From: Eledone cirrhosa
Lineage: Eukaryota
Length of the DNA stretch: 64,000 bases
Direction of reading: 5' to 3'
Assembly (NCBI GenBank): GCA_964016885.1
Contig: OZ024740.1
Span: forward strand, 217,744,001-217,808,000
Numbering within the stretch: position 1 is the stretch's first letter; each line of letters begins with the position of its first letter. The notes beneath the pieces are model-generated. The model saw only the letters and a list, made by a program, of their open reading frames with translations, was not told the DNA's origin and ran no database searches. A program made the translations under genes and the position numbers. This document shows positions 1 to 64,000 of this stretch, piece by piece.

Positions 1-449
1 CATGGGGTGGTAGGCCTGGGCGTGTTCGGAAAGCAATCCGATCCTCACGCCCAGCTTTAACAGAGGCCAGATGGTATGAGGTTGCCTCAGCGGGGTCCGA
101 AAAAGACAGCCTGATGAGTCTGGGTTTTGGACCAGGTCGACCAAGGCGGAGAGCACCCTTTGGGGGAACACAGCCTAGGTCTTTGGCTGAGCTGGCAGCA
201 AATGCCTGAAGATCAGCCTTGTCCTCTGGTACGCCAATGGCAATCACTTCATGGGTAGCAGATTCCGCAGACTTTTCAGTGTGGCCAGATACGGCAAGAG
301 GTACAGGGAGATTCTTTAGCAAGGCATTCCGATGAGACCTCTCATTGTGGTGTCCTACCCGAATGCTTGCCTTTATTCCTGTTACTTCCCTTCTTAAAGC
401 AGAAATCATTAGTTGCAATTCTGCAAAATCTGTACTGGTCGGTTGTTGT

Positions 450-481
<32 letters not shown>

Positions 482-800
482 TTGTTGTTGGTGATGATGA
501 TTTTCCTCCACGGGAATGGTAGGGGAAGACACAGTCGCAGGTTGTTGGTGTCGAGATGTACTGGGAGCGGAGGACAAGGGTTGTTGTTGTTTCTGATGTT
601 CTCCCACAGGAATAGTAGTAGAAGCCAGTGTCATAGGTTTTTGCCGTTGTTTTTGCCGTTGTTCAGTAACAATGGTAGAGGAAGATACAGTCATTGGTTT
701 TTGTACGAAATTCTAGTAGTATTAGCAGCATTCTCATTCGTAAACTGCTACACCAACTGTAAGTAAATCATATTACTATATTTTGTATATTTCTTGGTTT
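1..800 (-). pseudogene. Degenerate ORF1-like remnant of a non-LTR retrotransposon, with poly-Gln (CAA/CAG)n tract
   Basis: Minus-strand translation, broken by stops/frameshifts, gives 'EVIAIGVPEDKADLQAF' and 'LRLGRPGPKPRLIRLSF', resembling the II-GVPE and RLG...PR.I.V.F motifs of LINE ORF1 proteins. The poly-Q tract is at ~442-490. Confidence 0.4.
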
Positions 801-1157
801 CTTTCTTCATATTATTATGATCTCTGAGTTACACACTCTATTGAGCAACGTTACTCCAGCCGACTGATTTTACACCTGCCAGTCGTGATACCATTTACAA
901 AACGGCTACACATGTCAATCTTGTTCATAAATGTAATGAACAGGAGAGGGGGTTGTATGCACCCTCGGTGGAATCCGTCTCTCGCATTTAATGGTATCGA
1001 TTTAGCACCATTTGTCCGAAAATAAATTCTCCTCTATATTCGTATAGAGACATCAGGGAAGCAAGAAGCTGACAATCTCCTGCAGAACCTTCCACGGCAG
1101 GTTTCGACTAAAATGCTGCTTTTCAAAATATATTTTGAAATAATTCTAGTCTTCATT

Positions 1158-1344
1158 AATTGTTTCTACTTTAGGCACAAGGCCAGCAATAACCCAGTAC
1201 ATTACTGGTACTTTATTTTATCGACCCCGTAATGATGAAAGGCAAAGTTAACCTCAGCGGGATTTGTACTCAGACTGTAAAGGGACGTAACTATGCAAGA
1301 AAGCATGGTGTCCGACCCTCTACCGATACTGCCAACCCACCGCC
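1158..1344 (-). mobile_element. tRNA-derived SINE (octopus OK/Nin-domain-like)
   Basis: Minus strand reads GGCGGTGGGTTGGCAGTATCGG (A box) ... GAGTACAAATCC (B-box-like) ... GCCTTTCATCATTACGGGGTCGATAAAATAAAGTACCAGT. A second copy is at 39898-39996. Confidence 0.75.
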
Positions 1345-1868
1345 CTTCTAGTCTACAATAATATAATCTGGACGATAAGAGAAACAAGTAAAGTCTCAAC
1401 CACAGAAGAAACTCTAAAAATAAAAAAAAGGACAGACGCTGGATATCGTTCCAAAAGATAAAAAAATGAACGGCAAATTTCAAGAGAGTAGACTTTGTAG
1501 CAGATGACATTTCGTGTTTAAAGTATAGATTCTGATTGAACATGATTTAAAAAGATAAGTTATAACACTGGCCATCACTTTAAATCACAAATATCTATGC
1601 TACAGAAACTTTCCTTATTGCAGTAACTGTGAAAAACATATATTTCTGGGGTTAATGGGGGTTTAATTTGATGGAATATCAGATTTAATGAAGCCTCTCA
1701 CATTTCTAAGGATAGGGAACCAATAGTGAAAACAAATTGGTGAATATAGAGTGAACAAAATCTCTTCTGTTGGAGACTGTTTTATGGAATCAGAAGAAGA
1801 TGGTGAAGAAATAATCATATTCTATTCTAAAAAATGTAGTCTTTAACACTGTCTCTGCTCTTAATCAA

Positions 1869-1952
1869 GTGTATGTGTGTGTATGTGTGTGTGTGTATAT
1901 GTGTATATATAAGTGTGTGTGTATGTGTGTGTGTGTATATGTGTGTGTGTGT
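1869..1952. repeat. (GT)n/(GTAT) microsatellite
   Basis: Directly visible. Confidence 0.9.
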
Positions 1953-2047
1953 TTTGAGGTGATACGTGCACGTACACTGTTTTCTGATAGATGTGTTAAT
2001 ACAAAAATATAAGTATGTATACGTACATACATATATATAGATATATA

Positions 2048-2652
2048 TAATAAATGTTCGGTGAATCCATACGTACATATATATATGTGTGCATGTATGT
2101 ATATATACATACTACTGTACGTCTGTATACATATATGTATGTACGTATACCTACTTATATTTAAGTAACAGCCGTACTAAGAGTGAGAAATGAAATTTCG
2201 TTTCATTTTTTCCGTTTATCGTTATCGGTACCCCGGCCGATTAACTCACTCGATATGCAAATTAGGCTGCACAGCCGTTAATATGCATAAGGAAAGTATA
2301 TACTTTCAGACGTTCAATCATGTGGCAGGAAGGTATACGTTGCTGACGATAGCTAATAAGCTTGAAACTAGTACAGCGTTCCTTTGTCAGTGTTGAACAA
2401 ATGAGCAACGATGGTTGCTAGACACTGTACGGCTTAATTCGGGATGTTTGTTTACAAACACACCGAGCATTATAATAAATGTTCGGTGAATCCATACGTA
2501 CATATATATATGTGTGCATGTATGTATATATATATATACATACTACTGTACGTCTGTATACATATATGTATGTATGTATACATACTTATATTTAAGTAAC
2601 AGCCGTACTAAGAGTGAGAAATGAAATTTCGTATCATTTTTTTTCGTTTGTC
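2048..2652 (+). mobile_element. Non-coding hammerhead-bearing element, family A, partial tandem (unit ~425 bp with ~170 bp terminal redundancy)
   Basis: 2048-~2218 is repeated at 2473-~2650. The same family occurs at 6289-6407 and 24388-25091. Confidence 0.8.
2337..2379 (+). ncRNA. Minimal type I hammerhead ribozyme, family A
   Basis: ACGTTG-CTGACGA-tAGCT(aata)AGCTt-GAAA-CTAG-TA^CAGCGT: stem I 6 bp, stem II 4 bp, palindromic stem III ACTAGT, GUA cleavage triplet. Confidence 0.85.
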
Positions 2653-3177
2653 AATACAAAGATATTGTAATAGATTCAGGTGTCCATATGTGTGTCACAT
2701 TTGTTGTAATTTACTAATGTAAGAAAATATTTTGAACTAGAAAAGGTGTGGCACTCAAAATATAATAAGTTTTATTTAATATGAGTTTAAAACTCATTAT
2801 CTTGTGAAACGACATAATATTTATGAGGGCCCTGATTAGGACAAGAAAAAACATTAGATATTTTAAAGAAAAGAGTTAAACATTTACATCGTTAAGTAGT
2901 ATATCTAATTGTTATAGATACAATAAAATAATACAACATTTTATGAACAAACAGAAATAATTATGATTGAAATCTAATTATCTTGCGAAACCCCAGAATA
3001 TTTTGAGGGACCTCACTGTGGAAAATACAGCATTAAATATTTGAAATTTTTTAAATTAATGCAAAGAAAGAGTTCAACTTTGATATTGTTAAGTATTTTA
3101 ATATCTAATTGTTATAGAAAAATCAATGATGTATATGAAAGCTATATATTAAGATGATAATGTTATTCGTTTTACAG

Positions 3178-4748
3178 ATGAATGTACCCATAATGGAAGA
3201 AGGTATGAAAGTGCATTTAGCATCCACTGTAACACGTGTGTGTGTCTTGAAAGTGGACGAGCGCAGTGTTCAAATAAGATATGTGACTATGGACAACGAT
3301 CAACATGTTGGTATGAAGGTAGGATGTTACACAGTAGGACAGACAATCCAACAGTCATGTAATACATGTGTATGCAGAGCCAATGGTCAAATGGATTGTA
3401 CAAAGAATACATGTCAGTGTATATATAAAGGACAAAATTACAATATTGGTTAGAGGTTTAATGAGGATTGCAACCAATGTGAATGTTTATCTAGTGGTAT
3501 TGTACGGTGTTCTAACAAACAATGTTAATGTTTTGCCAATGGAAGAACATATCCAGTGGGGGCTACCTTTCAAAGGGAATGTAACACTTGCAAGTGTGAC
3601 ATTAACGGCAGAATAGTGTGTACTGACAACCTATGTAAATGTTTTGAAAATGGAAGATCTTACCCTATTGGTGCTACATTTAGCAAGGACTGCAATACAT
3701 GCACATGTCAACAACATGGACAGGTCCAATGTACAAATAACCCGTGTCAATGTACACATAAAGGACAGATTTATCAAGTTCGTCAAAAATTTAATGATGA
3801 TTGCAACCAATGTGAATGTTTATCTAGCGGTACAGTGCAGTGTTCTAACAAGGCATGTCAATGTTTTGTAAATGGAAGATCTTACCCCATTGGTGCTACA
3901 TTTAGCAAGGACTGCAATACATGCACATGTCAAATAAATGGTCGTATACAGTGTACAAACAACCCATGTACTTGCACCTACAACAATATGGTCTATAATT
4001 TCGGACAACAATTCAGGAAAGGTTGTAACACCTGCACTTGCCAACAAAATGGACAAGTCCAATGTACAAATAACCCTTGTCAATGTACCTATAAAGGACA
4101 GTTTTATCAAATTGGTCAAAGATTTAACGATGATTGTAACCAATGTGAATGTTTATCTAGTGGTACAGTGCAATGTATTAGTAACGTCTGTCAATGTACA
4201 TACAACAACCAGATCTATAATATTGGGGCTTCATTCAATCAGGACTGTAACACCTGTAGCTGTCAACAAAATGGATAAGTCCAATGTACAAACAACCCAA
4301 TATGGTCTATAATTTCGGACAACAATTCAGGAAAGGTTGTAACACCTGCACTTGTCAACAAAATGGACAGGTCCAATGTACAAATTACCCTTGTCAATGT
4401 ACATACAACGGTAAACGTTATGATGTTGGTTCTATATTCTACAATGATTGCAATAAATGTCAGTGCCATGATGATGGAAGAGTCCAATGTGAACAGAAAA
4501 TATGCTCCAAACCATGCGTATTCAACGGACAAACCTATTCTGTGAGAGAATCGTTTAAAAATAACTGCAATACATGTACATGTGGACAGTTTGGTCAAGT
4601 AGGATGTACTAACATGTACTGTCCTAAAACATGCCAATACAACGGAAAAATCTACACAGATGACCAAATATTCACGGCTCAAGATAATTGCAATACATGT
4701 CGATGTTCAGCTGGGTTGGTGAAGTGTACCGACTTAATATGTGGTCAA
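3178..4748 (+). pseudogene. Disabled large exon with ~14 tandem 37-aa Cys-rich repeats (VWC/pacifastin-like; kielin/chordin-like type)
   Basis: Repeat CxYxGxxYxxGxxFxxDCNxCxCxxxGxVxCTxxxC with a 111-bp period. Acceptor tttacag| at 3177, donor |gtgagt at 4749. Stops at 3451, 3526 and 4276; frameshifts near 3322 and 4298. Confidence 0.8.
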
Positions 4749-5636
4749 GTGAGTATGGTTTTTATTACTCCTTTATTGTCTCAAATATTAACAATTCTAT
4801 CTTTCCTCTTATGTAATTTGTAGTCCTTTAGACACATTACACAAAGATATCATTACAATTTCCCTGTGTAATTACTGCTGTGATATAAGAAACAGGGGAA
4901 CATCATCATTAGCATAGCTACCATTTAGTGAATGTTTGTTAGAGTATGACAGAGGTGATGGCATTCATTCATTGCTCCCTTGTGACCGATGAGATTAATT
5001 TTAATAATTTTTCACATAAATTGCTGCATATTGCTGCCGGTAGGTATGACGGGAACATGGAGAAAATTTGAGAAGGCCGATATTCTCTGTAGGACAGGTA
5101 ACGTGTAGAGGGTTTCTGTGGATCCTGAAGGGCAGACACAATATGAGTGATAAGAAATGGAGATACGATTGAGTTGGAATTGTCTGAGTGGAGGTGACAT
5201 GAAACCAACCATCTTAGAAACTCTACACTGTTTCGTTTAATTTCCAACTAAGGGAGTTAATTCAACGTAACTTCGTTCCTTTATTTATCGCTAATATATA
5301 TATAACTTTAAAATATTTCCTTTCAAAAATATCATTACTTTTAAACAATATATCAAAACATTTTTTTTTTAAACAATATATATTAATTTATAAAGACCAA
5401 TTATATAGCTTAATTTAACAAAAATAAATTAACTACAAAATTAAATCTATATTATTTTTAAACAATATACAAGTATAAAACTTATGATAAGGAATTTTAC
5501 CTATATCTAAATTGTTATATTTCGTAAGTTACTTATTTGATATTGTTTCAATATCAATAGTAATACAATATAACGTGTTATTTCATTACAGACTGGATAC
5601 TACTAAAGAACACAACAGGCTGCTTTCTGATTCGGG

Positions 5637-5727
5637 ATAATTATGTTTCTGAATAATAATTGCAATTTTTGTGAATAATAATTGCAGTTTTTGTGAAAAA
5701 TAATTGTAAATTTTGTGAATAATAATT
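5637..5727. repeat. ~23-bp AT-rich minisatellite (ATAATTGCAATTTTTGTGAATA), ~4 copies
   Basis: Directly visible. Confidence 0.7.
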
Positions 5728-6288
5728 TAAATATCTTTTTAATAAAATAAACAAACATACAACAACAATTTATTGTTTTCCTAGATTCTTCTTCTTCTTA
5801 TTATTATTATTATTGGTCTAATCGGACGACCATTTGCTCGCTTCTGGACGTCTCCTTATTTACCTGACATAATTATTTATTGTTAAATTTTTGTTGTTGT
5901 GTAAAGAATTTAAGCCCTTGGACTTTGCCCTGTGAAGGGAAAAGTACAATATTTGGGCCTTTTGGCCCAAATATTCGAACCTTTTACATTTCAAAATTAT
6001 CGAAAAAAAAAACATGGCTGAGCCATGCGCCCAGCAATATGTCTGCTGACGTGCGACAACGACGCAAAAGTTGAGAGGAGGGTTACGGCGAACACAGAAA
6101 TTGATACAACAAACACCACCACAAACAACGTGAACACAGACAACAATGACAACAAGATTGAGAACACTAATTTTGAAAAAAATGACCACACAAACCACAA
6201 CAGTAACAGCGACAACCAAAATACAGACAACAGAAAAACTGACAACAAATGCAACAACAAGATTAAGACCACTAACATGAACACAAAT

Positions 6289-6407
6289 AGCGTTCCTTTG
6301 TCAGTGTTGAACAAACGAGCGACGATGGTTGCTGGACACTACGGCTTAATACGGGATGTTTGTTTACAAACACACCGAGCATTATAATAAATGTTCGGTG
6401 AATCCAT
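6289..6407 (+). mobile_element. Fragment of family A element
   Basis: Matches 2375-2494 and 24819-24937. Confidence 0.8.
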
Positions 6408-6432
6408 ATTAATTTAATTTAATTTAATTTAA

Positions 6433-6781
6433 TAACCGGAAATACCCGGAAACACCCAGAAATAGCCCACTGCGCATGCGCCAAGGCTGGACAGAACTGC
6501 GCATGCGCCAAGGCTGGACAGCACCGCGCATGCACTAAGGTTGGACCGTACTGCACATGCGCAGTGCTGTCCAAACTTGGCGCATGCGCAGTACGGTCCA
6601 ACCTTCGCGCATGCGCACTACGGTCCAACCTTCGCGCATGCGCACTAAGGTCTAACCTTAGCGCATGCGCAGTGCCCAGTTGGCTATTTCCAGGTGTTTC
6701 CGGGTATTTATTTTATTTTATTTTATTTTACTAATTAATTAATTTGCTGTCCAAACTTGGCGCATGCGCAGTACGGTCCAA
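6433..6781. repeat. Inverted-repeat cassette with a ~27-bp tandem array of GCGCATGCGC palindromes
   Basis: AATACCCGGAAACACC..GAAATAGCC at the left and GGCTATTTC..GGTGTTTCCGGGTATT at the right, with ~9 (T)GCGCATGCGC(A)-like motifs. Confidence 0.75.
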
Positions 6782-6882
6782 CCTCGAAACCAGTTTCGCT
6801 TCGTAGGTTCAACGGTTTCGTCTCGTTTGGGTTTTTTAGGTGCCCCGGTTTCGTTTCGTTTGGGTTTTTAGGTACCCCGGCT

Positions 6883-9800
6883 TCGAATCGAATCGAATCG
6901 AATCGAATCGAATCGAATCGAATCGAATCGAATCGAATCGAATCGAATCGAATCGAATCGAATCGAATCGAATCGAATCGAATCGAATCGAATCGAATCG
7001 AATCGAATCGAATCGAATCGAATCGAATCGAATCGAATCGAATCGAATCGAATCGAATCGAATCGAATCGAATCGAATCGAATCGAATCGAATCGAATCG
7101 AATCGAATCGAATCGAATCGAATCGAATCGAATCGAATCGAATCGAATCGAATCGAATCGAATCGAATCGAATCGAATCGAATCGAATCGAATCGAATCG
7201 AATCGAATCGAATCGAATCGAATCGAATCGAATCGAATCGAATCGAATCGAATCGAATCGAATCGAATCGAATCGAATCGAATCGAATCGAATCGAATCG
7301 AATCGAATCGAATCGAATCGAATCGAATCGAATCGAATCGAATCGAATCGAATCGAATCGAATCGAATCGAATCGAATCGAATCGAATCGAATCGAATCG
7401 AATCGAATCGAATCGAATCGAATCGAATCGAATCGAATCGAATCGAATCGAATCGAATCGAATCGAATCGAATCGAATCGAATCGAATCGAATCGAATCG
7501 AATCGAATCGAATCGAATCGAATCGAATCGAATCGAATCGAATCGAATCGAATCGAATCGAATCGAATCGAATCGAATCGAATCGAATCGAATCGAATCG
7601 AATCGAATCGAATCGAATCGAATCGAATCGAATCGAATCGAATCGAATCGAATCGAATCGAATCGAATCGAATCGAATCGAATCGAATCGAATCGAATCG
7701 AATCGAATCGAATCGAATCGAATCGAATCGAATCGAATCGAATCGAATCGAATCGAATCGAATCGAATCGAATCGAATCGAATCGAATCGAATCGAATCG
7801 AATCGAATCGAATCGAATCGAATCGAATCGAATCGAATCGAATCGAATCGAATCGAATCGAATCGAATCGAATCGAATCGAATCGAATCGAATCGAATCG
7901 AATCGAATCGAATCGAATCGAATCGAATCGAATCGAATCGAATCGAATCGAATCGAATCGAATCGAATCGAATCGAATCGAATCGAATCGAATCGAATCG
8001 AATCGAATCGAATCGAATCGAATCGAATCGAATCGAATCGAATCGAATCGAATCGAATCGAATCGAATCGAATCGAATCGAATCGAATCGAATCGAATCG
8101 AATCGAATCGAATCGAATCGAATCGAATCGAATCGAATCGAATCGAATCGAATCGAATCGAATCGAATCGAATCGAATCGAATCGAATCGAATCGAATCG
8201 AATCGAATCGAATCGAATCGAATCGAATCGAATCGAATCGAATCGAATCGAATCGAATCGAATCGAATCGAATCGAATCGAATCGAATCGAATCGAATCG
8301 AATCGAATCGAATCGAATCGAATCGAATCGAATCGAATCGAATCGAATCGAATCGAATCGAATCGAATCGAATCGAATCGAATCGAATCGAATCGAATCG
8401 AATCGAATCGAATCGAATCGAATCGAATCGAATCGAATCGAATCGAATCGAATCGAATCGAATCGAATCGAATCGAATCGAATCGAATCGAATCGAATCG
8501 AATCGAATCGAATCGAATCGAATCGAATCGAATCGAATCGAATCGAATCGAATCGAATCGAATCGAATCGAATCGAATCGAATCGAATCGAATCGAATCG
8601 AATCGAATCGAATCGAATCGAATCGAATCGAATCGAATCGAATCGAATCGAATCGAATCGAATCGAATCGAATCGAATCGAATCGAATCGAATCGAATCG
8701 AATCGAATCGAATCGAATCGAATCGAATCGAATCGAATCGAATCGAATCGAATCGAATCGAATCGAATCGAATCGAATCGAATCGAATCGAATCGAATCG
8801 AATCGAATCGAATCGAATCGAATCGAATCGAATCGAATCGAATCGAATCGAATCGAATCGAATCGAATCGAATCGAATCGAATCGAATCGAATCGAATCG
8901 AATCGAATCGAATCGAATCGAATCGAATCGAATCGAATCGAATCGAATCGAATCGAATCGAATCGAATCGAATCGAATCGAATCGAATCGAATCGAATCG
9001 AATCGAATCGAATCGAATCGAATCGAATCGAATCGAATCGAATCGAATCGAATCGAATCGAATCGAATCGAATCGAATCGAATCGAATCGAATCGAATCG
9101 AATCGAATCGAATCGAATCGAATCGAATCGAATCGAATCGAATCGAATCGAATCGAATCGAATCGAATCGAATCGAATCGAATCGAATCGAATCGAATCG
9201 AATCGAATCGAATCGAATCGAATCGAATCGAATCGAATCGAATCGAATCGAATCGAATCGAATCGAATCGAATCGAATCGAATCGAATCGAATCGAATCG
9301 AATCGAATCGAATCGAATCGAATCGAATCGAATCGAATCGAATCGAATCGAATCGAATCGAATCGAATCGAATCGAATCGAATCGAATCGAATCGAATCG
9401 AATCGAATCGAATCGAATCGAATCGAATCGAATCGAATCGAATCGAATCGAATCGAATCGAATCGAATCGAATCGAATCGAATCGAATCGAATCGAATCG
9501 AATCGAATCGAATCGAATCGAATCGAATCGAATCGAATCGAATCGAATCGAATCGAATCGAATCGAATCGAATCGAATCGAATCGAATCGAATCGAATCG
9601 AATCGAATCGAATCGAATCGAATCGAATCGAATCGAATCGAATCGAATCGAATCGAATCGAATCGAATCGAATCGAATCGAATCGAATCGAATCGAATCG
9701 AATCGAATCGAATCGAATCGAATCGAATCGAATCGAATCGAATCGAATCGAATCGAATCGAATCGAATCGAATCGAATCGAATCGAATCGAATCGAATCG

Positions 9801-12800
9801 AATCGAATCGAATCGAATCGAATCGAATCGAATCGAATCGAATCGAATCGAATCGAATCGAATCGAATCGAATCGAATCGAATCGAATCGAATCGAATCG
9901 AATCGAATCGAATCGAATCGAATCGAATCGAATCGAATCGAATCGAATCGAATCGAATCGAATCGAATCGAATCGAATCGAATCGAATCGAATCGAATCG
10001 AATCGAATCGAATCGAATCGAATCGAATCGAATCGAATCGAATCGAATCGAATCGAATCGAATCGAATCGAATCGAATCGAATCGAATCGAATCGAATCG
10101 AATCGAATCGAATCGAATCGAATCGAATCGAATCGAATCGAATCGAATCGAATCGAATCGAATCGAATCGAATCGAATCGAATCGAATCGAATCGAATCG
10201 AATCGAATCGAATCGAATCGAATCGAATCGAATCGAATCGAATCGAATCGAATCGAATCGAATCGAATCGAATCGAATCGAATCGAATCGAATCGAATCG
10301 AATCGAATCGAATCGAATCGAATCGAATCGAATCGAATCGAATCGAATCGAATCGAATCGAATCGAATCGAATCGAATCGAATCGAATCGAATCGAATCG
10401 AATCGAATCGAATCGAATCGAATCGAATCGAATCGAATCGAATCGAATCGAATCGAATCGAATCGAATCGAATCGAATCGAATCGAATCGAATCGAATCG
10501 AATCGAATCGAATCGAATCGAATCGAATCGAATCGAATCGAATCGAATCGAATCGAATCGAATCGAATCGAATCGAATCGAATCGAATCGAATCGAATCG
10601 AATCGAATCGAATCGAATCGAATCGAATCGAATCGAATCGAATCGAATCGAATCGAATCGAATCGAATCGAATCGAATCGAATCGAATCGAATCGAATCG
10701 AATCGAATCGAATCGAATCGAATCGAATCGAATCGAATCGAATCGAATCGAATCGAATCGAATCGAATCGAATCGAATCGAATCGAATCGAATCGAATCG
10801 AATCGAATCGAATCGAATCGAATCGAATCGAATCGAATCGAATCGAATCGAATCGAATCGAATCGAATCGAATCGAATCGAATCGAATCGAATCGAATCG
10901 AATCGAATCGAATCGAATCGAATCGAATCGAATCGAATCGAATCGAATCGAATCGAATCGAATCGAATCGAATCGAATCGAATCGAATCGAATCGAATCG
11001 AATCGAATCGAATCGAATCGAATCGAATCGAATCGAATCGAATCGAATCGAATCGAATCGAATCGAATCGAATCGAATCGAATCGAATCGAATCGAATCG
11101 AATCGAATCGAATCGAATCGAATCGAATCGAATCGAATCGAATCGAATCGAATCGAATCGAATCGAATCGAATCGAATCGAATCGAATCGAATCGAATCG
11201 AATCGAATCGAATCGAATCGAATCGAATCGAATCGAATCGAATCGAATCGAATCGAATCGAATCGAATCGAATCGAATCGAATCGAATCGAATCGAATCG
11301 AATCGAATCGAATCGAATCGAATCGAATCGAATCGAATCGAATCGAATCGAATCGAATCGAATCGAATCGAATCGAATCGAATCGAATCGAATCGAATCG
11401 AATCGAATCGAATCGAATCGAATCGAATCGAATCGAATCGAATCGAATCGAATCGAATCGAATCGAATCGAATCGAATCGAATCGAATCGAATCGAATCG
11501 AATCGAATCGAATCGAATCGAATCGAATCGAATCGAATCGAATCGAATCGAATCGAATCGAATCGAATCGAATCGAATCGAATCGAATCGAATCGAATCG
11601 AATCGAATCGAATCGAATCGAATCGAATCGAATCGAATCGAATCGAATCGAATCGAATCGAATCGAATCGAATCGAATCGAATCGAATCGAATCGAATCG
11701 AATCGAATCGAATCGAATCGAATCGAATCGAATCGAATCGAATCGAATCGAATCGAATCGAATCGAATCGAATCGAATCGAATCGAATCGAATCGAATCG
11801 AATCGAATCGAATCGAATCGAATCGAATCGAATCGAATCGAATCGAATCGAATCGAATCGAATCGAATCGAATCGAATCGAATCGAATCGAATCGAATCG
11901 AATCGAATCGAATCGAATCGAATCGAATCGAATCGAATCGAATCGAATCGAATCGAATCGAATCGAATCGAATCGAATCGAATCGAATCGAATCGAATCG
12001 AATCGAATCGAATCGAATCGAATCGAATCGAATCGAATCGAATCGAATCGAATCGAATCGAATCGAATCGAATCGAATCGAATCGAATCGAATCGAATCG
12101 AATCGAATCGAATCGAATCGAATCGAATCGAATCGAATCGAATCGAATCGAATCGAATCGAATCGAATCGAATCGAATCGAATCGAATCGAATCGAATCG
12201 AATCGAATCGAATCGAATCGAATCGAATCGAATCGAATCGAATCGAATCGAATCGAATCGAATCGAATCGAATCGAATCGAATCGAATCGAATCGAATCG
12301 AATCGAATCGAATCGAATCGAATCGAATCGAATCGAATCGAATCGAATCGAATCGAATCGAATCGAATCGAATCGAATCGAATCGAATCGAATCGAATCG
12401 AATCGAATCGAATCGAATCGAATCGAATCGAATCGAATCGAATCGAATCGAATCGAATCGAATCGAATCGAATCGAATCGAATCGAATCGAATCGAATCG
12501 AATCGAATCGAATCGAATCGAATCGAATCGAATCGAATCGAATCGAATCGAATCGAATCGAATCGAATCGAATCGAATCGAATCGAATCGAATCGAATCG
12601 AATCGAATCGAATCGAATCGAATCGAATCGAATCGAATCGAATCGAATCGAATCGAATCGAATCGAATCGAATCGAATCGAATCGAATCGAATCGAATCG
12701 AATCGAATCGAATCGAATCGAATCGAATCGAATCGAATCGAATCGAATCGAATCGAATCGAATCGAATCGAATCGAATCGAATCGAATCGAATCGAATCG

Positions 12801-15800
12801 AATCGAATCGAATCGAATCGAATCGAATCGAATCGAATCGAATCGAATCGAATCGAATCGAATCGAATCGAATCGAATCGAATCGAATCGAATCGAATCG
12901 AATCGAATCGAATCGAATCGAATCGAATCGAATCGAATCGAATCGAATCGAATCGAATCGAATCGAATCGAATCGAATCGAATCGAATCGAATCGAATCG
13001 AATCGAATCGAATCGAATCGAATCGAATCGAATCGAATCGAATCGAATCGAATCGAATCGAATCGAATCGAATCGAATCGAATCGAATCGAATCGAATCG
13101 AATCGAATCGAATCGAATCGAATCGAATCGAATCGAATCGAATCGAATCGAATCGAATCGAATCGAATCGAATCGAATCGAATCGAATCGAATCGAATCG
13201 AATCGAATCGAATCGAATCGAATCGAATCGAATCGAATCGAATCGAATCGAATCGAATCGAATCGAATCGAATCGAATCGAATCGAATCGAATCGAATCG
13301 AATCGAATCGAATCGAATCGAATCGAATCGAATCGAATCGAATCGAATCGAATCGAATCGAATCGAATCGAATCGAATCGAATCGAATCGAATCGAATCG
13401 AATCGAATCGAATCGAATCGAATCGAATCGAATCGAATCGAATCGAATCGAATCGAATCGAATCGAATCGAATCGAATCGAATCGAATCGAATCGAATCG
13501 AATCGAATCGAATCGAATCGAATCGAATCGAATCGAATCGAATCGAATCGAATCGAATCGAATCGAATCGAATCGAATCGAATCGAATCGAATCGAATCG
13601 AATCGAATCGAATCGAATCGAATCGAATCGAATCGAATCGAATCGAATCGAATCGAATCGAATCGAATCGAATCGAATCGAATCGAATCGAATCGAATCG
13701 AATCGAATCGAATCGAATCGAATCGAATCGAATCGAATCGAATCGAATCGAATCGAATCGAATCGAATCGAATCGAATCGAATCGAATCGAATCGAATCG
13801 AATCGAATCGAATCGAATCGAATCGAATCGAATCGAATCGAATCGAATCGAATCGAATCGAATCGAATCGAATCGAATCGAATCGAATCGAATCGAATCG
13901 AATCGAATCGAATCGAATCGAATCGAATCGAATCGAATCGAATCGAATCGAATCGAATCGAATCGAATCGAATCGAATCGAATCGAATCGAATCGAATCG
14001 AATCGAATCGAATCGAATCGAATCGAATCGAATCGAATCGAATCGAATCGAATCGAATCGAATCGAATCGAATCGAATCGAATCGAATCGAATCGAATCG
14101 AATCGAATCGAATCGAATCGAATCGAATCGAATCGAATCGAATCGAATCGAATCGAATCGAATCGAATCGAATCGAATCGAATCGAATCGAATCGAATCG
14201 AATCGAATCGAATCGAATCGAATCGAATCGAATCGAATCGAATCGAATCGAATCGAATCGAATCGAATCGAATCGAATCGAATCGAATCGAATCGAATCG
14301 AATCGAATCGAATCGAATCGAATCGAATCGAATCGAATCGAATCGAATCGAATCGAATCGAATCGAATCGAATCGAATCGAATCGAATCGAATCGAATCG
14401 AATCGAATCGAATCGAATCGAATCGAATCGAATCGAATCGAATCGAATCGAATCGAATCGAATCGAATCGAATCGAATCGAATCGAATCGAATCGAATCG
14501 AATCGAATCGAATCGAATCGAATCGAATCGAATCGAATCGAATCGAATCGAATCGAATCGAATCGAATCGAATCGAATCGAATCGAATCGAATCGAATCG
14601 AATCGAATCGAATCGAATCGAATCGAATCGAATCGAATCGAATCGAATCGAATCGAATCGAATCGAATCGAATCGAATCGAATCGAATCGAATCGAATCG
14701 AATCGAATCGAATCGAATCGAATCGAATCGAATCGAATCGAATCGAATCGAATCGAATCGAATCGAATCGAATCGAATCGAATCGAATCGAATCGAATCG
14801 AATCGAATCGAATCGAATCGAATCGAATCGAATCGAATCGAATCGAATCGAATCGAATCGAATCGAATCGAATCGAATCGAATCGAATCGAATCGAATCG
14901 AATCGAATCGAATCGAATCGAATCGAATCGAATCGAATCGAATCGAATCGAATCGAATCGAATCGAATCGAATCGAATCGAATCGAATCGAATCGAATCG
15001 AATCGAATCGAATCGAATCGAATCGAATCGAATCGAATCGAATCGAATCGAATCGAATCGAATCGAATCGAATCGAATCGAATCGAATCGAATCGAATCG
15101 AATCGAATCGAATCGAATCGAATCGAATCGAATCGAATCGAATCGAATCGAATCGAATCGAATCGAATCGAATCGAATCGAATCGAATCGAATCGAATCG
15201 AATCGAATCGAATCGAATCGAATCGAATCGAATCGAATCGAATCGAATCGAATCGAATCGAATCGAATCGAATCGAATCGAATCGAATCGAATCGAATCG
15301 AATCGAATCGAATCGAATCGAATCGAATCGAATCGAATCGAATCGAATCGAATCGAATCGAATCGAATCGAATCGAATCGAATCGAATCGAATCGAATCG
15401 AATCGAATCGAATCGAATCGAATCGAATCGAATCGAATCGAATCGAATCGAATCGAATCGAATCGAATCGAATCGAATCGAATCGAATCGAATCGAATCG
15501 AATCGAATCGAATCGAATCGAATCGAATCGAATCGAATCGAATCGAATCGAATCGAATCGAATCGAATCGAATCGAATCGAATCGAATCGAATCGAATCG
15601 AATCGAATCGAATCGAATCGAATCGAATCGAATCGAATCGAATCGAATCGAATCGAATCGAATCGAATCGAATCGAATCGAATCGAATCGAATCGAATCG
15701 AATCGAATCGAATCGAATCGAATCGAATCGAATCGAATCGAATCGAATCGAATCGAATCGAATCGAATCGAATCGAATCGAATCGAATCGAATCGAATCG

Positions 15801-17676
15801 AATCGAATCGAATCGAATCGAATCGAATCGAATCGAATCGAATCGAATCGAATCGAATCGAATCGAATCGAATCGAATCGAATCGAATCGAATCGAATCG
15901 AATCGAATCGAATCGAATCGAATCGAATCGAATCGAATCGAATCGAATCGAATCGAATCGAATCGAATCGAATCGAATCGAATCGAATCGAATCGAATCG
16001 AATCGAATCGAATCGAATCGAATCGAATCGAATCGAATCGAATCGAATCGAATCGAATCGAATCGAATCGAATCGAATCGAATCGAATCGAATCGAATCG
16101 AATCGAATCGAATCGAATCGAATCGAATCGAATCGAATCGAATCGAATCGAATCGAATCGAATCGAATCGAATCGAATCGAATCGAATCGAATCGAATCG
16201 AATCGAATCGAATCGAATCGAATCGAATCGAATCGAATCGAATCGAATCGAATCGAATCGAATCGAATCGAATCGAATCGAATCGAATCGAATCGAATCG
16301 AATCGAATCGAATCGAATCGAATCGAATCGAATCGAATCGAATCGAATCGAATCGAATCGAATCGAATCGAATCGAATCGAATCGAATCGAATCGAATCG
16401 AATCGAATCGAATCGAATCGAATCGAATCGAATCGAATCGAATCGAATCGAATCGAATCGAATCGAATCGAATCGAATCGAATCGAATCGAATCGAATCG
16501 AATCGAATCGAATCGAATCGAATCGAATCGAATCGAATCGAATCGAATCGAATCGAATCGAATCGAATCGAATCGAATCGAATCGAATCGAATCGAATCG
16601 AATCGAATCGAATCGAATCGAATCGAATCGAATCGAATCGAATCGAATCGAATCGAATCGAATCGAATCGAATCGAATCGAATCGAATCGAATCGAATCG
16701 AATCGAATCGAATCGAATCGAATCGAATCGAATCGAATCGAATCGAATCGAATCGAATCGAATCGAATCGAATCGAATCGAATCGAATCGAATCGAATCG
16801 AATCGAATCGAATCGAATCGAATCGAATCGAATCGAATCGAATCGAATCGAATCGAATCGAATCGAATCGAATCGAATCGAATCGAATCGAATCGAATCG
16901 AATCGAATCGAATCGAATCGAATCGAATCGAATCGAATCGAATCGAATCGAATCGAATCGAATCGAATCGAATCGAATCGAATCGAATCGAATCGAATCG
17001 AATCGAATCGAATCGAATCGAATCGAATCGAATCGAATCGAATCGAATCGAATCGAATCGAATCGAATCGAATCGAATCGAATCGAATCGAATCGAATCG
17101 AATCGAATCGAATCGAATCGAATCGAATCGAATCGAATCGAATCGAATCGAATCGAATCGAATCGAATCGAATCGAATCGAATCGAATCGAATCGAATCG
17201 AATCGAATCGAATCGAATCGAATCGAATCGAATCGAATCGAATCGAATCGAATCGAATCGAATCGAATCGAATCGAATCGAATCGAATCGAATCGAATCG
17301 AATCGAATCGAATCGAATCGAATCGAATCGAATCGAATCGAATCGAATCGAATCGAATCGAATCGAATCGAATCGAATCGAATCGAATCGAATCGAATCG
17401 AATCGAATCGAATCGAATCGAATCGAATCGAATCGAATCGAATCGAATCGAATCGAATCGAATCGAATCGAATCGAATCGAATCGAATCGAATCGAATCG
17501 AATCGAATCGAATCGAATCGAATCGAATCGAATCGAATCGAATCGAATCGAATCGAATCGAATCGAATCGAATCGAATCGAATCGAATCGAATCGAATCG
17601 AATCGAATCGAATCGAATCGAATCGAATCGAATCGAATCGAATCGAATCGAATCGAATCGAATCGAATCGAATCGA
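6883..17676. repeat. (AATCG)n pentanucleotide satellite, ~10.8 kb, ~2,160 units
   Basis: No interruption seen. The ORF track reads through uninterrupted as (SNRIE)n and (DSIRF)n. Confidence 0.99.
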
Positions 17677-17697
17677 TGTGCAGCTTACAGTCTCGAA

Positions 17698-17777
17698 TTT
17701 TGCTGACTGATGCTCCATGTGGACTGTTACACTACACATATAGGTGGTGAAACGAAACTAGGTTCGTATCAGCAAAA
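17698..17777 (+). ncRNA. Type I hammerhead-like motif with variant core (CTGATGC)
   Basis: TTTTGCTGA-CTGATGC-tCCA...TGGt-GAAA-CGAA(actagg)TTCG-TA^TCAGCAAAA: 9-bp stem I, full stem III, A9 replaced by C. Confidence 0.7.
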
Positions 17778-17887
17778 CATAGTTATAAGGTTTGTTATTT
17801 AAAATTCCAAACCAGAGATTTGATTCTGATCTGTTTTTTTTTCTCTTTGTAGATATTGTTCCCTGTACAGTAATATATATATATATA

Positions 17888-17951
<64 letters not shown>

Positions 17952-18057
17952 TATATATATATATATTCATATATATTCATATATATATATATATTCATAT
18001 ATATTCATATATATATATATATATATATTTCTTTATATATATATATTTTCATATATA

Positions 18058-19010
18058 GTAATAATAATAAATTTGAAGACTAAAATCCAAAGAGGGCTCG
18101 ATAAGGATAAATATATATCAAATATATAAGAACCGTAGAGCAAATATTTATTAAAACAAGATATTAAAGTTTAAGCAAAGAATCGCTGCTTTCACCCTTA
18201 GTCTGAAACTAACAAAGTCAATCTGTCAACGCAGAGCTGGATATTTCACAAAACGTTGCACCCGGAGGAAGGCAAGAAGACGATACTTTGGTTCGTGGAA
18301 AGGTTCGCTACGTCTCCGAACATTCGTGTATTTATATGTGGTTATGTGTGTGCGCTTGTTATATACGTATTTATTTATTTATATACGTTTATATAATTAT
18401 TTATTTATTTGTATACACGCATACACACACACATATTTATATGGGCGTGGTTTTGTATACCTATGGTAAGTGTTTGCGTATGCTTGTGTATGTACGTATT
18501 TGTTTCCGTGTATGTATTTATTTATTTCTATTACTTCTGTATTGTATTTATTTACTTTGTTCTTAACACTGTAGTGGAGATTCATTTGGTCTCCTAGTTA
18601 GAATTTTAGTCGACGACTTCTGCAATACCATTTACGTGGTTGTGTCTTTGCGTGCTATTGTTCTCCACTCTCCACATATGACGTATTATCTTCGTTTTTT
18701 CGTTCATTGCTAGAGAACGTCTCTATGCACCACCTAAGAGAACATTAGTCTATGACATTTTTTATACCATAAACGTGGTTCTGTCTTTGCGCGTAATTGT
18801 CTTTCACCGCTCCTATTAATGACGTATTATTTGTTCTTTCCCGTTCTTTGCCAGAACCAAAGTATCGTCTTCCTGTCTTCCTCCGGTTGCAACGTTTTTT
18901 TAAATATCCAGCTCTGCGTTTACAGATTGACTTTGTTAGTTTCAGAAGATCCCGTTAAGGGTGTAAGCCGCGATTCTTTGCTTAAACTTTAATCTGATAT
19001 TTTAATAAAT
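18058..19010. mobile_element. Diverged fold-back element (inverted arms ~18142-18294 and ~18854-19010)
   Basis: Arms are imperfect reverse complements, flanked by (TA)n. The right arm has a degenerate hammerhead-like string (CAGAAGA-tCCCgttaaGGGt-GTAA; GAAA in the left arm). Confidence 0.7.
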
Positions 19011-19015
19011 ATATA

Positions 19016-19055
<40 letters not shown>

Positions 19056-19083
19056 TATATATATATATATTCATATATATATA

Positions 19084-19572
19084 GTTATACTTGGGGGGGG
19101 GGGGTCATATTTGTGTAATATTGCCAGAATTAATAACAGAACACACTCACTGTTTGGTTGGTTTTCGCTTCTCGCTTCTGTGTCTTTTATATCGGTAATC
19201 TAACTTACTCGGTCCTCAATGTTGCCATTGATTGACCGACGGTCAAAAATAATACAGATACAATATAGACACAAACACATATATATAGTTTATCATAAAC
19301 TATATATATGTGTTTGTTATGATAAACTATATATATGTGTTTGTGTCTATATTGTATCTGTATTATTTTTGACCGTCGGTCAGTCAATGGCAACATTGAG
19401 GACCGAGTAAGTTAGATTACCGATATAAAAGACACAGAAGCGAGAGGCGAAAACCAACCAAACAGTGAGTGTGTTCTGTTATTAATTCTGGCAATATTAC
19501 ACAAATATGACCCTCCCAAGTATAACAATATTTGTTTCGACACACAATTTCATATAAAAAACCTCGCAAAAC
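19084..19572. mobile_element. Near-perfect hairpin element (~210-bp arms) with an asymmetric ~45-bp tail
   Basis: 19084-~19295 is the reverse complement of ~19318-19527. The extra tail 19528-19572 is related to the tail of the next element. Confidence 0.85.
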
Positions 19573-19588
19573 TATATATATATATATA

Positions 19589-19680
<92 letters not shown>

Positions 19681-19724
19681 TATATATATATATATATATT
19701 CATATATATATATATATATATATA

Positions 19725-19760
<36 letters not shown>

Positions 19761-19772
19761 TATATATATATT

Positions 19773-20544
19773 TCGTTTCTGAATTTGTTTAGCAAGATTC
19801 TTTATCTGAAATCGTGTGTTGAAACCGATATTGTTATACTTTGGGAGGGTCATGTTGCCAATAAGAAACACACGCACCAGTTGCTTTCACTTCAATTTAT
19901 TATATATTTATAAATTTATAAATTTACAAATCTACAAACTTATAAATTATAAATTTCTGGTTGGTTGGTTGGTTCCACAACCAGATAGTTGTTTATATAT
20001 AGTCATAGTCCTTTCGTCACACACTCTGTGAGCTCTTCAGTGACTGGGGAATCCGTCCTTTGTTTCTGTGCCTTTCCTTTCTTCTGTCCTACACCATTTT
20101 GTTTCTTTTTTGTGTGTTGTGTGCTCAGTTTGCGCATGCGCCACATCCGGGTGTCTGTGTGTGTTTGTGTTCATTTATCTATTTGTTTATTTATTTACAT
20201 GTTGTTGGTTGGTTGTTTGTTCTATGTGTGTGTGTGTTTTCATTTTGTCCTTATGTCCGGATGTGGCGCACACAGAAACAAAATGGCGTAGGACAGAAGA
20301 AAGGAAAGGCACAGAAACAAAGAAAGGAATCCCCAGTCACTGAAGAGGTCACAGAGTGTGTGACGAAAGGACTATGACTATATATAAACAACTATCTGGT
20401 TGTGGAACCAACCAACCAACCAGAAATTTATAATTTATAAGTTTGTAGATTTGTAAATTTATAAATTTATAAATATATAATAAATTGAAGTGAAAGCAAC
20501 TGGTGCGTGTGTTTCTTATTGGCAACATGACCCTCCCAAAGTAT

Positions 20545-20548
<4 letters not shown>
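19773..20548. mobile_element. Hairpin element (~310-bp arms) with asymmetric tail and a hammerhead in each arm (family D)
   Basis: Arms ~19831-20150 and ~20255-20548; tail 19773-19830. The terminus GTTATACTTTGGGAGGGTCAT is shared with the 19084 element. Confidence 0.85.
20335..20379 (+). ncRNA. Minimal hammerhead, family D (mirror copy at 20001-20045, minus strand)
   Basis: AGTCA-CTGAAGA-gGTCACA(gagtg)TGTGAC-GAAA-GGAC-TA^TGACT. Confidence 0.75.
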
Positions 20549-20634
<86 letters not shown>

Positions 20635-20696
20635 TATATATATATATTCATATATATACATATATTCATATATATATATATTCATATATATATATA

Positions 20697-20738
<42 letters not shown>

Positions 20739-20786
20739 TATATATATATACATATGAATATATGAATATATATATATATATATATA

Positions 20787-20868
<82 letters not shown>

Positions 20869-20904
20869 TATATATATATACATATGAATATATATATATA
20901 TATA

Positions 20905-20966
<62 letters not shown>

Positions 20967-21000
20967 TATATATATATATATATGAATATATATATATATA

Positions 21001-21078
<78 letters not shown>

Positions 21079-21082
<4 letters not shown>

Positions 21083-21208
21083 GATAGACATAGAATATTC
21101 GAAAATATTCTGTATGTTTATAATAAACATTTTGAAGACCTAATCGCTATAGAATAGAATACGTCACGTATTACAATTAGATTCTCGATAAAATTCAGAG
21201 CATTTAAT

Positions 21209-21210
<2 letters not shown>
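21079..21210. repeat. Dispersed truncated copy of the 310-bp satellite monomer, with a short inverted segment
   Basis: 21079-21193 matches 51046-51159. 21194-21210 (TTCAGAGCATTTAATCC) is the reverse complement of monomer GGAATAAATGCTCTGAA with 1 mismatch. Confidence 0.9.
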
Positions 21211-21246
<36 letters not shown>

Positions 21247-21318
21247 TATATATATATATATATATATTCATATATATATATATTCATATATATATATATA
21301 TTCATATATATATATATA

Positions 21319-21382
<64 letters not shown>

Positions 21383-21466
21383 TATATATATATATATTCA
21401 TATATATATATATATTCATATATATATATATTCATATATATATATATATTCATATATATATATATA

Positions 21467-21516
<50 letters not shown>

Positions 21517-21532
21517 TATATATATATATATA

Positions 21533-23350
21533 ACTTTGAATAACTTTGAAATGTTTTGGCCAGTATTGGCCCAGGCCATGTCTAACTTAATAGCACCACC
21601 TGGCGAAGTCTTTCAACTCAGGATTTGGACACCATGGCCCATTCGAGAAGAGAATTACTGTTTGCGGAGACATATCCGGGTGTGGGTGGTTTGTCCGGGA
21701 TTACTTGGAGGAATTTGTCCAAAGACTTCTTGAACTTTGTGTGGTCAGTTTCTATTTTGACGTGTCCTGGTGTGATGTTGAAGAGAGCAGGGCCAATTGA
21801 GGTGAAATAATTGTGCCGTATTGTTGTTTTGTGTTGCGATTTAGATTTTTGTTTGGGACGGATAGCACGGGGCCCAAGCATTGGGTGTATTTTGAAAGTG
21901 ATGCCAACATCATTTGGGCAGTGTTGATGAAATATTTTCCACATCATGCAGATAATATAACGCTCACGGAGACGTTGGAGTGAGTAAAGTTTCAGTTTTT
22001 CTAGTCGACCCCAGTAGTCAAGGTCTGACATGCCATGTATCTTTTTCGTGATTGCCCTTTGGGGAGCTTCAAGTTTCATGATACTTTGTTTCGTGTGGGG
22101 AGACCACAGTGGACAACAGTATTCAAGGTGTGGTCGGGAAAATGTGGAGAAGAGAAGGATAATGGTGTGGGAATCTCTCGACTGGAAGGTTCTGAGGATC
22201 CAGGAACACATTCTGCGGGCCATGTCAACTTTGCTGCTTATATGCGTGGCCCAGCTTATGTTGCTGTCCACGGTTACTCCCAAGTCTCTGATGTTGTTAG
22301 ATGCCACAAGAGGGAAGGGAGTACGGGAGTTTCAGAGCATCTTCTTTTCCAAAGTGGATCAGTTCGAATTGGTCTTCGTTCAGTAACATGTTGTTCTTTT
22401 CCGCCCATTGGGTAACAGCCAGTAGGTCTGACTGAAGGCTTATCCGGTCATCCACGCCATTGATGACCTTTTGGAGCTTGGAATCATCAGCGAAAATTCT
22501 AATGTTGCTGTGTTTGATGATGTCAGTGATGTCATTAATATAGATGATGAAGAGAAGTGGGCCCAACACAGTGCCTTGTGGGACCCCACTACTGACTTTG
22601 GCTGGGCTGGATTTGACTCCTTCGACTACAACATGTTGGGTTCTGTTTGACAGGAAGCTCTTGATCCACTGCAGCAGCTTTCCAGTGACACCAATATTGG
22701 ACAGCTTTCTCAGTAGAATGTTGTGATCAACCCTGTCAAAGGCCTTGCTGAAATCAAGGTAGATATCATCAGTGTTGGAACCCTCTCCCAAGGCTCTCAA
22801 AATGTCATCAAAGTGATGCAGTAGCTGCGCCAGGCAATCCCTTCCATTACGGAATAGATGCTGGTTGGAGTTCAGCATATTGTTACTCTCAAGGAAGTGA
22901 GTCATTCGCGATCTCACCACTCTCTCAAATACGTTAATGATATGAGAGGTGAGAGAGATTGGACGGTAATTCACCGCAAGGGATTTGTTTCCTTTTTTGA
23001 AAACTGTGACAACAGACTGGGATAGAAGGTTTTCTGGCATATATCCAGCATCCAGTGAGTTCCCCACAGATTGGCAAGAGGAGATGCAAGTTGGTGTTGA
23101 CACGCCTTCAAGACACAAGCAGGGAACCTATCGGGACCTACTGCTGAATTATGCTTGATTTCCTTTATTGCCGCTAAGACATCAGGGGCGCCAAACGTTA
23201 TGTCCGATAAGGTGTAATGGGGAGTAACATCGCCGATACAGCCCAGATCGGCCATATCAGGATTGCTGAAAACAGAGCAGTATTGTTTCTGCAGTATCTC
23301 ACCCATGGTTTTAGCATTGTCTTGAATAGTGCCATTTTCATCAATTAGAA
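21533..23350 (-). mobile_element. 5'-truncated CR1-group LINE (RT and C-terminal domain, frameshifted)
   Basis: NYRPISLTS, YLDFSKAFDRV, SGVPQGTVLGPLLF, FADD, RPHLEYCCPLWSP motifs in ORFs 22971-23306, 22297-23118 and 21618-22307. 3' end (TTCAAAGTTA)2 joins (TA)n. Confidence 0.9.
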
Positions 23351-23410
23351 TATATATGTTTCGAGATAAAATAAGTGTAAGGATATCATGTCCAGCTCTC
23401 TTCAGTAAAC
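23351..23410 (-). ncRNA. Partial hammerhead-like core (stem I 3' strand missing)
   Basis: CTGAAGA-GAG...CTC-GAAA-CATATATA, ending at the LINE 5' junction. Confidence 0.4.
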
Positions 23411-23704
23411 ATCCCGAACTAATTGATATGCTTCACTTCTAAATAATCTCGAAACATATTTGGATTTTAAAGTTTAAACTTATCTACGGAACAGGTTTGA
23501 TTTTGAAATTTAAATGTGTCTAAACATCACGGACACTTGGCGATACTGTCTGTCTTTGTTGATTTATTATTTTAAATCGATATAGGCAGGCTGTAATATT
23601 ATAATTAGTATGTTTCATTCTGGCTAACTAAATTTCTTTTGCAATATATATGCAGATATGTTGGTATTTGTGTTTCATCATATATATTAATTTATATTTA
23701 AATG

Positions 23705-23787
<83 letters not shown>

Positions 23788-23983
23788 TATATATATATAC
23801 ACGGACAGTTACACATTTGCATTGTCGAGGCTTCCAAACGACTTATAGCTATTTACTTATTGTTCCACAATGCTTCAAGCAAACTTCAATACTCTCATAT
23901 ATATATATATATTCATATATATATATATATTCATATATATATATTCATATATATATATATATATTCATATATATATATATATA

Positions 23984-25091
<1,108 letters not shown>

Positions 25092-25102
25092 TATATATAT
25101 TG

Positions 25103-25174
<72 letters not shown>

Positions 25175-25192
25175 TTTATATATATATATATA

Positions 25193-25274
<82 letters not shown>

Positions 25275-25406
25275 TATATATATATTCATATATATATATA
25301 TATATTCATATATATATATTCATATATATATATATATATATATTCATATATATTCATATATATATATATATATTCATATATATATATTCATATATATATA
25401 TATATA

Positions 25407-25444
<38 letters not shown>

Positions 25445-25633
25445 TATATATATATTCATATATATATATATATATATATATATTCATATATATTCATATA
25501 TATATATATATATTCATATATATATATATATTCATATATATATATATATTCATATGTATATATATATATATTCATATATATATATATATATATTCATATA
25601 TATATATATATATTCATATATATATATATATAC

Positions 25634-25710
<77 letters not shown>

Positions 25711-25712
<2 letters not shown>

Positions 25713-25906
25713 ACCAGTAATACCCCGACAACTGAGCTCAAGCCGTTTCGACGGCTAATTCTGGACTCAGTCCAGAATTAGCAGTCGAAACGGCTTGAGC
25801 TCAGCTGTCGGGGTCTTACTGGTTCCTATTACCCACTCTACTACCTCAAGTATTGAGTACTTTGGTGCGTTATGGTCCACCTGGTTCCTTACCACATTTC
25901 CTTCGT
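25711..25906. mobile_element. Small hairpin element (~55-bp arms) with an ~80-bp tail, in (TA)n
   Basis: ACCAGTAA.ACCCCGACA.CTGAGCTCAAGCCGTTTCGAC.GCTAATTCTGGACT is followed directly by its reverse complement. Confidence 0.75.
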
Positions 25907-25926
25907 TATATATATATATATATATA

Positions 25927-26010
<84 letters not shown>

Positions 26011-26041
26011 ATATATATAAATTCATATATATATATATATA

Positions 26042-26093
<52 letters not shown>

Positions 26094-26169
26094 TATATAT
26101 ATATATATTCATATATATATATATATATTCATATATATATGTATATTCATATATATATATATATATATA

Positions 26170-26218
<49 letters not shown>

Positions 26219-26290
26219 TCATATATATATATATATACTCATATATATATATATATATATATACTCATATATATATATATATATTCATAT

Positions 26291-26336
<46 letters not shown>

Positions 26337-26350
26337 TATATATATATATA

Positions 26351-26436
<86 letters not shown>

Positions 26437-26637
26437 TATATATATATATATTCATATATATATATTCATATATATATATATATTCATATATATATATATA
26501 TATATATATTCATATATATATATTCATATATGGAAAGTTATATTTAAATTGTTGGGTTAACAACGAGTAAATATTTATATATATATATATTCATATATAT
26601 ATATATATATTCATATATATATATATATATATATATA

Positions 26638-26685
<48 letters not shown>

Positions 26686-26718
26686 TATATATATATATAT
26701 ATGAATATATATACATAT

Positions 26719-26787
<69 letters not shown>

Positions 26788-26804
26788 TATATATATATAT
26801 ATGA

Positions 26805-26865
<61 letters not shown>

Positions 26866-26955
26866 TACATATATATATATATATGAATATATATATATAT
26901 TCATATATATATATATTCATATATATATGAATATATATATATATATATATATATA

Positions 26956-27025
<70 letters not shown>

Positions 27026-27153
27026 TATATATATATATATATATATGAATATATATATATATGAATATATATATATATATATATATATGAATATATATAT
27101 ATATATTCATATATATATATATATATATATATTCATATATATATATATATATA

Positions 27154-27247
<94 letters not shown>

Positions 27248-27359
27248 TATATATATATATATATATTCATATATATATATATATATATATATATACTCAT
27301 ATATATATATATATATACTCATATATATATATATATATATATACTCATATATATATATA

Positions 27360-27395
<36 letters not shown>

Positions 27396-28920
27396 TATAC
27401 ATGGAAAGTTATATTTAAATTGTTGGGTTACAACTAGTAAATATTTATAACTGATATAAAAGCACTCGACAAGTATTTGGAGTATATTTACGATATTAAA
27501 TAAATGGAAACTATAATTATAAAACCATATCTATTTCATTATATATATTTCAGGGATATCATATTAACAATATGCTATGCCTTCCTCAGATAAAATACAA
27601 TATAAACAGTTTTATAGATAAATAGATTTGACATACCGTACAACATCGACTTGTATTTGAAAAGTTGAATTGGCAGTGAAAAAATTGTAAACGGAAAGAA
27701 AGAAAGAGAGAAAAAAAAGAAAAGAAAGACAGAAAACGAAGAAAAAGAAGAAAAAGAAGAAATGCATGGAACAAAATAGAGAGCTGGAAAGATAGATAAA
27801 GAGAAGAACTTCATGTAAAGAAACAGAGAGAGATATATATAGAGAGAGGAAATAGATAGAGATAGATATATATATAGAAAAATATGTTGTTGGACATCCG
27901 TTGAGTAAACGTATCAATGATACATTTATTTATTTATTTATTTATTTAGCTCTAGTATTAATGTACGGGAGATATATGTGGTTAGGAGAGAAACCAGCTG
28001 TTATATAGAGAGAAAATGAAAAGTAACCAGACATAGGCGAGGCATAAAAATGTTTTAATGTAGAAGTATTAGTATGTATAAAAACCAGTCACTATATTGT
28101 AAATATCAGTATTCCTGAATGAGACACGTATCCATAATGTGTGAAAAGTAATGATCTTATGTTTAGTTTTAAAAAATTCATATGTTTATATGATAACTAC
28201 AAACATCGATGTGAATTTACATGATCAACTCTGCAAACCCTAAGTTCACACGGAAAACATTCTCATTGTGCTATAAAAATTTAAGTATACATATATGTGT
28301 ATATATATACACATATATATATAGAGTCTATATTACTACTATTCTTGTCTTTACTCTACAAGATTATCTATCAAGCAGAAATAGAGAGCAGATTTCAATA
28401 TATTAATAAAAAAAATATATATCAGAAACAAAAACCAAAAAATAACAATAATAATAATAATAAATAATAATAAAATAGAAAACTAAAAAATATTACGAAA
28501 AAATATTACATATTAAAAATATTACATATTAAAATAAAAATATTAGAAAATACTACAATAATAAAAATAAACCACAAAGATCAACCCTTCAAAATTAATT
28601 GACAATATATTGCCAAGTTCATTATAAGCATCAGAGTCTAAAACAGATAAAGCTAAACATTATTTATCAAATCGCATCTAGCAAAAATCATTTCAAAAAG
28701 TTTAGGATGCCCATTTGGTCTACATGTGTTATTATATTTAATATAGAGGTTTATCTAGTGTAACGTTTATTCGAAATATTTGGAGCATCAACTTTCAGGG
28801 TAGTTTAATTTTTCATGAAGAATGTTTAAACAAAAATAAAAATAAAAAGAAGAATAAAAAGAAGAAATCGAAAGATTTATCGGCTAGTTTCCCAGATAAT
28901 TATAAATCAAACTAAATATA

Positions 28921-30308
28921 CTACATTTTAAATTTAAATTTATATTTAAAAGTTGAGTTTAATCTATGTTTGCAGCAACTGAATAAATTTGTCCGTAGAT
29001 TAAGGGAATTTTTAGATTTTAGTATAAAGAATATCTCCTCTGCGCAGAGGTCACATGTCTCAGAGGATGAATTAAAAGGAATCCCTCTTGAGACTATATT
29101 CCAAGCCGTCGAATATCTAACGTTATCTAGCTTAAGTTGCCAGAGTACGCCTGATAGTGCCGTTGAAGATTATTTGCTTGAATCTGTGAAAGAATTCTTG
29201 TGGTTATTATAGCGAAGTTTAAATTCCGTCGATGTGGAACCGACGTAGTTAAAAGAATTAGAGTCAGTTTTAACATTACAATTGTATACTATATTTTTAA
29301 CTAAGCAGTTGTTATTTAACGGACATTTAGATCTATCTCTACAGTTACATTTGTTAACTTGTATATTATTTATGCTATTATCACTAGGTTTTAAGTTCCT
29401 ATTATTTATTCTATTAATATTTTGTGCTAAATTTTTGGTGGATGAGTAGGTTAATTTTATAGTATGTCTATTGAAAATTGAGTGATACCTATGTGTTCTA
29501 GGGAAGCGATTATCAAGAGCTTTAAAAAATAGTTTAGCGATGTGGGTTTTAATGTTTAGTGAGAAAGGGGGGGCAAACCAAATTATGTTCCTAGTTCTAT
29601 TTCTTTTTTGGCCTTTGGAATTATTGTAATGCTTTCTATTATAGTTGTTAAGGTTGTTGCCGTAATTAAAATAGTTGTTATTTTGTTTAGTTTGTCTATC
29701 ATTATCTATGTACATAATCTTATCAGTATATCCTGCTCTAGCTAAGCTAACGCTTCATTGTAGTACTGGGCTTTTTCATCGAAAATCTTTCTATTAGACG
29801 AGATTCTAGAGATACGTTTTTGAACAGAGTTTACTATAGTGTTTTTGACAGATCTGGGGTGGTTAGAGTTAAAGCTGACATAGTTTAAGTTTTCATTCAA
29901 CTTGTGAAAAGGATAGTGAAGACATGTGTTGAGATTTAATGTTATATCTAGGAAATTGACTATTCTATGGTTGTTCTCAATTTCTATTTTAAGATTAAAG
30001 TAATTAAAAAATTGTGTAATTTGTTTACATTTTCTATTTAGTTCAGAGTTATTATTATCAATAAGTAAAAGCATGTCATCTCTATATAAACCTCCGGTAG
30101 TACCAGGTATTTTCCTATGTAGCGAATTGATTAAAAATAATCCCACAAGGTCAGTTACCTGAGCTGAGTCGGATGATCCCATAGTAATGTCAAAATTGCT
30201 ATCTCTATCTGCTCTGGTCCATAGTTGGTCATTAAATTCTATCAATGTTTTCCTAGCCGATAATATAATATGCATTTCATTGCTAGTTAGGTCTGTATGT
30301 TTACTCAA
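28921..30308 (-). pseudogene. PLE reverse transcriptase plus GIY-YIG endonuclease, disrupted
   Basis: DITMGSSDSAQVTDLVG, LYRDD, VNFLDITL, YVSFNSNHP; linker CNCRDRSKCPL; IVY...YVGST..FKLRYNNH. Stops at 29742 and 29170. Confidence 0.9.
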
Positions 30309-30611
30309 CGGATGTCCAACTACATATTTTTCTATATATATATCTATCTCTATCTATTTCCTCTCTCTATATATATCTCTCTCTGTTTCTTTACATGAAG
30401 TTCTTCTCTTTATCTATCTTTCCATCTCTCTATTTTGTTCCATGCATTTCTTCTTTTTCTTCTTTTTCTTCGTTTTCTGTCTTTCTTTTCTTTTTTTTCT
30501 CTCTTTCTTTCTTTCCGTTTACAATTTTTTCACTGCCAATTCAACTTTTCAAATACAAGTCGATGTTGTACGGTATGTCAAATCTATTTATCTATAAAAC
30601 TGTTTATATTG

Positions 30612-30677
30612 TATTTTATCTGAGGAAGGCATAGCATATTGTTAATATGATATCCCTGAAATATATATAATGAAATA
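30612..30677 (+). ncRNA. Hammerhead, family E, in PLE pseudo-LTR (other copies: 27532-27597 -, 34491-34555 -, 46613-46678 -, 46797-46862 +, 49707-49772 -)
   Basis: TATTTTAT-CTGAGGA-AGGcATAgCATATT(gtt)AATATGaTATcCCT-GAAA-TATATA-TA^ATGAAATA. Confidence 0.85.
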
Positions 30678-30720
30678 GATATGGTTTTATAAATATAGTT
30701 TCCATTTATTTAATATCGAT

Positions 30721-30854
<134 letters not shown>

Positions 30855-30872
30855 TATATATATATATATATA

Positions 30873-30908
<36 letters not shown>

Positions 30909-30927
30909 TATATATATATATATTCAT

Positions 30928-33900
30928 TAGTGATGGCAGAGTAGATTGTGGGACAGCTGACCTGGCTGCATCGTCTCCAGAGCCAGGGTCATCCACACCA
31001 GCACTCGAGACCACCACAGTTAAGGGACCCAGAGTGGCCGCCGCTGACACCAGACCAAGTGTCATACCGACAGCCATTACTGGCACCCCAAAAGTCACAC
31101 CACTGCTGCTGCTGAATGTCAGAGGCCTGGTGAAACTCAGTAACATGAGTAAAATGTCCTACCTGGGAGACTTAGCCATAAGCAATCAAGCACTATGCAT
31201 GGCACTAACCTGACAAGCAGTATAGCAGATGCAGAAATACATATACCGAAATATACTGTATTTCGTTCGGACAGGAAGGAGAGAACTCATGGTGGGGTTG
31301 CTCTGTATATCCGTGAAGATGTCACACCAATTGTACTGTTGACACATTCAGACTCAGTCTGTGACACACTGATAATACATATGAAGCAACTACAGACAGT
31401 AATATGTGTCACATATCGGCCGCCCAATGACCCCAGTCATGAGGGTAAATTTGAGGATAGCCTAAGTAGGATAGAAGAGGTCCTTGACAAACTGGACAGG
31501 GTCTCAACATCCTACTGCTGGGAGACTTCAACCTACCAAAGGTCAAATGGCCTGAGGGCCACCTCCTCCCTGGAATGACGTCAATAGAACAGAGACAGAC
31601 GGAATCCCTGCTGGCCCTCACACACAGGCTGTTCATGGAGCAAGCAATACTCCTCCCAACAAGAGGCGAAAATGTCCTGCACCTCTGTTTTACAAACAAC
31701 GAAGTGCTCATCCACAATGTAAAGGTGACACCAACAATTCTCTCGGATCATAACTTAGTAGAGCTAATGATATGTGGTCCAAGAGATCCAACAGAGACAA
31801 AACCACCAAGAAGCTCCGGGACGCTATCCAACCTTAACTTCTACAAGGCTAACTGGAAAAAGATTAAGAGAGAAATCCGGAAGCAAACATGGAGGGAAAA
31901 CACCGCCACACAAGACACTAACACACAATTTCAACACTTCATTACAACGATACACACTATATGCAAAAAGTTTGTACCGGAGAAAGAGGCAAACAGACAC
32001 AAAAATCTTATTCCCAGAGATAGGAAAATCCTTATGAGACGTAGAACTAAACTCTCAAACCAGTTGAATAGTCAACAAAACAAAAACAAGAAGGAATCCT
32101 ATTTGAAACGTGCACTACTTGACACCGAGATTGCACTCAAACTTTCCCATGAGAATGAGAGGGCAAAGAAAGAGAACAGGGCCATAGAAAACATTAAAAC
32201 AAACCCTAAGGCCTTCTTTGGATTTGCAAAGGACACTGCCTCAGTACACTGCAAGATTGGGCCACTCTTCCATACGGACGGTTCATTAACCGAAACCCCC
32301 CAAGAGATATGTGAAATACTGAACGAACAGTACAAAAGTGTCTTCACATGTCCACTGAGGCACATGCAAATAACGAAGCCAGAGGAGTTCTTTGATGCCA
32401 CAACACTACATGAAGAAATGGCAACCATCAACCACATAGACATAACGGAGGAGGATGTGGTGTACGCCATTGATGAAATTAGAACAGACTCGGCTGCTGG
32501 ACCTGATGGATTCCCAGCAGTTCTCTTAAAAATATGTAAGCGGGCCTTAGCAACTCCACTAAAGATGCTCTTCAGAAGCTCCTTGGCTAGCGGTGTACTA
32601 CCCAGGGAGCTGAAAGAAGGCACAATATGCCCTATACATAAAGGAGGTAGCAGAGCGGAGGCCCAAAACTATAGGCCAGTCTCCCTGACGTCGCATATCA
32701 GTAAGGTCATGGAGCGAGTCGTCAGAAAGAAACTGATCACTTTCCTCGAGGAAAATGACCGCCTGACTAGCACGCAACATGGCTTCTGCTCAGGAAGAAG
32801 CTGCCTTACACAGCTGCTAAATCACTACGACTGGGTACTGAGACAACTACTAGACAGCTCACATGTGGACGTGATATATCTTGACTTTGCGAAGGCCTTT
32901 GACAAGATCGACCACGGAATGATATGTCACAAACTACACGGACTCGGCATAACTGGAAAAGTAGGTGAGTGGCTGCATGGCTTCCTAAGGGACAGAAGCC
33001 ATGCAGTCTCAGCAAATGGGGCCCTCTCAAAGGAAACACCAATAACAAGTGGGGTGCCCCAGGGGACAGTCATAGGACCACTACTGTTTTTGGTGGCTCT
33101 CTCAGACATGCCCTCTGTAGTACATACAACAACATCCCTCACTAGCTATGCTGATGACACTAAGGTAGCACAGGCAATCAAAAACCCGGCTGACGCTGCC
33201 CTTTTACAGCAGGATCTGGATGCCATATACAAATGGGCGGAAGAAAACAACATGCAGTTTAATGCTGGCAAATTCCAAGCCCTACAATACAAACCTCCAA
33301 ACAAACCTGCAAACACAAATATAGTGGAACACAACTACACAGGACCAGGAGGGACTGATATCCCCGTGTCAAAATCGATATGAGACCTGGGCATAGACAT
33401 GAGTGATGATGCATCTTTTTCTTCACACATCATGAAAGTGGCGACAATGTGCAGACGACTCACTGGCTGGATCTTGAGGACTTTCCGGACAAGAGATCGA
33501 GACACCATGTTGACACTATGGAGGACATTTGTCCTAAGCCGCCTGGACTACTGCTCCCAGTTGTGGTCACCCCATAGTGTCAAACTAACCACGGAGATTG
33601 AAGCAATCCAGCGAAGCTACACCAAGAGGATTGCCAAGATGAGGGAGACAAGCTACTGGGAGAGGCTAAAGGAACTGAACCTCTACTCCTTGGAGCGAAG
33701 ACGGGAGAGATACGCAGTGATCTACATGTGGAAAATCCTGGAGGGACTAGCACCAAACTTTGGCATTGGGAGCTGGACCAACCGTCGAACAGGACGTCAC
33801 TGTGTGGTGCCAAAGGTCCCGTCTTCCACATCTAGAATAAGGAGCAGGTATTGCAATAGCCTGGGATTCAAGGGCTTTCAACTCTTCAACAGGCTGCCGA

Positions 33901-34150
33901 GGGATCTGAGAGACTTGCATAACGTGGAGGTGGATGTCTTCAAGAAATATCTCGACACCTTGTTATCCAGGATCCCGGATGAGCCCACAGCAAGACACGA
34001 GGGAAACCTAAGGGCAGCAGCAACAAACTCCCTATTACACGAGTGACCAACCTATACAAGCTGGAGATAAAATGTGTAGCAACAAGGGCGGTGCCCCAGC
34101 ATGGCCTCAGCCGGATGGCTGAAACAGGTAAAAGAGTAAAAGAGTAAAAG
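30928..34150 (+). mobile_element. CR1-group LINE, second family: APE endonuclease + RT ORF2, disrupted
   Basis: LLNVRGL, RSDR..RTHGGVALYI, TYRPP, LSDHNLV (APE); NYRPVSLTS, LDFAKAFD, GVPQGTVIGPLLF, YADD (RT). Frameshifts in EN and a TGA at 33381. 3' tail (GTAAAAGA)3. Confidence 0.92.
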
Positions 34151-34212
34151 AATATATTCATATATATATATATATATTCATATATATATATATATTCATA
34201 TATATATATATA

Positions 34213-34274
<62 letters not shown>

Positions 34275-34450
34275 TATATATATATATATATATATTCATA
34301 TATATATATATATATATATTCATATATATATATATATATATATTCATATATATATATTCATATATATATATATTCATATATATATATATATATATATATA
34401 TTCATATATATATATATTCATATAAATATATATATTCATATATATATATA

Positions 34451-35900
34451 CGATATTAATAAATGGAAACTATATTTATAAAATCATATTTATTTCATTA
34501 TACATATTTCAGGGATACCAAATTAAAATATGGTATGCCTTCATCAGACAAAATACAATATATAAACAGTTTTATAAATAATTTTGACGTACCCTATTAG
34601 ATGCAACCATTATTTTTGGAAGCTGTCTGGATAGTGAAATGTTTATTATTTTATTAGTTATAGTGTTAAGCACAATTAGAAAAAGACGGAGAGAAAGAAA
34701 GAAAAGACGGAGAGAGAGAAGGAGAGAGAAAGAAGGAGAGAGAAAAAAAGAAAACCTGGAAAAATATCGGAGAGAGAAATGTTTGTAGAAAAGAAAGAGA
34801 TAAATAGATAGGCCCTTAATTTAAGGAGCAATTTATTCAGTTGCTGCGGACATAGATTGAACTCAACGTTTAAATATAAATATAAATTTAAAATGTAGTA
34901 TAATTAATTAAGAAATTTAGTTAATATATGAAACTTGTCGATAAATCATTAGATTCCTTGACCTTTTTCTTTTTAAACTTTCTTCCTAAATATAAACAAG
35001 GATATAATAAACTACTCTAAAATGTATATGCTCCCAATGTATTAAATAAAATATACGTAAGATAAATTTCTATACTAAATATAAGGTTATCCGTAGAATA
35101 ACTGGGTCTTCAAATCTTTAAATTATTTTTATTTTTTTTATTTGTTTTGACTCTGATAGATTCTAATAACTTTCATAAGTCTACCCTTTCAATATCTTGT
35201 TTGAGATATAGGTAGGATAAATTTCTATACTAAATATATAAAACATATTATTTTAACTTGAGATACTCTATAGTGTTTTAGAGATATTTAATGCTTTGAT
35301 ATTTCTATATTACTATATTGATATTTGATTATCTCTATACAAATGCCATATGTGTGTATTAACATGCATATAAAAGTGTTATAGGTTCTATTTATGTGTT
35401 TGTATATGTGTATGTATATATACATGACCGATGATGGAAAACTCACGCAGATATTTATTTATTTATTTATACATATATATATGTATATATGTGTGTGTGT
35501 ATATGTGATGTATGTTGCAGATATGCATGATATTAAATACATGAACGGTAATCGTATATATGAGGACATGAATATTAATCGTATATTTATGTATATATAC
35601 TGTGAACTTTTTATAACACAAGAAGTGTGTCTATACTATTGGCTTGAGTAGACATAATTTCTATTTTCAGGACGTACATATGTGTGTATATATATATATA
35701 CATATTTGTATCCTGATTTTTATAAATAGGCTAATTTTTTAAAGGATTTAACTCAGATTTTGGTATATTGATCTCAAGTTTTTAAACTAAACATATGGTC
35801 ATTATTGAACAATGTTATTTTCTCATATTATATATCTATGTCCCATTCATGAATATTGATATTTATATTTTTATTATTCATTTCAGATAAATTGTACTTC

Positions 35901-35903
<3 letters not shown>
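34451..35903 (+). mobile_element. Short PLE copy: inverted pLTR (34451-~34810, -) followed by ORF C-terminus and 3' UTR (+)
   Basis: ~34818-34899 encodes NLRSNLFSCCGHRLNSTFKYKYKFKM*, homologous to the 28921-29003 C-terminus. Downstream sequence matches the reverse complement of 28100-28900. Confidence 0.8.
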
Positions 35904-35940
<37 letters not shown>

Positions 35941-36020
35941 TATATATATATATATTCATATATATATATATATTCATATATATATATGTATATATATATA
36001 TTCATATATATATATATATA

Positions 36021-36068
<48 letters not shown>

Positions 36069-36192
36069 TATATATATATATATTATTATATATATATATA
36101 GTCATATATATATATATATATATATTCATATATATATTCATATATATATATTCATATATATATATATATATATATATTCATATATATATATA

Positions 36193-36230
<38 letters not shown>

Positions 36231-36235
36231 TATAT

Positions 36236-36297
<62 letters not shown>

Positions 36298-36346
36298 ATA
36301 TATATATATATATATATATATATTCATATATATATATCTATATATA

Positions 36347-36475
<129 letters not shown>

Positions 36476-36610
36476 TATATATATATATATCTATATATAT
36501 ATTTAATATATATATATATATATTCATATATATATATATATATATTCATATATATATATTCATATATATATATATTCATATATATATATATTCATATATA
36601 TATATATATA

Positions 36611-36666
<56 letters not shown>

Positions 36667-36818
36667 TATATATATATATTCATATATATATTCATACATA
36701 TATTTATATTCATATATATATATATATATAGATATATATTCATATATATATATTCATATATATATATATATATATATATATTGATATATATATATATAGT
36801 CATATATATATATATATA

Positions 36819-36866
<48 letters not shown>

Positions 36867-36900
36867 TATATATATATATATATGAATATATATATATATA

Positions 36901-37021
<121 letters not shown>

Positions 37022-37046
37022 TATATATATATATATATATATATAT

Positions 37047-37248
<202 letters not shown>

Positions 37249-37538
37249 TATATTTACCGGTTTCGGTATATATATATATATATATATATATTCATATATA
37301 TATATATAAATATATATATATATTCATATATATATATAAATATATATATTCGTATATATACATATTCATATATATATATATATATTCATATATATATATT
37401 CATATAAATATTCATATATATATATATTCATATATATATACATATATTTGTATATATATTCATATATATATATATATTTATATATATATATATTCATATA
37501 TATATTTATTTATATATATATATTCATATATATATATA

Positions 37539-37732
<194 letters not shown>

Positions 37733-37750
37733 TATATATACATATATATT

Positions 37751-37924
<174 letters not shown>

Positions 37925-38100
37925 TATATATATATATTCATATATATATATATGTATATACATATTCATATATATATATATATATATATTCATATATATA
38001 TATATTCATATATATATATATGTATATACATATTCATATATATATATATATATATATTCATATATATATATATTCATATATATATATATGTATATATATA

Positions 38101-38182
<82 letters not shown>

Positions 38183-38504
38183 TCGGACACCAACAACGAG
38201 AAGTTTGGTTTCAAATCCTACAAAAACCCACCCTCTAACCCTCTTTTGGATTCTTTCGAACAGGACTTAATGTAAATGATAACCGGAATCAAATTTGCAA
38301 ACGGAAGGAAAAACGAACTGCAACGAGATATGGTTCAATAACATTAGGGACAAAAACAAATCTTCTTTTATTCAATTCGATATAGATGAATACCATTCCT
38401 CTATTTCACCCTAAACCCTGCATAAGGCCCTCTCTTTCGCTAAGACTAACTCGAACCTCACAAACGAGGAAATTAATATTATACTTGAAGCTAGACGCAC
38501 AGTA

Positions 38505-39896
38505 GTGCACTTTGAAAATAGTTATTGGGTCCGCAGGGATAGACCCTCGGAATTCGACATTACGATGGGTTCTAATGATTCGGCGGAGGTCACGGATTTG
38601 GTTGGGATCTATATAGCCCATAGACTCCAGAGCGAATTTACGGACCTCCACGGCGGAATATACCGCGACGATACACTTCTATTAGTCAAGAATATGAACA
38701 AACAAAACCTAGAAAGGCGGCGTAAAAACATTAGGAAACTTTTCTTAGAACTAGAGCTTAATATTACCTTTGAACACAATCTTAAGGTGGTCAACTTCTT
38801 GGATGTTACCTTCAACCTTAATAACGGTAATATAGAGCCATTTCACAAACTTAATGAAAATCTTAAGTACGTTAATGTAAAATCGAACCATCCTCATTCC
38901 ATTATTAAATCTATCCCTAAAAATATATCCATAAGGATCTCCCGACTGTCGTCTAATTTTCAAACCTTCAACGAGCATGCTGAATATTATAATGACGCAC
39001 TTAGAAAAGCTGGTTACTGCGAGAAAATTGAATATCTAGACGATAACCACATAAGTACTAGGAATAAAACACATCTAAGTCGAACTAGTATTGCACCACA
39101 CACACACATCAATAGGCATACTAACAGGTGCAAACCAGCAAATAGAGTCAGACGTAGAGAGTGCATATGGTATAACCCCGCGTACAATTCCTCTATTAGC
39201 ACTAAGATTATCTCACAATTCTATACACTAATCAATAAACACTTTACAACTTCACATAAATACTATAAAATCTTTAACTCGCGCACCATTAGACTCTCAT
39301 ACTCCACTGCACCTAACATAGAACAACTAATTAGAAAACTCAACTCAGCAATACTAAATAAGTACATCCCTAATGACTCAGCGCACCAGCATAGCAACAT
39401 GCAACGCACTAACACGCAACCACAACCCCACCAAACTATCCAGGATTCTACTGCAAAACATAAAAATAGTTGTAACTGCACCAAACCAGGTACGTGCCCA
39501 CTGAATAACCAGTGCCTAGCACGCAATATTGTCTACCGGTGTACAATAAATTCCGGGACCAACAAATGGTATTACGTCGGATGTACCGCAACTTCTTTCA
39601 AGGCTCGCCTATACCAACATCGATCTTCGATCAGGCACGAGAAAATGCGCTCCGTAACCACCCTCGCCGATAAAGCCTGGCAGCTTCGGAGGAACAATCA
39701 AGCGTTCTCCCTTGATTGGCAAATTATTGCAGCTGCGCCTGCATATCAGCAAAATCATCGATTCTGCAAGTTATGCAACTTAGAGATATACTGCATTTTA
39801 ACGTCGGTAAACAAACTTTTGAACAGCAAAATTGAACGTTCTCTATACTGTAACCATCGTTTGAAAACGACTTTTTCTTTTTTTAAATACATATAA
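38505..39896 (+). CDS. PLE RT (C-terminal part), CxCx5C linker and GIY-YIG endonuclease; open for 463 codons but N-terminally disrupted
   Basis: DITMGSNDSAEVTDLVG, IYRDD, VNFLDVTF, NVKSNHP, CNCTKPGTCPLNNQC, IVY..YVGCT..FKARLYQH, CKLCNLE, LLN. Confidence 0.85.
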   Translation: MHFENSYWVRRDRPSEFDITMGSNDSAEVTDLVGIYIAHRLQSEFTDLHGGIYRDDTLLLVKNMNKQNLERRRKNIRKLFLELELNITFEHNLKVVNFLDVTFNLNNGNIEPFHKLNENLKYVNVKSNHPHSIIKSIPKNISIRISRLSSNFQTFNEHAEYYNDALRKAGYCEKIEYLDDNHISTRNKTHLSRTSIAPHTHINRHTNRCKPANRVRRRECIWYNPAYNSSISTKIISQFYTLINKHFTTSHKYYKIFNSRTIRLSYSTAPNIEQLIRKLNSAILNKYIPNDSAHQHSNMQRTNTQPQPHQTIQDSTAKHKNSCNCTKPGTCPLNNQCLARNIVYRCTINSGTNKWYYVGCTATSFKARLYQHRSSIRHEKMRSVTTLADKAWQLRRNNQAFSLDWQIIAAAPAYQQNHRFCKLCNLEIYCILTSVNKLLNSKIERSLYCNHRLKTTFSFFKYI

Positions 39897-39897
39897 T

Positions 39898-39996
39898 TGT
39901 TTCTACTTTAGGCACAAGGCCAGCAATTATCCAGTGCATTACTGGTACTTTATTTTATCGACCCCGTAAGGATGAAAGGCAAAGTCAACCTCGGCG
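39898..39996 (-). mobile_element. 5'-truncated SINE inserted at the PLE stop codon, with an 11-bp TSD
   Basis: Matches 1161-1259. ATACATATAAT is duplicated at 39887-39897 and 39997-40007. Confidence 0.85.
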
Positions 39997-40416
39997 ATAC
40001 ATATAATGTTACCTTTTTACACCAACGTTTGCAAATTTCTGTTTTATATGTTTATACACTAGATATGGCTTTCTATAATAATAGTACTAAACACTGTTTT
40101 TCTGGACCCCTTTAGAAATAATCTGCTACTATAATAGCCCTAATAACTTGTCTGTGACATTGTACCACTTTGACCCCTCTAACTAAATTTTGTCCGAACA
40201 ACACCACTAGAAGTATCTATTTCCCAGCCAACCTTAGCACGCCTCATTAAGCTAACTGCTGCCAAAACATTCTCTCTTCACAATCTCTACTAGTCTGACA
40301 GTCTTAAACCCTATGACTCCCTCCACCTTACTCACTTCCCTCTTCCCCTTCTCTTCCTACCTCCTTCTTTATCTTTTATCTAGTGTATAAAATATTTTCA
40401 TATCATTCTAATACAA

Positions 40417-40533
40417 AGGTCTGATGACATGGTGTGTTGGCTTACAGTGTACTTTCGGTTTTTGATAATATTTCTGTATTATTCAAATAGCGAGGTATAG
40501 GTAACTGATACACTATAGAAACAATTGTTACCT
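40417..40533 (+). ncRNA. Hammerhead with enlarged stem II domain (family F)
   Basis: AGGT-CTGATGA-c-ATGGTGTGTTGG...CTGATACACTAT-a-GAAA-CAATTG-TT^ACCT-AATAAA: 12-bp stem II, palindromic stem III. Confidence 0.75.
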
Positions 40534-40573
40534 AATAAATTCTATATACCCGCATTTCCATTTCGTAAATTTT

Positions 40574-40649
<76 letters not shown>

Positions 40650-40697
40650 TATATATATATATTCATATATATATATTTATATATATATATATATATA

Positions 40698-42214
40698 TGT
40701 GCCAGAAAACCTTCTATCCCAGTCTGTTGTCCCAGTTTTCAAAAAGGGAAACAAATCCCTTGCCGTGAATTACCGTCCAATCTCACTCACCTCTCATATC
40801 ATTAAGGTATTTGAGAGAGTGGTGAGATCGCGAATGACCCACTTCCTTGAGAGTAACAATATGCTGAACTCCAACCAGCATGGATTCCGTAATGGAAGGG
40901 ATTGCCTGACGCAGCTACTGCATCACTTTGATGACATTTTGAGAGCCTTGGGAGAGGGTTCCAACACTGATGTTATCTACCTTGATTTCAGCAAGGCCTT
41001 TGACGGGGTTGATCATAACATTCTACTGAGAAAGCTGTCCAATATTGGTGTCACTGGAAAGCTGCTGCAGTGGATAAAGAGCTTCCTGTCAAATAGAACC
41101 CAACATGTTGTAGTTGAAGGAGTCAAATCCAGCCCAGCCAAAGTCAGTAGTGGGGTCCCACAAGGCACTGTGTTGGGCCCACTTCTCTTCATCATCTATA
41201 TTAATGACATCACTAATGACATCACTGACATCATCAAACACAGCAACATTAAAATTTTCGCTGATGATTCCAAGCTCCAAAAGGTCATCAATGGCATGGA
41301 TGACCGGATAAGCCTTCAGTCAGACCTACTGGCTGTTACCCAATGGGCGGAAAAGAACATGTTACTGAACGAAGACAAATTCGAACTGATCCACTTTGGA
41401 AAAGAAGATGCTCTGAAACTCCCGTACTCCCTTCCCTCTTGTGGCATCTAACAACATCAGAGACTTGGGAGTAACCGTGGACAGCAACATAAGCTGGGCC
41501 ACGCATATAAGCAGCAAAGTTGACATGGCCCGCAGAATGTGTTCCTGGATCCTCAGAACCTTCCAGTCGAGAGATTCCCACACCATTATCCTTCTCTTCT
41601 CTACTTTTGCCCGACCACACCTTGAATACTGTTGTCCACTGTGGTCTCCCCACACGAAACAAAGTATCATGAAACTTGAAGCTCCTCAAAGGGCAATCAC
41701 GAAAAAGATAGATGGCATGTCAGACCTTGACTACTGGGGTCGACTAGAAAACCTGAAACTTTACTCACTCCAACGTCGCTTTGAGCGTTATATTATCTGC
41801 ATGATGTGGAAAATGTTCCATCATCACTGCCCAAATGATGTTGGCATCGCCTTCAAGATACACCCAAGGCTTGGGCCCCGTGCTATCCGTCCCATTCAAA
41901 AATCTAAATCGCAACTCATAACAACAATACGGCACAATTATTTCACCTCAATCGGCCCTGCTCTCTTCAACATCACACCAGGACACGTCAAAACAGAAAC
42001 TGACCACACAAAATTCAAGAAGTCTTTGGACAAATTCCTCCAAGTAATCCCGGACAAACCACCCACACCCGGATATGTCTCCGCAAACAGTAATTCTCTT
42101 CTCGAATGGGCCATGGTGCCCAAATCCTGAATTGAAAGACTTCGCCAGGTGGTGCTATTAAGTTAGACATGGCCTGGGCCAATACTGGCCAAAACATTTC
42201 AAAGTTATTCAAAG
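40698..42214 (+). mobile_element. 5'-truncated CR1-group LINE, same family as 21533-23350
   Basis: Near-identical RT and C-terminal ORFs (40525-41451, 41441-42130) and the same 3' end. Confidence 0.92.
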
Positions 42215-42301
42215 TTATATATATATATATTCATATATATATATATATATATATTCATATATATATATATATATTCATATATATATATATATATATATAT
42301 A

Positions 42302-42337
<36 letters not shown>

Positions 42338-42365
42338 TATATATATATATATATATTCATATATA

Positions 42366-42449
<84 letters not shown>

Positions 42450-42465
42450 TATATATATATATATA

Positions 42466-42499
<34 letters not shown>

Positions 42500-42623
42500 T
42501 ATATATATATATTCATATATATATATATATATATTCATATATATTCATATATATATATTCATATATATTCATATATATATATATATATATTCATATATAT
42601 TCATATATATATATTCATATATA

Positions 42624-42663
<40 letters not shown>

Positions 42664-42705
42664 TATATATATATATTCATATATATTCATATATATATAT
42701 ATATA

Positions 42706-42818
<113 letters not shown>

Positions 42819-42847
42819 TCATATATATATATATATATATATATTCA

Positions 42848-42963
<116 letters not shown>

Positions 42964-42964
42964 T

Positions 42965-44150
42965 ACCGTTTTGTACCACAGATGAGATCTCACTCTGCCT
43001 CGTTAATGTTCAATCAACACCAAAGTTCTACGTTCTGGGCAATAGAATTGAATCCAACCACCGACAACATAGTTGGATGACCGATAATCACACCAAACCG
43101 GAGTACTGTGATCCTTGTGAGTTCGAGATATACAACCACTGACACTGTTACGAAGACCAGAAAACCATACTCCATAATATTGAACCAAGTGATTAATTTG
43201 TGCGACCAAAATAACACCACATATTGAACTGGGAATATTGGATCCTCCGTCAATGTCTGGGTGAGCAAAAATAGATTTCTATCTGCATTGAAATTTACTA
43301 ACTTGTGCATCTGCTGTGGTGTCAAACACAAACGCACACGACCGCACAGATGAGCAATGGACTATGCCACGTGGGTTGAACTTGCAAGTGAATTTAAGGA
43401 TGTGTAACTCTGATATACAGATTATTTATTATTAGGATGTATAAACTTGACATAACTACTATCATCTTATATTCTCTCAACTAATCACATTTGATTATAT
43501 TTCTCTATCCCGTTTTCTCCCCCCATATTTATAATATTTTTATTTGACAAAATCGGTTTTTTTACATTGTGTTTTTCCATTTCTAATACTTGCTTATATA
43601 TTTTTTTATATATTCTCTATATATTTTTTATATATATTTTTTATCTTTATTCTTATTTTCACTTTTATCCTCCTTTATATTTTACCTTATTCTTACTTTT
43701 ATACCTTATTATTGTGTAATCTTCCCCATACCTTATTATACATTATTAATTATAGATTATTATTATTACTCTTATTCCATTTCTAATTACCTCATGTACT
43801 TTCTCCTCCGTTATATATATATTGTATGCCCTTTGTGTGTGTGTAGCCTCTGCACCCTACTATCGACGCCACCCCATCTATGGCTCCACTAACCACTCGA
43901 CTCCCGGGAATGAATATGACCACAGCTAGTAAACAAGGACCCACACCCCACCCTCCCGCAACAAAATTAGACTTATGGTCCTCTGCTTTTGCTCTTTACT
44001 CTCTTTACTCTTTGTTCTTGAATGTTTGGTTGGTAGAGTCCATAACACCAATCAAACCCCTTTTATAGCTCTGAAGAATCCTACGTAAGGAAGAAACATT
44101 GTAAGCCAATAAAAATCTTTTGATGTTGTAGACGCTCTTGTGTTCTTTAT
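42965..44150 (+). mobile_element. Probable PLE 3' region or non-autonomous element, between (TA)n tracts
   Basis: Ends in hammerhead + AATAAA + short tail. No recognisable ORF. Confidence 0.55.
44068..44106 (+). ncRNA. Minimal hammerhead (family G)
   Basis: GCT-CTGAAGA-aTCCT(acgta)AGGAa-GAAA-CATTG-TA^AGC, followed by AATAAA. Confidence 0.7.
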
Positions 44151-44327
44151 CATATATATTCATATATTATATAAATATATATATATATATTCATATATAT
44201 ATATATATTCATATATATATATATTCATATATATATATATATATATTCATATATATATATATATATATATATTCATATATATATTCATATATATATATAT
44301 ATATATATATGAATATATATATATATA

Positions 44328-44383
<56 letters not shown>

Positions 44384-44573
44384 TATATATATATATATAT
44401 TCATATATATATATATATATATATATATTCATATATTCATATATTCATATATTCATATATATATATGAATATATATATATATATGAATATATATATATAT
44501 TCATATATATATATATATATATATATATGAATATATATATATATATATATATGAATATATATATATATATATA

Positions 44574-44609
<36 letters not shown>

Positions 44610-44669
44610 TATATATATATATATATATGAATATATATATATATATATGAATATATATATATATATATA

Positions 44670-44715
<46 letters not shown>

Positions 44716-44735
44716 TATATATATATATATATATA

Positions 44736-46448
44736 AATACGAGTTCTAACCATCCACTCTCTATAATTAAATCCATCCCTAGAAATGTTTCTCTTAGAAT
44801 CTCCCGCCTGTCGTCCAAACAACAAACCTTCAAAAAACATGCCGAATATTATGATGATGCACTTAGAAAAGCCGGACACCTAGATAATATAGAGTATATA
44901 GTCGAAGATCACCAAAACACCCAAAATAAATCCCATAGGAGGAGAAATAGCACAGAATCACCACCATACATACACTACCGCAATAGACACAATAATAGTC
45001 GCACACCACCAAACAGAAGGCGATATAAAGAGTATATTTGATACAACCCGGTCTATAACAACTCTATTAAAACCAATCTACCCTCACAATTCTTTCGATT
45101 AGTTAAAAAACACTTTCCAACATCACATAAATATAATAAAATCTTAAACCCTAACACTATTCGACTTTCATATTCAACCGCCCCTAATATTGAACAACAT
45201 ATAAAAAAGCTTAACGCAAAACGGTTGTATAAACGCCTTCCAACACATAACAATACACGTAAAACATTAGCTATAACATCACAAAACAACAAACAACATC
45301 CTGTCCTACCTAAGCAACCTCATCAACCCATCCATGACAATACAACAACGCAAAATTATAATTGCAACTGTGTCCAACCAGGAATGTGTCCGTTGAACAA
45401 TCAGTGTCTTGAACGCAACATCGTATACAAATGTACTATCGAATCGGATAGACAGAAGTGGTACTATGTGGGATCTACAGCCACCTCCTTCAAATCACGC
45501 CTTTATAGACATCGTTACTCGATAAAACATGAAAACCAGCGTTATGTAACAACACTCGCAGACAAGGCTTGGCAGCTGCGTGAAAATAACCAACAATTTC
45601 ACCTTAAATGGGATATAATAGCGGCTGCCCCCCCCCCATATCCCACGGACAGGAATTTTGTAAATTATGTAATGTAGAATTATTTTGTATTATGAAATCC
45701 AAAATCATTTTATTAAATAACAGAATAGAGCGATCGTTATACTGTAACCATCGCTTAAAATCTACATTTTCATATTATAAATACCACCAGGATTGAACGC
45801 CCGTCTCTATCTCCGTTTGGTTGTCAAAATAGATATTAACATTCTCTATTAGTCTTAATTCTATCAACTCTTCTATTATTTACCATTTAATATAAACTGC
45901 TATAGATAAAATGATATTTCTGATTTCTTAATTCAATTCCCTAATGCACATACCAGCTGGCTACTAGCATTGATGTTATTCAGTAGCAATCGAAATCTCC
46001 CCCTTCCCCAATTGACACTTTATAATTAATACTACTACACCAAACGACCAGCCCTGTCCACTGTCCAATTGGTCAAGTAGAGATTAAAATTGGCACTCTC
46101 AAAAATTATTATTTAGATAAAATGAACCATTTACTCATGGTATTCTCATTAGAAACCCTTTATATACTTGTTTAGCAGTAAATTGAATTACCATCTGTCA
46201 TATACTATCCCCTCTGTTCCTTCCTCTATTACTAATATAAATACTTCAATTTTTCTGATTTTATCCAATTTATCCAAAATCTCTGAAGAAGTGACAACTG
46301 ATTATACATTTGCTATCGAATACTTGCTAACATTATATGATTACGCAAGCAGCGATACATAGGTATTCCGTCTGTTACAGAAACATATGTCAATACCTAA
46401 TAAATTCCTTTTTAAAAATAAAAAGCACTTTCATTTTATATTCATCTT

Positions 46449-46452
<4 letters not shown>
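44736..46452 (+). mobile_element. 5'-truncated PLE (thumb, linker and GIY-YIG remnants plus 3' UTR), related to the 38179 family
   Basis: [53 protein letters not shown]. Has a stop and frameshifts. Confidence 0.88.
46283..46399 (+). ncRNA. Hammerhead-like motif with enlarged stem II and poor stem I (family H)
   Basis: CTGAAGA-a-GTGACA...TGTTAC-a-GAAA-CATATG-TC^, then AATACCTAATAAA. Confidence 0.55.
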
Positions 46453-46482
<30 letters not shown>

Positions 46483-46485
<3 letters not shown>

Positions 46486-46903
46486 AAAGTTTTATTTAAA
46501 ATTGTTGGGTTACAAGAAGTAAATATTTTATAACTGATATAAAGCACTCAACAAGTTTTGGAGTAGATATACGATATTAAACAAATGGAAACTATATTTA
46601 TAAAACCATATTTATTTCATTATACATATTTCGGGGATACCATATTAAAAATATGGCATGCCTTCTTCAGATAAAATACAATATATAAGCAGTTTTATAA
46701 ATAATTTTGACGTACCATAAATATTGATCAACTTTCATGTAAGTTGATCAATATTTATGGTACGTCAAAATTATTTATAAAACTGCTTATATATTGTATT
46801 TTATCTGAAGAAGGCATGCCATATTTTTAATATGGTATCCCCGAAATATGTATAATGAAATAAATATGGTTTTATAAATATAGTTTCCATTTGTTTAATA
46901 TCG
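46483..46903. mobile_element. Perfect hairpin of two family-E pLTR ends with an asymmetric ~90-bp tail
   Basis: 46572-46734 is the reverse complement of 46741-46903. The tail 46483-46571 is on one side only. Confidence 0.9.
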
Positions 46904-46975
46904 TATATATATATATATATATATGAATATATATATATATATATATATATTCATATATATATATATATATATATA

Positions 46976-47053
<78 letters not shown>

Positions 47054-47153
47054 TATATATATATATATATTCATATATATATTCATATATATATATATAT
47101 ATTCATATATATATTCATATATATATATATATATTCATATATATATATATATA

Positions 47154-47189
<36 letters not shown>

Positions 47190-47203
47190 TATATATATAT
47201 ATA

Positions 47204-47261
<58 letters not shown>

Positions 47262-47263
<2 letters not shown>

Positions 47264-48780
47264 TTTTGAGTTTATGTTGGTTGTATACCAACACCTCAGT
47301 ATGCAGGATGGAGCACTCGACGAAGTGCGCAGGTTGGTTTGGTTACTCCGGAGTAAAGTAAAATAAAGTTAAATAAAAGTCAAATGATTAAAATTTAGCT
47401 TCGTTTATTACTGCTATATATATTTCAGTGACAGCCATCTTTGGCTGTGACCTCTTCAGGCAGTTTGAATTAGTATGGTATAGACAAGTACATATGTTGT
47501 TTAGGTGTATAATATTGTCAATACTCTGATATGCCTAGTTCCTTGTTGAGTTGTTAATTCACTGAGGAACTGGAGTCATATGAATTCAAACAAACGAATT
47601 TCAGTGTCAAAGGTCCTCTTCTCCTCTCATTAGTCAGTTATTAGAACATTCCTCATTCTAAGTGTTGTTATTGTTGGAGTTAGCTTAAAAATTGATAAAA
47701 TGGTAGAAGGGACAAGGTGTTAAAGGAACAAAATAAAAAAAAAAGTGTCAAACTTCCCATTGGTCAGTTCTGAGAGCATTCCTCAGTCAGAAGTCTATAG
47801 CATTCTTTCTGGGGTGAGGCTCCCTGTAGTGTTTTTGCCTGCTATTGTTCAGTACATTTGACCTCTACCATTATTTTGGTAGTGTTGTTGGTGTAGTGGT
47901 CAGCTTATATCTTGCTGCTGTTAACAATTTAGAAGTATCCAGTTTGTGTTTTTTCTTCATCCCTCCTGCCACCATCGTAGTGGTGGTGGTGGTGGTGGAG
48001 GGGGGTTTCTTCCATGTATATGATGAAATATAAGGCAATAAATGAAGAAAACAGAAAATAAATAAATAATATAATAAAATAATATAATTTGTATAATTGT
48101 ATAATTTGGAAAATAAATAAATAAATAGAAAATAAAGAATAAAGAATAAAGAATAAATGAAAAATTGGTGAAAAAGTAATGAAAATGAATATGGAGAAGT
48201 GAGAAATAATGTAGGATAAAGTGTGTGTGTGTGCTATAACCAATCTCAAGGTCAGAATATGTTGGATAGATTGGTATGAGACAAGATGTTAAGATGAGAT
48301 ATTTAAACTAAATGTGTTTGTGTTATAATCAATCTCAACTTAAGAATAAATATAAGGTGATACAGTGAAGAGGGCAGAAAACAAATAACAAATTAATAAA
48401 GAGAAATCAAGATTTAAGATTGGAACTTGAAAATCAGAAATCTAGTAAATTAAAAGTGTTTGTGTCATAGATGTTGGCCAAATTATTATGGCTGTGTCCG
48501 ATTCTATCTCTAGGCTATCATGGTGTCTGCTTCGCCTGGGTTGTTCCCTATGGCTTGAGGGGAGTTCACAACCTAGGGTGTTGTTATTGCCCATGTAGCT
48601 TGAGGGAGGTCTGGTCGAGAGGTGTTTTCATGTTCTGTAGAAGTCCCTATAGCTTGAGGGGAGTTCACATCTTCTTGTGTTGCTACTGACCATATATCTT
48701 GAGAAAGGTCCCGGCTCTAAGGTGTCTGCACGTCCCGAAGAAGTCGGTTCTGAGGTTTATCAGGCCGCTTCCACCTCTTA
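47262..48780 (-). mobile_element. Probable degenerate PLE 3' region ending in hammerhead + AATAAA
   Basis: Hammerhead at 47410-47464 followed by AATAAA, ~150 nt before (TA)n. The upstream extent is uncertain. Confidence 0.5.
47410..47464 (-). ncRNA. Minimal hammerhead (family I)
   Basis: ACTGC-CTGAAGA-GGTcACAGCCA(aaga)TGGCTGTcACT-GAAA-TATATA-TA^GCAGT-AATAAA. Confidence 0.85.
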
Positions 48781-48786
48781 GTATCT

Positions 48787-49523
48787 CTTAAAAGTGAACA
48801 GTTGCAACATATATATATCTTTAATTTAATTTTATGTATATGATAACCTTTATATTTAATAATCTCCCAATTGGTTGAGATTAAATTTGGCGATTTATGG
48901 CTGCGTTTTCTAGCAGCAAGCCTACCCGCCGTAAGCAACCAATTACACGCTTTCTCTCTGGCTGGTACACAGCTACATAGCGATCTTAGCCATTTTTGAA
49001 TCTAAATTTGGCGCGGTCGGTTTGAGAAACTAAATGTCTGATTTTGAGTTTATCTCCTGATGAAACCTAACTCTGGAATTCCATATTATTTGGATGTCCT
49101 AAATAAGGAAGAAACCACGGTAGAGATATAATTACGGTATGTGCGCATTTCTTCTAAGTTTAATTTTACTACTAATTATGTGTGGTTGATAGTATATTTG
49201 ATCGGATTCTGCATGCTGCCGAAATGTTTGATAAATGGTGGAATGGAGCCGCCGCGAAGAGGCTACGATCAATTGCTTCTCAGAGATTTCCCCGTAAGAA
49301 AATTTATTCTTAAAGCTTGCTAGATTTGATTTTGCATATGGTCAATTATGCTGATTAGAAGAAGAAATAGTATATATTTTAATATCTGATTGATTCTATA
49401 GACATGATTTATGATATAATGCTCTGATCTTTTGATTTTAATTTATTAATTCTTCATTGAGCTTAAAAGTGAACAGTTGCAACATATATATATCTTTAAT
49501 TTAATTTTATGTATATGATAACC

Positions 49524-49532
<9 letters not shown>
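48787..49532 (+). mobile_element. Non-coding partial-tandem element (675-bp unit, ~70-bp terminal redundancy) with hammerhead
   Basis: 48787-48857 is repeated at 49462-49532; the element ends in (TA)n. Confidence 0.7.
49051..49128 (+). ncRNA. Hammerhead with branched stem II region (family J)
   Basis: TATCTC-CTGATGA-aaCC...GGaa-GAAA-CCACGG-TA^GAGATA. Confidence 0.75.
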
Positions 49533-49574
<42 letters not shown>

Positions 49575-49578
<4 letters not shown>

Positions 49579-50790
49579 AAAGTTTTATTTAAAATTGTTG
49601 GGTTACAACAAGTAAATATTTTATAACTGATATAAAAGCACTCAACAGTTTTTGGAGTAGGTTTACGATATTAAACAAATGGAAATTATATTTATAAAAC
49701 CATATTTATTTCGTTATATATATTTCTGGGATATCATATTAAAAATATGGTATGCCTTCCTCAGACAAAATACAATATATAAGCTGTTTTATAAATAATT
49801 TTGACATACCTTAGAATAATGCAACTTCCATTTGAAAAGTTGATTTGGTAGTGAAACTGTTAAGGACAGTTATAGAGAAAGAAAGACGAAGAAAAACGAA
49901 GATAAAAAGAAGAAGATGAAGAGATGTATGTAAAGAAAAACAACAGAGCGAGATAGAGAGAGAAGGAGATATGGGAGAGAGAAATATATTGAGGAAGTGA
50001 AAAAATGGTAGGCAGCTTGGGGACAGATGATCAGCGTACAAGTGAGAGGTTAAGGAGGGAAGGGATACAGTTAAAACAGCCGACACATAAATCACGTCCA
50101 GTGTAGAGGAGAAAAAGAAAGAAAGATGATATATTTAAAATATATTATGTCTCATCCATTTGAATTATCAATTTTTATGAATTAGGTATTATAATGTAAA
50201 TATCAATATTCATGAATGAGACACATATCCATAATGTGTGAAAAGAAAATGACCCCATGCTTAGTTTAAAAATTCTTAGGTCTATAAGCAAAATCTGAGA
50301 CAAAACTTCAAAAATACATAAGTATATATGCATTCTCATGAAAAAAGAAAAAAGAGAAAAGAGAAGGTTATCTCAAATTCAAGTTGACAATTATAGACAC
50401 ACATCTGAACTTACGTGATATGCTCCGCAAATTCTTGTTTTTCATGAAATCTTCATTGCGTTACAAAAAATTCCACCATACATATATGTACCTACATATA
50501 TATATATAGACATAAAATATACATTAATATTAATAGTAATATTCCTGCCCTCACTTACATGATTATCGTTCAAGCATAGAATAGACAACAGATATCAATA
50601 TATTAAAAATTAAAAACGCCAAGAATATCTTCGTCACACCTCAGAGTATCTAGGGACGTAGGAGAACATAGTATGCCACGCATATCAATCACATAAAACC
50701 ACCCTTCCAATTTATTTGACAATATGTTGTCAAGTTCATTAGAAGCAATCAGAATCAAAAGCAAACAATAACCAAAATTGTTCAACAAAA
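49575..50790 (-). mobile_element. 3' UTR/pLTR of family-E PLE, with tail
   Basis: Homologous to 27400-28660; hammerhead at 49707-49772. Confidence 0.8.
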
Positions 50791-50828
<38 letters not shown>

Positions 50829-50970
50829 TATATATATATATATATTCATATATATATATATATATTCATATATATATATATGTATTCATATATATATATA
50901 TATATATATTCATATATATATATATATATTCATATATATATTTATATATATATTCAGATATATATATATA

Positions 50971-51045
<75 letters not shown>

Positions 51046-54000
51046 GAATATAGACATAGAATATTCGAAAATATTCTGTATGTTTATAATAAACATTTTG
51101 AAGACCTAATCGCTATAGAATAGAATACGTCACGTATTACAATTAGATTCTCGATAAAAGCAAGGGAAGTAATCTACGCGTTTCATTCTTATTAGAAATC
51201 TTCAGGACTACATATCCAGTGCTTTTATCGAGAATGACACAGCTAGAGACTTATAGAATACTTAGCTGTGTACAGGAACTGGTTTGAAAGGGCGGTTGCC
51301 GGTCCGGCAGAAATTAGAAATTGGAATAAATGCTCTGAAATAGCGATATATATGTGAATATAGACATAGAATATTCGAAAATATTCTGTATGTTTATAAT
51401 AAACATTTTGAAGACCTAATCGCTATAGAATAGAATACGTCATGTATTACAATTAGATTCTCGATAAAAGCAAGGGAAGTAATCTACGCGTTTCATTCTT
51501 ATTAGAAATCTTCAGGACTACATATCCAGTGCTTTTATCGAGAATGACACAGCTAGAGACTTATAGAATACTTAGCTGTGTACAGGAACTGGTTTGAAAG
51601 AGCGGTTGCCGGTCTGGCAGAAATTAGAAATTGGAATAAATGCTCTGAAATAGCGATATATATGTGAATATAGACATAGAATATTCGAAAATATTCTGTA
51701 TGTTTATAATAAACATTTTGAAGACCTAATCGCTATAGAATAGAATACGTCACGTATTACAATTAGATTCTCGATAAAAGTAAGGGAAGTAATCTACGCG
51801 TTTCATTCTTATTAGAAATCTTCAGGACTACATATCCAGTGCTTTTATCGAGAATGACACAGCTAGAGACTTATAGAATACTTAGCTGTGTACAGGAACT
51901 GGTTTGAAAGAGCGGTTGCCGGTCCGGCAGAAATTAGAAATTGGAATAAATGCTCTGAAATAGCGATATATATGTGAATATAGACATAGAATATTCGAAA
52001 ATATTCTGTATGTTTATAATAAACATTTTGAAGACCTAATCGCTATAGAATAGAATACGTCACGTATTACAATTAGATTCTCGATAAAAGTAAGGGAAGT
52101 AATCTACGCGTTTCATTCTTATTAGAAATCTTCAGGACTACATATCCAGTGCTTTTATCGAGAATGACACAGCTAGAGACTTATAGAATACTTAGCTGTG
52201 TACAGGAACTGGTTTGAAAGAGCGGTTGCCGGTCCGGCAGAAATTAGAAATTGGAATAAATGCTCTGAAATAGCGATATATATGTGAATATAGACATAGA
52301 ATATTCGAAAATATTCTGTATGTTTATAATAAACATTTTGAAGACCTAATCGCTATAGAATAGAATACGTCACGTATTACAATTAGATTCTCGATAAAAG
52401 CAAGGGAAGTAATCTACGCGTTTCATTCTTATTAGAAATCTTCAGGACTACATATCCAGTGCTTTTATCGAGAATGACACAGCTAGAGACTTATAGAATA
52501 CTTAGCTGTGTACAGGAACTGGTTTGAAAGAGCGGTTGCCGGTCCGGCAGAAATTAGAAATTGGAATAAATGCTCTGAAATAGCGATATATATGTGAATA
52601 TAGACATAGAATATTCGAAAATATTCTGTATGTTTATAATAAACATTTTGAAGACCTAATCGCTATAGAATAGAATACGTCACGTATTACAATTAGATTC
52701 TCGATAAAAGCAAGGGAAGTAATCTACGCGTTTCATTCTTATTAGAAATCTTCAGGACTACATATCCAGTGCTTTTATCGAGAATGACACAGCTAGAGAC
52801 TTATAGAATACTTAGCTGTGTACATGAACTGGTTTGAAAGAGCGGTTGCCGGTCCGGCAGAAATTAGAAATTGGAATAAATGCTCTGAAATAGCGATATA
52901 TATGTGAATATAGACATAGAATATTCGAAAATATTCTGTATGTTTATAATAAACATTTTGAAGACCTAATCGCTATAGAATAGAATACGTCACGTATTAC
53001 AATTAGATTCTCGATAAAAGTAAGGGAAGTAATCTACGCGTTTCATTCTTATTAGAAATCTTCAGGACTACATATCCAGTGCTTTTATCGAGAATGACAC
53101 AGCTAGAGACTTATAGAATACTTAGCTGTGTACAGGAACTGGTTTGAAAGAGCGGTTGCCGGTCCGGCAGAAATTAGAAATTGGAATAAATGCTCTGAAA
53201 TAGCGATATAAATGTGAATATAGACATAGAATATTCGAAAATATTCTGTATGTTTATAATAAACATTTTGAAGACCTAATCGCTATAGAATAGAATACGT
53301 CACGTATTACAATTAGATTCTCGATAAAAGCAAGGGAAGTAATCTACGCGTTTCATTCTTATTAGAAATCTTCAGGACTACATATCCAGTGGTTTTATCG
53401 AGAATGACACAGCTAGAGACTTATAGAATACTTAGCTGTGTACAGGAACTGGTTTGAAAGAGCGGTTGCCGGTCCGGCAGAAATTAGAAATTGGAATAAA
53501 TGCTCTGAAATAGCGATATATATGTGAATATAGACATAGAATATTCGAAAATATTCTGTATGTTTATAATAAACATTTTGAAGACCTAATCGCTATAGAA
53601 TAGAATACGTCACGTATTACAATTAGATTCTCGATAAAAGCAAGGGAAGTAATCTACGCGTTTCATTCTTATTAGAAATCTTCAGGACTACATATCCAGT
53701 GCTTTTATCGAGAATGACACAGCTAGAGACTTATAGAATACTTAGCTGTGTACAGGAACTGGTTTGAAAGAGCGGTTGCCGGTCCGGCAGAAATTAGAAA
53801 TTGGAATAAATGCTCTGAAATAGCGATATATATGTGAATATAGACATAGAATATTCGAAAATATTCTGTATGTTTATAATAAACATTTTGAAGACCTAAT
53901 CGCTATAGAATAGAATACGTCACGTATTACAATTAGATTCTCGATAAAAGCAAGGGAAGTAATCTACGCGTTTCATTCTTATTAGAAATCTTCAGGACTA

Positions 54001-57000
54001 CATATCCAGTGCTTTTATCGAGAATGACACAGCTAGAGACTTATAGAATACTTAGCTGTGTACATGAACTGGTTTGAAAGAGCGGTTGCCGGTCCGGCAG
54101 AAATTAGAAATTGGAATAAATGCTCTGAAATAGCGATATATATGTGAATATAGACATAGAATATTCGAAAATATTCTGTATGTTTATAATAAACATTTTG
54201 AAGACCTAATCGCTATAGAATAGAATACGTCACGTATTACAATTAGATTCTCGATAAAAGTAAGGGAAGTAATCTACGCGTTTCATTCTTATTAGAAATC
54301 TTCAGGACTACATATCCAGTGCTTTTATCGAGAATGACACAGCTAGAGACTTATAGAATACTTAGCTGTGTACAGGAACTGGTTTGAAAGAGCGGTTGCC
54401 GGTCCGGCAGAAATTAGAAATTGGAATAAATGCTCTGAAATAGCGATATATATGTGAATATAGACATAGAATATTCGAAAATATTCTGTATGTTTATAAT
54501 AAACATTTTGAAGACCTAATCGCTATAGAATAGAATACGTCACGTATTACAATTAGATTCTCGATAAAAGTAAGGGAAGTAATCTACGCGTTTCATTCTT
54601 ATTAGAAATATTCAGGACTGCATATCCAGTGCTTTTATCGAGAATGACACAGCTAGAGACTTATAGAATACTTAGCTGTGTACAGGAACTGGTTTGAAAG
54701 AGCGGTTGCCGGTCCGGCAGAAATTAGAAATTGGAATAAATGCTCTGAAATAGCGATATATATGTGAATATAGACATAGAATATTCGAAAATATTCTGTA
54801 TGTTTATAATAAACATTTTGAAGACCTAATCGCTATAGAATAGAATACGTCACGTATTACAATTAGATTCTCGATAAAAGTAAGGGAAGTAATCTACGCG
54901 TTTCATTCTTATTAGAAATCTTCAGGACTACATATCCAGTGGTTTTATCGAGAATGACACAGCTAGAGACTTATAGAATACTTAGCTGTGTACAGGAACT
55001 GGTTTGAAAGAGCGGTTGCCGGTCCGGCAGAAATTAGAAATTGGAATAAATGCTCTGAAATAGCGATATATATGTGAATATAGACATAGAATATTCGAAA
55101 ATATTCTGTATGTTTATAATAAACATTTTGAAGACCTAATCGCTATAGAATAGAATACGTCACGTATTACAATTAGATTCTCGATAAAAGCAAGGGAAGT
55201 AATCTACGCGTTTCATTCTTATTAGAAATCTTCAGGACTACATATCCAGTGCTTTTATCGAGAATGACACAGCTAGAGACTTATAGAATACTTAGCTGTG
55301 TACAGGAACTGGTTTGAAAGAGCGGTTGCCGGTCCGGCAGAAATTAGAAATTGGAATAAATGCTCTGAAATAGCGATATATATGTGAATATAGACATAGA
55401 ATATTCGAAAATATTCTGTATGTTTATAATAAACATTTTGAAGACCTAATCGCTATAGAATAGAATACGTCACGTATTACAATTAGATTCTCGATAAAAG
55501 CAAGGGAAGTAATCTACGCGTTTCATTCTTATTAGAAATCTTCAGGACTACATATCCAGTGCTTTTATCGAGAATGACACAGCTAGAGACTTATAGAATA
55601 CTTAGCTGTGTACATGAACTGGTTTGAAAGAGCGGTTGCCGGTCCGGCAGAAATTAGAAATTGGAATAAATGCTCTGAAATAGCGATATATATGTGAATA
55701 TAGACATAGAATATTCGAAAATATTCTGTATGTTTATAATAAACATTTTGAAGACCTAATCGCTATAGAATAGAATACGTCACGTATTACAATTAGATTC
55801 TCGATAAAAGTAAGGGAAGTAATCTACGCGTTTCATTCTTATTAGAAATCTTCAGGACTACATATCCAGTGCTTTTATCGAGAATGACACAGCTAGAGAC
55901 TTATAGAATACTTAGCTGTGTACAGGAACTGGTTTGAAAGAGCGGTTGCCGGTCCGGCAGAAATTAGAAATTGGAATAAATGCTCTGAAATAGCGATATA
56001 AATGTGAATATAGACATAGAATATTCGAAAATATTCTGTATGTTTATAATAAACATTTTGAAGACCTAATCGCTATAGAATAGAATACGTCACGTATTAC
56101 AATTAGATTCTCGATAAAAGCAAGGGAAGTAATCTACGCGTTTCATTCTTATTAGAAATCTTCAGGACTACATATCCAGTGCTTTTATCGAGAATGACAC
56201 AGCTAGAGACTTATAGAATACTTAGCTGTGTACAGGAACTGGTTTGAAAGAGCGGTTGCCGGTCCGGCAGAAATTAGAAATTGGAATAAATGCTCTGAAA
56301 TAGCGATATATATGTGAATATAGACATAGAATATTCGAAAATATTCTGTATGTTTATAATAAACATTTTGAAGACCTAATCGCTATAGAATAGAATACGT
56401 CACGTATTACAATTAGATTCTCGATAAAAGCAAGGGAAGTAATCTACGCGTTTCATTCTTATTAGAAATCTTCAGGACTACATATCCAGTGCTTTTATCG
56501 AGAATGACACAGCTAGAGACTTATAGAATACTTAGCTGTGTACAGGAACTGGTTTGAAAGAGCGGTTGCCGGTCCGGCAGAAATTAGAAATTGGAATAAA
56601 TGCTCTGAAATAGCGATATATATGTGAATATAGACATAGAATATTCGAAAATATTCTGTATGTTTATAATAAACATTTTGAAGACCTAATCGCTATAGAA
56701 TAGAATACGTCACGTATTACAATTAGATTCTCGATAAAAGCAAGGGAAGTAATCTACGCGTTTCATTCTTATTAGAAATCTTCAGGACTACATATCCAGT
56801 GCTTTTATCGAGAATGACACAGCTAGAGACTTATAGAATACTTAGCTGTGTACATGAACTGGTTTGAAAGAGCGGTTGCCGGTCCGGCAGAAATTAGAAA
56901 TTGGAATAAATGCTCTGAAATAGCGATATATATGTGAATATAGACATAGAATATTCGAAAATATTCTGTATGTTTATAATAAACATTTTGAAGACCTAAT

Positions 57001-60000
57001 CGCTATAGAATAGAATACGTCACGTATTACAATTAGATTCTCGATAAAAGTAAGGGAAGTAATCTACGCGTTTCATTCTTATTAGAAATCTTCAGGACTA
57101 CATATCCAGTGCTTTTATCGAGAATGACACAGCTAGAGACTTATAGAATACTTAGCTGTGTACAGGAACTGGTTTGAAAGAGCGGTTGCCGGTCCGGCAG
57201 AAATTAGAAATTGGAATAAATGCTCTGAAATAGCGATATATATGTGAATATAGACATAGAATATTCGAAAATATTCTGTATGTTTATAATAAACATTTTG
57301 AAGACCTAATCGCTATAGAATAGAATACGTCACGTATTACAATTAGATTCTCGATAAAAGTAAGGGAAGTAATCTACGCGTTTCATTCTTATTAGAAATC
57401 TTCAGGACTACATATCCAGTGCTTTTATCGAGAATGACACAGCTAGAGACTTATAGAATACTTAGCTGTGTACAGGAACTGGTTTGAAAGAGCGGTTGCC
57501 GGTCCGGCAGAAATTAGAAATTGGAATAAATGCTCTGAAATAGCGATATATATGTGAATATAGACATAGAATATTCGAAAATATTCTGTATGTTTATAAT
57601 AAACATTTTGAAGACCTAATCGCTATAGAATAGAATACGTCACGTATTACAATTAGATTCTCGATAAAAGCAAGGGAAGTAATCTACGCGTTTCATTCTT
57701 ATTAGAAATCTTCAGGACTACATATCCAGTGCTTTTATCGAGAATGACACAGCTAGAGACTTATAGAATACTTAGCTGTGTACATGAACTGGTTTGAAAG
57801 AGCGGTTGCCGGTCCGGCAGAAATTAGAAATTGGAATAAATGCTCTGAAATAGCGATATATATGTGAATATAGACATAGAATATTCGAAAATATTCTGTA
57901 TGTTTATAATAAACATTTTGAAGACCTAATCGCTATAGAATAGAATACGTCACGTATTACAATTAGATTCTCGATAAAAGTAAGGGAAGTAATCTACGCG
58001 TTTCATTCTTATTAGAAATCTTCAGGACTACATATCCAGTGCTTTTATCGAGAATGACACAGCTAGAGACTTATAGAATACTTAGCTGTGTACAGGAACT
58101 GGTTTGAAAGAGCGGTTGCCGGTCCGGCAGAAATTAGAAATTGGAATAAATGCTCTGAAATAGCGATATATATGTGAATATAGACATAGAATATTCGAAA
58201 ATATTCTGTATGTTTATAATAAACATTTTGAAGACCTAATCGCTATAGAATAGAATACGTCACGTATTACAATTAGATTCTCGATAAAAGTAAGGGAAGT
58301 AATCTACGCGTTTCATTCTTATTAGAAATCTTCAGGACTACATATCCAGTGCTTTTATCGAGAATGACACAGCTAGAGACTTATAGAATACTTAGCTGTG
58401 TACAGGAACTGGTTTGAAAGAGCGGTTGCCGGTCCGGCAGAAATTAGAAATTGGAATAAATGCTCTGAAATAGCGATATATATGTGAATATAGACATAGA
58501 ATATTCGAAAATATTCTGTATGTTTATAATAAACATTTTGAAGACCTAATCGCTATAGAATAGAATACGTCACGTATTACAATTAGATTCTCGATAAAAG
58601 TAAGGGAAGTAATCTACGCGTTTCATTCTTATTAGAAATCTTCAGGACTACATATCCAGTGCTTTTATCGAGAATGACACAGCTAGAGACTTATAGAATA
58701 CTTAGCTGTGTACAGGAACTGGTTTGAAAGAGCGGTTGCCGGTCCGGCAGAAATTAGAAATTGGAATAAATGCTCTGAAATAGCGATATATATGTGAATA
58801 TAGACATAGAATATTCGAAAATATTCTGTATGTTTATAATAAACATTTTGAAGACCTAATCGCTATAGAATAGAATACGTCACGTATTACAATTAGATTC
58901 TCGATAAAAGCAAGGGAAGTAATCTACGCGTTTCATTCTTATTAGAAATCTTCAGGACTACATATCCAGTGCTTTTATCGAGAATGACACAGCTAGAGAC
59001 TTATAGAATACTTAGCTGTGTACAGGAACTGGTTTGAAAGAGCGGTTGCCGGTCCGGCAGAAATTAGAAATTGGAATAAATGCTCTGAAATAGCGATATA
59101 AATGTGAATATAGACATAGAATATTCGAAAATATTCTGTATGTTTATAATAAACATTTTGAAGACCTAATCGCTATAGAATAGAATACGTCACGTATTAC
59201 AATTAGATTCTCGATAAAAGCAAGGGAAGTAATCTACGCGTTTCATTCTTATTAGAAATCTTCAGGACTACATATCCTGTGTTTTATCGAGAATGACACA
59301 GCTTGAGACTTATAGAATACTTAGCTGTGTACAGGAACTGGTTTGAAAGAGCGGTTGCCGGTCCGGCAGAAATTAGAAATTGGAATAAATGCTCTGAAAT
59401 AGCGATATATATGTGAATATAGACATAGAATATTCGCAAATATTCTGTATGTTTATAATAAACATTTTGAAGACCTAATCGCTATAGAATAGAATACGTC
59501 ACGTATTACAATTAGATTCTCGATAAAAGCAAGGGAAGTAATCTACGCGTTTCATTCTTATTAGAAATCTTCAGGACTACATATCCAGTGCTTTTATCGA
59601 GAATGACACAGCTAGAGACTTATAGAATACTTAGCTGTGTACATGAACTGGTTTGAAAGAGCGGTTGCCGGTCCGGCAGAAATTAGAAATTGGAATAAAT
59701 GCTCTGAAATAGCGATATATATGTGAATATAGACATAGAATATTCGAAAATATTCTGTATGTTTATAATAAACATTTTGAAGACCTAATCGCTATAGAAT
59801 AGAATACGTCACGTATTACAATTAGATTCTCGATAAAAGTAAGGGAAGTAATCTACGCGTTTCATTCTTATTAGAAATCTTCAGGACTACATATCCAGTG
59901 CTTTTATCGAGAATGACACAGCTAGAGACTTATAGAATACTTAGCTGTGTACAGGAACTGGTTTGAAAGAGCGGTTGCCGGTCCGGCAGAAATTAGAAAT

Positions 60001-63000
60001 TGGAATAAATGCTCTGAAATAGCGATATATATGTGAATATAGACATAGAATATTCGCAAATATTCTGTATGTTTATAATAAACATTTTGAAGACCTAATC
60101 GCTATAGAATAGGATACGTCACGTATTACAATTAGATTCTCGATAAAAGTAAGGGAAGTAATCTACGCGTTTCATTCTTATTAGAAATCTTCAGGATTAC
60201 ATATCCAGTGCTTTTATCGAGAATGACACAGCTAGAGACTTATAGAATACTTAGCTGTGTACAGGAACTGGTTTGAAAGAGCGGTTGCCGGTCCGGCAGA
60301 AATTAGAAATTGGAATAAATGCTCTGAAATAGCGATATATATGTGAATATAGACATAGAATATTCGAAAATATTCTGTATGTTTATAATAAACATTTTGA
60401 AGACCTAATCGCTATAGAATAGAATACGTCACGTATTACAATTAGATTCTCGATAAAAGTAAGGGAAGTAATCTACGCGTTTCATTCTTATTAGAAATCT
60501 TCAGGACTACATATCCAGTGCTTTTATCGAGAATGACACAGCTAGAGACTTATAGAATACTTAGCTGTGTACAGGAACTGGTTTGAAAGAGCGGTTGCCG
60601 GTCCGGCAGAAATTAGAAATTGGAATAAATGCTCTGAAATAGCGATATATATGTGAATATAGACATAGAATATTCGAAAATATTCTGTATGTTTATAATA
60701 AACATTTTGAAGACCTAATCGCTATAGAATAGAATACGTCACGTATTACAATTAGATTCTCGATAAAAGCAAGGGAAGTAATCTACGCGTTTCATTCTTA
60801 TTAGAAATCTTCAGGACTACATATCCAGTGCTTTTATCGAGAATGACACAGCTAGAGACTTATAGAATACTTAGCTGTGTACAGGAACTGGTTTGAAAGA
60901 GCGGTTGCCGTTCCGGCAGAAATTAGAAATTGGAATAAATGCTCTGAAATAGCGATATATATGTGAATATAGACATAGAATATTCGAAAATATTCTGTAT
61001 GTTTATAATAAACATTTTGAAGACCTAATCGCTATAGAATAGAATACGTCACGTATTACAATTAGATTCTCGATAAAAGTAAGGGAAGTAATCTACGCGT
61101 TTCATTCTTATTAGAAATCTTCAGGACTACATATCCAGTGCTTTTATCGAGAATGACACAGCTAGAGACTTATAGAATACTTAGCTGTGTACAGGAACTG
61201 GTTTGAAAGAGCGGTTGCCGGTCCGGCAGAAATTAGAAATTGGAATAAATGCTCTGAAATAGCGATATATATGTGAATATAGACATAGAATATTCGAAAA
61301 TATTCTGTATGTTTATAATAAACATTTTGAAGACCTAATCGCTATAGAATAGAATACGTCACGTATTACAATTAGATTCTCGATAAAAGCAAGGGAAGTA
61401 ATCTACGCGTTTCATTCTTATTAGAAATCTTCAGGACTACATATCCAGTGCTTTTATCGAGAATGACACAGCTAGAGACTTATAGAATACTTAGCTGTGT
61501 ACATGAACTGGTTTGAAAGAGCGGTTGCCGGTCCGGCAGAAATTAGAAATTGGAATAAATGCTCTGAAATAGCGATATATATGTGAATATAGACATAGAA
61601 TATTCGAAAATATTCTGTATGTTTATAATAAACATTTTGAAGACCTAATCGCTATAGAATAGAATACGTCACGTATTACAATTAGATTCTCGATAAAAGT
61701 AAGGGAAGTAATCTACGCGTTTCATTCTTATTAGAAATCTTCAGGACTACATATCCAGTGCTTTTATCGAGAATGACACAGCTAGAGACTTATAGAATAC
61801 TTAGCTGTGTACAGGAACTGGTTTGAACGAGCGGTTGCCGGTCCGGCAGAAATTAGAAATTGGAATAAATGCTCTGAAATAGCGATATATATGTGAATAT
61901 AGACATAGAATATTCGCAAATATTCTGTATGTTTATAATAAACATTTTGAAGACCTAATCGCTATAGAATAGAATACGTCACGTATTACAATTAGATTCT
62001 CGATAAAAGTAAGGGAAGTAATCTACGCGTTTCATTCTTATTAGAAATCTTCAGGACTACATATCCAGTGCTTTTATCGAGAATGACACAGCTAGAGACT
62101 TATAGAATACTTAGCTGTGTACAGGAACTGGTTTGAAAGAGCGATCGCCGGTCCGGCAGAAATTAGAAATTGGAATAAATGCTCTGAAATAGCGATATAT
62201 ATGTGAATATAGACATAGAATATTCGAAAATATTCTGTATGTTTATAATAAACATTTTGAAGACCTAATCGCTATAGAATAGAATACGTCACGTATTACA
62301 ATTAGATTCTCGATAAAAGTAAGGGAAGTAATCTACGCGTTTCATTCTTATTAGAAATCTTCAGGACTACATATCCAGTGCTTTTATCGAGAATGACACA
62401 GCTAGAGACTTATAGAATACTTAGCTGTGTACAGGAACTGGTTTGAAAGAGCGGTTGCCGGTCCGGCAGAAATTAGTAATTGGAATAAATGCTCTGAAAT
62501 AGCGATATATATGTGAATATAGACATAGAATATTCGAAAATATTCTGTATGTTTATAATAAACATTTTGAAGACCTAATCGCTATAGAATAGAATACGTC
62601 ACGTATTACAATTAGATTCTCGATAAAAGTAAGGGAAGTAATCTACGCGTTTCATTCTTATTAGAAATCTTCAGGACTACATATCCAGTGCTTTTATCGA
62701 GAATGACACAGCTAGAGACTTATAGAATACTTAGCTGTGTACAGGAACTGGTTTGAAAGAGCGGTTGCCGGTCCGGCAGAAATTAGAAATTGGAATAAAT
62801 GCTCTGAAATAGCGATATATATGTGAATATAGACATAGAATATTCGAAAATATTCTGTATGTTTATAATAAACATTTTGAAGACCTAATCGCTATAGAAT
62901 AGAATACGTCACGTATTACAATTAGATTCTCGATAAAAGCAAGGGAAGTAATCTACGCGTTTCATTCTTATTAGAAATCTTCAGGACTACATATCCAGTG

Positions 63001-64000
63001 CTTTTATCGAGAATGACACAGCTAGAGACTTATAGAATACTTAGCTGTGTACAGGAACTGGTTTGAAAGAGCGGTTGCCGGTCCGGCAGAAATTAGAAAT
63101 TGGAATAAATGCTCTGAAATAGCGATATATATGTGAATATAGACATAGAATATTCGAAAATATTCTGTATGTTTATAATAAACATTTTGAAGACCTAATC
63201 GCTATAGAATAGAATACGTCACGTATTACAATTAGATTCTCGATAAAAGCAAGGGAAGTAATCTACGCGTTTCATTCTTATTAGAAATCTTCAGGACTAC
63301 ATATCCAGTGCTTTTATCGAGAATGACACAGCTAGAGACTTATAGAATACTTAGCTGTGTACAGGAACTGGTTTGAAAGAGCGGTTGCCGGTCCGGCAGA
63401 AATTAGAAATTGGAATAAATGCTCTGAAATAGCGATATATATGTGAATATAGACATAGAATATTCGCAAATATTCTGTATGTTTATAATAAACATTTTGA
63501 AGACCTAATCGCTATAGAATAGGATACGTCACGTATTACAATTAGATTCTCGATAAAAGTAAGGGAAGTAATCTACGCGTTTCATTCTTATTAGAAATCT
63601 TCAGGATTACATATCCAGTGCTTTTATCGAGAATGACACAGCTAGAGACTTATAGAATACTTAGCTGTGTACAGGAACTGGTTTGAAAGAGCGGTTGCCG
63701 GTCCGGCAGAAATTAGAAATTGGAATAAATGCTCTGAAATAGCGATATATATGTGAATATAGACATAGAATATTCGAAAATATTCTGTATGTTTATAATA
63801 AACATTTTGAAGACCTAATCGCTATAGAATAGAATACGTCACGTATTACAATTAGATTCTCGATAAAAGTAAGGGAAGTAATCTACGCGTTTCATTCTTA
63901 TTAGAAATCTTCAGGACTACATATCCAGTGCTTTTATCGAGAATGACACAGCTAGAGACTTATAGAATACTTAGCTGTGTACAGGAACTGGTTTGAAAGA
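51046..64000 (-). repeat. 310-bp tandem satellite, ~42 near-identical copies, continuing beyond the window
   Basis: TAGACATAGA at 51051, 51361, 51671 and so on. One 1-bp deletion near 59281. Confidence 0.99.
51169..51211 (-). ncRNA. Minimal type I hammerhead in the satellite monomer (repeats every 310 bp; 42 cores, the last at 63878)
   Basis: Minus strand: GTAGTC-CTGAAGA-tTTCT(aata)AGAAt-GAAA-CGCG-TA^GATTAC, enclosed by a 16-bp stem (51147-51162 with 51220-51235). Confidence 0.88.

What the first reader, a model, noticed from the sequence alone, without database searches (positions are those of the whole stretch)
21079..21210. Dispersed satellite fragment with the same end point and an inverted template-switch segment: the monomer is mobile
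Seen: a 115-bp piece of the monomer sits alone in (TA)n, 30 kb from the array. It begins at the same monomer position as the array's left edge (...TATATGAA.ATAGACATAG) and ends in a 17-bp inverted segment from elsewhere in the monomer. That shared end lies beside the monomer's own TATATATGTGAATA tract. Inference: a shared 3' end (minus sense), 5' truncation and a 5' inversion are what target-primed reverse transcription by a PLE produces. The array may have started as such an insertion, possibly by rolling-circle RT.
Basis: partly seen in the sequence, partly recalled or inferred. Interest (0 to 1): 0.72.

Follow-up and report, generated by a model that had tools for sequence, protein, structure and literature searches.

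The report
Smallest two-armed insertion of a retrozyme
This 132-base scrap is a very short insertion of an abundant non-coding jumping repeat that carries a predicted self-cutting RNA motif, and its back-to-back shape, shared by 88 of 88 fully read two-armed copies, suggests that a Penelope-type enzyme likely copies one RNA circle into both ends of a DNA break.

Summary
The fragment is real, and the "satellite" is a mobile element. Each 310-bp unit carries a type I hammerhead motif on its minus strand, which makes it an animal non-LTR retrozyme. One 24-mer occurs 19,768 times, at an estimated 2,000-2,600 loci. Insertions sit in (TA)n as two 5'-truncated arms joined head to head. Each arm ends at its own fixed point (A or B, about 26-35 nt apart), the Penelope "tail" signature. 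Of 106 loci on 149 Mb, 88 have two arms, all A+B; 17 have one arm; 1 is unresolved. The 17-bp piece is not a random template switch: it is the whole B arm. The fragment carries two variants absent from the neighbouring array, so it is an independent insertion. That array has the same A+B ends and was later expanded locally. In 44 of 51 loci no variant is shared by a subset of units, while loci differ tenfold more, which favours a one-unit (circular) template. No coding partner was found, and cleavage and circles are untested. This scan reported the same family from other windows of this genome.

The parts
21079..21193 (-). Arm A of the mini-insertion (monomer q306-310 plus q1-110); RNA sense is the minus strand, fixed 3' end A at the left edge, 5'-truncated at q110; lacks the hammerhead
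21194..21210 (+). Arm B of the mini-insertion (monomer q290 to q274), 17 bp, ending at the second fixed 3' end B; head-to-head junction with arm A, blunt or 1-nt overlap
   Evidence: end-B pattern
20548..21078 (.). (TA)n target, left flank
21211..21532 (.). (TA)n target, right flank
51036..64000 (-). Arm A of a large insertion of the same retrozyme (about 46.5 units; continues 1,455 bp past the window, flips, then a 603-bp B arm ending at q268 in (TA)n); later expanded by local duplication
51169..51211 (-). Type I hammerhead motif of the first array unit (q120-162; predicted cut between 51175 and 51174); repeated every 310 bp
   Evidence: motif scan; weak Rfam HH9 match 51155-51220 below the gathering score; fold; pair counts
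50794..51045 (.). (TA)n target left of the array

Best explanation
The fragment is a complete but very short insertion of a non-coding, 310-base hammerhead repeat (an animal non-LTR retrozyme), likely made by a borrowed Penelope-type reverse transcriptase/endonuclease that primes on both strands of a cut in (TA)n and likely copies one RNA circle from two fixed start points. Shown: tandem unit with a hammerhead motif, thousands of dispersed loci, (TA)n flanks, two head-to-head arms, one A end and one B end per two-armed locus, units nearly identical within a locus. Inferred: multimer transcripts self-cleave and are ligated to circles; a GIY-YIG endonuclease nicks both strands; one reverse transcriptase starts at B and the other at A, 26-35 nt upstream; each runs round the circle for 10 bp to several kb; the two cDNAs are joined through 0-5 nt of microhomology or a few extra bases. 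Here both stopped early (115 and 17 nt), so the copy has no ribozyme and cannot spread. The 14-kb array started the same way and then grew by local duplication.
For: Fixed ends: 767 (B) and 753 (A) reverse-strand matches next to TA runs, 0 for an internal control position. 43 of 43 convergent end pairs on C1:0-149 Mb are A+B. Of the 63 unpaired ends, 45 proved to be A+B two-armed loci, 17 one-armed and 1 unresolved. A sample chosen by an internal 24-mer, blind to ends: 11 of 14 loci A+B, 3 one-armed. Tiny second arms recur (L200, L213, L034). The tail at one end, the inverted 5'-truncated copy and the TA preference are described PLE features (PMC8557442 passages), and the tail lies between two RT start sites (PMC11167929). 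One-unit template: 44 of 51 two-armed loci with at least 4 pieces have no variant shared by a subset of units; 32 haplotypes in 52 loci; 0.10% within against 1.09% between loci; 8 loci have an allele unique in the sample and fixed in both arms. 543 passages through the predicted cut in 75 loci show no unit-specific indel at the cut, and arm 5' ends are not enriched there (2 of 144, about 5 expected). RNA stage: in the 310-type, locus-fixed changes are A>G 10 to U>C 2 in RNA sense, single-unit changes 3 to 9 (p=0.012). Unit folds better than 100 of 100 shuffles (z -3.66).
Against: No coding PLE with this repeat as its terminal repeat among 50 GIY-YIG loci examined out of 10,596 candidates, so the enzyme is inferred from the footprint only. 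Seven of 51 loci do have shared variants: in L179 and L196/L230 one arm changes haplotype midway, and in L185, L220 and L071 one variant occurs once in each arm, which fits multimeric or mixed templates. The Rfam match is far below the gathering score (18 against 52 bits), the isolated motif does not fold better than shuffles, and no pair shows a two-sided compensatory change. In the one PLE tested in vitro, hammerhead cleavage was not needed and uncut RNA was the main template (PMC11167929). 8 of 9 Xenopus retrozyme dimers did not cleave in vitro (10.64898/2026.07.22.740005). The A>G test was done after seeing the data and is polarised by majority only.
Confidence: 0.75

Rival explanations
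1. Same PLE-driven two-arm insertion, but the template is an uncut linear multimer read through from an existing array; the hammerhead is a passenger and circles are rare or irrelevant.
For: Uncut RNA was the main substrate for the anole PLE. Three loci carry one variant once in each arm (L185, L220, L071). Seamless passage of the cut site fits uncut RNA as well as a circle. Young source arrays would themselves be uniform.
Against: Without a one-unit bottleneck, variation inside arrays should accumulate, yet it is a tenth of that between loci and 98 of 108 within-locus variants are single-unit. Arrays would shrink each generation, yet arms of 15 or more units are seen. Ribozyme variants in stem I keep pairing on one side in 14 cells and break it in 1.
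Confidence: 0.15
2. The enzyme copies cleaved linear monomers and jumps from the 5' end of one to the 3' end of the same or another molecule, so multimers arise by template jumping rather than rolling.
For: Haplotype switches inside one arm (L179, L230) and same-strand jumps (L087, L073) show that jumping occurs. Three of 75 loci carry a fixed 1-nt insertion 2-3 nt behind the predicted cut.
Against: No unit-specific indel at the cut in 543 passages. Arm 5' ends do not pile up at the cut. Jumps between molecules would mix the 32 haplotypes far more often than 7 of 51 loci.
Confidence: 0.06
3. DNA-level dispersal of an ordinary satellite: pieces of arrays are copied into breaks in (TA)n by repair with fold-back, or by reinsertion of extrachromosomal circles.
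For: The window array shows local duplication (9 shared variants, repeated blocks). End A lies in a TA tract that could pair with the target.
Against: End B has no TA tract in the monomer yet is fixed (44 of 77 at q271, all within q262-274). Every flip has the same polarity, with RNA 3' ends outward. The A+B rule, the hammerhead and the strand-biased A>G changes are not expected. An unrelated RT/GIY-YIG element in the same window has the same two-arm, two-end shape (27405-30718).
Confidence: 0.04

Closest known systems
Animal non-LTR retrozymes (coral, mussel, axolotl; PMC7229834, passages read; review PMC7761336, passages; survey 10.64898/2026.07.22.740005, abstract to discussion read)
   Same: Tandem 150-450-bp, low-GC, non-coding units with one type I hammerhead each, many dispersed loci, highly self-paired predicted RNA. 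Helix III can be drawn as one pair capped by a palindromic tetraloop, as described for the axolotl HHR_Amex1 motif.
   Different: Those papers propose PLE help and circle templating but, in the parts read, describe no insertion footprint. Here nearly every locus has fixed PLE-type ends, two head-to-head arms and one haplotype. Cleavage and circles were shown there and are untested here. No PLE terminal repeat homologous to this unit was found, unlike 24 of 57 Xenopus families.
Endonuclease-bearing Penelope-like elements, insertion anatomy (PMC8557442 passages; PMC11167929 main text)
   Same: 5'-truncated copies, inverted copy at the 5' end, 30-40-bp tail often at one end only, two adjacent RT start sites inside the RNA, AT-rich or (TA)n targets, hammerhead upstream of the start sites.
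   Different: No ORF. The unit is a 310-nt repeat copied up to tens of times. The one-A-one-B pairing held in 88 of 88 two-armed loci, whereas the in vitro study saw no start-site difference between strands.
Non-autonomous Chlamys elements such as MRC1 (PMC8557442 passage)
   Same: Non-coding PLE dependants with multicopy head-to-tail insertions.
   Different: Those resemble an autonomous family at the 3' end and most Chlamys lack canonical hammerheads; here the ribozyme is present and the partner unknown.
L1 twin priming (recalled, no call)
   Same: Both target strands prime on one RNA and give an inverted segment.
   Different: No poly(A) tail. The second priming site is fixed next to the first rather than at a variable internal place, and both arms can be multimeric.

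Membership tests
Animal non-LTR retrozyme | Tandem units of about 150-450 bp, GC below 50% | tested here: met
   310-bp period, GC about 0.335
Animal non-LTR retrozyme | Type I hammerhead motif in each unit | tested here: met
   Complete core, 6-bp stem I, 4-5-bp stem II, minimal stem III; Rfam HH9 only 18 bits against 52. The 132-bp fragment itself lacks the motif.
Animal non-LTR retrozyme | No coding capacity | tested here: met
   Longest stop-to-stop frame 59 aa; no tRNA-like part found
Animal non-LTR retrozyme | Many dispersed loci | tested here: met
   19,768 exact 24-mer matches, control 0; about 1,500 A and 1,500 B ends in TA
Animal non-LTR retrozyme | Self-cleavage of the RNA | not testable with these tools
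   Needs in vitro transcription of monomer and dimer
Animal non-LTR retrozyme | Expression as a circular monomer | not testable with these tools
   Needs RNA reads or northern blots; only genomic evidence for a one-unit template here
PLE-type insertion | 30-40-bp tail at one end (two RT start sites) | tested here: met
   End B mode q271, end A q297-306, so 26-35 nt; one of each in 88 of 88 two-armed loci
PLE-type insertion | Inverted 5'-truncated copy joined at the 5' end | tested here: met
   72 junctions, spread over the unit, mostly 0-5 nt overlap or short extra bases
PLE-type insertion | AT-rich or (TA)n target | tested here: met
   (TA)n covers 22% of window 17700-51000, so the background is high locally
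PLE-type insertion | Autonomous PLE sharing the terminal repeat | tested here: inconclusive
   None among 50 of 10,596 GIY-YIG candidates; long RT + GIY-YIG frames exist (L152 938 aa, L154 1096 aa)
Autonomous Penelope-like element | ORF with RT and GIY-YIG domains | tested here: not met
Classical satellite DNA | Few long arrays with arbitrary ends, spread at DNA level | tested here: not met
   Paired loci span 0.2-15 kb with fixed ends; only the window array shows clear local amplification

The most novel reading that the evidence does not exclude
The genome records the full animal retrozyme cycle: a Penelope-type enzyme dimer holds one ADAR-edited RNA circle and starts two reverse transcriptions on it at obligately different sites, one per target strand. 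Each insertion is therefore a clone of one circle, and a 132-bp scrap and a 15-kb satellite are the shortest and longest outcomes of the same reaction. The retrozyme would use the enzyme without sharing recognisable sequence with its terminal repeat.
Probability: 0.45. Interest if true: 0.78.

Novelty: new member of a known kind. Interest (0 to 1): 0.57.

Why it matters
How animal retrozymes get into DNA is stated as open in the 2020 and 2026 papers read: PLE help and circle templating are proposals. This family is very young and abundant, and gives countable footprints for both: the one-A-one-B rule and single-haplotype arrays. They define an RNA substrate, two start sites and a target for an in vitro test with the long-ORF PLEs of the same genome. 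The strict pairing also constrains how any PLE integrates, and the window array shows a satellite being born from a retrotransposition event. The fragment itself is an inert by-product.

Tried and rejected
Autonomous partner: BLAST and a profile of this family and its sister against 50 GIY-YIG loci and the window found only retrozyme copies and short hammerhead-core likeness; not found, not excluded. RNA: no RNA holder listed. Contigs of four coded runs cover the monomer part but none spans the locus; uninformative. A hotspot of arm 5' ends near q98-113 (20 of 144) is not claimed: 7 come from loci found with a query ending there, and exact-match extension stops at the common q112 variant. For the same reason one more junction (L186) may fall near the cut. 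The A>G test for the 312-bp subfamily is discarded, as is the pooled p-value, because the reference was a dimer and counted sites twice. Forward-strand counts double-count matches, so only reverse counts were used. A possible A+A locus (L216) proved one-armed. A possible hybrid (L229) is two adjacent insertions. Target-site duplications could not be read in (TA)n. Rfam microRNA matches at the array edge are TA artefacts. The idea that the fragment broke off the neighbouring array was rejected. Literature: six searches listed no paper describing a retrozyme with PLE tails and paired arms; subscription journals are not covered. Supplements were not opened (PMC7229834 Fig. S9, PMC11167929 Fig. 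S2, PMC8557442 file S1, the bioRxiv tables) and may bear on novelty and on the partner.

Full report
Observation. The fragment lies inside a (TA)n tract (20548-21532). With q1 = window 51670, bases 21084-21193 equal q1-110 exactly, and 21194-21210 are the reverse complement of q274-290. The array at 51036-64000 has a 310-bp period and begins at the same end. The 17-mer match is not chance (about 3e-5). The fragment differs from the array at q310 and q277. None of the array's units has either variant, while locus L034 on another contig matches the 115 bp and the 17 bp exactly. The fragment is therefore an independent insertion from another haplotype.

What the unit is. The minus strand holds a complete type I hammerhead core with a 6-bp stem I, a 4-5-bp stem II and a minimal stem III with a palindromic loop (predicted cut between q126 and q125). 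Rfam gives only a weak HH9 match (18 bits, gathering 52) and the isolated motif does not beat shuffles. The whole unit does (z -3.66). Among 17 ribozyme haplotypes, chosen by a pattern that required the core, stem I changes keep pairing in 14 cells and break it in 1, with no two-sided change. The unit is non-coding and about 33.5% GC. These are the features of animal non-LTR retrozymes (PMC7229834, passages). A 314-bp sister family with a different hammerhead shares the region around both ends and shows the same two ends.

Abundance and anatomy. One internal 24-mer has 19,768 exact matches (control 0). Its first 100 matches fall in 14 loci on 30 Mb: 11 have two arms and 3 one arm. Read in RNA sense, both outer ends are 3' ends and the inner junction joins two truncated 5' ends. 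The outer ends are fixed. End A lies in the unit's TA tract (q297-306). End B lies at q271 in 44 of 77 cases and always within q262-274 (the pattern only looks just upstream of that window, and two shorter B ends at q276-280 were seen). TA-anchored patterns give 767 B and 753 A matches on the reverse strand alone, and 0 for an internal position. On C1:0-149 Mb there were 75 A and 74 B ends. 43 convergent pairs, called from position and mostly not fetched, are all A+B (p about 1e-13 against free choice). Reading the 63 unpaired ends gave 45 more A+B loci, 17 one-armed loci and 1 cut by a gap. Scaling this density, or dividing 19,768 by about 7.5 matches per locus, gives roughly 2,000-2,600 loci (estimate). 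Second arms of 10-19 bp recur (L200, L213, L034). The 17-bp piece is thus the B arm of a 132-bp two-armed insertion, shorter than any of the 43 pairs (214 bp to 15 kb). The window array is the long extreme: about 46.5 units from end A, one flip, 603 bp, end B in (TA)n.

Which enzyme. A 30-40-bp tail often at one end only, an inverted 5'-truncated copy and (TA)n preference are described for Penelope-like elements (PMC8557442, passages). For the anole element the tail is the stretch between two RT start sites inside the RNA, and both DNA strands are cut and extended (PMC11167929, main text). A and B are 26-35 nt apart and about 130 and 165 nt downstream of the predicted cut, in keeping with this. 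An RT/GIY-YIG element in the same window has the same shape with an 86-nt tail (27405-30718). The genome has 10,596 GIY-YIG candidates and long RT + GIY-YIG frames. None of 50 loci examined carries this unit as its terminal repeat. Three loci join a retrozyme arm directly to the end of another hammerhead element (L040, L072, L085), a hint of shared machinery that was not tested against chance. PLE mobilisation is inferred, with high confidence; the family is unknown.

Which template. In 51 two-armed loci with at least 4 pieces, 44 have no variant shared by a subset of units; 98 of 108 within-locus variants are single-unit. The 52 loci (with the window's) hold 32 haplotypes; distance is 0.10% within and 1.09% between 310-type loci; 8 loci have a sample-unique allele in every piece of both arms, for example 20 of 20 in L087. 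This needs a one-unit bottleneck at or near each insertion, which a circle provides. Arms cross the predicted cut 543 times in 75 loci without a unit-specific indel there, and 5' ends are not enriched at it, which argues against cleaved linear monomers. Locus-fixed changes lean to A>G in RNA sense (10 against 2 U>C) while single-unit changes do not (3 against 9; p=0.012). This fits editing of an RNA intermediate, but was tested after the fact. Against a pure circle model: L179 and L196/L230 change haplotype inside one arm, and L185, L220 and L071 carry one variant once in each arm. Uncut RNA was also the main template in the one PLE assay. The window array is unlike the rest (0.65% within, 9 shared variants, repeated blocks), as expected from later local duplication.

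Comparison and novelty. The kind is known: retrozymes, their proposed dependence on PLEs (10.64898/2026.07.22.740005, parts 1-3 of 5 read) and circle templating as a model (PMC7229834; PMC7761336). Both the 2020 review and the 2026 preprint leave the mechanism open. Six searches listed no paper with this footprint for a retrozyme; supplements were not read. Earlier notes of this scan describe the same 310-bp family and reading in other windows of this genome; my reading was recorded before them and they are not independent support. One of them prompted the junction-scar test.

Verdict. Observation confirmed, interpretation largely right but with the 17-bp piece reassigned. New member of a known kind, with unusually direct genomic evidence on an open mechanism. 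Confidence: retrozyme moved by a PLE-type enzyme about 0.95; circle as the usual template about 0.75-0.8. Interest 0.57.

Noticed in passing
window 27405-30718: Two-armed insertion of an RT/GIY-YIG Penelope-like element (broken frames 29170-30353, minus strand) with a hammerhead in its end repeat; arms 99.4% alike over 335 bp, one end 86 nt longer. Further end copies at 34450, 46482-46903, 49575.
   Followed up: partly
window 2052-2652 and 24389-25090; L162:8055-9092: Another hammerhead repeat family (about 425-500-bp period) with two arms and two fixed ends; weak profile match to the 310-bp family (E about 0.001).
   Followed up: partly
L083:3582-3896, L089:1374-1776, L092-L121: Older 314-bp sister retrozyme with a different hammerhead and the same two ends; 2,904 first-look candidates.
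   Followed up: partly
L040:1154-1950, L072:940-1599, L085:1100-1964: Hybrid insertions in which a retrozyme arm is joined without (TA)n to the end repeat of another hammerhead element.
   Followed up: partly
L152:3809-6622 (-), L154:1775-5062 (+), L155:3722-5629 (-): Long open RT + GIY-YIG frames (938, 1096, 636 aa); the L152 family has several near-identical copies and (TA)n-flanked ends, so it may be active.
   Followed up: partly
window 6883-17676: 10.8-kb perfect pentanucleotide array (2,159 copies, 100% matches), beside short 27- and 32-bp repeats at 6469-6885.
   Followed up: no
window 38415-39896 (+), 45042-45677 (+): Two more diverged Penelope-like frames (66% alike to each other), the second with a weak GIY-YIG match.
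   Followed up: partly
window 21532-23432 and 40519-42216; 31153-34046: LINE-type reverse transcriptase copies; the first two are 96% alike over 1.5 kb in opposite orientation.
   Followed up: no
L174:1271-1540: 270 bp of unrelated GC-rich sequence between the two arms, not found in other fetched loci: capture during joining or a later insertion.
   Followed up: partly
L028-L030 (G000:C14:25.02-25.29 Mb): Retrozyme pieces carried inside a larger repeated unit (segmental tandem), so some copies spread at DNA level.
   Followed up: no
runs X4, X5, X6 (window:51670-52289): Three runs with other organism codes (B, C, D) hold 77% of the sampled words; X4 and X6 have a 340-base contig at 99% or more. 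Close relatives, relabelled samples or transfer were not told apart.
   Followed up: no
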